DNA of 64,000 nucleotides from a virus: positions 1-64,000 of the IMG/VR virus record IMGVR_UViG_3300042516_004943; one strand, given 5' to 3'. The number at the start of each line of letters is the position of its first letter. Position 1 is the first letter of the stretch. The notes beneath the pieces are model-generated. The model did no database searches, was not told the DNA's origin, and worked only from the letters and a program-made list of their open reading frames with translations. Shown here piece by piece: positions 1 to 64,000 of the stretch. A program made the position numbers and the translations under genes.

Positions 1-1927
1 CATTGACCAGTTTGCGAAGTTCACCGCGCAAGCATTGGTTCTTTCCAACGAAAGCAGTATAGATTTCGTCAGCATACAGAACCTCACCGAAGTTGGCGTT
101 GGATTCGATTTCCTTCAGCGCATTGGTGAAGTAAGTCTTGAAGTCCATCACCTTACTGGCTTGAGCTTTCTTGAGCGTAGGGCCGTTCTTGATGCCGATG
201 ATGGTAGGAGCAACGATGCCTTTGGTCTTGGTCAAGTCAGCAAGCGTCTTGATCTTGGCACAGCAAGACATGAGGGCAGTCGGAGAGACTTCGCAACCAT
301 TGATCTTGCCCATGAACCGCTCAATCTCAACGTAGCAGTATTTCGTAGGGTCGAGCTTGGAGAAGTCAACATCTTCTTCCTGCCAGTAGTCACTCTTGAC
401 TTTGTGATAGGACGAGAGATTTTTGGCGTTGGGATCAATCGAAAACACTTTGCTGGTGTGTTTGCTCCGATTGACCATGAGATTGTTACCATTGGCCTTA
501 CGAGTTGCGCGAGGCAGGAGAACCTTGGGCAACGTAGCCATGTCAACAATGTCAGCGTCGATCAGTCCGAGCGCATCCATCTGACGTTTGCGGTCAGCAG
601 CATTGAGAGGCGTGAACACAATCACCTTGCCGTCTTTTTGCAAGAAGGGGAAGATGTGGTTGATGATCTGATTCTGAATCTTCTTCGTGTTCTCAACGAT
701 AGTAATGTCATTGTCGAGCGTGACAAGGTGAGTCAGTTCTTCGACCTTGCCGCCTTTGACAATGTATGCCCCACCGATATAACCTTTGCGCGGAGTATAG
801 AGTCTGAATCCTTTGCTGTTGGCAAAGTTGATCGTGAAGTCTTTTATGGTCTTGCCGTTGTAATCGTAACCATTTTTGCCGCGCATAGCGTTGCACACAA
901 CATAGTATGGACTATTGAAGTTGTGCATTTCACCAAGCATACGCTTGAATGACCACAGGCTTTGTGCGCCCTTGAGTTGCTTGCTGATGTCAGCAACGAG
1001 GAAGTCACGAATAGCAAGGATGCGCTTTTTGAGATTCGCAATCGTGCGATCCGTGTATTGCAAGCCTTCACGCGAGGCAGCGATGTCGCAGTCGCCAATG
1101 GCAACGTCGAGTTCGATGTCGCAGTTAGTGAGCAAGCGTTCGATCACCGCTTCGTCGGCATTGTTCTCGTCGAGCTTGAGAGCGTCCGAGCTAATGCGAT
1201 AAGCGATATTACCCATGATAGCAAGGGCTTGACGACCATACGAGTTGCGGTCTGCTTTGAGCAAACGCCAATCGCTACCGCTATAAAGAGGATTGCGAGT
1301 CTCGTAGGTGAAGTCGGCAGCACCGCGCACAACAGGTTTGACCTTGAAGTGCTGGAACAAGTTGCGAGCAGTCGAGACGAAAGTTTCGCAGTCGGCAGGT
1401 TTTACTGGAATCACAATTTCAACACCATTTGCATCCTTGGTAGGAGCAGATGCGAGTTTAGCGATTTGACCGATCTGCGAGGGATCAATGTAAGCGTTGT
1501 AAGTAGTCTTAACGCCGTTGAGATAGCTATTGATGACAAAGTTATCACCATAAGCAAAAGCGGACTTACTGCCAAGACCTAACTGCCCGATGAGGGAGTT
1601 ACTTTTACGCTTCGTTGATTCACCATAAAAGGCATAAATCTCTTGGATGTCTTGTTCGGAAAGGCCAATGCCGTAGTCACGAATCTTGAGTTCAAGAGAG
1701 AGACGAGAAGGAAGCGTGACTTCAATCGGGCGATTGTGACCAGCTTCGGTATGTGCGTCCACAGCGTTGCAAGAATACTCGCGCAAGACTGCAAGAATCT
1801 TGTCGGAATACAACTGGTTGCGGAGGACGTTGAAGATGTGAGCAAGACCTTCTTGTTTGATGCCGAAAGAAACAGCACCTTGAATACCTTGCGTGACGAC
1901 ATTAGCTTTGGGTTGTGTGACGATCAT
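1..1927 (-). CDS. rIIA: rIIA-like protein with N-terminal GHKL/HSP90-like ATPase domain (partial, runs off left edge)
   Basis: Not in ORF track. Manual translation from ATG 1927: MIVTQPKANV...NQLYSDKILAVLREYSCNAVDAH...IRDYGIGLS...STKRKSNSLIGQLGLGSKSAFAY (GHKL N/G boxes typical of rIIA). Frame still open at the left edge; next to rIIB. Confidence 0.9.
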   Translation of the reverse strand, partial: MIVTQPKANVVTQGIQGAVSFGIKQEGLAHIFNVLRNQLYSDKILAVLREYSCNAVDAHTEAGHNRPIEVTLPSRLSLELKIRDYGIGLSEQDIQEIYAFYGESTKRKSNSLIGQLGLGSKSAFAYGDNFVINSYLNGVKTTYNAYIDPSQIGQIAKLASAPTKDANGVEIVIPVKPADCETFVSTARNLFQHFKVKPVVRGAADFTYETRNPLYSGSDWRLLKADRNSYGRQALAIMGNIAYRISSDALKLDENNADEAVIERLLTNCDIELDVAIGDCDIAASREGLQYTDRTIANLKKRILAIRDFLVADISKQLKGAQSLWSFKRMLGEMHNFNSPYYVVCNAMRGKNGYDYNGKTIKDFTINFANSKGFRLYTPRKGYIGGAYIVKGGKVEELTHLVTLDNDITIVENTKKIQNQIINHIFPFLQKDGKVIVFTPLNAADRKRQMDALGLIDADIVDMATLPKVLLPRATRKANGNNLMVNRSKHTSKVFSIDPNAKNLSSYHKVKSDYWQEEDVDFSKLDPTKYCYVEIERFMGKINGCEVSPTALMSCCAKIKTLADLTKTKGIVAPTIIGIKNGPTLKKAQASKVMDFKTYFTNALKEIESNANFGEVLYADEIYTAFVGKNQCLRGELRKLVN

Positions 1928-1999
1928 GTTAGTAGTAGGTTGAGTATTCAGAGTAGCGGTATTTGCACCGCATGGCAAGCGATTTTTTTCACATAATCA

Positions 2000-2074
2000 T
2001 AAAGCATTGAGTGTCAACCACTTACGCCTGGCCCCCAGGCCTGGTTGTGTAAGTGCTTGTTAATCAACTATTTA
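2000..2074. repeat. 75-bp tripartite element, copy 1
   Basis: TAAAGCATTGAGTGTCAACCACTTA + CGCCTGGCCCCCAGGCCTGGTTGTG + TAAGTGCTTGTTAATCAACTATTTA. Confidence 0.95.
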
Positions 2075-2094
2075 TACAATTTTTTAATCCATAT

Positions 2095-2134
2095 AAAAAG
2101 TGAGGGGTGAGGCCCACCACAAGCCCCACCCCTC
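2095..2134 (-). terminator. Intrinsic terminator after rIIB
   Basis: Minus strand GAGGGGTGGGGC-loop-GCCTCACCCCTC followed by ACTTTTT. Confidence 0.7.
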
Positions 2135-2151
2135 TGTCGCACCACCGACGA

Positions 2152-3024
2152 CTACCGCTTCCGCATGAAGCGGCCCTTCGCATCCCTCACATTATGGTAG
2201 TTGCAGTTTTTATTCGTGCAACCAGAATCTTCGTAAATGTCCTCGTAGTCCTCATCATCGTAGTCCTCATCGTAGGAAGTGAACTCCGTGTTGAGAGGCT
2301 TGCGATAGACCTGTTCAAAGTCCTTGACAACCTCGTAGCGAGCAGTCCGCAACTTCTGGCAGTCACAATCTTTCGGAACAGAAACAACATCCGAAGGATT
2401 GATCTTGACGATCACAAGGCGAGAGTTGCCGCCACCGAAAGTGCTGGCATACTCATGGCTACCAGCATGGAATCCATAAGAACAACCAACATCAGCATCG
2501 TCGCAGACTGCGTTGCGAGGCATTTCCAAGACCTCACCAACACCATTGTAGAACTTGCCGCTATGGTGATCCATGTAGTCCTCGCGCACACTCTTGTAGG
2601 CCAAGAAGTCGCCATCCTCGCAGATCGGAAGATGCTTGTGTTCAAGGAACGTATAAAGCTCCGACACAGCGCGACGAGAAGGATTCTCCATGAGTTTTTC
2701 AAGGAACCTTGCAAGCGGTTGGAACGGCAAGCCTTCGTCCATGAAGTCGAAGATGCGATCAACGACATAGTTGTGGACAGGTTCGCCATTGTAGTAGATT
2801 ACACCATCGGTAATCTCCACACCGCCGACATTATCGGCGTTGAACTTGCGGGTGATAGACTCCGACACATCGAACAGGGAGTCGAGCGTGTCAATGTCTC
2901 CAGTAGCGAGGCAAGTAATAGCCTCGGTGAAAGACGGATGATTACAAGTCATCGTCTTGGGAACTCCATCAATAACTGCGGTGATGGACTCGTCGGTTTT
3001 GATTAGTGCGTTTAGTGCTTTCAT
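2152..3024 (-). CDS. rIIB: rIIB-like protein
   Basis: ENPS...ELYTFL...LPICEDGDFLAYKSV...MPRNAV...CSYGFHAG...VKINPSDVVSVP...KLRTARYEVV are rIIB-family motifs. Confidence 0.9.
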   Translation of the reverse strand: MKALNALIKTDESITAVIDGVPKTMTCNHPSFTEAITCLATGDIDTLDSLFDVSESITRKFNADNVGGVEITDGVIYYNGEPVHNYVVDRIFDFMDEGLPFQPLARFLEKLMENPSRRAVSELYTFLEHKHLPICEDGDFLAYKSVREDYMDHHSGKFYNGVGEVLEMPRNAVCDDADVGCSYGFHAGSHEYASTFGGGNSRLVIVKINPSDVVSVPKDCDCQKLRTARYEVVKDFEQVYRKPLNTEFTSYDEDYDDEDYEDIYEDSGCTNKNCNYHNVRDAKGRFMRKR

Positions 3025-3065
3025 CGTTTATTAGATTACAGAGTTTTGAGGTTTGGGTCAAGCGA

Positions 3066-3287
3066 TTATTTTCTTTTGCAACCAGTAACACAGCGAATAA
3101 TTTTATTGTTAACAAAAGTAGTGTCGCGCAGCACTTTCATGTATTTACTGAAAATTTGCTTGCGGTTAAGTCCAGCGTCAATCATTAAATCCCAAAGTTG
3201 ACGATGCATACCACTTCCGTATTGGGAAACAGCAAAGTGCAAATCTTCATAGGCTCCAGCTGAATAGGTGTCTTTCTGTAGTTTCAT
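3066..3287 (-). CDS. hypothetical protein (leaderless)
   Basis: 73-aa ORF; TTGACA-17-TACCTT-6-ATG. Confidence 0.65.
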   Translation of the reverse strand: MKLQKDTYSAGAYEDLHFAVSQYGSGMHRQLWDLMIDAGLNRKQIFSKYMKVLRDTTFVNNKIIRCVTGCKRK

Positions 3288-3331
3288 ACATTCAAGGTAT
3301 CGCGTTTTGCGATAGGTGTCAAGTGTTTTTG

Positions 3332-3406
3332 TAAGTGCTTGAGCGCCAAATACTTACGCCTGGCGCCCAGCCCTGTATTTGTAACTGCCTGATTTCCAAA
3401 TAGATA
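3332..3406. repeat. 75-bp tripartite element, copy 2
   Basis: TAAGTGCTTGAGCGCCAAATACTTA + CGCCTGGCGCCCAGCCCTGTATTTG + TAACTGCCTGATTTCCAAATAGATA. Confidence 0.9.
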
Positions 3407-3479
3407 TGGGGCGGGTCGGATTCGAACCGACAACCAATCGATTATGAGCCGACTGCTCTGACCATTGAGCTACCACCCC
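3407..3479 (-). tRNA. tRNA with CAT anticodon, probably Ile2 (lysidine type) rather than Met
   Basis: GGGGTGGTAGCTCAATGGTCAGAGCAGTCGGCTCATAATCGATTGGTTGTCGGTTCGAATCCGACCCGCCCCA; CTCATAATCG anticodon arm resembles bacterial tRNA-Ile2; CCA not encoded. Confidence 0.9.
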
Positions 3480-3561
3480 GTAAAAAATGTTATTACTCCA
3501 TAAATAGCAAACGTCCAGACACAAATAGTGATAGGGAGAGCGACAAATAGCACGATAGGTT

Positions 3562-3807
3562 TCATAGCTCAAATTGAAGTTGCCGACTACCAGTTCCTTC
3601 GACTTCGTAATCTGCCACCCATTTGTCCTCGCCCTCAAACGATCTGGGAGACAATAACAATATAGCGTGTTCTTCGTAATCGTCATCCCAATACTTGCCA
3701 GTCCCATCTTCATGGTTGATAATTTCCCATGTTTCGGAATCATATTTTACATAATCACCAATGGTGAGCATCTCGCCATCATAATCAGCAGGAATGATTG
3801 TTTTCAT
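3562..3807 (-). CDS. hypothetical acidic protein
   Basis: 81-aa ORF, ATGA-coupled to the upstream gene. Confidence 0.7.
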   Translation of the reverse strand: MKTIIPADYDGEMLTIGDYVKYDSETWEIINHEDGTGKYWDDDYEEHAILLLSPRSFEGEDKWVADYEVEGTGSRQLQFEL

Positions 3808-4130
3808 AGTTTGTATATTGACGTTGGATTAGGATAAACTTTTTTGCGCTGAATGTAAAGCCCCCAAAATTTTAATGCGCGATCTTCGACTTGACAAAAG
3901 AGTTTGCCGTGATCTAGCGTTCCTCCGTAGAAGTGACATACTTCATGCACAACGTAATAGATGACAAATTTTTCACCAAACTTAAAAGACCAGTCGGGAA
4001 TACTGAAGCGGCCTTGCGTAGTGTAGGCGCGGCCACGCTTGTTTGAAGTAATCTCCGCTTTTGGTTTGATAGGCAATCCCAAAAATTTTGCGGTGAGGTT
4101 AGCGATTGCTTGGATTTCAGATAGTTTCAT
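3804..4130 (-). CDS. SprT/YgjP-like HExxH zinc metallopeptidase-domain protein
   Basis: YYVVHEVCH...DHGKLF motif. Confidence 0.7.
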   Translation of the reverse strand: MKLSEIQAIANLTAKFLGLPIKPKAEITSNKRGRAYTTQGRFSIPDWSFKFGEKFVIYYVVHEVCHFYGGTLDHGKLFCQVEDRALKFWGLYIQRKKVYPNPTSIYKL

Positions 4131-4286
4131 GTGGTGTTGTGGGCGCCCTATTCGCTCAATACGTCTTCGGGCTACGATTTCGTCTGATGCTTACTCGTTT
4201 GTAAGACCATCGCGTTGAGATTCCTCGGATATGCTTACAATAGGACTTTTTGCGTGTGCGGTCAAGATATTTTTTACATTAAAATG

Positions 4287-4361
4287 CAAAGTGTTGAGCG
4301 TCAACCACTTACACCGGGCCACCAGGCCGGGCTACGTAACTGCTTGATTTAGAATGACTTA
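4287..4361. repeat. 75-bp tripartite element, copy 3
   Basis: CAAAGTGTTGAGCGTCAACCACTTA + CACCGGGCCACCAGGCCGGGCTACG + TAACTGCTTGATTTAGAATGACTTA. Confidence 0.95.
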
Positions 4362-4378
4362 TGTAAACTAATTTTTAT

Positions 4379-4414
4379 AAAAAAAAGAGCTTGACAGGTT
4401 GCCCTGCCAAGCCC
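4379..4414 (-). terminator. Intrinsic terminator after DUF932 gene
   Basis: Minus strand GGGCTTGGCAGG-GCAA-CCTGTCAAGCTC-TTTTTTTT. Confidence 0.8.
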
Positions 4415-4431
4415 CTTGTGCGTCTCAGAGT

Positions 4432-5220
4432 TTACGCGGTCACCAGTTCAGCCTCCGCGACTTCCTCCTCACGGGAGAAGGCAACTCCCGCGAGAGGATC
4501 GAGCAACCCGTGCAGTGCGTCACTGCGTTTCGGAAGTGCCAGCACGTTGCCGCGCATGACGTTGGTGAACGAGTTGTGCAAGCCCCAGAGGTTGCGTTCC
4601 AGTTTCCACTCGCCGTGTTCGGGAGTGTGCCACTGGTCGAGAACGTCCGCCAGTGCAGTCTTGCTCACTGCGCCGCAGCGATAAGCGCGAGCAAGGATGT
4701 CGTGCGCTTCGTTATCCTTGAGCGTGTAGGCCTGATAGGCCTCGATGCGCTTGGCATTGTTGCCCCAAGTGTTGAGCAACTTACCGAAAGCACCCGCAAG
4801 GATGTTCGGAAGGTCACGCAAGATGAACTTGGTGTGCCGACGAGCGATCTTGATCTCGTTGTGAAAAGCGAGATTGTCGCAGACGAACGGAGCCGAGCCA
4901 GCGTTGATGCCAGCGGGGAACGACTTGTCGTGCGAGTTACGCAAGCCGATGACAGTCCCGATATTCTGCTCTTGCGAGAAGTTCGGGATGCCCGTCACTT
5001 GGAAGAGTCCGAAGTAACGGAGACCACCACGAGCGAGGGCGTGAGCCTCTTGCGTGATAGCGAGGCCAGCGTTGCCGACGATTTCACGCAGACGCTCGAC
5101 GAGTGTGAAGTGAGGGATCGGCATCCACGATTCCGTGGGCAACGGAGTCGGGGTCTTCTGGACTTCGGTGGATTCGACGGCGTGACCGCCACAGTGTAGT
5201 GTGAGTTTGAGGTTTTTCAT
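4432..5220 (-). CDS. DUF932-family protein
   Basis: Probable start MKNLKLTLHCG at 5220; PIPH...YFGLF...IGLRNSHDKS...FVCDNLAF...RRHT motifs. Confidence 0.8.
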   Translation of the reverse strand: MKNLKLTLHCGGHAVESTEVQKTPTPLPTESWMPIPHFTLVERLREIVGNAGLAITQEAHALARGGLRYFGLFQVTGIPNFSQEQNIGTVIGLRNSHDKSFPAGINAGSAPFVCDNLAFHNEIKIARRHTKFILRDLPNILAGAFGKLLNTWGNNAKRIEAYQAYTLKDNEAHDILARAYRCGAVSKTALADVLDQWHTPEHGEWKLERNLWGLHNSFTNVMRGNVLALPKRSDALHGLLDPLAGVAFSREEEVAEAELVTA

Positions 5221-5296
5221 ACTCAAGCAGTATAGGGAGATTTGAACCGCACGCAAAGACTTTTTTTCGATTTTTTTTATAAATCTTTTTTTAAAG

Positions 5297-5312
5297 TTGG
5301 CACAGTTCCTGA
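5297..5312 (+). promoter_or_regulatory. sigma54-like -24/-12 box 13 bp before element copy 4
   Basis: TTGGCACAGTTCCTGA; homologous boxes at the same offset before copies 7, 8, 10. Confidence 0.45.
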
Positions 5313-5325
5313 ACTGCAATTTGTA

Positions 5326-5400
5326 TAAGTCCTTGATTATCAGGCACTTACACCCGGCGGCCAGGCTGGCCCTCGTAACACTATGATTACGAGGGCCTTA
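5326..5400. repeat. 75-bp tripartite element, copy 4
   Basis: TAAGTCCTTGATTATCAGGCACTTA + CACCCGGCGGCCAGGCTGGCCCTCG + TAACACTATGATTACGAGGGCCTTA. Confidence 0.95.
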
Positions 5401-5403
5401 CGT

Positions 5404-5574
5404 TTAAGCGAGGAATTTAGCGACTTGCTTTTGACTTGCCCTCTTCAAGAGATCGGTTCGTCCAACAAGAGATCCGCGCTTCTTGCGAGACAGCAAAGAG
5501 ACAACGCCAATCTGTTTACGGAAGCGAACAGCTTCTCCTTTGTAGTTATAGATAGCACCTTCGATTAGTTTCAT
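5404..5574 (-). CDS. small basic hypothetical protein (56 aa)
   Basis: Manual translation MKLIEGAIYNYKGEAVRFRKQ...KFLA; strong SD AGGAGG upstream. Confidence 0.7.
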   Translation of the reverse strand: MKLIEGAIYNYKGEAVRFRKQIGVVSLLSRKKRGSLVGRTDLLKRASQKQVAKFLA

Positions 5575-5589
5575 TATATTTCCTCCTTT

Positions 5590-5814
5590 CTATTCTTCGT
5601 CATCCCCAAACATGGCGTCCCACTCTTGGGGAGTGATGCCAGTTTTGATAAACTCGCGCTGACCAGCGTCGAGCATTGGGAAAGCGTTTTGAATGAGTTC
5701 CCCTGTTTGCCAGAGGATTTCGCGCTTGGCGAATTCTTCTGGAGAGATAGGAATCTCCATCTGATGGATGCGGCCAGTGAAGGGGGAACGACGAGTGATG
5801 ATGGTTTTGTTCAT
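5590..5814 (-). CDS. conserved small phage protein
   Basis: SPFTG...IQNAFP.L...QREFIKTGIT..EW pattern recalled from many phage hypotheticals; own leaderless promoter. Confidence 0.75.
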   Translation of the reverse strand: MNKTIITRRSPFTGRIHQMEIPISPEEFAKREILWQTGELIQNAFPMLDAGQREFIKTGITPQEWDAMFGDDEE

Positions 5815-5852
5815 ATTGTTAATGTATGGGATTTTGATTATTTTTGCAAGGA

Positions 5853-6578
5853 TTATTTTTCAAAAACATACGACCAGTAGCGCGAATCCTGCTTGTCTTG
5901 AATCGCGTCCCAATAGAGGCAACGCGCAATGTAGCAGGGAACATCGTATGCACGGCACATAGCAATCCAATGGGCTTCGATGTTATCGTAATGTTTTTCG
6001 TCTTTGGTCTGGTCGAGGCCGTAGGCTTGGAACATATGAGTGTCCATACAAACAACCTCGCACTTGTCTGGATGCATCATCTCCAACGAGAACGAAACTT
6101 TTGCTTTGCCAAGACCAAGCACTTCGCTAACAAGCTCGTCACGATGACTGCGCCAATCAGCAGGAGCGTGAGAGTATTTCGGAATATCCTTCCAGAACTT
6201 TTGCTGGAACTGCCACACAAACTTTGTGCGGTTGTTGTGCAAGCCAACGCCGCTATGCTTGAGTTTGTTGAGAAGAACTTGCTGGTCATGCCACCAATCG
6301 AGAGACTTAATTGCATTGTAGCCATTGACGTTGGACTTCCAACTTGTATGGACTGACATAAAAGCAAACAGCCAGCGCAACATGGATTCTTGCGTAGTGT
6401 CTGGCGCAATCGAATTCCAGTAGTTGGTGTATGACACAATGCGCGAACGATCAAGTGAGTCAAAGAATTTTTCGACGCGAACATATTGAGGGTTGCGCGT
6501 AGGCTTGAGTTCCAATTCGGGTTGCACCAAAGCGTCAGATGAGCAACGCATGGGTAGAGGTAGTTGTGTGGTGATCAT
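5853..6578 (-). CDS. HhH-superfamily DNA glycosylase/lyase-like protein
   Basis: ELVSEVLGLGKAKVSF...VVCMDTHM: helix-hairpin-helix plus conserved Asp, similar to OGG/AGOG-type glycosylases. Confidence 0.65.
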   Translation of the reverse strand: MITTQLPLPMRCSSDALVQPELELKPTRNPQYVRVEKFFDSLDRSRIVSYTNYWNSIAPDTTQESMLRWLFAFMSVHTSWKSNVNGYNAIKSLDWWHDQQVLLNKLKHSGVGLHNNRTKFVWQFQQKFWKDIPKYSHAPADWRSHRDELVSEVLGLGKAKVSFSLEMMHPDKCEVVCMDTHMFQAYGLDQTKDEKHYDNIEAHWIAMCRAYDVPCYIARCLYWDAIQDKQDSRYWSYVFEK

Positions 6579-6632
6579 GCTGTAAGAATAGCTGTATTTG
6601 AGTTTTGAGTCAACTGGATTTTTATCATTTTA

Positions 6633-6707
6633 TAAATCGTTGGTATTCAACCACTTACGCCCGGCGGCCAGGCGGCCTGCTGTAAGTGCTTGATAATGAG
6701 CACCTTG
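6633..6707. repeat. 75-bp tripartite element, copy 5 (right palindrome overlaps tRNA-Cys 3' end)
   Basis: TAAATCGTTGGTATTCAACCACTTA + CGCCCGGCGGCCAGGCGGCCTGCTG + TAAGTGCTTGATAATGAGCACCTTG. Confidence 0.95.
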
Positions 6708-6770
6708 CTGGATTCGAACCAGCGTATAAGAGTTTTGCAGACTCTGGCCTTACCACTTGGCGAAAGGTGC
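6699..6770 (-). tRNA. tRNA-Cys(GCA)
   Basis: GCACCTTTCGCCAAGTGGTAAGGCCAGAGTCTGCAAAACTCTTATACGCTGGTTCGAATCCAGCAAGGTGCT. Confidence 0.92.
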
Positions 6771-6774
6771 GAAA

Positions 6775-7340
6775 TGTTCGGCTACCTCTTCTGTGCCGTC
6801 TTCTCCTTGCGGATCGGGCAGATTTGGTTAACGCGCACCGAACGCGGGTCATGGTCACCATCCCCCTTATTACAGTCAGCTATCTGCTTCTCATCATCAG
6901 TGGGTTCTGACTATCTTGGTAGCGAACCAAGAACGTGTGTTTAGATGGCCTTAGACTATAACGGCTTCAGCTTACGTTGCACAACTATCTTTCCGGACTA
7001 TGTTGAGCAAACCATCAAATTTTTTCAAAGAAAGTGGTGACAGGGAGGCCAGAACTCCCTGCCTATTATTCCGTGCCTTCTGGCGGCACCGACATCGAAT
7101 TACCTTGCGGTAACTAGCCCACAAGTTGAACGGAGAAATATCCGCCAGAGCTTGGGAGAATTGTTCCCTGTCTTACAAGTATCTGTATCTGGAATCTTTA
7201 CATGACGCCGCAGCGAACACAACCAGTTAGTTTCATGCATAGATGCAGGGAAATTTTTTATAGCCTCGGAGGGTTTTGTGTAGGACGACAGACCCTTACT
7301 TCTGTCCATCTTTTATTCCGATACTTCGTTCGGGCTTTGT
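6775..7340 (-). ncRNA. cluster of candidate structured non-coding RNAs
   Basis: No convincing ORF; several self-closing helical domains separated by A/U linkers, inside the tRNA cluster. Confidence 0.45.
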
Positions 7341-7357
7341 TTCAAATTGTAAAAGAA

Positions 7358-7621
7358 CTATGCAACTGACTTGCCAAAGATGTTGACCACTTCACGATCA
7401 ACGATCTCATCGAAGCGGAACCTACGAACGCCCTTGCCGAAGCAGTAGGCGGTGAAGCCATTCGCAAACCCATCGAAGGGTCGGGAAACCAGATAGTCGT
7501 AGACCTCGTTGTTTCCTTGATCCGTGTAAGGCCGATACTTCAAGCGATACACAGGATTGGTGAACTGACCGATTTTGGAGTCAGCGATTGCGAGTTTGAG
7601 TTTGTTTAGTAGTGCTTTCAT
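7358..7621 (-). CDS. small protein with WYL-like C-terminal motif
   Basis: Start MKALLNK at 7621 (promoter-supported); FTAYCF...VRRFRFDEI resembles the WYL signature. Confidence 0.55.
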   Translation of the reverse strand: MKALLNKLKLAIADSKIGQFTNPVYRLKYRPYTDQGNNEVYDYLVSRPFDGFANGFTAYCFGKGVRRFRFDEIVDREVVNIFGKSVA

Positions 7622-7653
7622 GGTTTTAAGAATAAATCTTTTTGATCTTTTTG

Positions 7654-7794
7654 TCAACGGGTTTTTTCAAGATTCTGCAAGATTTTTTGGATTTTTTTAA
7701 CGGCGCGTTTGGCACTTGCTTCATAGAGGGCAACCTTGGCGATTTCGACGAGAGCTTTTTCGAGAGTCTGTTCTTCAGCGGTTTTCTTTTTCAT
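7654..7794 (-). CDS. small helical hypothetical protein (46 aa)
   Basis: MKKKTAEEQTLEKALVEIAK...; own promoter TTGACA-16-TAGATT-6-ATG. Confidence 0.6.
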   Translation of the reverse strand: MKKKTAEEQTLEKALVEIAKVALYEASAKRAVKKIQKILQNLEKTR

Positions 7795-7847
7795 ACCTCT
7801 AATCTATCAGAAAAAATTGATTTGTCAATGGATTTTTTGAAATTAAA

Positions 7848-7921
7848 CGGAGTCTACGGGGCTCGAACCCGCAACCTCTGCCGTGACAGGGCAGCGCTCT
7901 GACCAATTGAGCTAAGACTCC
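7848..7921 (-). tRNA. tRNA-Asp(GTC)
   Basis: GGAGTCTTAGCTCAATTGGTCAGAGCGCTGCCCTGTCACGGCAGAGGTTGCGGGTTCGAGCCCCGTAGACTCCG. Confidence 0.95.
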
Positions 7922-7925
7922 TATG

Positions 7926-7997
7926 TGGGATGGGTGAGGATCGAACTCACAACCAACGCCTTAAAAGGGCGCTGCTCTACCTTTGAGCTACCATCCC
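7926..7997 (-). tRNA. tRNA-Lys(TTT)
   Basis: GGGATGGTAGCTCAAAGGTAGAGCAGCGCCCTTTTAAGGCGTTGGTTGTGAGTTCGATCCTCACCCATCCCA. Confidence 0.95.
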
Positions 7998-8002
7998 TAA
8001 AA

Positions 8003-8079
8003 TGGCACGAGGTGTCAGAATCGAACTGACCCAGATGGTTTTGGAGACCTTCTCGCCAAGCCTTGGAACATTACCTCGC
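8003..8079 (-). tRNA. tRNA-Trp(CCA)
   Basis: GCGAGGTAATGTTCCAAGGCTTGGCGAGAAGGTCTCCAAAACCATCTGGGTCAGTTCGATTCTGACACCTCGTGCCA; CCA encoded; promoter TTGACT-16-TAGATT upstream. Confidence 0.88.
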
Positions 8080-8338
8080 ATCTACTAATCTAGCATATCT
8101 TACAGGAAAGTCAAGTGTTTTTCTCTCATGTCGATGCCTTAAACATATTAGCAAAATGTGTCGAAATTTTCTTAATAAATCGACAAATAGCGAAATATCA
8201 AATTGGAAAATAGCGAAATAGGAAATACAGAAATAGGAAATAGTTATCAGTCAAATAGTAGAATAAATAGATAATAATCAATGATCATTGAATAAAAATG
8301 AATTATTATTATTGTATTGTCTGCTATGCTTGTTATTG

Positions 8339-8413
8339 TAAGTCTTTCATTATCAACCACTTACGCCTGGGGGCCAGGCCCGGTTCTGTAAGTGACTGAT
8401 TATCAAGGCTTTA
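8339..8413. repeat. 75-bp tripartite element, copy 6
   Basis: TAAGTCTTTCATTATCAACCACTTA + CGCCTGGGGGCCAGGCCCGGTTCTG + TAAGTGACTGATTATCAAGGCTTTA. Confidence 0.95.
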
Positions 8414-15261: not shown

Positions 15262-16563
15262 TTATCGTGATACAGTTTGCGTATAATTAAATCTTAATGC
15301 AAAGTTAATATCTTTGAATTGACCCCTCTTGTTACCAAGGGCATCATAAAAATTATACAACCAACCATGGCTAAATCCACGACCATTACCATCAAGACCA
15401 ATAGAAAATGGATCGGTTGGTATGTACGGATTACTGTTATATCTATTTATAGTTGGTGTAAAAAATAATCCACCAATCCATCTAGAAGTATTTGGGACAG
15501 TTGCAGGAAAGAATATAGCGGCACTTTTGCTAGCTGTATTGCTTCCAGCAGTATAGGCATTGTTTGTAACACTGCCACCAATATCAACATGCGTATACAG
15601 TCTTGTTGCACTTTTTGTAGTGCCAATTGTGTTTGGAAGCGCTGTATTTGGGGGATAATCGTTAATATTTAGAGCATTATTTCCAAACTCATCATCAGCC
15701 CCCAAAAGAGCGGCTGCTGCATATCCGTTATCGCCTTCTGTGCATGGTAATAGAGCCCATGGATTAATCCATGTAAAAGGCTGAAAGCTGCCGATTTGTG
15801 CATATTGTTTTTCTATATTAATTCCGTTTGCGCTCATTTCTCCTAAGAAGTCACGATAACGACCCATAGCTTTCATTTTTCCAAGAGTAGAGAAACTTCC
15901 GCTTGTAATGTTTGGTACTTCAATTGGCGTAACAAGAGCAGGTATAGAAACTTGCAATGTATATGTTAATCTTAGAAATTGGAATGTATCTAAAATAACA
16001 TTCGATGGTAAAACAAATCTACTAAAAAGTATAAAGCCGGTTGGCCTTCCATAGCCGCTTTCTTGAACTGGAAAGCCGCCACCAGAGGTTTCTTTCATGC
16101 CGATTGCTACCTCTCTAACGGTATGCTGTCCTGTTTGTACGGCGTTAAAATCCCAAACCTTTGTATACACACAGCCATCTGCAACATCTTGGCGAAGACA
16201 TGTACCAGTTGTATTTCTGCTTGACCATCCGCCATCTGCGCTTGGTGCAATTGTATTTCCTCTATAATTGGTTGCAGTTGGGTTTGCTGCGTTGCTTGAA
16301 TATACAGCATGAGAAATTACATCGGGTATTCCTCTTGCATGTCGTAAACCGCTAGCACCACCATCAAAAGAAAATGCACTTCTATCATGGCCAACTAAAA
16401 ATCTCAAACCAGTATCTTGTATTAGATTTGGCCTCATTTTGTCGCCAAAAGGCTGACTTACTTCACCATTAGGATGAACTATTTCTACTTTCCACTCTCC
16501 CTTGACAAGCATTTTGTTTTCAACAAATACTTCTTTGTATTTAGGTAAAATAATATTGGCCAT
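15262..16563 (-). CDS. putative virion structural protein, family A (PFG...NLI.D)
   Basis: N-terminal GEWKVEI...PFG...NLIQD and SRFVLP...LRLTY shared with 16614, 23962, 27188. Confidence 0.65.
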   Translation of the reverse strand: MANIILPKYKEVFVENKMLVKGEWKVEIVHPNGEVSQPFGDKMRPNLIQDTGLRFLVGHDRSAFSFDGGASGLRHARGIPDVISHAVYSSNAANPTATNYRGNTIAPSADGGWSSRNTTGTCLRQDVADGCVYTKVWDFNAVQTGQHTVREVAIGMKETSGGGFPVQESGYGRPTGFILFSRFVLPSNVILDTFQFLRLTYTLQVSIPALVTPIEVPNITSGSFSTLGKMKAMGRYRDFLGEMSANGINIEKQYAQIGSFQPFTWINPWALLPCTEGDNGYAAAALLGADDEFGNNALNINDYPPNTALPNTIGTTKSATRLYTHVDIGGSVTNNAYTAGSNTASKSAAIFFPATVPNTSRWIGGLFFTPTINRYNSNPYIPTDPFSIGLDGNGRGFSHGWLYNFYDALGNKRGQFKDINFALRFNYTQTVSR

Positions 16564-16613
16564 ATATTGATTATATTAACATTACAGTAGTAATTATACT
16601 TTTTTTTAATTTT

Positions 16614-17687
16614 TTATCTATTAAAAATCCATCTGATTTTTACAGTTATTGGAGTATTTGCAGAAATAGTTTGTGCAGTATTGAATTTGTAATATATTGC
16701 TGTATTTGAATTAGTATCAGAATGGTGCCATAAATAAATTCCACCAACTGTTCTGCTTGATGTGTGCGAAGGAAATGAATAGATGGCATCTATACTACTG
16801 AAAGCGTCTGTTTGTTGTAGGTTTGAAAATGAAACTGTAGCTAACGGACCAGACGGAGTATAGGTTATTCTAGAATTAGAATAGTTTACTGGACTATGAG
16901 CACTATCAAAAAAGCCTATATTATTAACCCATGTAGCTGTGCCAAAAATATTTTGAAAAGCGCCATAAGTTGCTGGATCATTTGCAGTAACTATTGTACT
17001 CGTTGAATCAACCGTAAAATCTCTATAAGCATATCCATTTGTGTTGCCAAGCGTGATAATTGTATTATTTCCAGTAATAGTTGGCAAAAGACCGGTATTG
17101 TTTGTAGACATTCTAATATAGCCAGTAAAGTCCAAGCTGGCTCCGGTAAGGGCAATTGATAAATCGCTATTCAAATAATTTATAATTAAATTTAAAGAAT
17201 ATGTTATTTTTAATATATCTCCACTTTCTAAGTTGAGGGCACCTGGAAATACAAACCTACTTAATGTTATTGGGGTAGTATTTGCAATTGCGAAATTTCC
17301 AACACAAGCTTCAGAATAGCTGACCTGTGTGCCTGATGGCACAGCTGCAAATGTAAAATCACGGGTTAATATTATTTTATTATTAACGGAATCAATATTG
17401 GTTGTAAAAAATGTACTTCTGTGGGTTTGACCTAAAATTGTTCCTAGCAGGTTTGTTTGCGTTCTTGTTGGTGATGAGCCGTTTGAGCCAACCCTGCATG
17501 TTTGAATAAATGAGTGCAGTCCTTCGCTATAGCCTGTTAGAATTTTTTGATAAAACGTATCTAAAATTAGATTTTTATTTGGCTTTTTTCCAAACGGAAA
17601 TAATACTTTGCCATTTTTTTTATGTACAGAAACTAAGTATTCTCCAAATATTTTAGAAGTATTTTGTATGTCTATATCTGTTTGCAT
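16614..17687 (-). CDS. putative virion structural protein, family A
   Basis: PFGKKPNKNLILD...SRFVFP...LKITY. Confidence 0.65.
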   Translation of the reverse strand: MQTDIDIQNTSKIFGEYLVSVHKKNGKVLFPFGKKPNKNLILDTFYQKILTGYSEGLHSFIQTCRVGSNGSSPTRTQTNLLGTILGQTHRSTFFTTNIDSVNNKIILTRDFTFAAVPSGTQVSYSEACVGNFAIANTTPITLSRFVFPGALNLESGDILKITYSLNLIINYLNSDLSIALTGASLDFTGYIRMSTNNTGLLPTITGNNTIITLGNTNGYAYRDFTVDSTSTIVTANDPATYGAFQNIFGTATWVNNIGFFDSAHSPVNYSNSRITYTPSGPLATVSFSNLQQTDAFSSIDAIYSFPSHTSSRTVGGIYLWHHSDTNSNTAIYYKFNTAQTISANTPITVKIRWIFNR

Positions 17688-17711
17688 AAACTATATTATA
17701 ATAATAAAAAA

Positions 17712-20700
17712 TTAAAACATTTCTAATCCAGAAGCATAATAAGTTCCAGATTCATTTATATTTGGATAAATATAGGCCCCAATTCTGCCAAAACCAGAAG
17801 CTGTATAGTTTCCAGTATCTATTCCAGTGATATGGTCTAAAATATCCGTTTCATAAATCACGCTATCAATATTTCCACTTATTGTTCCGCTTTCAAGCGA
17901 CCCAGTAACGCCAACAAAGTATTCATAATAGGCAATGTTTATAATGTTACCGCTTGTTATTCCAGATGTTCCTTCGCCTAAGACAAGTGGATTTTCAGAA
18001 GATGCGAAAAATATATTATCAATTGATGCATTTAGGCCAGTATACATAATGTCTACGCCCGATAATCCACCAAAAAATCCACTTAATTCTAATGGTATTA
18101 TTCCTGTAATATATAATCCAGTATCTATATTTCCAGAAACTGTTTGTCCTGTCATGAAATCTCCGCTGATACCAGTCAAAGAAAATGGTCGCGTACTAGC
18201 AACATATTCAAATCCTGTAATATTTCCAGAAAGCATACCGGTTATAAATTCTTGACTTTCGAATATGCCAGATACATTTGCAAGCACAACTCCGCTCGTG
18301 TATAGTACTCCAGTGCCAATTCCCGTTCCTGTACCTAAAGAAAAATTACCTATTGGATATACAATATCTGTGATTGGAAATTGCCCAAGGCCTGTAGTTA
18401 TAAGTCCGCTTAAAAATCCTATACCAGTATTTTGATTTGATATTCCAGAAAAACCAGTACCGCTATAGAAATTAAATGTAATTCCAACTGCCCTTCTATA
18501 CACATCAGAAAAACCAAAGCCAGAAACTCCAGCATATTCGCCTGATTGTATTAATAAGCCGCGCAAGCCAAGCGTGCCAGTTAATATTCCAGAACCACTA
18601 TTGACTTCTATGTGACCTATAAATCCAGTCATCATTCCATTTCCAAAAACATTTGAAACTGTTCCAGAAAATCCAGACCCTTCCGTAAAAGAATATCCAG
18701 AATATACTAAATTTGGATATTTAAAATTTGAATTTTGAGAATAGAAACTAGAATGGCTTACCGAATTTTGAGAAAAGAAATACTGTTTATTATCTATAAA
18801 ATACCCACTTGATCCGGACGTACCATCGCCTGTAGAGGCATAATTTATAAACCTTAATGATTGATCTAAAACTCCACTAATAAAGCCTATCATTCTTTCT
18901 CTCGGAAGAGTATTTTCTGAAACAAAGCCGCTATTTGAAAAGTTAAATCCATAAACTGTATTTGTAAATCCTGGATCAAAACCAGATTCTCCATTAAATC
19001 CATTAAAATTTAATGCTATTGGTTTTTTGACAGTTCCTATAATTCCAGTTAAAATTCCACTACCAGTAGTTAACTGCTCTAGCGTAAAAGGATTAAACTG
19101 TATTCCAGAGAATCCAGTAAATTGACTATTAATCGTATAGCCCGAATATAAATTTCCATATCCATAATTTAATTGCTCAAATCCGCCAATTCCAGTAAAT
19201 TGTCCAGAATATTTTAAAATATTTTTATATCCAATATGTCCAGTCATTATTCCTGGTCCAAGAAACGGATCATTAAACCCGATAAAACCGCTTTGCTCTA
19301 TGAAAAATCCCGAAAATTCATAACCAAGATCTGGGTCAACAAAGCCTGGGGTTTTTTCAAAATTAATTGAGGCATTTACGCCAGTATCAAAATATATATC
19401 CTGCTCATAATTTTCATAGTAATATCCGCTATATTCACCAGTTATTACCGCGTCCTGATCTTTGCCTGAAAAAGTTCCGTCTCCGAGCATTGTGCCAAAT
19501 AAAAATCCAGTAATAAGAACTGGCTCTAGTATCGAATCTGGTAAAAATTTATACGACACATTATCTTTTATAAATCCGCTATTTTGAAAAATTCCCGTTG
19601 CCTGTAGAAAAAACCCATCTTCTTCTAAAATGCCGCTTATGTATCCGGTAATATATTCGTATACAAATCCAGTATATGGAAAATCTACTCTTGTATTATC
19701 TATAAAGTATCCGCTTTGTGCTAAAGCACCAGCAGATCTAACAAAATTAAAATTATTATCTATTGATCCGTTAATATACCCAATAACTTGCTCTGCGCCA
19801 GTTGTTCTGTAAGGGGGAAATTGTATTACATTTCTTTCTAGCAATGTTAGCCTTTGACCACTATAAGATCTACTGTATGGCCCAAATATTCCTATCCCAC
19901 TATTTATCCCAGAGTATCCTGTGTATATGCCACTGTAAAATCCGCTAAAACTTGATACAAGGTTTGGGGCAAATGGTTCAAAGGTTCCATTCGGATACAT
20001 TATTCCACTAATTTTACCATACAGGCCTTGATTGTATATATTTTCTATATCCAACAATCTGTAATTAACTACTCCTGTTATATAATCTGCGCCAGTAATT
20101 TGGCTTTGATTGCCGAATTCTAAATATTCCGTTGGCGAAAATGCATTCCACATATTGCCTTCTTGAACTATTGACCAGCTTCCAATATCTCTTAAAAAGA
20201 AACCAACAATATTTGCGCTCATTATATTAGATAATGATTCTGCGGCTTGAGCCGTTTTATTCTCTGAAGCGATATATGCCAAACTATTTATATTTCCACT
20301 TACTGTTGAAAATGAAATATCTGATACGTTTACTGCTATAGGTAATGGCGGCAAAATTATAGCTAAAGATTCTGCCATATTAATAGATATGTCATCAGCT
20401 ATTCTTCTATAATCTCCTCTTAAAACCAGAAATCCGCCGCAGTAATGATCAAGCGCTGCAGTATCATAAGTTTGTCTTCCCAAATTGCTCATTCCGGCCC
20501 CGATCACCATTCTTTTCGGCATCCAGTATTCTGGCTCTTGCACTGTTCCAGAGCGTGTAGTTATTCTGTAAGGCTGTGGGAATGTTCCGGTATATATGCC
20601 AGGATCTTTTCCAAAGAAAGATCTTATTTCGTAAGAATCAAGCTGAGAATAAACCATCAAACAAACAAATTTTTCAGTTCCATTATCTGACTCATAAAAA

Positions 20701-21323
20701 GAAAATGGGTCTCTTTCTACGACTTTTTTTACTTGATCTGCTGAATAGTCTACAGCAAATCCTTTTTTATCTCCTCCAAATATTTCATCATAAATATAAG
20801 TTGTACCTCGAGGTCTAAATTGGCTGGTTGAAAAACATGGCGCAACAACCCCATAGGTATCTACGGATTTATCAAAGCAAAAATAAGGAGGCTCTTCTAC
20901 GCTTGGTCTGTATAAGCTTGTTTCATATTTACCTCTTGCATGTTTAAAAAAATAAAAAACTGTTGTTGGGTCTTTTCTAAATTGAAAATTTGGATCGCTA
21001 GTTCCTGAAAATTCTAGCTCGCCACAATTATCAAGTGCATTTAAAAATATACCAGATTCATGCCAATTAACATTTTTGGGAAATTTTAAAGAAGTTCCCG
21101 AGCATAAATTGCCTATTCCAAACACTTCATTTCCAAAACCAATATTATTATGCTTTCTTAGTGGAAAGTATGCGAATTCCAAATCGTCTTTAATACTGCA
21201 CAAATAATCAGTAAAATCATTTATCTTTGATATTGCATCTGCAGAATAATATCCCCTGCCTTGGCCACTAATTTGCGCCAAGAACCTACTAACTAATGGG
21301 TTAATGATATCATAATGTAGCAT
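17712..21323 (-). CDS. large putative virion/fibre protein with Ser/Thr-Gly modules
   Basis: 1203 aa; many SG/TG dipeptides; N-terminus weakly resembles family B. Confidence 0.65.
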   Translation of the reverse strand: MLHYDIINPLVSRFLAQISGQGRGYYSADAISKINDFTDYLCSIKDDLEFAYFPLRKHNNIGFGNEVFGIGNLCSGTSLKFPKNVNWHESGIFLNALDNCGELEFSGTSDPNFQFRKDPTTVFYFFKHARGKYETSLYRPSVEEPPYFCFDKSVDTYGVVAPCFSTSQFRPRGTTYIYDEIFGGDKKGFAVDYSADQVKKVVERDPFSFYESDNGTEKFVCLMVYSQLDSYEIRSFFGKDPGIYTGTFPQPYRITTRSGTVQEPEYWMPKRMVIGAGMSNLGRQTYDTAALDHYCGGFLVLRGDYRRIADDISINMAESLAIILPPLPIAVNVSDISFSTVSGNINSLAYIASENKTAQAAESLSNIMSANIVGFFLRDIGSWSIVQEGNMWNAFSPTEYLEFGNQSQITGADYITGVVNYRLLDIENIYNQGLYGKISGIMYPNGTFEPFAPNLVSSFSGFYSGIYTGYSGINSGIGIFGPYSRSYSGQRLTLLERNVIQFPPYRTTGAEQVIGYINGSIDNNFNFVRSAGALAQSGYFIDNTRVDFPYTGFVYEYITGYISGILEEDGFFLQATGIFQNSGFIKDNVSYKFLPDSILEPVLITGFLFGTMLGDGTFSGKDQDAVITGEYSGYYYENYEQDIYFDTGVNASINFEKTPGFVDPDLGYEFSGFFIEQSGFIGFNDPFLGPGIMTGHIGYKNILKYSGQFTGIGGFEQLNYGYGNLYSGYTINSQFTGFSGIQFNPFTLEQLTTGSGILTGIIGTVKKPIALNFNGFNGESGFDPGFTNTVYGFNFSNSGFVSENTLPRERMIGFISGVLDQSLRFINYASTGDGTSGSSGYFIDNKQYFFSQNSVSHSSFYSQNSNFKYPNLVYSGYSFTEGSGFSGTVSNVFGNGMMTGFIGHIEVNSGSGILTGTLGLRGLLIQSGEYAGVSGFGFSDVYRRAVGITFNFYSGTGFSGISNQNTGIGFLSGLITTGLGQFPITDIVYPIGNFSLGTGTGIGTGVLYTSGVVLANVSGIFESQEFITGMLSGNITGFEYVASTRPFSLTGISGDFMTGQTVSGNIDTGLYITGIIPLELSGFFGGLSGVDIMYTGLNASIDNIFFASSENPLVLGEGTSGITSGNIINIAYYEYFVGVTGSLESGTISGNIDSVIYETDILDHITGIDTGNYTASGFGRIGAYIYPNINESGTYYASGLEMF

Positions 21324-21333
21324 ATACTAGCAT

Positions 21334-23127
21334 TTATTTATAAAACCCACCAAGCGCTATATTCACATCTGATATTCCAGATAAGGTTTTTAAAATATCA
21401 ATTCCTATTCTATCACCAGCAGTTACTTCAAAAGAAATTTTTGAATTTGCATCTGTTTCTGCATACATCATTCCAGAGCTTATACCAAAATCTATTAAAT
21501 ATTCTTTAACCCCATTTTTATTCTTCTTATAAAATTTTCCAGTTAATGGAGAAAAATCTGGAAGATTTCTATAGCCTATCAGCCCAGTCATTATTCCAAG
21601 TCCGGAATTTGAAAATTGAACTCCACTAAATCCACTTTTTGCTGGAAAAAATCCACTATATTCATATCCGTACTGTTTAATAAATCCGTTTTCAGATTCG
21701 AAGGCCTCAAATTGGTAAGTTCCGTTGCCACCCGTTACAAATCTTCTTTGCTCATATGGATATAAAAAGTATCCACTAAATCCATCAGTATTGGGTGGAT
21801 ATCCCGCACCAGTATGAATTGGTCTGAAATTTGGCAATACCTCAACTTCTAAAAATCCACTGATTATTTCCCCCCTTAGTTCTTCTCTTACCCCTATTGG
21901 CCCATATAAATATCCAGTAAATCCTCCAGACACATCTTGGTATAATCCAGTAAATTGGTTTTGATTTGTATTGCTAAATATTCCAGAATATATATAATTT
22001 ACGTTCTGAAATCCTGGCATGCCACTAAAGCCAGAAAATAAACCGCTTCCAGTAGGAAAATAGTATTGCTGCCCACTTAAAAAATATCCACTTGAATCGA
22101 TTATGAATCCGTTTCTTCCTGTTGGAAACCCACTTATTCTAAATCGAAATGATGATAGTGGATAAAAAATATTTGTTGAGCTTCTATATCCACTTAAAAA
22201 GCCAGTAATTACATTATCAAGCTTATATACATTTCTACTACCTATTGCTTGCGTATATACTGCTGGGCCAAAATTATCAGTATTAGCGGATCCTGTTAGC
22301 GCATTTATATTAAACCCAGTAAATGAATACCCTAAATTTTGATCAAAACCAGGCTCTCCATTAAAACCACTAAAGTTAGTATTTGAAAAATATTTAGCAT
22401 TGTTATTTATAATATATCCACTACCGCCATTAAATAAAAATGACCGTTGTCTTTCTAAAAATCCGCTAATATATCCGGTAATATAATTTGTAAATGTAGT
22501 TGGTCCAGCCCCAGAATTACCACAATATAATCCCCATCCAGTAAATTCAGCTGGATATTGAATATATTGTTCATATAAATTTTCTTTTATTTGCACATTA
22601 TTACCATAATAATTAAAAGCTACTGGTATTTTATCGAATGATGCGGCGGCAGAATAATAACCTAACAAGCTTATTGACAATGATCGCATTTCATTTGCTG
22701 ATGAATGAATATTTAGGCCTAATATATTATGTGGTGTTATTTTGTAATCTAAAGGTCCATTATTAGAGTATTGATATTTTCCTAAAGTAAATGCTCCAAC
22801 ATATTTAGTATCAATAACACTTTCTGGCTTTCTTGTATAAAAAGATCCTTCTAACTTATCATCTCCTGTTGCTGGGTGTGAGCATGTGACCAAAAATCCA
22901 GTGGCCATAAAAAAATCACTCATATATATTTCATTTAAATAATTTCCAACAACTGGCCATCTGCTATAAAATGATATTGGAGCATATCCTCTTAAAAAAA
23001 ATCTATCCGTTAATTGTATCCCAGATGTATTTTTAACTTGCATGCCATCAATAAATAAACGATTGTCATGGGCAGTTAAAATGGACCCATTTAAATTGAT
23101 AGATTCTATGGATAGTACGCTTGGCAT
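21334..23127 (-). CDS. putative virion protein, family C, with SG-module insertion
   Basis: Two tandem domains similar to the N-half of 39046-40944; second domain interrupted by SG modules. Confidence 0.6.
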   Translation of the reverse strand: MPSVLSIESINLNGSILTAHDNRLFIDGMQVKNTSGIQLTDRFFLRGYAPISFYSRWPVVGNYLNEIYMSDFFMATGFLVTCSHPATGDDKLEGSFYTRKPESVIDTKYVGAFTLGKYQYSNNGPLDYKITPHNILGLNIHSSANEMRSLSISLLGYYSAAASFDKIPVAFNYYGNNVQIKENLYEQYIQYPAEFTGWGLYCGNSGAGPTTFTNYITGYISGFLERQRSFLFNGGSGYIINNNAKYFSNTNFSGFNGEPGFDQNLGYSFTGFNINALTGSANTDNFGPAVYTQAIGSRNVYKLDNVITGFLSGYRSSTNIFYPLSSFRFRISGFPTGRNGFIIDSSGYFLSGQQYYFPTGSGLFSGFSGMPGFQNVNYIYSGIFSNTNQNQFTGLYQDVSGGFTGYLYGPIGVREELRGEIISGFLEVEVLPNFRPIHTGAGYPPNTDGFSGYFLYPYEQRRFVTGGNGTYQFEAFESENGFIKQYGYEYSGFFPAKSGFSGVQFSNSGLGIMTGLIGYRNLPDFSPLTGKFYKKNKNGVKEYLIDFGISSGMMYAETDANSKISFEVTAGDRIGIDILKTLSGISDVNIALGGFYK

Positions 23128-23135
23128 ATTTTTTA

Positions 23136-23969
23136 TTACATTACCGATCTGAACATTGCTTTCTGAAAATTATCTACTGCTATATTATAATTATAAATAT
23201 CATTTTCAGAAAATGCATAACCAACAGAAGCGAGCGCTATGTTCGCATCCAACGTTGATGTTACTTTGCTTAAGTAATTATTGCCAAAAAGTAACAATTT
23301 TAAATTATTTTTTAAATCTATATCTGTAGGTAATAACGGAAACCAATTTCCAAAAACTTGCCCATTCAAGTAGCACTTGGTAGTGTTGATGCCAATCATA
23401 AGTCCCGTTCCGCTAATATTAGAATTGATCATTTGATCGGCGGTATATCCAAATCCGCCTAAAGTATTAATTATATTATAAACATATCCAACAATGCCAT
23501 CATTTTTACTAAAATTTAACTCGAAGGCCCCAACGCCAGAAAGTTCTTGAATAAAATTTCTAGTATTTACTCCAATAAATCTTCCATCTTTTGTTATGTT
23601 TGAAAATGGCGTTCTATTGTATACTGATATATGAACGTTTTTAAATGATGCAAATAATGTTAATGGTATATCAGTATTTCCATAACCCGTTACTCCGGTT
23701 ACGCCATTTTTATTGTGGGTTTGCTGTCCAAACCAAGAGATTTTATACTTATTAGGATCTATAAGATTAAAGCTGTGCGAAGATGCGGTTCCTCCAATAA
23801 AAGGATAAAGGGCTATAAATTTATCTATTAAATTTAATTGCCACAATGCATCAGCAAATTCGGCAAGTGCGCCAACTTCATGATTTCTAAACACTTTAAA
23901 GCCACCGCAAGCATTAATGAATGGCATTACGGTTGTGTTAAAAGAATCGTTTACTCGCCTTTTATACAT
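23136..23969 (-). CDS. putative virion protein, family B
   Basis: KFIALYPFIGGTASSHSFNLIDP...NGVTG.TGYGNT shared with 28343-29548. Confidence 0.6.
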   Translation of the reverse strand: MYKRRVNDSFNTTVMPFINACGGFKVFRNHEVGALAEFADALWQLNLIDKFIALYPFIGGTASSHSFNLIDPNKYKISWFGQQTHNKNGVTGVTGYGNTDIPLTLFASFKNVHISVYNRTPFSNITKDGRFIGVNTRNFIQELSGVGAFELNFSKNDGIVGYVYNIINTLGGFGYTADQMINSNISGTGLMIGINTTKCYLNGQVFGNWFPLLPTDIDLKNNLKLLLFGNNYLSKVTSTLDANIALASVGYAFSENDIYNYNIAVDNFQKAMFRSVM

Positions 23970-26900
23970 ATGTTTCTCTATTCATGGCCAGAGTAATATT
24001 TAGAGATATTAATTGATCTTCAAATTTTGTCTGATAGTTATCAAATCTGTAATACCAACCAACATATGGAATATTTATACCCTCAAGATAGTACGCAAAA
24101 TAATCTTCAAAAACAAAAGGTTTTGTTGGGTGCCAAAGGCGATTTGCGTTCCATTTTTCCATAGGGGCAAAAAAGAAGCCACCGATGCCCGTATCATTAT
24201 TTGGAAATTCTGCTTTGAATTGAAACCAATAATTAATTTCTTTTGGATATGAATTAGATGGGTAGTCTGTTGTTAGGCCTCCATATTCATACGTTGGCCA
24301 AGATGGAAATGGAGTATTTGCAAGATTAATACGGTATCTTTTTCCATAATAATCAGTATTATTAGGATATTTGCCTTGAATACCGATCTCTGTAACTTCA
24401 TCTCCGCCAGGTATTACAAACATAAATCTAGTATCGTTTTCAGGCGGAAATGGTGGCGGGTAGTTTGGATAGAATCCCAATCCACTTTCAGGCTCGTTTC
24501 CGATCATAACTGCTGATAGATAGATATTTGGGTTTATTTGATTTCCAAAAAACCATTTATTGTGCGCTGGCCACCAAAACCCGTACATTGGGCCTGCTTG
24601 CGAGCCAACAGCTGAAGCTATTCCGTTAGGAGTAATGGTTCCGAATATTCTACTATAATTTCCAATAAGTTTGATTGAGCCGCTTCCGTTAAAATCGCCA
24701 TAAACTACATTTTCTCCGGTTACAGGTATTGGAGTTATCATTGCCGGAATTCTTATAGCTGTATCATATCTTACTTTTACAAATTCTCCAGTTGTTAGTT
24801 CTATACCCGACAATTGCTTTCTAAAACCAAAGATGCCCGTCATAATTCCACTATTAGACCTAATAAAATAATCATTTCTTGAACCTATGAATCCGGTAAG
24901 TGATCCTGTAATGCTATTTGTTGGATATGTATAGAAAACTCTATGACCTATAAATCCAGAAAGAATACCTGTGCCAAAAGCTCCGGTTAGTCCAGAAAAT
25001 GTAGAGCCTTCTGGGAAATTGAAACCAGTATAAGCGAACCCGGTATCGATACTAAAACCGGGCATTCCATTAAAGCCAGAAAATGTATTTCCGGTTGGAA
25101 AATAATATTGTTGGTTATTTAAGAAATATCCGCTAGATCTTAGTTGTGGAAGTTCTGGATATAAATCTTGAAAGGTAAAAAATTGACCAAGATCGTTTCT
25201 AAATCCGCTTATAAAGCCATTAATTTTTTCATAGTTTATTTTTGGCCAACTCTCCCCAGAAAATCCACTCTGTGATGGGAAAAAGCCCGAGAAAGAAAAG
25301 CCTAATCCAGTATAAAAGCCTGGCATTCCGCTAAAACCAGAAAATGTATTTCCGGTTGGAAAATAATATTTTTTACCACTTAATATATATCCACTAAACC
25401 CTTGACTTCCAGGTATAGGAACAGTAAATGGAATGAATGTGCCAAATGCATTTGTTACACCGCTTCTGAAGCCAACAATGCGCTCTCTTTCAAGTACAGT
25501 ATTGTATATAAAACCGCTACCATATTGTAGATTGAACATTCTACCGCTCGGATTATATCTCCAGCCATATTCGAAAGATGGTATGTTATCGAATCCCTGC
25601 TCTTCAGTACCAAAAGATCTAAGAACGTTTCTGTTTCCAATAATACCGCTGGCGTAACCAGGGCCAGTATTTCCGTTAATTGTTTTTACTGTATAGCTAG
25701 GAAAATTTAAACCGCTAAATTGAAAACCTAAATAGCTATCAAATTCTGGCAGCCCTGAAAATCCGCTTAATGGTATATTTTCATATAAATTTCTATATCC
25801 TAATATTCCAGTCAAAATTCCAGTTCCAGAACTTGTATTATCAACACCGCTAAATCCGCTCCCAGTTATATATGGAAAACCGCTATATGCAAATCCAAGA
25901 TAAGCATCAAATTCATTTGGGTTTTCTCCAGCAAATCCAATAAATTCACCGCTTTTATAAAAAAAGTTTCTGCTGCCAATAAATCCAGTATAAATTCCAG
26001 TTCCAGAATTAGTAAATTCTATACCACTAAATCCGCTTGAAAATTGGAAAAAACCTGAGTATATAAATCCAGTTTCATTACTAAATCCTAATTGGCCAGA
26101 AAATCCAGAAAAAGATTGTCCGGTAGGAAATGCTCTTTGGGATCCTTCAAAAAAATATCCGCTAGATAACTTATCAATTTCACTAAATCCGCTAAAAATG
26201 GTACCGGATTGAAAACCACTTATATAACCTATAATTCTTTCCGTCCTTATTTCTTGTATTGGTGGAAATTGATATCTTTGATTATTTAAATAGTATCCAC
26301 TAGAACTATAAAGCAAATTCGATTCAAATCCAGAAAAATTACCAGTAGTATCACGAAATCCGCTAATATAGCCAGTTATTGGTTGAGAAATTACTTTGCG
26401 ATTTGCGAATGGAATTTGTTGTCCGTTAATAACGTATCCACTTAAATATGCATGTTTAAATTGAGGATCATTTTGATTATAAAATGTAAAATTATTAAAT
26501 TGGTCTAAATTTCCACTCCTGTAACCATATACAATTTGATATTCTTTTGTTTTAACAGGGGGTATATTATATAACTGACCAGAAACTATTATTCCGCTAC
26601 CTATATCTATTGGGTGATTGTGCAAGTTAAAATTGCCACTATTATCAATATATCCGCTTAAAAATCCGGTAGCAAGCTCTTCAGATGTAAATAAAAATCT
26701 AGACCATATACCTCGCCTACCGGCATTGTTAGATAAATCTGATGCATTTGGTTTGAAACCAGCTTCTGTATAGGTGACTCTTTCCGATTCAATAGGAAAA
26801 TCATATGTTCTAGAAAAAATAGCCATTCCTGATCCAGATATGTAAGTTCCTGTGGCTCTATTAAAATTTGGCCTAATATAGTTTGTTTGTTTATAAAATC

Positions 26901-27186
26901 TATGCAAAGCTGTATCTTTATCTGAAATTGGCTTTGTTCCTGTACCAAGCTGCATAGTTCCATCAGTAAGTCTTGAAAAAACAAGCCCCCCTCCAATACT
27001 TGAAGTTTTAGCATTGCCAGGGCTCATTAATTCTACCATTGATTCGAGCCATAAGTCTAATATTCTATTAGACTTCATTTCTTTTCCAAATGGAAACGAA
27101 GATTCAATGCCGGATTCTCCAGATCTACATATTTCGACATTCCATTTCGCCGATAAGTATGTGTTTATTTGTGCGTTTGCTTCCAT
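23962..27186 (-). CDS. putative virion protein, family A, with about 620-aa SG-module insertion
   Basis: Family A domain split between WSRFLF and IELTTGEFVKVRY. Confidence 0.65.
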   Translation of the reverse strand: MEANAQINTYLSAKWNVEICRSGESGIESSFPFGKEMKSNRILDLWLESMVELMSPGNAKTSSIGGGLVFSRLTDGTMQLGTGTKPISDKDTALHRFYKQTNYIRPNFNRATGTYISGSGMAIFSRTYDFPIESERVTYTEAGFKPNASDLSNNAGRRGIWSRFLFTSEELATGFLSGYIDNSGNFNLHNHPIDIGSGIIVSGQLYNIPPVKTKEYQIVYGYRSGNLDQFNNFTFYNQNDPQFKHAYLSGYVINGQQIPFANRKVISQPITGYISGFRDTTGNFSGFESNLLYSSSGYYLNNQRYQFPPIQEIRTERIIGYISGFQSGTIFSGFSEIDKLSSGYFFEGSQRAFPTGQSFSGFSGQLGFSNETGFIYSGFFQFSSGFSGIEFTNSGTGIYTGFIGSRNFFYKSGEFIGFAGENPNEFDAYLGFAYSGFPYITGSGFSGVDNTSSGTGILTGILGYRNLYENIPLSGFSGLPEFDSYLGFQFSGLNFPSYTVKTINGNTGPGYASGIIGNRNVLRSFGTEEQGFDNIPSFEYGWRYNPSGRMFNLQYGSGFIYNTVLERERIVGFRSGVTNAFGTFIPFTVPIPGSQGFSGYILSGKKYYFPTGNTFSGFSGMPGFYTGLGFSFSGFFPSQSGFSGESWPKINYEKINGFISGFRNDLGQFFTFQDLYPELPQLRSSGYFLNNQQYYFPTGNTFSGFNGMPGFSIDTGFAYTGFNFPEGSTFSGLTGAFGTGILSGFIGHRVFYTYPTNSITGSLTGFIGSRNDYFIRSNSGIMTGIFGFRKQLSGIELTTGEFVKVRYDTAIRIPAMITPIPVTGENVVYGDFNGSGSIKLIGNYSRIFGTITPNGIASAVGSQAGPMYGFWWPAHNKWFFGNQINPNIYLSAVMIGNEPESGLGFYPNYPPPFPPENDTRFMFVIPGGDEVTEIGIQGKYPNNTDYYGKRYRINLANTPFPSWPTYEYGGLTTDYPSNSYPKEINYWFQFKAEFPNNDTGIGGFFFAPMEKWNANRLWHPTKPFVFEDYFAYYLEGINIPYVGWYYRFDNYQTKFEDQLISLNITLAMNRETYV

Positions 27187-27187
27187 T

Positions 27188-28300
27188 TTAAATTCTAGCC
27201 ATAGATTGCCTTAAATTAATTACAATTTTTTTATCAGATCTTTTTATTTGCGGGTTATTTAATTTCCACAACCATCCATCAACTGTATTTTGTCTATTTG
27301 TTTTTACAGTTGTAAATAAAAAACCTCCTATAGTTTCATTTGCTGTTGGATTATTTATATCAAATACATATTCAATATCTCTGTAAAAACTTCCTTGAGT
27401 ATAATTAGATGGGTTTATTGTTCCGTTGGCTACAGAAAGTCTGCTACCAAGCCAGTTAGTAAATAGGGTATTATTAATATTATTTTCATTCTCAAAAAAA
27501 TTTGTTAAAAGATAAGCTGTGCCAAAGCATTTATTTGTGCATGTTTCTATTTCTGCACAAAACTCTTCACAAAATGGCATAAAAGAAGATCTTGGCGAAT
27601 CGCCATTTCTGATAACTGGATTTCCATCTAAATCAAAGCTTCCGAATATATCATCAAATCTTCCAACTAATTTTAACCATCCATTAGCATTGAATGTTCC
27701 AGAAGATAAATTTATATTTATTGGATTGACAATAGCACTACACGAAATAGAAAAATTATAAAACAATCTTAACCACTGCCCTCTTGGTATAAGAATCGGG
27801 CTGTCTAAAAGAAATTTTGTAAATAATTCTCCGTTCCATCCGTTTTTAAGCCCTATTTCAGAAGCTGTATAAGACTTTGGAAACATTGGTAAGTTTTCTG
27901 GCTTTGGAAAATCATATACTTTTTTAAAAACTCTTTTTCCTAAACTATAAAAATCTTCAATTGAGCATGATTTATCGTTTATAACGTTTGTTTCTAATGT
28001 TTGATATGTTAAATTAGTATCGCTGGCTTGCGCTGGAGCTATTCCGGAGCCTAGCACAGCGTTTCCTTTCAAAAAAGATGGTATAGTATTCCAATTTAAA
28101 TTTAAATGGGGGCCATAGCCATTATTTGCAGATAGAATATCAAGGGCCTGATCTAGTATAAGGTTTTTTTTATATGAACTTCCAAATGGAAAAGTTTCTT
28201 TATTATTCTCATCAACTATAGCTACGTTCCAGGATCCACCAATTTCAAATGATGGGTTTATAGATACGCCTAAATGATTTTTTATATGCAAATTTAACAT
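27188..28300 (-). CDS. putative virion structural protein, family A
   Basis: GSWNVAI...FPFG...NLILD...FTKFLL...LRLFY. Confidence 0.65.
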   Translation of the reverse strand: MLNLHIKNHLGVSINPSFEIGGSWNVAIVDENNKETFPFGSSYKKNLILDQALDILSANNGYGPHLNLNWNTIPSFLKGNAVLGSGIAPAQASDTNLTYQTLETNVINDKSCSIEDFYSLGKRVFKKVYDFPKPENLPMFPKSYTASEIGLKNGWNGELFTKFLLDSPILIPRGQWLRLFYNFSISCSAIVNPININLSSGTFNANGWLKLVGRFDDIFGSFDLDGNPVIRNGDSPRSSFMPFCEEFCAEIETCTNKCFGTAYLLTNFFENENNINNTLFTNWLGSRLSVANGTINPSNYTQGSFYRDIEYVFDINNPTANETIGGFLFTTVKTNRQNTVDGWLWKLNNPQIKRSDKKIVINLRQSMARI

Positions 28301-28342
28301 TTTTATTAATTATGATAATATATATTTTTATATTTTATAATT

Positions 28343-29548
28343 TTATATTTCCGTAAATTGCATAATATTAATGCTTGCAGCAGTTGAATCAGACAGGTAT
28401 AGTCTTCGTGGGCCAAAAACTTCTATTTTATTTATAGATAATGTTGGCGTAATACATTGATTTTCTTTTTTAAATCTATCATAAATTTCATCTTTTAATG
28501 GGTATAGGTGGCGACTTGTGAGTGTTGTAACTTTGTCAATTCTAATGCTTGGAGCAACCCTTGGATTCGTTTCATCAACGAGCATTTCGCTTTCGCCAAG
28601 CCTGAATGTACCAACGTTTCTTCTCAAGATGGTCTGGAATTCTTCAACTATATCATAAAATATTTTATTTTCATAATCATCAAGGGCTGTACCTATGGTG
28701 GCAAATCGTATATTTGCCTTGGCGGTTTGTTCCGTTTGTCCTTTAATAGTTTGGGCTACAGATCCAAAAGCTCTATGCGTTAACAATAAAAATGGATATT
28801 GGCTAAATGTTGGGATTGCTTCATTAAAAGAATTTAATTGCGTTGGGTTTATTCTGCTTGATACAGCATTTGATAATAGAGAATATGCGCCTAATTTTTC
28901 TCCGCCTGTATAGCAATAAATACCATTAACGCCAACTATTAGTCCCCAGGCCTGTGCATTTAATTGATCTCCTGCGTCAACACCAGCGCCTCTAAATGGT
29001 GGGAACGTTCCGCAGCTATAAGTAAAAATTGGTGCTTGAAGAATTCCTTTTGATGGATCATTATCTATAAAAGTTTGCGGTCTTCTGCGCAAACTAATTG
29101 TATGCATCCATGATGAAGAGTTAGGGTCGGGTGTCGATCCTATAAGGGCACATTCTGCAGATGTATCATACCATCTAGTAGCGTTATAAACAGAAACGTG
29201 TATATCATTATCGCTAAACCATGATGGCGCAACAAATGTATTTCCATATCCAGTTCCTGTATTTGTTACCCCATTTTTATCGAAAATTAATGAGTTGTAC
29301 CAAACAATAGTATGCCTATAAGGATTTTTTAAATTAATGCTCATTGATGGTCCAGATCTGCCAACCAGTGGATAAATAGCTCTAAATTTTGACCAAAGAT
29401 TTGTTGATATAAGAGCTGTGGTTAAAAAGTCCAAAGCTTTAATTTCATCCGAATTTGGCTGAACCGGAGACGTTTCAAACATTCTTTGTATGAATAGCAA
29501 GGATGCTGGATGAAGTGTATCTCTTAACTGCTTGCTGATTATTTGCAT
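28343..29548 (-). CDS. putative virion protein, family B
   Basis: LWSKFRAIYPLVG...NLKNP...NGVTNTGTGYGNT. Confidence 0.6.
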   Translation of the reverse strand: MQIISKQLRDTLHPASLLFIQRMFETSPVQPNSDEIKALDFLTTALISTNLWSKFRAIYPLVGRSGPSMSINLKNPYRHTIVWYNSLIFDKNGVTNTGTGYGNTFVAPSWFSDNDIHVSVYNATRWYDTSAECALIGSTPDPNSSSWMHTISLRRRPQTFIDNDPSKGILQAPIFTYSCGTFPPFRGAGVDAGDQLNAQAWGLIVGVNGIYCYTGGEKLGAYSLLSNAVSSRINPTQLNSFNEAIPTFSQYPFLLLTHRAFGSVAQTIKGQTEQTAKANIRFATIGTALDDYENKIFYDIVEEFQTILRRNVGTFRLGESEMLVDETNPRVAPSIRIDKVTTLTSRHLYPLKDEIYDRFKKENQCITPTLSINKIEVFGPRRLYLSDSTAASINIMQFTEI

Positions 29549-29652
29549 ATTATAAGCTTTATATTATTACAATTAAATACACTTTATAGTAGAAGTATTA
29601 AAATAATAAGTATATTTTATTGTTATAAATAGATTTTTATATAAATAATGTA

Positions 29653-30513
29653 ATGTATAATATGCAAAGCAGTAAAAAAGCTAAAAACCAAAACAAGGCT
29701 AAAGATAATAGCCCAAAAGTATATCAAAGAGAAAAAATAGATTTTGAACTAAAAATAAGGGAGCTTAACTGGACAGAAAGACAAAAAGAATTCTTTGATT
29801 TAATTAGCAATAAGGATACGAGGATTGTTTTTGTAAGCGGCCCTGCTGGCTCTTCTAAAACTTTAGTAGCGGTTAGAGCGGCGCTACAAATGCTTAATGA
29901 TAAAAAAGCATCAGATATTATATGTGTTAGAGCAGCAGTTGAAAGTGCCGATTCTAAACTTGGTTATTTGCCGGGTGACTTGCAATCAAAATATGATGTT
30001 TATATGATGCCTTTTGCTGATAAGCTGGAAGAACTTCTGCCAATAGATCAGATTAAAAGACTAAAGGGAGATAATAGGATAACAAATCAGCCAATCAATT
30101 TTTGTCGTGGTTTAAGTTTTGCTGCCAAAGTTATATTGATGGACGAAATGCAAAATGCTACACTGTCAGAGTTTGGAACATTATTGACAAGAATTGGAAA
30201 ATTTACAAAAATGATTGTATGTGCAGATCCTTCACAGTCAGATCTTCCATTCAATAAGCAAGGGGCTTTTGAAAAAATCGTAGAATTATTTTCTTGCGAA
30301 GAATCAAAAAAGATGGGCGTACATCATTTTCATTTTACCGAAGATGATATTTTGCGCTCAGAGCTTTGCAAGTTTGTTGTAAGAAAAATTACAGAACATA
30401 AAAAAGAAGAGGCGATTCGGTTAGCGGAGAAAGAGAAAAAGAATAAGACCCAAAATAATCATAGTATATCACAAGTATATCAAGATAGCTGGTGTCCAAG
30501 TCAAAAATTATAA
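29653..30513 (+). CDS. phoH: PhoH-family ATPase (true start may be 29662)
   Basis: SGPAGSSKT Walker A, LGYLPGD, RGLSF, ILMDEMQN, LLTRIG, QSDL. Confidence 0.92.
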   Translation: MYNMQSSKKAKNQNKAKDNSPKVYQREKIDFELKIRELNWTERQKEFFDLISNKDTRIVFVSGPAGSSKTLVAVRAALQMLNDKKASDIICVRAAVESADSKLGYLPGDLQSKYDVYMMPFADKLEELLPIDQIKRLKGDNRITNQPINFCRGLSFAAKVILMDEMQNATLSEFGTLLTRIGKFTKMIVCADPSQSDLPFNKQGAFEKIVELFSCEESKKMGVHHFHFTEDDILRSELCKFVVRKITEHKKEEAIRLAEKEKKNKTQNNHSISQVYQDSWCPSQKL

Positions 30514-30545
30514 AAATAAATTAAAATTAGATTTTTACTCTTTTA

Positions 30546-31052
30546 TTGAGTAGAATATTACATAATAAATTTATTTTAATTATGTTAAGTTATTTTTGCT
30601 CAAAATGTGGCGGTAAAAATCTTTACCAATTTCAAAAACCTAAATTTTGCTCTCATTGCGGTGCTAGTTTTTCTTTGGCATCAGCTCCAGCATCTACAAA
30701 TATTAAATCAAATCAATTTGAGGTTAATATAAACACAAACAAGATAATCAATACAAATATAGAAGATAAGCCTGAAATTTTTGAACCGTCCGCTCAAGAC
30801 TATAGTTCGATGAGTGGTCTAGATGTTCATATTGAAAAATTTGGTCAAGATAGTGGTATAAAACTTGGAGAGCTTGTTGCAGATGATCCCGTCAAAGCAA
30901 AAATAACTGCTAATAAAAAAAATAATAAACAGCGCAAAGGCAGAAAAAAAATAGCCAAATCTCTGCCAGAAAGTTTCGTTTCTGAAGCAAAAATGTCAGG
31001 GCGAAATTACCAAAACTATGAAGAGCTTAACATTATAGATAACGAAGAATAA
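30546..31052 (+). CDS. zinc-ribbon protein (start probably MLSYF)
   Basis: CSKCG...KPKFCSHCG. Confidence 0.7.
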   Translation: MSRILHNKFILIMLSYFCSKCGGKNLYQFQKPKFCSHCGASFSLASAPASTNIKSNQFEVNINTNKIINTNIEDKPEIFEPSAQDYSSMSGLDVHIEKFGQDSGIKLGELVADDPVKAKITANKKNNKQRKGRKKIAKSLPESFVSEAKMSGRNYQNYEELNIIDNEE

Positions 31053-31054
31053 AT

Positions 31055-31738
31055 ATGGAGCGTCCACCCTTTGAATCCTGTTTGGATGTAATAAATCAGG
31101 AGATAGCCAAAAGGCGCTCTCAATGGAAGCTCACATCTATAGCATGGATGGACTTTAATGACGTAGAGCAAAAGTTAAGGCTTCACATTTTTAAAAAATG
31201 GGAAAAGTGGAATCCTGAAATGCCGCTTTTGCCATGGCTTAATACAGTTATTACAAACCAAATCATCAATCTTGTTAGAAATAATTATTCTAATTATGCA
31301 AGGCCCTGCTTAAATTGTCCACATAATGCTGGAGGTAATAATTGTAAATTGTATGGAACACAAAATGGCAAATGTGCCGATTATGCAAAATGGGAAAAAA
31401 CAAAAAAACATGCCTATGATGTTAAATTGCCAGTAAGCGTTAACGACGAAAGAATTTTTGGAGAAGGCAATGAATTTGATGCTAAAGCTTCGGATGCTAG
31501 CGGATTTGACTTTGAACTTTTCGTGCCAAAAGTTCATGATGCAATGCTTAAATCATTAACCCCAATACAGCAAAAAGTGTATACGTATTTATTTATTGAT
31601 GGATGCCCAGAAACGGAAGTTATTGCAATGCTTGGTTATAAAAATGGATCAACTAAAACCGGTTATAAGTTTGTAAAAAAAATAAGAGCACAGATTGTTA
31701 TAAAAGCTAAAAAAATTGTCCGAGAAATGATAAGATAA
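31055..31738 (+). CDS. phage RNA polymerase sigma factor-like protein
   Basis: Region 2-like DVEQKLRLHIFKKW...WLNTVITNQIINLVR; region 4-like LTPIQQKVY...EVIAMLGY; Cys-rich insert. Confidence 0.7.
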   Translation: MERPPFESCLDVINQEIAKRRSQWKLTSIAWMDFNDVEQKLRLHIFKKWEKWNPEMPLLPWLNTVITNQIINLVRNNYSNYARPCLNCPHNAGGNNCKLYGTQNGKCADYAKWEKTKKHAYDVKLPVSVNDERIFGEGNEFDAKASDASGFDFELFVPKVHDAMLKSLTPIQQKVYTYLFIDGCPETEVIAMLGYKNGSTKTGYKFVKKIRAQIVIKAKKIVREMIR

Positions 31739-31739
31739 T

Positions 31740-32852
31740 ATGAGCGAACAGCCACAGTTTGAACTTTCTGAAGATCACAAAAAGAAGGTGTTAAATTTTT
31801 TTTCAGAAAATTTAGAACCGGAACTTTCTGGCTTAGTAAAGAGTGTTTTTGAAAATAATGAGCTTGATGGCAAAACGAAAGAAGCTAGAGCGATAAAAGC
31901 TTTTTGTAAAGAGCGGGGGTTAAAGTTCAAAACAAGAACTGTGATATTGAAAGGGCTTTTAGAATTAACAGAGGAACAAATTATCTATATTAATAATAAT
32001 TTTAGAGTTAAAAGTGCTTTAGAAATAGCAAAGGAGCTTTTTAACAATGATAATCTTACAAATTTAAGCCAAGAATATAGAACAATAAATTCAAAGATTG
32101 AAGAAATTAAAGATACAATAAAAAAAGATAATATTGCCCCGACCAAAGACGAACTAGAAATTGTTTCTATCAACTATAATCCAGAAGTGCTTGTTGAATC
32201 AGAATATAAGCCACCTAAAACTTTAAAACAAACTATTGAGCGGGTCAATCACTATTTAAATTATGGATACAATGAAGAAACATTAAAAAAGCAGCAACTT
32301 TTTGAAATGCAGCAGCTTAAAAAGTATCTTAATATTTTTAGATTTATATATCAAATCAATACTTATAAAATACAGGGTGATCGAGATCTTTTCGAAGATG
32401 CTTTTATACGATATACTCATGATAAGCCGGATTTAACACAGGAAGATCTTGATCAATTTATCACTCTTTGCAATCAAATTGTAAGAGCAGCTGAAATTCA
32501 AAGAAGAATAGAATCTCTTAGAGCGACTATGGCTGCTGGTGAAATTTCTATGAAAATGAATGAAGCGATTAACGTACTTCAAACAGAACTTAATTCATGT
32601 GAAAATATCAAAACAAAACTTTACAATGATTTAACAACTAAACGCAATAAACGACTCGAAGAAAAAACAGATGGTTTTGAAAAGCTTATAAATCTCGTCC
32701 AAGCATGGAAAGATGAAGAGTTTAGAAAAAAAACAATACATCTTGCAGAGCTTGAAAAAATGAAAGTAAAAGAAGAGGCTGAGCGCATTAATTCTATGAG
32801 TGAAATTAAAGCGTTGCTTCGTGGCGCCACATTAGAAGAATTGGTAGGATAA
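31740..32852 (+). CDS. coiled-coil hypothetical protein (terminase small subunit candidate by position only)
   Basis: 370 aa, helical, two genes upstream of terL. Confidence 0.4.
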   Translation: MSEQPQFELSEDHKKKVLNFFSENLEPELSGLVKSVFENNELDGKTKEARAIKAFCKERGLKFKTRTVILKGLLELTEEQIIYINNNFRVKSALEIAKELFNNDNLTNLSQEYRTINSKIEEIKDTIKKDNIAPTKDELEIVSINYNPEVLVESEYKPPKTLKQTIERVNHYLNYGYNEETLKKQQLFEMQQLKKYLNIFRFIYQINTYKIQGDRDLFEDAFIRYTHDKPDLTQEDLDQFITLCNQIVRAAEIQRRIESLRATMAAGEISMKMNEAINVLQTELNSCENIKTKLYNDLTTKRNKRLEEKTDGFEKLINLVQAWKDEEFRKKTIHLAELEKMKVKEEAERINSMSEIKALLRGATLEELVG

Positions 32853-32853
32853 T

Positions 32854-33774
32854 ATGGAAATTAAATGCGAATTTTGTGCTAAAAAATTTAGTGGCGTTAT
32901 TGATCTATCAAAACATATCAAAGAGCACAAAATGTCTCAAAAAAAATATTTTGAACAATTTTATCCAAGACATGATTTGTCTAATAAAAAAAAGATAGAT
33001 TTTAAATCAGTAGAGCAGTATTTTTTATCTGACTTTGTAGATAAAACTTCTATGAAATCTTGGCTGGCAAATATAGGCAAAGAAAAAGCCATAGAGTATT
33101 TGTCTGGAAAAATAAAAAAATATTGTGAAGTTAAAAATTTAAAAAATGCCCCACCTGAATTTTTTATTCAAACCGTTAGCTGCTTGCCATCAATAAGGTT
33201 TATAGAAAAATTATGTGGAAATGATTATAATAATATATCTATAAAAAGCGGAAAAGAATCAAAATATGATTATTCTAATTTAGATATTAGAGCAACCAAT
33301 TCAAAGCCAGCTAAGCAGATAGTTATAGATACCAGAGAAAAAAGACCACTGAAATTTGCTAAAGATTTAAGGAAAGTAAATGTTGCTCTTGATTATGGAG
33401 ATTATGCTCTTTCACCAGCATCTAGAATTGTAATTGAAAGAAAAAGTTTCAGTGATTTTTTTGGCACTTTTGGCGCAAATTTAGAGAGATTTGAAAAAGA
33501 ATTATTAAGGGCTCAAAATAATAATGGATACATTATCATAATGGTAGAAGCGTCTTATAGTTCATTAGCATATAACAAGAAGCGCTGGTTCGCAACAAGC
33601 CCAGAATATATATTTCATAGAGTCAGAGATTTATACAAAAAATATGAATGTTTTCAAATTGTTTTTTGCGATGGAAGAAAACATATGACTGACTTAATTT
33701 TAAAAATTTTAGGACTTGGCGAAGAAGTTAAAAAAATAGATTTGCAATATTGCATTGAAAAAGAAATAATATAA
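32854..33774 (+). CDS. ERCC4/XPF-family nuclease with N-terminal C2H2 zinc finger
   Basis: IVIDTRE...LDYGDY...VIERKSFSD; CEFC...HIKEH. Confidence 0.82.
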   Translation: MEIKCEFCAKKFSGVIDLSKHIKEHKMSQKKYFEQFYPRHDLSNKKKIDFKSVEQYFLSDFVDKTSMKSWLANIGKEKAIEYLSGKIKKYCEVKNLKNAPPEFFIQTVSCLPSIRFIEKLCGNDYNNISIKSGKESKYDYSNLDIRATNSKPAKQIVIDTREKRPLKFAKDLRKVNVALDYGDYALSPASRIVIERKSFSDFFGTFGANLERFEKELLRAQNNNGYIIIMVEASYSSLAYNKKRWFATSPEYIFHRVRDLYKKYECFQIVFCDGRKHMTDLILKILGLGEEVKKIDLQYCIEKEII

Positions 33775-33775
33775 T

Positions 33776-35680
33776 ATGGCTATTTGGGCAGGAAATCAAC
33801 CAGTAAAAGATATAGCGAATATAAATAAAGAGCTATTAAATCTTAATGGGGAGCTTGATGACAGAACGGCTAAAATAACATTGGCTAAATTTTTGCGTCA
33901 TAATATTGGATTTACTTCTCAATTAATACTTGGCATAAATATGGAGCCAATGCAGGTTATGCATATCAATGCAATGTTTGAGAAAAACAACTGCATGCTT
34001 ATTTTTAGTCGCGGTGGTGGAAAATCAACTTTGGCTGGTTGGTATTGCATATTAAAATGTATATTTGAACCTGGTACAAGGATAGTAATTGCTTCGGCAA
34101 ATTTTAGAACGAGTCGCAGAATATTTGAAGAAATTGTAAGATTACTAAATACTGAAGAAGCACAGCTAGCTAGATCTTGTTTTGATAAAAAGCCATATTT
34201 AAGAAATGATAAATTTCAATGGGATGTAAATGGTGGTTATATATGTGCTATTCCGCTCTCTGAAGATACTCGAGGCATGCGCTGTGATGTTCTTATTCTT
34301 GATGAGGTTTTATTATTGTCTCCACAAATGATTAATGATGTTTTGGCTCCATTTCTTTCCTCGCCACGAGATGCAGCATTTAGAATTAAAGTAAGAAAGC
34401 TGGAAGATGACTTAATAAAAAATGGGACTCTCCACCCGAATAATAAAATGATTTTTGAAAACGCTGCACAAATGATTTGCCTGTCATCTGCTTCTTATCA
34501 GTTTCAGCATTTATATAAAATGTATTCAGATTGGACTGATTTTGTTGAAAGACCAGATCTTTTAACTATGAATGGCAAAGAAGAGGAGCGTCCTACTTAT
34601 TTTATATCACAAATGGGGTGGGAATCAATACCAGCTACAATTTTAAACCGCGAATTCATCCAATCTCAAAGGGCTAGCATTTCAGAGGATTCATTTCAGC
34701 GAGAATATGGCGCACAATTTCGTGATGGTGGTGATGGATATTTTTCAATGCGAAAAATGAATGAATGTACGATTCCGGATGGTGAATATCCACACTCTAA
34801 AGTTGTTGGCGACCCGTTAAAAAAATATATACTATCAATAGATCCAAATTATTCTAAAAGCGCGTCATCTGACTTTTTTGCAATGTCAGTTATAGAGATT
34901 GACGAAGAAAAAGAGGAGGGCGTTTTAGTTCATGGCTACCAAAGGGTTGGAGCCGATCTTCAAGATCATATAAAATACATTTATTATATATTAACACATT
35001 TTAAAGTAGTACTAATCGTTGCAGATTCATCGAACTTAGATACTATAATAGATGCATGTAATGAAAGTGAATTTTTTAAAGGATCTAGTATAAAATTAAC
35101 ATATATAACTGAGTGGGATTCTACAAAAGACGGTCAGGATCAAGTTGATATGCTTATCGCCTCTAAAAAGCAGTATAGTCCAGATTTAGGCTGCATGTGT
35201 ATTAGGCAAACACCGACAACTGACTGGATTATGCGCGCAAACTCTTATTTACAATCATGCATTGATCATAAAAAAATATGGTTTGCCTCGCGCGCAAGCA
35301 ACCATCCAGAATATATGTCTTATATGTTTAATTTAAGAATACCATTAAAGCTTGTATTCCCACATGGTTCTGGGGTTTTAGAGGGAGACTCTAAAGAAGA
35401 TAATAGAAAATTATCAATTAGAGAATTTATTGAATTACAAGATGATATTATTTTATCAACAAAAGAACAATGTGCAAATATTGAAGTAACATCAACATCT
35501 AGAGGGCATCAGAGCTTTGACCTTCCAAGATCTGCAAGAACTTCTACTGCCAATAATAAACCTAGAAAAGATAACTACAGCACGCTATTATTAGGTAATT
35601 GGGGAATAAAGTGTTACTTTGAATTAGTTAAAACTCAGGTGCAAATCAAAAGAGAGCAATTTATACCAACGCTAATTTAA
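33776..35680 (+). CDS. terL: terminase large subunit
   Basis: Walker A SRGGGKS, Walker B VLILDE, FQREYGAQF, RNase H-like SIDP...SDFFAM. Confidence 0.9.
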   Translation: MAIWAGNQPVKDIANINKELLNLNGELDDRTAKITLAKFLRHNIGFTSQLILGINMEPMQVMHINAMFEKNNCMLIFSRGGGKSTLAGWYCILKCIFEPGTRIVIASANFRTSRRIFEEIVRLLNTEEAQLARSCFDKKPYLRNDKFQWDVNGGYICAIPLSEDTRGMRCDVLILDEVLLLSPQMINDVLAPFLSSPRDAAFRIKVRKLEDDLIKNGTLHPNNKMIFENAAQMICLSSASYQFQHLYKMYSDWTDFVERPDLLTMNGKEEERPTYFISQMGWESIPATILNREFIQSQRASISEDSFQREYGAQFRDGGDGYFSMRKMNECTIPDGEYPHSKVVGDPLKKYILSIDPNYSKSASSDFFAMSVIEIDEEKEEGVLVHGYQRVGADLQDHIKYIYYILTHFKVVLIVADSSNLDTIIDACNESEFFKGSSIKLTYITEWDSTKDGQDQVDMLIASKKQYSPDLGCMCIRQTPTTDWIMRANSYLQSCIDHKKIWFASRASNHPEYMSYMFNLRIPLKLVFPHGSGVLEGDSKEDNRKLSIREFIELQDDIILSTKEQCANIEVTSTSRGHQSFDLPRSARTSTANNKPRKDNYSTLLLGNWGIKCYFELVKTQVQIKREQFIPTLI

Positions 35681-35736
35681 TTTAATTTTTAAATAAAATG
35701 AATTTCAGAATACATTACTGTAATAAATAACTGCAT

Positions 35737-37632
35737 ATGATATCGAAAAAGGGCACAAGGTCTAAAAAAGTTAAAAAGGAAATTTCGGAGCCATTAACCG
35801 CAAGCTTGGATGATTATGATAAGCTTATAGGCTCTTGCGATACAACCCCAGAGCGCGGATCAAGATCCAATTCTGCAGGAAGTATTACTAGAGTCCAAAG
35901 GTTTGCAAATCTTGAGGCGGGTGTTGCTCCGTTTTTATATGAGAAAAATGGCAGTAGGTATGCTACTAATATTTCTTTACAGGATACAATTCTTTTATGT
36001 CAAAAGGCTTATTGGAACGTGCCTATTTTTAGAAACACAATTGATTTGATGACTGAATTTGCTATTTCTGATATTGTTTTTTCTGGAGGAAATAAAGAGT
36101 CAAGAAACTTTTTTAATGCATGGGCTGAAAAAATAAATCTATGGCAATTATCAGATATGTTTTTTCGTGAATATTTTAGGAGTGGAAATGTTTTTATTTA
36201 TAAATTATTCGGAGAATTTCCAAGAGAAAGCTTAAGAAAGCTTCAGCAAATGAATATAGCCGAAGCGGCTTTAAAAGTTCCTTTGAAATATATTATATTA
36301 AATCCTTATGATATACAAGTTTTGGCATCATCTAGTTTCACTGCCCCCATATATAAAAAACGACTTAACTCGTTTGAGATTGGCGCCTTGATTAGGCCAA
36401 CAAATGAAGAAGATAAAAAAATAGCGTCTACAATACCTGAGCTTAAAAATATTAAAAATGGCAACCAATCTTTAGAAATTTCTTTAGATTCTGATAGGCT
36501 TGTTAGTATTTTTTATAAAAAACAAGATTACGAACCATTAGCGGTACCAATGGGCTTTCCAGTTTTAGAAGATATAAATTGGAAATTAGAACTTAAAAAA
36601 GTTGATATGGCGATTTCAAGAACGATACAACAGGCTGTATTGCTTATCACTCAAGGCGATGAAGAATTGGGGCCACCAAGTCAAAAAAGCCAAGAGGTGC
36701 TTCGTAAAATTTTTGAAAATGGCAGCGTTGGGCGAGTTCTTATAGCTGATTATACGACAAAAGCGCAGTTTGTGATTCCTCAAATTGGAGATATTTTAGA
36801 TCCTAAAAAGTATGAAATCGTTGATAAAGATATAAGATTAGGTTTAAATAATATTATTTTTGGAGATGATAAGTACGCTAACGCAAGCGCAAAAATGGAT
36901 GCATTTTTTAAACGATTAGAATTTGCACGACAAGAATTTTTGACAAAATTTTTAGAACCTCAAGTTCGTGATATTGCAAAAACAATGAACTTCAAGTCGG
37001 TTCCGCTACCAAAATGGAAAACGCATAATTTTAGAAATGATTCTGCAGTGCTGTCTCGCGTTTATACTAGGCTGCTTGAGCTTGGCGCTATATCGCCAAA
37101 AGATGCTATATCGGCTATAAATACAAATGTATTGCCGGAGCCATATGAATTAGTTGAATCACAAAAAGAAATGATTTCGGAAAAAGAACAAGGATTCTAT
37201 GAGCCATTACTAAATCCAAAACAGCCTACTGGGCAAGCCGGTAGACCAGCAGCTACGCCAGCAAAGCAAACAACACAAAAAATAACGCCTGTTGGGCAAA
37301 AATCTGTAGCTACATATAAATTTAGCTCAAAATTAGTTGCTCAAACACTTAAAGACAAAGATATATTAGAAGACAATGTTTGTGATGCTTTAAAGAAAAA
37401 ATATAAAATAAAAAGACTAAATCAAGCCCAAAAAAATATAGCGGCAGATATAACTAATATTATTATTTCTTCTGAAAATAAAGAAGATTGGAAAAATAAA
37501 ATCAACACTTATATTGACAATCCGATTACTGATGTTACAGCAAATAATATAACAAAAGAAATTTTTGATATAGCAGCATATCATGAGGTTGGGCAAGATG
37601 AAGCTGCAATACTTTACCATTCTAAAAAATGA
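35737..37632 (+). CDS. portal protein
   Basis: Directly after terL; [30 protein letters not shown]; size fits. Confidence 0.8.
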
Positions 37633-39053
37633 GAACTTTAATCAGATCATCACAGCTTCATCCAGAAATTTCAGGATTAATAAAAAATTATAGCGATCCT
37701 AATTATCCAAATTATGCAGATATATTCGGAATATCTGGAGTTAATACTTTTAGAAGTGGCAATTATTTGCTAGTTACTGCAAATCAGGGGGTTAGATCAG
37801 TTAATAATTTGACTGGCTCAATAACAGTTACTGGAACCAGCGGTGTTCGCGCAACTGTACAAAATAATAATATTACAATATCATTAACTGGGGCAAGCTC
37901 TGTTACAACTCTAAATACATTAAACGGAAATATAAATTTAGTTCCAAGAGGCCTTATTGATGTTTGGCCCTTAAATTCCACACAAATAGCTATTAGCGGT
38001 GTTCAAATTACAGGTGAGGGTACTGTGTTTAGTTATTACTCTGGTGGAACAGTTTATTTGAGAGGCACTTCGATAGGAAGTTTAAATAATAAATCTGGAG
38101 CTTTAAACATTTTGGGCATTGGCGGCGTAAATGTTATCAATACGGGTCAAAATATTTTTATTGATGCATCTTTTGCCGCGCTATCAGGAGTTCAAAGAAT
38201 TAATGGAATCGGCGGCGTTCCAATCACTTTAAGCGAAGGGTCAGATATTGATATAAATACAGTAGGGTCTGATATATCAATAAATTATATAGGAAAAGGA
38301 TGGGGGCTTGGCAATTATTACTATGCAACCGGTGTTGGCGAAAATTATGTTGGCAATTACAATCTTTTTGAAAATAATACTGGCGTTTTGATTAATGGCA
38401 ATGCAAATGTAATAGAAAAAAATAATAATGTCACAGCTATAAATTCTCATAATACTAGAATTAAGGATTCGACAAAATCCACTTTTATTAATACCAATGG
38501 TGGTACACATTTTAATTTGACAGGATCTACTTTTGTTAATGGCGCCGTTGGTAGTGGTATATTTAGGCACCCATATGCTTTTGGTATAGGAATGGCAGCA
38601 ACAAATACATACGCAACAACAATGCAAATGAGTTGTAAGCTTCAAGGCATTGAAATGCTAAAAGCTCTTTATGTTCCTGGCACTAAATATTCTGGTATTT
38701 TTATTCCAACAGGAAGTGTTATTGTTGGTCACATAGATTATATTGGTACCAGATATGATATCACCGATTTTAACGCAAGTTTTAATTTGGTTAACGAAGG
38801 AATATACGGAAGAAAAGACTTTATTGTACAAAGAGGGTCCGAGCCGCAAGTGTATGTTCGTGATCAGTCAGATTTATTCGGTGGAAATAATAAATATTCT
38901 TTAATATTAAGTGGTAGCGAAGATCAAGTGTTTTATTTACTTGGAAGCGGCTATTCTGGTCAATTAGCAGAGGATAGCGTTGATAAGGTTCATGACGTAT
39001 TGTTCATGGCAAATGTAAGCTTTACAAATTTCAATTTACATACCAATGTATAA
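37629..39053 (+). CDS. putative fibre-like virion protein
   Basis: Repeated V.S(L/V)N..SG.I.(L/I) units and an Asn/Gly-rich beta-repeat region. Confidence 0.55.
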
Positions 39054-40944
39054 CAATAAAAAGCTCAGGTTTGTTCCATCTGATTCTTCTTTTAATATAA
39101 AAGAATTATATATGGACGGGTCGCAAGTTACACTTGACGACTGGAAGCAAACTATATTGATAGATGAAAAGCCTATTAGTATACCTGGCAGCAATGCGTA
39201 CGTAATGTTGCCTTCTGAAATTGGTCTTCCTTCGCCAAGCTATTTTGTTTCATACCCATATACTGGAGAATCTTTGTTTGAAGAATATCAAGCATCTTAT
39301 TATTTAGCTACCGGATGGTCGGTTTCATTAGGCAAGCCTGGAATATCTCCAGCACATTTAAATTCTACTGGCGGATTGATAATTGCGCCATTAAGCGGAA
39401 GATTGTATGGAAGGCCACTAAACAGTCCAATTAAAACTACAATAACTACTTTTTATATAGATTCAGGCGCTAATAGTTATTTTAATTTTGGCCAAATTCC
39501 AGAAACAGCTATTTCTGGAAATCAAATTATAGGATGGGATTTATTTTATTCTCTTTCAGGAGCAGAAGATCTTTCTGTCACTCTTCACGGAAGATATAAT
39601 GATATATATCAAGAAAATATAAGCGATGGCGTTATAATGACCAGCGGTGATGCTGCCGTATCATTCTTTTTAGAATATGGAGCATTAACTGGGGATGGAG
39701 TATTGGAGTATTATACAGCAAATGAATTTATAGCAACGCGATGGGGAATATATGCTGGTACGCCAGGAACAAGCACTCTTTCTTTAAATCCTCTTGCTAC
39801 TCAATATCCTTTAAGTGGAAGATTTTATTACAGAGATCCTAAAGATAATGTCAAAACAACAATATCACATTTTAGCTTAAGCACTGGAAGCATTGCTAAT
39901 TGGCAAAATATTGTTCCTGATTTTTACGTTCCGTTTAGAAAAATTATTGGACTTGATATTTATTATGGCCTGAATGATTTAAAAAATTTACATATAATAT
40001 TGGGTGGTCAGGGAATAGCTTCAGCAAACTATTTTAAAAGCGTCGTAACTAAGCAAATTTTTGATATATTTTCTGGAGATATTGAAACAAGATTTGGCCA
40101 ATTCTCTACCGGAACTGTTGGCGATTTTGGCGCATTTACTGGACTTGTTACAGCATCTGTAAATAATTTATCAGGATTTGTCACTGGATTTTCTGGGCAG
40201 TCTGTAGAAAATTTTAATAATCTTTCTGGCTATCTAACTGGCCTAATTCAGGCAAGTAGTGCTGGCGTAACAAGCTTGAATGGCTCTTATGGAGCAATTA
40301 GTTTAAATGGGATAAGCGGTATACAAATAAGTAGTCAGGGCTATCCATCACAAAATGTAACGGTAGAATATACAAGCGGTAATTTTAATAGTATTGATTT
40401 CTCTCCAAATATTGATGCAAATATTCCATATAAGGAAGGCAGGTTATATTATAGCGCAGATACAAAAACATTTAATGCATATTTAGACAAGCCAGATGTT
40501 ACTTTAAATATCGGTCAAGAAGAATATGTGAGGGCAGTCAATAGAACAAATTCAACTTTAATTAACGGATCAGTTGTATATATTTCTGGGGCGCACGGCA
40601 ATAGGCCTCAAGTTTGGCCAGCAATTGCTACAAACGATTATCATACATCGCACATCCTTGGAATTACAACGCATCAGGCATTAAATAATGATGAGGTGTT
40701 GGTAACCACATTTGGATCTGTTGGTGGATTAAATACATCTAGTTTTACTGCAGGAAGTATATTGTATTTGTCTAGCACTGTGCCTGGAGCCATAACAAAT
40801 ATTCCGCCAATAAATGGTAAAAGAATAAAAATTGGATATGTTTTAAGTTCAACCAATAATGGTAGAATACTTGTAATAAAGCCAGAAGAAGACATTGATA
40901 ATTATACTACAATAAGAAATTTAACTATATTAAGATATATTTAA
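39046..40944 (+). CDS. putative virion protein, family C
   Basis: Tandem N-terminal domains paralogous to 21334; VTSLNG unit; C-terminal GSVVYISG...GSILYLS...GYV domain common in phage fibres. Confidence 0.6.
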   Translation: MYNNKKLRFVPSDSSFNIKELYMDGSQVTLDDWKQTILIDEKPISIPGSNAYVMLPSEIGLPSPSYFVSYPYTGESLFEEYQASYYLATGWSVSLGKPGISPAHLNSTGGLIIAPLSGRLYGRPLNSPIKTTITTFYIDSGANSYFNFGQIPETAISGNQIIGWDLFYSLSGAEDLSVTLHGRYNDIYQENISDGVIMTSGDAAVSFFLEYGALTGDGVLEYYTANEFIATRWGIYAGTPGTSTLSLNPLATQYPLSGRFYYRDPKDNVKTTISHFSLSTGSIANWQNIVPDFYVPFRKIIGLDIYYGLNDLKNLHIILGGQGIASANYFKSVVTKQIFDIFSGDIETRFGQFSTGTVGDFGAFTGLVTASVNNLSGFVTGFSGQSVENFNNLSGYLTGLIQASSAGVTSLNGSYGAISLNGISGIQISSQGYPSQNVTVEYTSGNFNSIDFSPNIDANIPYKEGRLYYSADTKTFNAYLDKPDVTLNIGQEEYVRAVNRTNSTLINGSVVYISGAHGNRPQVWPAIATNDYHTSHILGITTHQALNNDEVLVTTFGSVGGLNTSSFTAGSILYLSSTVPGAITNIPPINGKRIKIGYVLSSTNNGRILVIKPEEDIDNYTTIRNLTILRYI

Positions 40945-40959
40945 TGTAAAGGATACTAT

Positions 40960-41436
40960 ATGCCAAAACAAACATCATTATTTTTAACAAAAGAAATTAT
41001 AACAACTGGACAGTCATTCATGTTTGGAGAAACTGGGGTATTGAAACCAGTAGCAATTGCTGGAAATGATGATAGCATTGTCAAATCAATACATTTAATG
41101 AATACTACCATTACTGGTAATTTTCTTGCACTTTATGTTACTGTACCTACTGGAAATGGGCTAACAGCAAATTATCCATTTGTAAATATTCAAGTTCCGC
41201 CAAATGCTGGGTCTGGAATCGCGCCAGCCATAGATGTTTTTGCTACAAGTGGCATTCCATCACTTCCAATAGATAATGCTGGCAAAAGATATTTTCCTCT
41301 TGGTTCTGGATGCCAAATCAGGGCACAAGTGATGCATCAAGTTAGCCCATTTAATTCAAATAATGCATCGTATTTTCAGGGAACTTTTCCTCCAAGCGGA
41401 ATGATTTCTATAACTTCTATTATAGAAAACTATTAA
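40960..41436 (+). CDS. hypothetical virion-associated protein
   Basis: 158-aa ORF in the structural block. Confidence 0.6.
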   Translation: MPKQTSLFLTKEIITTGQSFMFGETGVLKPVAIAGNDDSIVKSIHLMNTTITGNFLALYVTVPTGNGLTANYPFVNIQVPPNAGSGIAPAIDVFATSGIPSLPIDNAGKRYFPLGSGCQIRAQVMHQVSPFNSNNASYFQGTFPPSGMISITSIIENY

Positions 41437-41442
41437 TAAATT

Positions 41443-42246
41443 ATGGATGGGGATACTCGTAGCTCCTCATTAGGCGCGCCATTAGATAATGGATTGTGGA
41501 ATGGTCCTCTTGGTGCCGCAATGAGGCCAATATCCTTTTTAAGAACACGTTCTATAATTACAAATGGCTTGACGCTATATTTAGATGCGTTTGATTCGCG
41601 CTCATATTCTGGAGGATCTACATGGTTTGATTTGAGCGGCAATAATTTCCATTTTACAATAAACCCACTTGCATTTAGCAGGGCTGGCGATATACCGCAT
41701 ATGAATTTTAATGGATCTGCTGGTGCGGCAAAAAGAGTTGTTGGTGGAGCGAATGTTGATGTTCCAAATGCAATTAATGGAACTATAATGGTTTTTACTT
41801 CAATTTTAAATAGCACTGCTGATTGGAGAACTCTCACCAGAGGCGTATCGGGCGATCACCAAGGTATGATACAGCAAGGGTCTAACGTATTGGGCATGTA
41901 TGATAATAATAGTAATCAATTTGTAAGCGCTGGATTTGATATAACTTCTTTACCTAATCCATATACTCAATTTAATTGTTTAACTATTAGATTATCTCAA
42001 AATTCTCCATTTTATCAATTTCAATATAATAATGATCAAAGAATTTTTTCAATTACGAATGCTAACGCAACATTCAATAATGGATTTGGAATGATAGGCG
42101 CCGGGCCAAGTGGTAATAATGCTGATCCAAATAGCACTGTACAATTCTGGGGTAGAATTTCTGTTTTTATTTATTATCAAAGACATTTATTGCAAGAAGA
42201 AATAGCGCAAAATTTTAATGCACTTAGATCTAGATATGGAATTTGA
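41443..42246 (+). CDS. LamG/concanavalin A-like lectin-domain protein
   Basis: IITNGLTLYLDA...STWFDLSGN...EEIAQNFNALRSRYGI. Confidence 0.75.
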   Translation: MDGDTRSSSLGAPLDNGLWNGPLGAAMRPISFLRTRSIITNGLTLYLDAFDSRSYSGGSTWFDLSGNNFHFTINPLAFSRAGDIPHMNFNGSAGAAKRVVGGANVDVPNAINGTIMVFTSILNSTADWRTLTRGVSGDHQGMIQQGSNVLGMYDNNSNQFVSAGFDITSLPNPYTQFNCLTIRLSQNSPFYQFQYNNDQRIFSITNANATFNNGFGMIGAGPSGNNADPNSTVQFWGRISVFIYYQRHLLQEEIAQNFNALRSRYGI

Positions 42247-42275
42247 TATCTAAAAGTGTAATAAATATATAATTC

Positions 42276-43859
42276 ATGAAAAAGAAAAGCCTTTTACAAG
42301 ATTATCCATTTCATGTACGATTTGATGGTATTGAAATCAAAGCCGTATCAATGGATAAAGAAGATCTGCAATACATTGCAAAAGCAAGCGCAGATAAATT
42401 AAAAAATTTATTGCCAAAAGATTTTGATTTTGAATCAAGCTATGATATTCTTGGCGTTGCCTTTAATGCTTATACCCCAAATCTTGGCAATAAAAATGGG
42501 CATATGATTTCTGGCGAAAAAGGTATTGCTATCGCTAAAAGTTTTAAAGGCAAATATATCAATATTGAGCATGAAAGGCAAAATGTAGTTGGCTGCATTA
42601 CTGATTATGCTTTTTCTTCTTTTCCTGATGATCAGCCAATAGCTGAAGCAACTGCTCGTGAGCTTGCATCTGAAGGAAAAGTATTCAATGTGGTTCTTTC
42701 TGGTATTATTTGGAGAGCAGTTAATCCTGATTTTGCCGATGCTGTTTCTGAGGCTGGGGATGCATCTTCTGACAAATTTGGATCAATATCTGCATCATGG
42801 GAGGTTGCATTTAAAGAATTTAATATTGCTAAAGGATCTAAATATCTTAAAGAGTGCGAAATAGTTGATGGCGAGGCTGTCAATGAATTAAAGGGTCGCC
42901 TTAAAACATTTGGGGGTAACGGAGCTGATGAAAGCGGAGAGCCTGTTTATTTAAATCTTACCGGAGAAACAATTTTAAGTCTGGGAATTGGCTTAACTGA
43001 AACTCCAGCAGCAGAAGTTAAAGGGATTATTACTACAGATAATACTAGCGAAGATCAGGTAGATCTCAAGCTAGTGAAGGTTGGAACAGAAGAAGATGAA
43101 AAAAAATGTGATAAAATTCAATCTGAAAATGTAATAGTAGAAGAAGCATCAATTAATTTAATTATGAAAATAACAGACATTAAAGACATCAATGAAAATT
43201 CCATGAAAGAACTTTCAGCTTCAGCAGTAACAGATTTTATTGCTGAAAAAATTGCCGAAAACTCAGAGGTATGGAAAAAACAAGTCGATGAAAAAGAATC
43301 GCTTGCAACAAATCTTAATGAGCAAATCGCTCAATTGCAAGCCCAATTAGACGAACTTAAAAAGTCTAAAGACGACTCAGAAGTAGCTCTTAATGAGCTC
43401 AAAAATCAAATTGCCGCCAAAGAAGCTGAAGAAGTATTTCAAGCACGTATGGCATCCATTGATTCAGAATACGATCTATCAGATGAAGATCGTGAAATTA
43501 TCGCTGAAGATCTAAAAGCTGTTGCAAGCGAAGAAGATTTTCAAAAATGGTTCAAGAAATTTTCAACATTGGCATCTGCCAAAAACAAAGCTGCTAAAAA
43601 AGCTATGGCTGAAAAAATGAAAGAAGAAGAAAAAATGAAAGAAGCCAAAGCTAGCGAAGAAAACGTAGCAGAAGAAACAGTCGTTGTAACCGAAGAAGTA
43701 AAAGAAGAAGTTAAAGCAGAAGAAGTTGCTGCCGAAGCTGTTTCTGAAGCTTCTGTAAAAAATGATGTTGCCAATGCTGCGGGTGCAGTAGAATCATTAA
43801 AAGATCGTATGGCTTCTGCATTTGGCGGAGACAACATCAAAATTAAATTAAATCGATAA
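42276..43859 (+). CDS. prohead protease-scaffold fusion
   Basis: INIEH...VVG (His), SASWEV (Ser) in the N-half; acidic coiled-coil C-half; upstream of capsid genes. Confidence 0.75.
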   Translation: MKKKSLLQDYPFHVRFDGIEIKAVSMDKEDLQYIAKASADKLKNLLPKDFDFESSYDILGVAFNAYTPNLGNKNGHMISGEKGIAIAKSFKGKYINIEHERQNVVGCITDYAFSSFPDDQPIAEATARELASEGKVFNVVLSGIIWRAVNPDFADAVSEAGDASSDKFGSISASWEVAFKEFNIAKGSKYLKECEIVDGEAVNELKGRLKTFGGNGADESGEPVYLNLTGETILSLGIGLTETPAAEVKGIITTDNTSEDQVDLKLVKVGTEEDEKKCDKIQSENVIVEEASINLIMKITDIKDINENSMKELSASAVTDFIAEKIAENSEVWKKQVDEKESLATNLNEQIAQLQAQLDELKKSKDDSEVALNELKNQIAAKEAEEVFQARMASIDSEYDLSDEDREIIAEDLKAVASEEDFQKWFKKFSTLASAKNKAAKKAMAEKMKEEEKMKEAKASEENVAEETVVVTEEVKEEVKAEEVAAEAVSEASVKNDVANAAGAVESLKDRMASAFGGDNIKIKLNR

Positions 43860-43919
43860 AAATTATTTAGGAAAAAAATAAATTTTAACTGTAATATATA
43901 CTAAGAAAAAATAAACACT

Positions 43920-44459
43920 ATGAATATCAAACCTCTACGTGCAGTCAATCAATACGACATTGTTCCGTTCTTCTCATACAACGGAGCAACAGCCAACAAA
44001 GGTACATTTGTTACCGCTGTTGGCCAAGGTCTAAACTTAAAAGACGAGCTAACGCTTGAAAATCTATCATCTGTTGATGGTACGCTTTCAGCAACATTCA
44101 ATGTTCCTTGGCTCGTAACAGCAGCCCCATCTGGCGCAGCAAAAGCAAGCGTTCTCGGAATGCTTCTTAAAGATGTTCGCACAGTTGACGAAAATGGCTA
44201 CCCACTAATTTACGATCCACGTAAAGCAGCCGAAATGGATGTAACAGTAAGCGGACAAGCCGCTCCAGTTGCAACAAAAGGATTTGTTCTTTACAGTGGA
44301 ATTGTTGGAACACCAGCATTTGGTTCTGGTGCAGCAATCGCAGACGCTGGTGACGGCTCTCTCAAAGTTGTAGCCGCAACAGATGCAAAATCAATCGGAC
44401 GTTTCCTAGGTCCTAAGAATGATCAAGGATATGCTCCTTTGGAATTCAATCTTAACTAA
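43920..44459 (+). CDS. capsid decoration/cement protein (putative)
   Basis: Between scaffold and MCP; codon usage like MCP. Confidence 0.6.
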   Translation: MNIKPLRAVNQYDIVPFFSYNGATANKGTFVTAVGQGLNLKDELTLENLSSVDGTLSATFNVPWLVTAAPSGAAKASVLGMLLKDVRTVDENGYPLIYDPRKAAEMDVTVSGQAAPVATKGFVLYSGIVGTPAFGSGAAIADAGDGSLKVVAATDAKSIGRFLGPKNDQGYAPLEFNLN

Positions 44460-44490
44460 TTAATCAAGGAGAATATAAAATAACAAACAT

Positions 44491-45606
44491 ATGAAAATCG
44501 AATTCAAAAATACACCAGAGCAAGTAGCCCTAATCAAGGCCATGGCTTCTAACAATAAAGTCGAAGCCGCTGAAGCTCAAGAAGCATTCGCAGCCTTCTT
44601 AAGTCCAGTTGTTCAAGAGGTTTTGATGCATGCTGGATCAGCTGCTCAAATCTATCGTGATGAAGCATATAACGAAGATGATTCTCCTTCATTCCCAATC
44701 GACACACTTTTTGGACAAGGATATGGAGACATCTCCATCTGGTCACAAACTGTAGGTGGCGGTCTTCCAACAAACGAAGTTGCTGGAGCAAGCGAAATCA
44801 AACTTCGCACATATGACCTCGATAGCGCAATCAGCTTCGACAAGCGTTATGCTCGTAGAGCACGCCTAAACGTTGTAGCTCGCTATATCGAGTTCGCAGC
44901 TAACCAACTCTTAGTAAAACAAGAGCGTAATGCATGGGCTGTTATTATGAAGGTACTTGCTGATGCAAGCACGAATGGAAAAAATCACGTTTTCCGCTCT
45001 GCAGATGCTGGAGTTTTCGTTCCAGAAGATCTTAGCTCACTATGGACACTAGTAAGCCGCTTCAATAGCGACTACTTAGGCGGAACATCAACAGCCGCAG
45101 CAGCTGGTTTGACAGATCTGTACGTAAGCCCAGAAATCAAAGGACAAATTCGTTCTTTCGCTTACAATCCAGTCAACACTCGTAGCGGTGGCGGAACAAA
45201 TGCTGGTAACGTTGCTCTTCCTGATGAAGTTCGCAGCCAAATCTATCGCAGCGCTGGTACATCCGAAATTTTCGGAGTAACAATTCATGAATTGCTAGAG
45301 CTTGGAGAAGGCAAGAGATACAATGAACTCTTTGACTTCTTTGCTGGAGCCAAACAATTCACAGAAGCTGATGGTTCAAACACTGCCGAATTCAATGGCG
45401 CATCAAGCGAACTCCTAGTTGGTTTTGATTTAGCCCGTGGAGCATTCCTACGCCCAGTTGAAACATTCGATGATAATGGTGGACAAGTTCAAACACTAGT
45501 AGATGACCAATTCCAAGCTCGTGCAAACAAGATGGGATGGTACATGAAACTACGCGAAGGCCGTGTATGTCTTGACAGCAAAGCAGTTGTTGGCTTGATT
45601 GTCTAA
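44491..45606 (+). CDS. major capsid protein (HK97 fold, inferred)
   Basis: 371 aa; position; biased codon usage; SD AAGGAG; strong terminator follows. Confidence 0.85.
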   Translation: MKIEFKNTPEQVALIKAMASNNKVEAAEAQEAFAAFLSPVVQEVLMHAGSAAQIYRDEAYNEDDSPSFPIDTLFGQGYGDISIWSQTVGGGLPTNEVAGASEIKLRTYDLDSAISFDKRYARRARLNVVARYIEFAANQLLVKQERNAWAVIMKVLADASTNGKNHVFRSADAGVFVPEDLSSLWTLVSRFNSDYLGGTSTAAAAGLTDLYVSPEIKGQIRSFAYNPVNTRSGGGTNAGNVALPDEVRSQIYRSAGTSEIFGVTIHELLELGEGKRYNELFDFFAGAKQFTEADGSNTAEFNGASSELLVGFDLARGAFLRPVETFDDNGGQVQTLVDDQFQARANKMGWYMKLREGRVCLDSKAVVGLIV

Positions 45607-45631
45607 TCAAAATCAAAAACTAATCAAAGAT

Positions 45632-45663
45632 AAGCCCTGAGAAATCAGGGCTTTTTCTTTTTT
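45632..45663 (+). terminator. Intrinsic terminator after MCP
   Basis: AAGCCCTGA-GAAA-TCAGGGCTT-TTTCTTTTTT. Confidence 0.9.
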
Positions 45664-45726
45664 ATATTAAATATTAAATTAGAAATGTGGCATTATATAT
45701 TTATAATAAATTAAATAGATAATATT

Positions 45727-46092
45727 ATGCCAAGAAAAAAACGTACATCTAAAGAAGTATTAAACGAAAATACTGAAATTGACGGTAAAATTGCCTCTAA
45801 TAAGCCAACCGCTCTTGAGCAGATTTGGGGCTCTGATGGTTTATCAAAATATGGAACTATGGATGTTGATGTTTATACAGCAAAGCTAAACGATATGCTT
45901 CCTGTAGATCTTCAAAATCATGCCAGAGATGTTGGTTTGCGGCCAGATGCTGAGCCTCATCTTTTAAGAGAAAGATTAGTTAATGAATTTTTAAGACACG
46001 TTGCATCATTTAAATCTGGACAAGTTAATGTAGCTTCTGTGCCGTCATCTGTTCCGAAAAGTATTCATAAAATACTACGAGAAGGCGCTTAA
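45727..46092 (+). CDS. hypothetical protein
   Basis: 121-aa ORF after MCP. Confidence 0.7.
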   Translation: MPRKKRTSKEVLNENTEIDGKIASNKPTALEQIWGSDGLSKYGTMDVDVYTAKLNDMLPVDLQNHARDVGLRPDAEPHLLRERLVNEFLRHVASFKSGQVNVASVPSSVPKSIHKILREGA

Positions 46093-46134
46093 TTTTATAG
46101 ATTAATTAAGTGGTGATTGCGTGTAATTAATAGC

Positions 46135-46683
46135 ATGCAATATCCTAAATGGTTAAATGATTTTGTAAAAAATGTAGCTTCTGATCTTGGTGACAGGGAT
46201 GATTATTCATCAACTTATCTAGTTGGGTGGTTCTTAGATCCTTCAAATCTTGGCTATCTAAATAATCAAATAGATGGCTGTTTTCAAGTGGTGCCATATT
46301 ATTCTAATGCTGGTAAGCTTACTGGAGTGGGCATAGAGCCTCCTTTAGAAAATCAAGAGCAAGCAATTTACAAAGCAAATTTTGATACGTTTTTTTATAA
46401 TAGAGAAGCTAAACTAGCCCTATCGGGCGCTTATAGTTTAGGCGCATGGACTACTCTTAAAGAGGGCGACTCTACAGTAACAAGAGTTAATAGATCTGAA
46501 CTTGCAAGAACATATCAAATATTTCGTAAAGATGCTCAAGATAATGTTAATAATTTAGTAAAACAATATTTAAAATCTAAATCCAAGCCACAATCAGTTG
46601 ATGGTACTGATACTACAGATGGTGGATATTGGGCAGAGGCAAACAGAAGCACTTACTATCCTAGAAGCGAACCCGGTTTATAA
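46135..46683 (+). CDS. head-tail adaptor (putative)
   Basis: Gene order; W..LKEGDS.VTR; start revised to MQYPKW after a TGTAAT motif. Confidence 0.55.
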   Translation: MQYPKWLNDFVKNVASDLGDRDDYSSTYLVGWFLDPSNLGYLNNQIDGCFQVVPYYSNAGKLTGVGIEPPLENQEQAIYKANFDTFFYNREAKLALSGAYSLGAWTTLKEGDSTVTRVNRSELARTYQIFRKDAQDNVNNLVKQYLKSKSKPQSVDGTDTTDGGYWAEANRSTYYPRSEPGL

Positions 46684-46686
46684 AAT

Positions 46687-47133
46687 ATGCCTTCTTTTTT
46701 ATCAGCAGAAGAAAAAGCAGAAATGTCTCAGCAATTTAATAATTTGCATGATACATTTGGCAGAGATGTTATAATTTTTAAGGATCCTGAACGAGTTGAT
46801 ATCATATCTAATGATGATTATATTTCTATTTATAGGGACTATAGGCAGGGTGATAATTTTCAGTTTCAATCTGAACCTGTGTCAGGAGTATTTTCGATGA
46901 GAATTAAATGGGAAAAAGCCGATAAAGAAGAGAATAAAAATATGCTTGAAACTCCTCTTCCTGGCGAAGTTTGTAGGCTAAAAATGAAAATAGATGCATT
47001 CGAATTTTTAAAAGAATGCAAATCGTTTTATGTTGATGGCATTTCATGTGAAAAAATAGGATTTGAAAAGCCACATGGCTTATTCAATATAGATTTCTAT
47101 ACAGTATATGCTAAAAGGAGAGAAATGCAATGA
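46687..47133 (+). CDS. head closure/stopper (putative)
   Basis: Gene order and size. Confidence 0.5.
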   Translation: MPSFLSAEEKAEMSQQFNNLHDTFGRDVIIFKDPERVDIISNDDYISIYRDYRQGDNFQFQSEPVSGVFSMRIKWEKADKEENKNMLETPLPGEVCRLKMKIDAFEFLKECKSFYVDGISCEKIGFEKPHGLFNIDFYTVYAKRREMQ

Positions 47134-47726
47134 GATTTTCTAAAACTGTAGATTTTAAAAAAATAAATGCATATATTGCTAAAAACCAAAGCGTAAGAAG
47201 GGCATGCACTAATGCTGTAAATAAAAAAGTACAATTAGCTAAAAATCAACTAATTTTAGAATTTTCTTCGCATCCGGTTTCTAATGAAATACAATCTGGG
47301 CCAAGCGCTTCAAATTCTAGTGGAACTTTAAATGGTTATGGAAACCTTTTTTCGTTTATAGGATTTGCTGCTGGTCAAAATCCTGTAGATCAATGGGTAA
47401 ATTTTTTAAAAAGACACATTGTTTTAAAAGAAACACAAAGGTCTGATGCTAAAATAGATTCATTTACTATCTCTTTTGAGATACCAAATATTTCGAGCAT
47501 TGAACTTGTTAATTATGCTTCAATGCCTTGGGAACCAGGCCGTTCTTGGATTATGGGTATAGAGAAGGGTATTTCTGGGTTTTCTAGTTATATTTCAAAA
47601 TCTATGGGAAGATCCGGCGGCGGTATTCAATCTAAATATAATGTTAGGGGCGGACAATTCTCTCGCAGATCTTATTGGACAAAAATGTGGAATAATTTTA
47701 CAAAAGATATTTCTAAACAAATATGA
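47130..47726 (+). CDS. neck/tail completion protein (putative)
   Basis: Gene order; basic. Confidence 0.45.
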   Translation: MRFSKTVDFKKINAYIAKNQSVRRACTNAVNKKVQLAKNQLILEFSSHPVSNEIQSGPSASNSSGTLNGYGNLFSFIGFAAGQNPVDQWVNFLKRHIVLKETQRSDAKIDSFTISFEIPNISSIELVNYASMPWEPGRSWIMGIEKGISGFSSYISKSMGRSGGGIQSKYNVRGGQFSRRSYWTKMWNNFTKDISKQI

Positions 47727-48592
47727 TGCAACCACAAATACTTAATAGAATAGCGCCAAGCTTTGTATATTTTATTGACCACAAAATGCTTGCAAGGGGC
47801 AATGCGTTTATAAACGTGCAAAGCGGTTCGCTATTTTCCTCTTCGGATCCAAATTATCCAAACAAAAAAATATATGCTAGTCCGTATAGACAATTTGTAG
47901 CAGATAATTCAATTAATGGTGCAAATATTCCATCAGGCGTTTTAGTTGGAAATTCTTTTAATTCAAAGGGATCAAATGGGCTTGCCGTAGATTATGATAA
48001 GGGCAGAATATTATTTAATAATAATTATAACCCAGTATCAGTAAAATGCTCTTATGCTTATAAAGAGTATAATGTTTATTATAATGAGTCTCAGGATGAG
48101 CAATTAGTATTTGAAGCAAAATATCCCGTAAGGCCTACTGACTATAGCTCTGAAGCATCAAACAAAGGGCTTTTGTATGATCAGCTAACATATCCTGCAA
48201 TTTTTGTAAAAACACAATATAATGAAAATTTTCCATTTGCATTTGGTGGCCTCGATGAGACACAGGTGGATATTAGATGCATCTTTTTAGCAGATTCTAC
48301 ATACTTATTGGATGCTGGCGTGTCTATAGCTTCAGATTTAGCAAGAACATATTTTCCAATACTTCATCCAAAGGATATGCCATTTAACATGTATGGTGAT
48401 TATAAAAATAATATTAATTATAATTATTTAAATTTATGCTCTCAATATTCTCAAACTGGTAGCCTAATGGCGCTGGTTGATACGGTGTCTATTTCGAAGT
48501 TTGCGCCATCTGTAAATAAGATGATTGGTAATAACTCTTTTGGGGCATTTGCTGATTTTACTGTAAAATTCATAAGAGAGCCTAGGATTTAA
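47723..48592 (+). CDS. tail terminator-like protein (putative)
   Basis: Precedes tail tube; TYPAIFV...PFAFGG. Confidence 0.5.
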   Translation: MMQPQILNRIAPSFVYFIDHKMLARGNAFINVQSGSLFSSSDPNYPNKKIYASPYRQFVADNSINGANIPSGVLVGNSFNSKGSNGLAVDYDKGRILFNNNYNPVSVKCSYAYKEYNVYYNESQDEQLVFEAKYPVRPTDYSSEASNKGLLYDQLTYPAIFVKTQYNENFPFAFGGLDETQVDIRCIFLADSTYLLDAGVSIASDLARTYFPILHPKDMPFNMYGDYKNNINYNYLNLCSQYSQTGSLMALVDTVSISKFAPSVNKMIGNNSFGAFADFTVKFIREPRI

Positions 48593-48676
48593 CCATAAAA
48601 AAATAGAGAGTTTTTATGAATTTAAAGTGTAATTAGTATAAGAATATTTTCTATAAAACTATAAAACCATAAAATT

Positions 48677-49765
48677 ATGAGCAGAAATCGTATTATATAC
48701 CAATCGCTGGGCGTATTTGCTAGCCAAGTAGCCGCTGACCAAAATCAAAATTCAGCTGGGAAAGTTGCACAGCTAACGCGTGTTCAATCTTTTGATTCTT
48801 CTTTTGAAAGAAATCTAGAAGATATTAACCAATTCGGAAACTTAGCAGCCATTGATCGTTTGGACACAGAAGCTCCAACCGTCAGCGCAAGTTTAGAGTA
48901 TTATTTAACTGATGGTCTTAATGAGAGGCTTTTAGGACTTACTGTAACAACAGGAAATCAGGCTGGAACATCATGTATCTCTGGCATCTTGAAGAAAGAA
49001 ACAGACGAAAAGAATCTTTATTTGATGATTGCTACTGAAGGTAGCGATGCGTCTAGCTATGCTGGAACAACAGGTGTTGTTGGTTTAGGTAATACATATA
49101 TTACATCTTATACTTTAGATGTTGCTGTAGGTGAAATTCCATCAGCAACTGTTGAGTTTGAAGCATTAAATGCAAGAATGTACGCAAGTGCATCAGCTAG
49201 CAACAATGAAGTTCCGGCTGTTAATCCAGCAAATGGTCAGCCAGTTTCAAACGTGTATTTCGCACTTCCGCAGCATAAAACAAACTCATATGCATCACAA
49301 CCAACAGCTCTTCTACCAGGCGATGCTACAATAGATATTACTGGAGTTGTAGGCTGGGCAGCATCTGATTTAAAAGTTCAAAGCGCTTCAATGAGTGTTG
49401 CTCTTGACAGAACACCGCTTAATAAACTTGGCAGCCGTTTCTCGTTTGCTCGTGAAATTGACTTTCCAGCAACAGCTACCCTAGATATCGAAGCAGAGGT
49501 TGGGGATCTTGCAAATGGAGACTTTGCTGATGTTCTTTGTGAAACAGGCACATATGACTTGACATTAAAGCTAAGAAAGCTAGATTGTGAAGGCGATGGA
49601 GACTTTGCTATGGTTGCTACATTAAAGGGCGCAAAACTAGTAAGCCAAGACATCACAACTGCTATCGGAGACAATGCAACAATGTCTGCCTCATTTGAAG
49701 TACCAATTGGCGGACCAGAAGATAACCTTCGCGGAATCTTCTTGTCAGGAAGCTATACGCTCTAA
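48677..49765 (+). CDS. major tail tube protein
   Basis: MSRNRIIYQ...RVQS...INQFG; beta-rich; followed by a terminator, chaperones and TMP. Confidence 0.75.
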   Translation: MSRNRIIYQSLGVFASQVAADQNQNSAGKVAQLTRVQSFDSSFERNLEDINQFGNLAAIDRLDTEAPTVSASLEYYLTDGLNERLLGLTVTTGNQAGTSCISGILKKETDEKNLYLMIATEGSDASSYAGTTGVVGLGNTYITSYTLDVAVGEIPSATVEFEALNARMYASASASNNEVPAVNPANGQPVSNVYFALPQHKTNSYASQPTALLPGDATIDITGVVGWAASDLKVQSASMSVALDRTPLNKLGSRFSFAREIDFPATATLDIEAEVGDLANGDFADVLCETGTYDLTLKLRKLDCEGDGDFAMVATLKGAKLVSQDITTAIGDNATMSASFEVPIGGPEDNLRGIFLSGSYTL

Positions 49766-49785
49766 TAGTTAAAGAAAATTAAATC

Positions 49786-49819
49786 AAAAGAGGCCATATT
49801 TTATGGCCTCTTTTTTTTT
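49786..49819 (+). terminator. Intrinsic (bidirectional-looking) terminator after tail tube
   Basis: AAAAGAGGCCATA-TTT-TATGGCCTCTTTTTTTTT. Confidence 0.9.
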
Positions 49820-49860
49820 CTGCGTGTAATACTTTGTAGGTAAAAGGTTAGTAAAGGTTA

Positions 49861-50109
49861 ATGAATTTTAATATTCAAAATTTTATTAAAGGATTTATAA
49901 AAAGGTCTGTAACAAGATTATTTTTATCTTTTATATATAACCTAGAAGACCTATTGTCTGAGGGTAAAATTTCCCAAGATGATTTTCAAAAATTAAGAAA
50001 AAGAATTTTAGATAAAGGAAATAATTGTATAAGAGATATTTATTTAGAATTAGATAATTTTGATTTTTTATTTAAAAATGATATTATAAATAATAAAGAC
50101 CATGACTGA
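49861..50109 (+). CDS. hypothetical protein
   Basis: 82 aa; LRKRILDKGNN. Confidence 0.65.
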   Translation: MNFNIQNFIKGFIKRSVTRLFLSFIYNLEDLLSEGKISQDDFQKLRKRILDKGNNCIRDIYLELDNFDFLFKNDIINNKDHD

Positions 50110-50914
50110 AGAAACTAATATTCAACCAGAAATCGCACAGCCAGTATCAGAAGTAAAAATAGAAACAGTTGAAGCTACTGTTTCGGCAACAGAGGTTGTA
50201 GATGAAACCCTCAATAAAGATGCTGTTATTGACAAAAATCAACAAGATTTGAATGTCCCAGATTTTGATACTAAAAAATGGCTATATTCATTTAAGGCCA
50301 AAGATGAAGCCGGTACTGATAAAAGATTTTTTATACTAAAACCAAATAGACACTTAAGACAAGATGGGGAAATAGAGTATGCAAAACAGTTGGCAAAGTT
50401 TGTAAAAGCTGGTTTGTTGCCAAAAGCTGCATGGAAAACCATTTTAGAAAATTTAGGAGGAACAATTTCTGATCCAGAAGCATCTGAGTATGCACAAAAC
50501 AGAGCAAAATATTTTGAAGCAAGCATAAGGCTCGGTAGAATTGAGCAAAAAGATAGTAAAACTCCGGAAGATGTACAAGAGATAGTGAAAATAAAAAATG
50601 AAATTTCACTATACGAAGGCAAAATACAATCTTTTGAAATGGAGCAAATATATATATTCGAAAATACTGCGGAAGCAAAAGCCAGAAATGCTACAGTGCT
50701 ATGGTGGCTTTTAAATTTATCTTTTGATGAAGATGGTAATAAATTTTTTAAAGGCAAAACGTTCGATGAGCAAGTGGATTGGTATGATTCATTAGATCCT
50801 GAAAAAGATGCATTTAATTTAAAAGTTGCACAACGTTTTAATTTGTTGATTACGCTATGGTTTTTGAATAGGCTATCTGACTGGAAGGATTTTAAAAACA
50901 ACGATAGTTTTTAA
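50102..50914 (+). CDS. tail assembly chaperone (putative)
   Basis: Between tail tube and TMP. Confidence 0.5.
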   Translation: MTEETNIQPEIAQPVSEVKIETVEATVSATEVVDETLNKDAVIDKNQQDLNVPDFDTKKWLYSFKAKDEAGTDKRFFILKPNRHLRQDGEIEYAKQLAKFVKAGLLPKAAWKTILENLGGTISDPEASEYAQNRAKYFEASIRLGRIEQKDSKTPEDVQEIVKIKNEISLYEGKIQSFEMEQIYIFENTAEAKARNATVLWWLLNLSFDEDGNKFFKGKTFDEQVDWYDSLDPEKDAFNLKVAQRFNLLITLWFLNRLSDWKDFKNNDSF

Positions 50915-50924
50915 AAAATGATAC

Positions 50925-51941
50925 ATGAAAAGCCAGAAAAAAGGGTTTTTGGCTCTATTCAAAGAGATATCTCAGGGATATAGTAAATATTTTATTGAAT
51001 CATTGCAAGAGGAAGTTTTTCTAAAACATCCATCTCAAAATGATTTTTTTGAAATGCTTGAAATGTATGAAGAGCATTTATCGAATTTAAAAAGCATTGG
51101 TATACTTTCTGAAAAAGAACAGATTGAAAATGCGTCAAAAAACGGATGGTGGTCTAATGAAAAAGAAAATGAAATATTGTTTCTAGAGAAATTAATAGAC
51201 AGATTAAATACCACCAAAAAGAAATTAGTTTATCGAGCAGACAAATCAAGAATTGATGAGCAGATTTTCGACGCAGAGAAAAAGATTCGAAGTCTGCAAG
51301 ATGAGCGAAATTCTTATATAGTATCTACCAGCGAAAATATTGCGAGCCAGAAGTATTCTGATTTTTTTATTAAAAATTTCTTTTTTAAAGACAAAGAATG
51401 TATAAGTAAGTTTTTAGATACAAGAATAGTTACCACAGATCCTGCGCTATATGACCGTATTTTTAATGATTGTTTAGAAGCATATTTTTTATATAATCAA
51501 CAATATAACAGTTTAGAAATTAAAAAGTTAGCAATCTCTGTTTTGATTCAAAATATAATGTTTGTATCAAATTCGATATCTGACATTTTTGGACTTCCGA
51601 TATCAAAGATGTCAAAAAATCAATACGATCTGATTTTGTGGGCAAAGTATTACCAGCAAGGCATAAAAAATGTTGGCTCAGAGGTTCCAGAAAGCGTTTA
51701 TGAGAATCCAGATACTTTTGCGGACTGGGCGGAATCAATTAGTAAAAGAAATAAAACAAAAAATAGCAGCGCATCAAAAAGACGAGGCAAAAATTCTAAT
51801 TTTGCTAAAAAATCTGAATTTTTGTTTGGAGATAGGGATGAGATAGAGAGCTTTACAAATTCAAAAATTACAGGAGATGAAGTGCTGCAAAAAGCTACTG
51901 AATCTGGGGGGATGACATTTAAACAATTATTAGATAGTTAA
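50925..51941 (+). CDS. tail assembly chaperone-like protein (putative)
   Basis: Immediately upstream of TMP. Confidence 0.45.
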   Translation: MKSQKKGFLALFKEISQGYSKYFIESLQEEVFLKHPSQNDFFEMLEMYEEHLSNLKSIGILSEKEQIENASKNGWWSNEKENEILFLEKLIDRLNTTKKKLVYRADKSRIDEQIFDAEKKIRSLQDERNSYIVSTSENIASQKYSDFFIKNFFFKDKECISKFLDTRIVTTDPALYDRIFNDCLEAYFLYNQQYNSLEIKKLAISVLIQNIMFVSNSISDIFGLPISKMSKNQYDLILWAKYYQQGIKNVGSEVPESVYENPDTFADWAESISKRNKTKNSSASKRRGKNSNFAKKSEFLFGDRDEIESFTNSKITGDEVLQKATESGGMTFKQLLDS

Positions 51942-52006
51942 TTTTTTATAAAAATAGATTTTTGAAATTTAATACTGTAATTATACTGTAAGGAAAAAGG
52001 ATAATT

Positions 52007-55000
52007 ATGGCTATTGCTTCGTTACCACTTGATGTAGTAGGAAATACGGCACAATTGCGCCGTCAAATTGAGCAAATTCAAAAAACCCCTATTATTCTTG
52101 ACGTTAAAGCGAATACAAGGGGCGCTGCGCCATTGGGCAGAATAAGCGGAGAAATATCTGAAATAGATAAATCTCTAGCTGCAGCCAATGCTCGCGTTAT
52201 AGCCTTCGGTGCCTCTGTGGGAGCCATTTATGCTTTAGAAAGAGCAGTGCAGGGCTTATTTCAATCATTTGTAAATACAGAGAAGAAATTAGCTGATATT
52301 AATGCGGTATTGAATTTGGATGGTGGCGGCATAGCGGCTTTTGGAGATAGACTATTTGATGTAGCAGCAAATACTGCCCAATCATTCGATACGGTTGCAA
52401 CTGCAGCTACAGAGCTTGCAAGGCAGGGCTTGGGCGTAGATGAGACGCTTAGAAGAACAAACGATGCGCTTATACTTACAAGATTAAGTGGGTTGGATGC
52501 AGCTGCAAGCGTTGAGGCTTTGACGGCCGCTATAAATTCTTTTAGCACGCAGGCTTTAAATTCTGGCGAGATTGTAAATAAATTAGCAAATGTTGACGCA
52601 GCTTTTGCTGTAAGCTCCGCTGATTTAGCCGAGGCTTTAAGTCGCGTTGGCTCTAGCGCCTCAGATGCTGGTGTTTCTTTTGATGAATTAATTGCTTTAG
52701 TTACTACAGCGCAACAGGTTACTTCAAGAGGCGGTTCGGTAATTGGTAACTCATTAAAAACAATTTTTACAAGACTTAATAGACAAGACACGCTTGACTT
52801 ACTTGGTGGGTTAGGCATAGAAACAACTGATGCGGAAGGCAAGTTAAAAAATCAAGTTCAATTATTAAGAGAACTTGCTGTTGTTTATGATGATCTAAAT
52901 CAAGTTCAAAAAGGAGAAGTTGCAGAAAAGGTTGGCGGCGTTTTTCAAATAAATATTTTAAGAGCAGCTTTGTCAGATTTGGGAAAAGAGTATTCTATTT
53001 ATGATAGAGCATTGCAAACTTCTATATCTAGCACAGACGAAGCTATACAAAGAAATGCCCAGCTTAATCAAACCATTGCAGCTTTAGGAGCGCAAACACT
53101 TGCTAACGTACAAAAATCTGCATCTAAAATAGGCGAAGGATTGTTTGGGCCAGCAGCAAATAACATATTAAATGCTGTAAATTATATTGCCCAAGCAGCA
53201 AACCAGATTGATTCTGATGGTATTGGTGCTAAAGTTGGAAAGGGAATTATTGATGGTATTGGTAAATTTCTTGGCGGACCTGGCCTTGCAATTCTTGGAG
53301 CAGTACTAACAAAGCTTGGACTGTCTTTTGCTAAATATTTAGGAGAAGCAAGTAAAAGCATATTAGGTACAAATCAGGCCGCAAAAAATCAAGCAGTAAT
53401 TCAGCAAGCTGTTGGTAGTTTTTTAGCAAAAAATTCTAGTTTATATCAATCTATATTGAAAGGACAAACAACAGCTACGCAAGCTGCCCAATTATTTTTA
53501 AAACAAATCCAAGCGCAAACCGTAGAGTTACAAAGACAAGTTGGCGTTGCTAATGCAGTTGCTGCCGCCGTTGCTAAAGCAGCTAACGCATCGAGAACAG
53601 CAGCTGCTGCGACTGCGGCTGTTCCTGTTAGAAGTGGTGGTGGCAAAGTTAGAGCAATGGGTCATGTTCCAAACTTTAGCGCTTCTGCTGCAGATGCTTA
53701 TTTAGCAAAGAAAAAGGGGGGATATGAGCCCGGCTCTCCGCAGCAAACAAAAATTGGTGGCCAAGTTATAAACTGGAATGGTGCCGAAAGTTTAGTTCAA
53801 TATCCAGGCGCAAAAACTCCAGCGATTGTTCCGCCAGAAAATAGCAGAGCCGGAAAATCTTATAGAAAAGATTTTATAAAAGCATCTGGCGGAATGGATC
53901 CTTATGATTCTGCTAAGGCAATGGGTTTTGTGCCAAATTTTGCATTTACAATTGGCGGCAAACAGTACAGAACAAATGCTGCTGTAGCGCAAAATATAAG
54001 ATCAGGCAATATAACAGAATCGCAAGCTGCTGCTGCTGGGTATAAACCAAGCCGAAATTCTCCAGCTGGAAGAGCCGCTGCTAATAAGCAAAGCCAAAAA
54101 AAACCAGACATTACTGTTGGTGGGCCAAGATATGCATACCTTTATGCATCTGGTGGAGATAAAGGCTTAGTTGCGAGTACTGCATATTTACCAGATAACA
54201 GAAAAGTAAATTTTAGTTTTTCAAAAGCTGGTATTAAAAAACCATTCAATTTTAAGGATGAGGTAAATCAGCACATAACGCCTGGATTTAATCAAATTGC
54301 TAAAAAAATATATCCAAGCGCCTTGGGTGGTCCAGGGTATATGATGCAATATTTTGATAAATCGGGAACTAATCAAACACTTGGTAGGCTTTTTGAAGCA
54401 GCTGTTCTTCGCGCTGTTAGGCCAAAAGCAGACGTATCTGGGGCATCTGGCGGTTCAAATTTTGATATACCAAGTCTTGCTGCTAGCGACAGAAGGGCTT
54501 TTGCTGAAATATTTTCTGGCGCACCAACGTACAGAAATGCAGATTTTAAATATAGTGCACCAGGCGGAACAGCTGCCGATGGAAATGTAAAAAGTTTTGT
54601 TGCAAAATTATTAACTGCGAAAGGAGTATCGGCAACTAAAAAAGATATTTTTACTACACCTAGAAGTACCCAATCATCTGGCAAAAAAGCTGCTTTGGGT
54701 TTTATTCCTAATTTTGCAGCAGTATCAGAAGCAGTAAACAGAGAAATTCAAGCTGGAGCAAAGCCAAATCAAATTGGTATTGATACAAATAATAAGTTAA
54801 AATCTTCAAGCAATAAAATGGGGGTTGGTGTTTGGAGCACTGCTTTTGAATCTTCTTTAGCTGAAGGTATTTCCATGGCTAAGAAGTCAGGTATAAATCC
54901 AAAAACAAAGGGGCAACCTGCTGCCAGTGGATACATACCGAATTTTGCTGAAGGCGATAGCGGAGATATTGGGGCTGGATTAACTGCTACTGCAATCAAT

Positions 55001-58000
55001 GCTGCTATTTTATCTTCTTTATTTATAGGTCAAAGAGGAGAACAAAGCGAATTAAAAAGAGCAATAAATGAAGAGGTTCAAGCCAGAAGAGATGCAATAA
55101 AACAGCAGAGACTGGCTGAAGCTGAAAAGGAGCTATTAGATAAACAGGAGCAACAAAGAAAATATAAAGCAATACAGAATGAAAAAACTGGGGCTACAGA
55201 ATATGTCTCTAAAAAAACTGGAAGATATGTTGACCCTTCTTTAGGTCGAAAAGAGCTTGAAAGAATAGATAAAAATTTACAATCTGAAAGGCGAGATATA
55301 GGAAAAGCAATTGATCAGCAAACTAAAAATTTAAAACCCAATGCTATAGATAGAATTAAAGGAGGGGTTAGAACTCCTGGTATTGGCCTTGGAGCAGCTA
55401 TTGCAGCACCAATATTAACGTCAATGATTGAAGACATGATTCCGCAAGATACGCAAGCTGGAAGAACTGCCGCATCTGCTGTTTCTGGAATAGGTGATGT
55501 TATTAGCATGGCTGGTACAGGAGCAACAATTGGTATGGCAGGGGGTCCAAAGGGCGCAGCTATCGGGGCAATTATAGGTGCCGGTGTAGGATTATGGCAG
55601 GCATTTTCAGGAACTGTTAAAGAAGCATCTACTGATATGCCAGAGCTAGCTGCTGCTGCTGAAGCTGCCACGACAGATTTTCAAACATTTCAGGATGCAA
55701 CTACTACGGCATCTACAGCATTGCAAAAATATCAAGATATAGTAGATTCTGGAGGTTCTGAAATAGAAAAGCAAAAAGCGCTTGGGGAATACGAACAAGC
55801 GTTACTGAATATAGATCCAAAAGATATGGCTGAACTAGATCGGCTAATGTCTATGGGCGATAATTTTAATGAGGCTGCTGAAAAGATAGCGAGATTAAAA
55901 ATACCAGATGTTGCTAGACAACAAGCTACTAGTGATATTGCCGAGTTAATACCAAAAATTAAAGATTTGATTGGCAAACAGCAAGTACCAACAAAAGATA
56001 TTGAAAAAGCATTAGCCGATCAAATATCTAAAGGTATTTTTGCTGGGTTAAATCCAAAAGAAATATTAGACAAGGCTGGATTTGCTTTAGATCCTGATTT
56101 ATTAAACAAAGCATTTGATCCTAGAGCTATAGCTCAAACTTTAGAAAAATTACTGCCTGGCACAGATGAAAGCTCAAAAGATTTGAGAGATAGAATTCAA
56201 CAAGCATTAAAAGATGAAAATATTGCAGGGTATATACAATCTGTTTTAAAAGAAGCTGTTCAAGATAAAGCTAAACAAGCACAAATTGTTGCTAATACAC
56301 AAAAAACAGCTGATGCTGTTATTGATCTAAATAAATCAATGTATGGCGGCGCGGCTGGATTGGTAGCAAATCAACCAAAATTAGAACCATCAGCCGATCA
56401 ACAAACAGTACAAAGCCTTCTGGATTGGGTTCCAACAATGACTGGATATGACCCAAGACAAGGTGGCACTGGTGGATATAAGCCATATGATCTTGCTTAC
56501 TTTAATGACAACAAGGATGTTCAAGAAGCTCAACAGGCAATAAAAGATGCTGCTGCTCGAATGGCTTATGGTCTTGAACCTACTGCTCAGCAAATTTCAG
56601 ATGTTTTTGAGGGTGTTTTATTAAAACAAACAGCTGCCCTACAAATGATTGGCGGCGATGTAGATCAAGCAGCTGTTATAGCAGCTGGCAGGGTCAGGGA
56701 AATGTTTGATCTAGATAATCAAGCAGTAGGAAATATGCCAGCCATTGGCGATTTGTTGCATGAATGGCTGGCCAAAGCTTTAGATAGATTAAAAGCAGAT
56801 CCGCAAAATCCACAGTTGCAAAAAAATGCCAAAGATGCGCAAGAGGCATATGATAATTTTGCAAGAAGTACCATGCCAAAGCCTCAGTCAACTCAAACAG
56901 AGCAAATGCTGGCTAAGATGAGAGAAGATGCTGTTAAGCTTGCCGCTGAAGAGACAAAAATGCGAAGAGAAATTTTAGAAAATACAATTAAAAGTCTTGG
57001 CAAAGCACCAGAAAAATATGAATATATTAGTGAAACTGCAGAAGAAATAAATAAAAAACTTAAAGAGGCTAGAGAGGCTTTTGAGCGTGACTCATACTGG
57101 CTACAGGGGCCAAATAGAGAAAAGAGACAGAATGAAATTAGTGATTTAGAAAGCCAGCTTGCTGCTGAAATTGATGCTGCTATACAGCTTAGCGAAACAT
57201 CTAAGCAAGCCGCTGATAGTATTCAGCAAATGTCTGATTGTGCTGTTGCCGCATGTGATTCTGCAATAACCAGACCTTTAAAAGAAAATGCAGCTGCAAA
57301 CGGAACTCCAAGCATTATTGCTGAACCAGCTGCCGCAGAAGTTCCCGTTGTAGTTCCGGTTGCTAAGCCCACTGTATCAGAAACAGAAAGAAATCCATTC
57401 GCTGGTTCTGGCGTGCAATCAGTTACAGATAAGATAACTTCAGTTGATCAAAAAGTTGCATACTTACAAAATTCTCTAGATGGAATTTTACAAGCTAATC
57501 AGGGATCTCAATCACATCTAGAAGAATTAATAACTCCAGTTAGTTCTATACTAGATAATACTTCTGCGCTTTCTTCTAAAATGGATTTTACATTAAAGCC
57601 AGAGCAAATAAATCAGATGTTTAAAACATCATCTGCTTTGGCACAGCGCTCCATAATTGATCTTGGAAATTCTATAACTAATGATGTTATAAAGGTTGAT
57701 AGTAATCTGGAATCTGCATTAAAACTTCTTCAAAGCCTAGAAGATGTTAACGATTTGTTGACCGAATCTAAGTCAATCGATAAACATTCTGAAAATTTAG
57801 ATAAAAGTGTTGCTGCCGGTAATGAAACTAGAGAAGATGTGCTAGCTAAAGTTAAAGAATTAACTGGTATTTTACCAATTATCAAACAAATATCAAATGC
57901 AAAAATATTAAAAGGCGGATGCTTAGACATTTGCGAAATGCCTTTAACGCAAAAACTTGACGGAAAAACAAAAGATCAATTAATCAAGGAAGCGGAAGGC

Positions 58001-59764
58001 AGAATGCCAACAGGAAAAACTCTTGATGGCGTGTCATCTATTTTAGATCCAAATCAAATAAAAGCTGCTATAAGAATGTGGCAAGGACAAGGGGGTGCTG
58101 CCCCTGTTTCTACACAGCAGGGAATAGACCCTTCCAGCTTTCAAGATGTAAAATCTTATATCGACGCTTTAGCATCAAGATCTGGTCCTTATGGCTATAT
58201 GTCCAGAGAAACTTCTCAAGGCGGAACAGACGTTGTCGATGCTGCAACAGGAACAAGAAGTTGGTGGGGGCCAGGCGCAAAACAGCCAGAAATGTTGCCA
58301 AACTTTTTCTCATCTACAAAAGACCAAAAAATAGAGGCAGATAGGGTAATAATAGACGCAAGTGGCGGATCTGTAGAGTGGAGTGGGGTATCTGCATCTT
58401 CTGGAATTATGCCTGCAGATTATGGTGATAACGAAAAAAATCAACAGCTCCAAAATATGCGCGATGTTGTTTCAAAAGCTTTTCAAGATGCCGTGCTTGA
58501 TCGTATGCAGGCTCAAAATGGAGGAGGTTTTAGACTCAATGCGCAAGACGCTTTTGGTGGCGCTTGGGCTGGACAGTTGCCAGAAGAAACTCGACAAAAG
58601 ATAAATGAATGGCAAGGACCTGGTGAAGCTAAGACCGTAGAAGAGGCAGCCGCTCGCATAATGACTGAATTGTTGACTGGAAATATTCCAGAACAATTTT
58701 TTGAAGGTGGAGAAATGACAGAGGCAGCCGGTCAGTTTTTAAATGATTTTGCAAAGTATATGATACCTGTTAATCCTGCGGGAGAAACAGGAACACCTTT
58801 AGAAAGTCTTCCGCCAAATCCGGTTAGACTTCCTGGCGAACCAGGATATGAAGAATATATGCAGCAATATCAGCCAAAAGAACCAGCTGATCCTTTTGCT
58901 GGGTATGTTCCGCCAAATCAGCTACCAAATTTTGCTCCGGCCACAACGCCTACTCCAACACCTACCCCAACACCAGCGCCAGCAGCAACTCCTACGCCAA
59001 CACCAACTCAAGAAACGGGCTGCCTTAATAATGAAAGCGTAAGAAAGCTCTGTTCTGGATCTGTAGATAGTGCAATTGGAAGCCCTGTCGGTGCTGCTTC
59101 TGGCGGATTAAATAGTCAGCAAGTGGGAACTGCTAATATCGAAGCTCAGCAAGCAAATGTCTCTGCAACTTCAACTACTGGCACTGACAGTGGGGGAACA
59201 AGCAGCGCAGGACTTTCACAAGCCGCTGATTCTTTAAAAACATCTTTTTCTACACTCTCTCAATCAGCTGCGTCTGCAGCTACAGCATTTAGCTCTTTAA
59301 ATACGGCGGTTCCGGCAGCCGCACAAGCATTGGGTGGATTATCGGCAACGCTTCCATCAGTCACTCAAGGATTTGGACAGCTATCTTCTCAAGTTCCATC
59401 TGTAAATGCTGAATTTGGATCTTTGGAAGGGGCTCTTGGCGGATTTTCGTCACGAGTGAATGAAATTAATTTTGATGCATTTAATGAAGGAATAAGGTCA
59501 ATTGGAGATTCGGCATCTTCTTTAAAACAAGTGTTAGGTACGCCAATAAGAGTTGATATTAGTGGAAAAATTGATGCGCCATCTATAACTACTACTGTTA
59601 ATGTAGATTCATCATCAGTAACAAATGCAGTACAATCTACGGCGGCTCAAATTTCGCAACAAATAACAGCTTGGACAAGAAGAATAGAATCTCAATTGCA
59701 AAGATTGGCAAGTCAGGTAGCCGCAGCTACTTCGACCGCTCAAGCTGCTAATAGAAGAGGTTAA
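52007..59764 (+). CDS. tape measure protein (TP901-like N-terminal domain)
   Basis: 2585 aa, Ala-rich; ELARQG...VDAAFAVSSADLAEAL...GNSLKTIFTR. Confidence 0.9.
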   Translation: MAIASLPLDVVGNTAQLRRQIEQIQKTPIILDVKANTRGAAPLGRISGEISEIDKSLAAANARVIAFGASVGAIYALERAVQGLFQSFVNTEKKLADINAVLNLDGGGIAAFGDRLFDVAANTAQSFDTVATAATELARQGLGVDETLRRTNDALILTRLSGLDAAASVEALTAAINSFSTQALNSGEIVNKLANVDAAFAVSSADLAEALSRVGSSASDAGVSFDELIALVTTAQQVTSRGGSVIGNSLKTIFTRLNRQDTLDLLGGLGIETTDAEGKLKNQVQLLRELAVVYDDLNQVQKGEVAEKVGGVFQINILRAALSDLGKEYSIYDRALQTSISSTDEAIQRNAQLNQTIAALGAQTLANVQKSASKIGEGLFGPAANNILNAVNYIAQAANQIDSDGIGAKVGKGIIDGIGKFLGGPGLAILGAVLTKLGLSFAKYLGEASKSILGTNQAAKNQAVIQQAVGSFLAKNSSLYQSILKGQTTATQAAQLFLKQIQAQTVELQRQVGVANAVAAAVAKAANASRTAAAATAAVPVRSGGGKVRAMGHVPNFSASAADAYLAKKKGGYEPGSPQQTKIGGQVINWNGAESLVQYPGAKTPAIVPPENSRAGKSYRKDFIKASGGMDPYDSAKAMGFVPNFAFTIGGKQYRTNAAVAQNIRSGNITESQAAAAGYKPSRNSPAGRAAANKQSQKKPDITVGGPRYAYLYASGGDKGLVASTAYLPDNRKVNFSFSKAGIKKPFNFKDEVNQHITPGFNQIAKKIYPSALGGPGYMMQYFDKSGTNQTLGRLFEAAVLRAVRPKADVSGASGGSNFDIPSLAASDRRAFAEIFSGAPTYRNADFKYSAPGGTAADGNVKSFVAKLLTAKGVSATKKDIFTTPRSTQSSGKKAALGFIPNFAAVSEAVNREIQAGAKPNQIGIDTNNKLKSSSNKMGVGVWSTAFESSLAEGISMAKKSGINPKTKGQPAASGYIPNFAEGDSGDIGAGLTATAINAAILSSLFIGQRGEQSELKRAINEEVQARRDAIKQQRLAEAEKELLDKQEQQRKYKAIQNEKTGATEYVSKKTGRYVDPSLGRKELERIDKNLQSERRDIGKAIDQQTKNLKPNAIDRIKGGVRTPGIGLGAAIAAPILTSMIEDMIPQDTQAGRTAASAVSGIGDVISMAGTGATIGMAGGPKGAAIGAIIGAGVGLWQAFSGTVKEASTDMPELAAAAEAATTDFQTFQDATTTASTALQKYQDIVDSGGSEIEKQKALGEYEQALLNIDPKDMAELDRLMSMGDNFNEAAEKIARLKIPDVARQQATSDIAELIPKIKDLIGKQQVPTKDIEKALADQISKGIFAGLNPKEILDKAGFALDPDLLNKAFDPRAIAQTLEKLLPGTDESSKDLRDRIQQALKDENIAGYIQSVLKEAVQDKAKQAQIVANTQKTADAVIDLNKSMYGGAAGLVANQPKLEPSADQQTVQSLLDWVPTMTGYDPRQGGTGGYKPYDLAYFNDNKDVQEAQQAIKDAAARMAYGLEPTAQQISDVFEGVLLKQTAALQMIGGDVDQAAVIAAGRVREMFDLDNQAVGNMPAIGDLLHEWLAKALDRLKADPQNPQLQKNAKDAQEAYDNFARSTMPKPQSTQTEQMLAKMREDAVKLAAEETKMRREILENTIKSLGKAPEKYEYISETAEEINKKLKEAREAFERDSYWLQGPNREKRQNEISDLESQLAAEIDAAIQLSETSKQAADSIQQMSDCAVAACDSAITRPLKENAAANGTPSIIAEPAAAEVPVVVPVAKPTVSETERNPFAGSGVQSVTDKITSVDQKVAYLQNSLDGILQANQGSQSHLEELITPVSSILDNTSALSSKMDFTLKPEQINQMFKTSSALAQRSIIDLGNSITNDVIKVDSNLESALKLLQSLEDVNDLLTESKSIDKHSENLDKSVAAGNETREDVLAKVKELTGILPIIKQISNAKILKGGCLDICEMPLTQKLDGKTKDQLIKEAEGRMPTGKTLDGVSSILDPNQIKAAIRMWQGQGGAAPVSTQQGIDPSSFQDVKSYIDALASRSGPYGYMSRETSQGGTDVVDAATGTRSWWGPGAKQPEMLPNFFSSTKDQKIEADRVIIDASGGSVEWSGVSASSGIMPADYGDNEKNQQLQNMRDVVSKAFQDAVLDRMQAQNGGGFRLNAQDAFGGAWAGQLPEETRQKINEWQGPGEAKTVEEAAARIMTELLTGNIPEQFFEGGEMTEAAGQFLNDFAKYMIPVNPAGETGTPLESLPPNPVRLPGEPGYEEYMQQYQPKEPADPFAGYVPPNQLPNFAPATTPTPTPTPTPAPAATPTPTPTQETGCLNNESVRKLCSGSVDSAIGSPVGAASGGLNSQQVGTANIEAQQANVSATSTTGTDSGGTSSAGLSQAADSLKTSFSTLSQSAASAATAFSSLNTAVPAAAQALGGLSATLPSVTQGFGQLSSQVPSVNAEFGSLEGALGGFSSRVNEINFDAFNEGIRSIGDSASSLKQVLGTPIRVDISGKIDAPSITTTVNVDSSSVTNAVQSTAAQISQQITAWTRRIESQLQRLASQVAAATSTAQAANRRG

Positions 59765-59769
59765 TTAAA

Positions 59770-61326
59770 ATGATTTTTGATAATGTTTCTTTACTAAATT
59801 ACTCATACAACAACCTATCTTTAGATGATAGTTTTACTTACGGTGTAGAAAAAAATATTTCTATTAATGGGCATTTGCTTGATTTGGAAAACAGCAATGG
59901 GGTTAGTGGAGTTTTCAGCGGAATATATGATTTGCAGAAAAAAACCAAAACTCCAGAAAGTATATTTATTAACGGAGTAAATTTTGGTAGCGGATATATT
60001 ACTAAAATTAATATTGATGGTGATAAGTGGGTTAGAACAGCAAAATACACTGCTGATATAACAGTTATATCAAGCGGCAATTTATATAACATGACCGGAT
60101 CCTTCTTTACTGGAGATATGTCATACATCAAAAATAATTTATATAAAATTGGACAGTCATTTTCTGAAGAGTTTGACTTTTCTGCGTCAGAAAATGTTTC
60201 CAATTACAGTCATGATGTTAGTTTTAAATTTGATTCGCCAATAGATTATAATTCAGCTGTAGCTTTAAGTAAACAATTTGCAAATCAAATACTGGGGAAA
60301 GAAGTATTATTTGCATTAACTTCTGGCAAAAGCAACTATCTTAATGGTAAAAAAATATACGAAGAAAAATATGATATAATAAATAAATCTTTTTCTTTTT
60401 CAGAAAATTTTACAAAAAGTTTTTCTGGTACTAATGCCGATATTGCTTATGTATATAATATCAATATTAATACTGATGGCATTACTCAAGTTTCAGAAAA
60501 AGCCGATATTGTTGGGTTAGTTGATAATAGGCTGGACAGTGCTATTGCATCATTTAACTCAAATGCTATTCAATCATATAGTCGGTGCCAAAATATATAT
60601 TCAAAATATTGCACTGGATTTTTAGTAACAAAGCCATTTAGTTCTGGTATAGTTTATAATAGATTCCGGCCCAGTTTTGGTTTTGAAATAGTATTTACCA
60701 ATGATCCTAATGAATTAGATGGGTATTCTTGGCAAGTTATAGTAGAGCCAACATATTCCTCTGTTGAGGAAATAGTGTTGAATGCGTCTATCAATATCGA
60801 AGGCGACGGAAAAGTCGGTACCAGTGAAAAATATCAAAATGCAGTTTTAGGTTTCAATGAAAAAAATCAAATTATCGGCTCAAAAATTACTGGAGCTTAT
60901 ACTGATTTTTATCAAAATAGAGTGAATTCAATAAATAATTTATTTGATAATAAAACATTAAAATTAAAAAATAGACAAATTAGCTCATCCAAATTTCAGG
61001 GAACTATAAACTATGATTTAGTTTATACTACAAAAAATATTACAGGGTTTGTATCTGAAACAACCATGAGAGATGTTCCGAAATATTCAGATTATTTTAT
61101 AAATAATTCTGTAGTTAGGCAGAAACATGAGCAAAATGAAATAAAAACTAAAACAATATCTGTTACTAAAAAATTTGATAGAAATTATGGAATTTATGAT
61201 TGGAGCGATGTTAAAACATCGCAATGCGATACATGTACTGTAAACAGAATTCAAATAGATACTTCTAATAATACTGTCACGGAATCTAAAACGATTTATG
61301 ATGAAATTTTCCAAACCTTAACATGA
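59770..61326 (+). CDS. tail tip/hub protein (putative)
   Basis: Follows TMP; beta-rich; resembles the next ORF. Confidence 0.5.
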   Translation: MIFDNVSLLNYSYNNLSLDDSFTYGVEKNISINGHLLDLENSNGVSGVFSGIYDLQKKTKTPESIFINGVNFGSGYITKINIDGDKWVRTAKYTADITVISSGNLYNMTGSFFTGDMSYIKNNLYKIGQSFSEEFDFSASENVSNYSHDVSFKFDSPIDYNSAVALSKQFANQILGKEVLFALTSGKSNYLNGKKIYEEKYDIINKSFSFSENFTKSFSGTNADIAYVYNININTDGITQVSEKADIVGLVDNRLDSAIASFNSNAIQSYSRCQNIYSKYCTGFLVTKPFSSGIVYNRFRPSFGFEIVFTNDPNELDGYSWQVIVEPTYSSVEEIVLNASINIEGDGKVGTSEKYQNAVLGFNEKNQIIGSKITGAYTDFYQNRVNSINNLFDNKTLKLKNRQISSSKFQGTINYDLVYTTKNITGFVSETTMRDVPKYSDYFINNSVVRQKHEQNEIKTKTISVTKKFDRNYGIYDWSDVKTSQCDTCTVNRIQIDTSNNTVTESKTIYDEIFQTLT

Positions 61327-62870
61327 ACACTATTCATTATAATAATAAAGATTTATTTAGTGGTATTTGTTTAACGCCCTATGTTGCGTATAGGTACGAA
61401 ACAGATGGGGTAATATACGGGAATACGTCATTAACTTTAGAAGGTTTAATAGTTTCAGATAATTCTTGTAATGATCCTTTTCTTTCTATAAATACAAAGC
61501 AAGATTTGTTAATTAGCAGGCTTTCTGAAAATTATAAAAAACTACAAATAAAAGAAAATAATAGTATTGTTTTTTCTTCTGATTATGCAAATATTCAAGA
61601 GATTAATTTTGAAAGATCTCAATATGTTTATGGAGTTCCGTTTTCTATAAATATAGATTGTTACGATTATAATAATTTTAGTGGTGCATTTTTTATTAAA
61701 GATCCGAGGGATGTTTTTACTATTAGAGAATCAGATAATAATAACACTGTTTCTGTTGTTCACTCCATAGAAGCTAAAGCTGTAAATAGTGATAATTTGG
61801 CAATTCAAAATGCAAAAAATTGGGTTTATGGACAAAGTGGATTAAAAAACTTCGTTACGCCGACAAAATTTCAAACAGTAAAGAATAATTTAATTTTAAC
61901 ATCAGTCAAAGAAAATATCAATAGATTTGATGGAAGTTATAAGCTTGATGAAACATATATTTATGATAAAAATTTTAACGAAAATATGTTTGTTTTGAGA
62001 TATAATACAGACACAAATATTTCTAAAAATAATTTTAATACTGTTACGTTACGTGGTGAATTATTTGGAGGCTTGGCTTCTGATATTAATTTATTAAGAA
62101 ATAGGTTTAAACAGTTAAATTTTTATGATATTGCTGCTGATGGCTATTTTTTATCAACGAATTTAAGAGATCTTAGCAGATTTTATTTATCTTCTGGGGT
62201 CAATGAAAATAGCAATGAAAAGAAAATAGATTTTAATATACAATTTGATAATAATAATACAAATCTTGTAAATGTAGATTCTACGGCCGCTATATCTGAA
62301 GGTTTTTCATATGACTCTCAGCAAGCATCCGCAACTTTACGCAGTATTATCTCTTGTAGGTTTGGAAATTTAGATGAAAGACTATCGCAAGTTTATAATT
62401 ACTATAAAAACGTTTTTAACAGAGATGGAGAATTTTTAAATAATATTGCATCAATGTTTGACTACAATTTTTCTTGGTTTAGATTGGGAAGCGAAAACGT
62501 ATCCATAGATGAGAGAAAGGGAACTATTACATACAATTGCTCTTGGAATATACATAAAAATTATAATATACTAAATAATAGAATTAAAAATACAAATCTT
62601 AGAATTTCTGAAGAAGGCAAAAAGCAAGTTTATAGCTTTAGGCAGCCACTTTGTTCGGATTGGTTTGCGCAAAAATCATATATAACAAAAAAATTATGCT
62701 CTATCGAAGGCACAATAGAAATGTATGATACAGCCACAAGTGTACCAGCATTCTACAAAGATATTATAAATAGCAGAATACCAAATAGAATTATTAGACA
62801 GGATACTGTTGAATTAAAGGATAGGGAAAAAAATGTGTATAACGTTGTATATCAAATAGAAGAATTATAA
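61323..62870 (+). CDS. tail tip/hub protein (putative)
   Basis: ATGA-coupled; similar size and pattern to the previous ORF. Confidence 0.5.
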   Translation: MNTIHYNNKDLFSGICLTPYVAYRYETDGVIYGNTSLTLEGLIVSDNSCNDPFLSINTKQDLLISRLSENYKKLQIKENNSIVFSSDYANIQEINFERSQYVYGVPFSINIDCYDYNNFSGAFFIKDPRDVFTIRESDNNNTVSVVHSIEAKAVNSDNLAIQNAKNWVYGQSGLKNFVTPTKFQTVKNNLILTSVKENINRFDGSYKLDETYIYDKNFNENMFVLRYNTDTNISKNNFNTVTLRGELFGGLASDINLLRNRFKQLNFYDIAADGYFLSTNLRDLSRFYLSSGVNENSNEKKIDFNIQFDNNNTNLVNVDSTAAISEGFSYDSQQASATLRSIISCRFGNLDERLSQVYNYYKNVFNRDGEFLNNIASMFDYNFSWFRLGSENVSIDERKGTITYNCSWNIHKNYNILNNRIKNTNLRISEEGKKQVYSFRQPLCSDWFAQKSYITKKLCSIEGTIEMYDTATSVPAFYKDIINSRIPNRIIRQDTVELKDREKNVYNVVYQIEEL

Positions 62871-62873
62871 ATT

Positions 62874-64000
62874 ATGTCAGCCAATTCAATAGAATATTTT
62901 CATAAATTGTACGGTGTAAACCCAAATTCAGTTTTTGGATATTTTGATTTTGCATATTCAGGTTACAGTGGAAAAAATCAACTGACCGGTTTGCAAAGTG
63001 GGAACAGTAGCAAGCTTATAATTACAGATCCAAATAGTTCTATTTGGAAAAACTCTGGATCTTTATCGCTGGATGCCAGCTCTTATTTAAAATATGAAGG
63101 ACTATTAGTTAATCCTTATGCTGCCGCTATATCTTTTTCGAGAGATGCAGAGAAAGAATACCTATTATTTTCATCTATGGGGCAAACTAATGGCGTGTAT
63201 TCTGGGTTTAATGTTGGAATAAGCGCTTATGGCTATCCATATGTTGAATATATAGATAACATATATGGTCGGGTTACATTGCTTAATACAAGCAATAGAT
63301 ATCCAAAAACAGGAATTTTATTTATTGAAGTAGATAATAATTCATGCTCTTTGGGCACTTTTACAGACCCAGATAATTTCAATATTGAAAAATGTAAATT
63401 TTTCCAAAATGGATATGCGCAATCTAATAGTATATATATTGGTGGAAATCCTAATTTAAATAATAATAATTTTTCTGGTAAAATTTTTGAATTTATTTTG
63501 CAATCAAAAGATTTTTTATCATACGATCCAAATTTAATTTTGAGTGGATTTCTTTACGATGTACAGTCAATAAAAACTACAGGCTATATAAGTGGGCAAA
63601 CTGGTGTTTTGTATGGCGATATAATATCTGTAAGTGGATGTCAATTTTTTGTTTCAGACACTAGAACAGAATCTGTTGTAGTAAATGTTTATACAGGAAT
63701 TACTGAATATTTTTCCAATGAACAAGAATTTAGAGATTTTAATAACGATATATACTATTCTTTTACAACGTCTTTTTTGACTGGAGTTGTTAATGCTGGA
63801 CTATTAGAATCTGCACCAGAAAGATCTTTTTCTTGTTTTAGCAATACAGACTATTCAAGTTTATTTCAGTACAGTTCTGGATATGTAATAAATTATAGTA
63901 TTACTAATTATTACTCTATTCCAAAATTTGAAGAATTCTTTTTAAGATATTCAAGTGGAATTTCGTATAACTTTACAAATACCGGAGATAGTATATTTAA
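62874..64000 (+). CDS. tail protein with probable LamG-like domain (partial, runs off right edge)
   Basis: Not in ORF track; MSANSIEYFHKLYG...; LLFSS...SGFNVGI...IYIGG...FSGKI; in frame at the edge. Confidence 0.65.
   Translation, partial: MSANSIEYFHKLYGVNPNSVFGYFDFAYSGYSGKNQLTGLQSGNSSKLIITDPNSSIWKNSGSLSLDASSYLKYEGLLVNPYAAAISFSRDAEKEYLLFSSMGQTNGVYSGFNVGISAYGYPYVEYIDNIYGRVTLLNTSNRYPKTGILFIEVDNNSCSLGTFTDPDNFNIEKCKFFQNGYAQSNSIYIGGNPNLNNNNFSGKIFEFILQSKDFLSYDPNLILSGFLYDVQSIKTTGYISGQTGVLYGDIISVSGCQFFVSDTRTESVVVNVYTGITEYFSNEQEFRDFNNDIYYSFTTSFLTGVVNAGLLESAPERSFSCFSNTDYSSLFQYSSGYVINYSITNYYSIPKFEEFFLRYSSGISYNFTNTGDSIF

What the first reader, a model, noticed from the sequence alone, without database searches (positions are those of the whole stretch)
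17712..27186. Nested (Russian-doll) Ser/Thr-Gly modules: AAAA-BBBB order
Seen: a module with half A (I.G(Y/F)ISG...SGY......Y.FP) and half B (FSGF.G..GF...G(F/Y).(Y/F)SGF...G.GI.TG.IG.R). In 23962-27186 four A halves precede four B halves (the fourth degenerate), and later three closing segments stack up (GILSGFIGHR, GSLTGFIGSR, GIMTGIFGFR). 17712-21323 shows AAA-BBB. A 34-bp exact repeat (25076-25109 and 25337-25370) shows recent duplication. Inference: modules inserted inside each other, giving an out-and-back beta stalk whose length grows by insertion.
Basis: partly seen in the sequence, partly recalled or inferred. Interest (0 to 1): 0.7.

Follow-up and report, generated by a model that had tools for sequence, protein, structure and literature searches.

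The report
Self-nested modules in phage fibre proteins
Three virion fibre genes of an uncultured long-tailed phage lengthen by inserting a ~100-residue hairpin-like module inside copies of itself, up to four deep, rather than adding repeats end to end; the closest known parallel I found is the once-nested DysF domain of human ferlins.

The parts
23962..27186 (-). P0001, 1074 aa: a phrog_4176-like host domain split by a 618-aa block of six nested modules
26671..27186 (-). P0001 host domain, N-terminal piece (res 1-172), ending in the SRFLF strand
   Evidence: Aligns to paralogue P0005 residues 24-132. pLDDT is about 90. Beta-sandwich matches span model 13..~809.
24817..26670 (-). P0001 module block (res 173-790). 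M1 = A173-207 / B531-560 / C777-790. M2 = A217-261 / B474-498 / C507-520. M3 = A268-308 / B413-447 / C453-466. M4 = A316-356 / B358-388 / C394-407. M5 = A568-613 / B613-644 / C758-771. M6 = A653-700 / B700-732 / C737-749. Topology 1(2(3(4)))(5(6)).
   Evidence: HMM calls and perfect parse; window coordinates of each element; AF2 strands and VIA ranges
23962..24816 (-). P0001 host domain, C-terminal piece (res 791-1074) plus stop codon
25076..25109 (-). 34-bp exact repeat, copy at the A6-end/B6-start junction
   Evidence: D4
25337..25370 (-). 34-bp exact repeat, copy at the A5-end/B5-start junction
   Evidence: D4
17712..21323 (-). P0002, 1203 aa: second host family carrying five nested modules
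18399..20012 (-). P0002 module block (res 438-975), topology 1(2(3(4))(5)). Two B elements (~706-741, ~928-960) and one C (~962-975) were called by eye only.
   Evidence: AF2 and VIA ranges 182..291, 138..356, 96..492, 19..561 in model numbering, which is P0002 residue minus 414
18600..18923 (-). P0002 module 5 (res ~801-908): one whole extra A-B-C module lying between B and C of module 2. It is absent from 17 orthologues.
   Evidence: about 104 extra residues; 40-46% identity over 103-116 aa to modules of other fibre families, but 31% to P0002's own modules.
21334..23127 (-). P0003, 597 aa: third host family with three tandem, un-nested ABC modules
21565..22485 (-). P0003 module block (res 215-521). 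It is inserted between the equivalents of residues 254 and 255 of the uninterrupted paralogue 39046-40944.
   Evidence: flanks align to residues 65-254 and 255-321 of the paralogue
27188..28300 (-). P0005, host-domain paralogue without modules (5-residue turn at the insertion site)
16614..17687 (-). P0006, host-domain paralogue without modules
15262..16563 (-). Fourth host-domain paralogue (433 aa) without modules
39046..40944 (+). Uninterrupted paralogue of the P0003 host domain (632 aa)

Best explanation
The window is part of an uncultured phage with a tape-measure (long, non-contractile-type) tail. A minus-strand cluster of eight genes (15262-29548) encodes virion fibre or surface proteins. 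Three of them carry a new ~100-residue beta module with three ordered parts. Part A is a long strand (I.G[YF]ISG) followed by an SGY...Y.FP hairpin. Part B reads FSGF.G.PGF..G[FY].[FY]SGF..SGFSG. Part C is a long closing strand (G.GI.TG.IG.R). The first and last strands are predicted to pair antiparallel, so the two ends of the module lie together. This is the topology of the DysF domain. A unit with adjacent ends can be dropped into a surface turn without breaking its host. Here it sits in turns of two unrelated host domains and between the flanks of a third host protein. It also sits recursively inside itself at two permissive junctions, A|B and B|C. The result is a branched tree of modules: six in P0001 (maximum depth 4) and five in P0002, while P0003 has three side by side. 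The chain runs outward through the A parts and returns through the B and C parts. New modules arrive as whole units, probably by ectopic recombination or gene conversion between the paralogous fibre genes, with the repeated B and C elements serving as homologous flanks. The likely role is a size-variable, aromatic/Gly/Ser-rich projection on host-recognition proteins. What is shown: the sequence architecture, the host-turn insertion, the length quantisation, and one whole-module gain. What is predicted only: A-C pairing and the DysF-like fold. What is inferred: the recombination mechanism and the function.
For: Phage context: PhoH, terminase and capsid, portal, tape measure. The P0001 N-terminus and P0005 match phrog_4176 'tail fiber protein'. 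P0001 has 6A/6B/6C and parses perfectly. Across 34 distinct architectures, r(A,B) = 0.91 and r(A,C) = 0.85; the first element is A in 33 of 34 and the last is C in 32 of 34. The host-turn insert is 5 aa in 25+ homologues, and otherwise 98-110, 211, 336, 428-429, 628-630, 736-737 and 1013-1014 aa. The fit is 101.7 aa per A element, r = 0.999. In the P0003 family, protein length = 104.7 x nA + 273, r = 0.97. The P0003 block interrupts a domain that is continuous in 39046-40944. P0002 has one extra A+B+C compared with 17 orthologues, and this module is closest to modules of other families. In the P0001 AF2 model, the long strands at A starts and at C elements have matching lengths under the parse pairing: 14/14, 17/18, 14/15, 14/15, 11/11, 15/16. 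VIA matches span 313..409 (M4), 647..754 (M6), 264..469 (M3, 72 residues aligned), 567..773 (M5, 68 aligned) and the host at 1..1072. In the P0002 model they span 182..291, 138..356, 96..492 and 19..561, which are four nesting levels. DysF structures (4cah, 9h6x, 8p5p) match contiguous modules in both models and rank first of 48,161 chains for P0002. The DysF fold is two long terminal antiparallel strands plus a 77-residue loop, and it is nested once in ferlins (PMC3898210). In P0001, A-versus-C DNA similarity correlates under the parse pairing (r = 0.64; 17 of 720 permutations do as well) against r = -0.29 for sequential pairing.
Confidence: 0.7

Rival explanations
1. This is an ordinary fibrous repeat protein. 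Runs of A, of B-C and of C arose by independent local tandem duplications of sub-motifs and fold through local, sequential contacts (for example a beta-solenoid or beta-helix). The apparent nesting would then be a by-product of run order.
For: Strings such as AAAA(BC)3 or (AB)2CC can be produced by tandem duplication of substrings. Doublet-preserving shuffles often parse equally well. The 82-nt repeat covers adjacent A-B junctions. Within-protein similarity tests mostly fail to link A with its parse partner.
Against: Element counts stay balanced over 1-10 modules, and insert length is an integer multiple of ~102 aa. The extra A of P0002 lies between B and C elements, far from any other A. Together with its B and C it is most similar to whole contiguous modules of other proteins. 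Seven contiguous ABC units in the window behave as one domain. The block is an insert in a 5-residue host turn, so its ends must meet. Both AF2 models give non-local unit boundaries.
Confidence: 0.13
2. The modules are nested in sequence, but the long strands pair between chains of a trimer (an intertwined or domain-swapped fibre). In that case the monomer models are misleading, and the structure is a triple beta-fibre rather than a tree of hairpin domains.
For: Phage fibres are usually trimers (established knowledge). [quoted passage not shown] Only monomer predictions were possible, and the inserts have low pLDDT.
Against: Contiguous modules match a monomeric fold (DysF) over about 80% of its length in two independent models. 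The insert sits in a turn of a globular domain rather than on the fibre axis. Balanced counts are equally expected under intra-chain pairing.
Confidence: 0.12
3. There is no real feature: a Gly/Ser/aromatic low-complexity linker in which motif calling creates spurious order.
For: The region is rich in G, S, F and Y. Several elements are degenerate and were called by eye.
Against: Elements score up to 56 bits. The order and spacing are conserved in homologues of 35-45% identity. Strand-rich models were predicted. Length is quantised.
Confidence: 0.03

Closest known systems
Nested DysF domains of ferlins (dysferlin, myoferlin); DysF of TECPR1 (PMC3898210; PDB 4cah, 9h6x, 8p5p)
phrog_4176 'tail fiber protein' and the HFTV1 tail chain 9h4p_BD (host domain only)
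   Different: The phrog_4176 profile (309 positions) leaves no room for the module block: P0001 matches only its positions 35-128 and P0005 its 231-307. I could not tell whether the HFTV1 chain is the hub (gp44) or the fibre (gp42).
T4 gp37 needle domain (a fibre whose chain runs to the tip and back) - recalled from memory
   Same: Out-and-back chain path in a phage receptor-binding fibre.
   Different: The T4 needle is an intertwined trimer held by repeated His-x-His iron sites. Here there is only one H-x-H in the insert (P0001 188-190), no such periodicity, and a hierarchy of closed modules. Not tested structurally.
Ordinary tandem-repeat fibre or adhesin domains (Ig-like, PKD, collagen-like, beta-helix)
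   Same: Size variation by changing module number in surface proteins. P0003 carries the modules in plain tandem.
   Different: In most homologues the modules are nested rather than consecutive: 61 A-A and 56 B-A transitions against 19 C-A transitions.

Membership tests
DysF domain (ferlin / TECPR1 / Pex30 type) | Sequence match to DysF profiles or to solved DysF chains | tested here: not met
   Pfam scans of whole proteins and of seven single modules found no DysF family. phmmer and a profile search against PDB sequences found nothing at E<=10.
DysF domain (ferlin / TECPR1 / Pex30 type) | Fold: two long antiparallel terminal strands joined by a long capping loop | tested here: inconclusive
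DysF domain (ferlin / TECPR1 / Pex30 type) | Conserved arginine/tryptophan stacks (PMC3898210) | tested here: not met
   The module alignment A2 has no conserved Trp. Its invariant residues are G, S, Y, F and I. An Arg or Lys is common only at the end of C.
DysF domain (ferlin / TECPR1 / Pex30 type) | One copy nested inside another | tested here: met
   Element parse and structural-match end points; the nesting here is deeper than in ferlins.
phrog_4176 tail fiber protein (host domain of P0001) | Profile match along the domain | tested here: met
   P0001 residues 39-148 match profile positions 35-128 (E 7e-5). P0005 residues 285-369 match profile positions 231-307 (E 1e-7). The P0001 flanks align to P0005 in three collinear pieces.
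T4 gp37-type needle (out-and-back trimeric fibre) | Repeated His-x-His metal sites along the shaft | tested here: not met
   Read from the translation: a single H-x-H at residues 188-190 of P0001, and none repeated.
T4 gp37-type needle (out-and-back trimeric fibre) | Intertwined homotrimer | not testable with these tools
   Only monomer prediction was available.
Tandem-repeat fibre domains | Whole repeat units follow each other head to tail | tested here: not met
   True for P0003 (ABC x3) but not for P0001 or P0002, where A runs precede B/C runs. Across homologues, nested transitions (AA 61, BA 56) outnumber tandem ones (CA 19).

The most novel reading that the evidence does not exclude
Recursive self-insertion is a distinct way for a protein repeat to expand. 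A closed-ended ~100-aa module acts as an in-frame cassette that moves between paralogous fibre genes. It lands in host-domain turns or in two junctions of another copy, building branched domain trees of adjustable depth (1-10 modules) on a phage's host-recognition proteins. This would also be the first DysF-like fold outside eukaryotic membrane biology.
Probability: 0.45. Interest if true: 0.85.

Novelty: new variant of a known kind. Interest (0 to 1): 0.72.

Why it matters
Repeat proteins are normally thought to grow by tandem duplication. A natural family that grows by nesting, with an allelic series of 0, 1, 2, 3, 4, 6, 7 and 10 modules at one host turn, would be a clean system for three questions: how domain-in-domain insertion is tolerated, how it arises genetically, and how it shapes phage host-recognition structures. 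It would also give protein engineers a naturally insertable closed-ended module. If the DysF resemblance holds, it would offer a simple model for why ferlin DysF domains are nested. The module is a new, unannotated sequence family. All homologues found are 'hypothetical protein' or unnamed.

Tried and rejected
1. Pfam, PDB sequence searches and a search of the cultured-phage collection with P0001 and with the module profile all returned nothing.
2. Foldseek of the whole P0001 model returned no match with TM > 0.1.
3. ESM Atlas had no usable hit and no model.
For that reason the second fold used a 586-aa P0002 fragment aligned with full-length orthologues.
5. The search for related loci with the module alignment failed because no stretch was conserved enough. 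With P0002 and P0008 it found nothing. With P0001 it gave 7 loci of only 3 distinct types.
6. The first parse-cost script timed out.
7. The within-protein test of whether A similarity tracks B+C similarity under the parse pairing was inconclusive: P0001 p = 0.057, and the P0002-like family gave negative r. A DNA-level A-versus-C version gave p = 0.024 for P0001 only, and it was run post hoc.
8. A column-covariation test of A-C pairing was considered and dropped. Orthologous position effects would give the same signal for any consistent pairing.
9. Literature searches for nested domains in tail fibres or DysF in phages found nothing relevant.
10. The identity of chain 9h4p_BD (hub or fibre) could not be settled from the paper text.
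Full report
CONTEXT. The window is 64 kb of a 73.8-kb IMG/VR virus record estimated to be 49% complete. Bases 14000-64000 have about 33% G+C. They carry PhoH, a large terminase, a portal, a capsid protein and a 2585-aa tape-measure protein. Bases 1-14000 have about 48% G+C, short ORFs and five tRNA genes. The finding lies in a minus-strand cluster of eight genes (15262-29548). I call the 1074-aa ORF P0001, the 1203-aa ORF P0002, the 597-aa ORF between them P0003, and two module-free paralogues P0005 and P0006. Pfam finds nothing in any of the eight genes. PHROGs matches the N-terminus of P0001 and the C-terminus of P0005 to phrog_4176, 'tail fiber protein'.

I built three HMMs from seeds in the window proteins and iterated them over 50 homologues.
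- Element A has 44 columns: I.G[YF]ISG ... SGY..Y.FP.
- Element B has 33 columns: FSGF.G.PGF..G[FY].[FY]SGF..SGFSG.
- Element C has 14 columns: G.GI.TG.IG.R.
P0001 reads AAAABCBCBCBABABCCC, which is six of each element. It is accepted without any edit by the grammar M -> A M* B M* C, giving modules 1(2(3(4)))(5(6)).
P0002 reads AAAABCCBABCC automatically. Two B elements and one C, too degenerate for the HMMs but visible by eye, complete it to A[A[A[ABC]BC]B[ABC]C]BC.
Seven contiguous modules from the three ORFs align as one ~95-column unit.
The 34-bp exact repeat is real and lies in an 82-nt, 83%-identical repeat at the A/B junctions of modules 5 and 6.

THE MODULE BLOCK IS AN INSERT IN A HOST DOMAIN. 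P0001 residues 15-131, 793-855 and 973-1070 align collinearly with P0005 residues 24-132, 167-226 and 298-369. I aligned 43 family members, including short forms found among 1.84 billion representatives. In this alignment the stretch between the strand SRF[LV]F and the strand L..G..[LV][RK].Y is 5 residues in 25+ proteins. In the others it is 98-110, 211, 336, 428-429, 628-630, 736-737 or 1013-1014 residues. Regressed on the number of A elements, the slope is 101.7 aa and r = 0.999.
P0003 behaves the same way in a different host. Its flanks align to residues 65-254 and 255-321 of the uninterrupted paralogue at 39046-40944. In that family, protein length = 104.7 x nA + 273 (r = 0.97).
So the ends of the block must meet in space, whatever lies between them.

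BALANCE AND ORDER ACROSS HOMOLOGUES. In 34 distinct architectures with 1-10 A elements, the counts of A, B and C correlate (r 0.85-0.91). Strings start with A in 33 of 34 and end with C in 32 of 34. Nested transitions (AA 61, BA 56) outnumber tandem ones (CA 19). Random permutations almost never parse as well as the real strings. Shuffles that keep neighbour frequencies do so in about 2.5-78% of trials where the test is informative, so arrangement alone is weak evidence once local order and counts are fixed. Automatic calls parse perfectly in about 20 of 57 proteins. The rest are 1-4 edits away, mostly because C or B elements are degenerate, and several of these reappear as sub-threshold hits at the expected places.

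A WHOLE-MODULE GAIN. Seventeen orthologues of P0002 share the conserved architecture A[A[A[ABC]BC]BC]BC. P0002 and its 98% twin have about 104 extra residues, equal to one A, one B and one C, lying between B and C of module 2. This module is 40-46% identical over 103-116 residues to contiguous modules of the other two fibre families, but only 31% identical to P0002's own modules. An A element with no A neighbour cannot arise by local tandem duplication. Acquisition of a complete module from a paralogue is the simplest reading. I infer, but did not show, that the repeated B and C elements provide the homologous flanks for this recombination.

PREDICTED STRUCTURE. The AF2 model of P0001 (43-row MSA) has mean pLDDT 70: about 90 in the host domain and 50-75 in the insert. 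The long strands (11-18 residues) sit at the six A starts and the six C elements. Their lengths match under the parse pairing: 14/14, 17/18, 14/15, 14/15, 11/11 and 15/16.
I could not see coordinates, so I used the first and last aligned residues of structural matches from an all-against-48,161-chain search.
- Many small beta-sandwiches span 13..~809 with only 64-117 residues aligned.
- Small two-strand domains span 313..409 and 314..406 (module 4), 647..754 (module 6), 264..469 (module 3, 72 residues aligned) and 567..773 (module 5, 68 aligned).
A second model covers P0002 residues 415-1000, built with 18 orthologues of conserved architecture. It is poor overall (mean pLDDT 48.9) but reaches 55-80 over the inner two modules. 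Its matches span 182..291, 138..356, 96..492 and 19..561, which are the four nesting levels of the parse.

WHAT IT RESEMBLES. In both models the contiguous modules are matched by DysF domains:
In each case 83-88 residues are aligned. DysF is described as two long antiparallel strands, one at each terminus, joined by a 77-residue loop. [quoted passage not shown] That is the same design principle. Membership fails on sequence and on the Arg/Trp stacks, and the fold match is too weak to decide. I therefore treat DysF as the closest analogue, not as the family.

DISTRIBUTION AND NOVELTY. phmmer of P0001 against 1.84 billion representatives gave 48 hits. The module profile against 5.8 billion clusters gave 46, nearly the same set. 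All are unnamed or 'hypothetical protein', from metagenomic contigs of up to 170 kb. The modules occur only in the three host families. Related IMG/VR loci carry all three families side by side. Searches of the paper library found no description of nested modules in phage fibres. Other first-stage notes on this same genome describe the same architecture. I found it on no other scanned DNA.

WHAT REMAINS OPEN.
- Whether the tree of modules forms a straight stalk.
- Whether pairing is within one chain or between chains of a trimer.
- Where the proteins sit on the virion. The P0003 host paralogue lies among head genes.
- What the modules bind, and which bacterium is the host.
The evidence that parse-paired A and C elements share history is mixed.

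Noticed in passing
window 1-14000: The left 14 kb has about 48% G+C against about 33% for the rest. It holds only short ORFs and five tRNA genes (Met 3407-3479, Cys 6698-6770, Asp 7848-7921, Lys 7925-7997, Trp 8003-8079, all minus strand). Other first-stage notes report regular palindromic elements there.
   Followed up: no
window 52007-59764 (+): A 2585-aa ORF matches tape-measure protein families (phrog_4211, E 1.5e-43). At about 1.5 A per residue (rule of thumb, from memory) this implies a very long tail.
   Followed up: partly
window 23136-23969 (-) and 28343-29548 (-): Two paralogous genes (E 2e-21) with no family match are interleaved with the fibre genes. They may be adaptors or assembly factors.
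   Followed up: no
window 17712-18398 (-), P0002 residues ~976-1203: Downstream of the nested block, P0002 has a different, shorter repeat built on SGNI / ITG motifs. DNA repeat family D12 marks copies at 17863, 18121 and 20284.
   Followed up: no
homologues P0018 and P0019: These 618-633-aa relatives have one module in the usual host turn (insert 98-99 aa) and a second module elsewhere in the host domain. This suggests a further permissive site.
   Followed up: no
homologues P0045 and P0094: Two P0002-like relatives carry a precomputed PKD-domain hit (PF00801), consistent with surface-adhesion proteins.
   Followed up: no
window 39046-40944 (+): This 632-aa ORF among the head-morphogenesis genes contains two copies of the domain that hosts the modules in P0003. 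The P0003 C-terminus matches both residues 114-185 and 255-321.
   Followed up: partly
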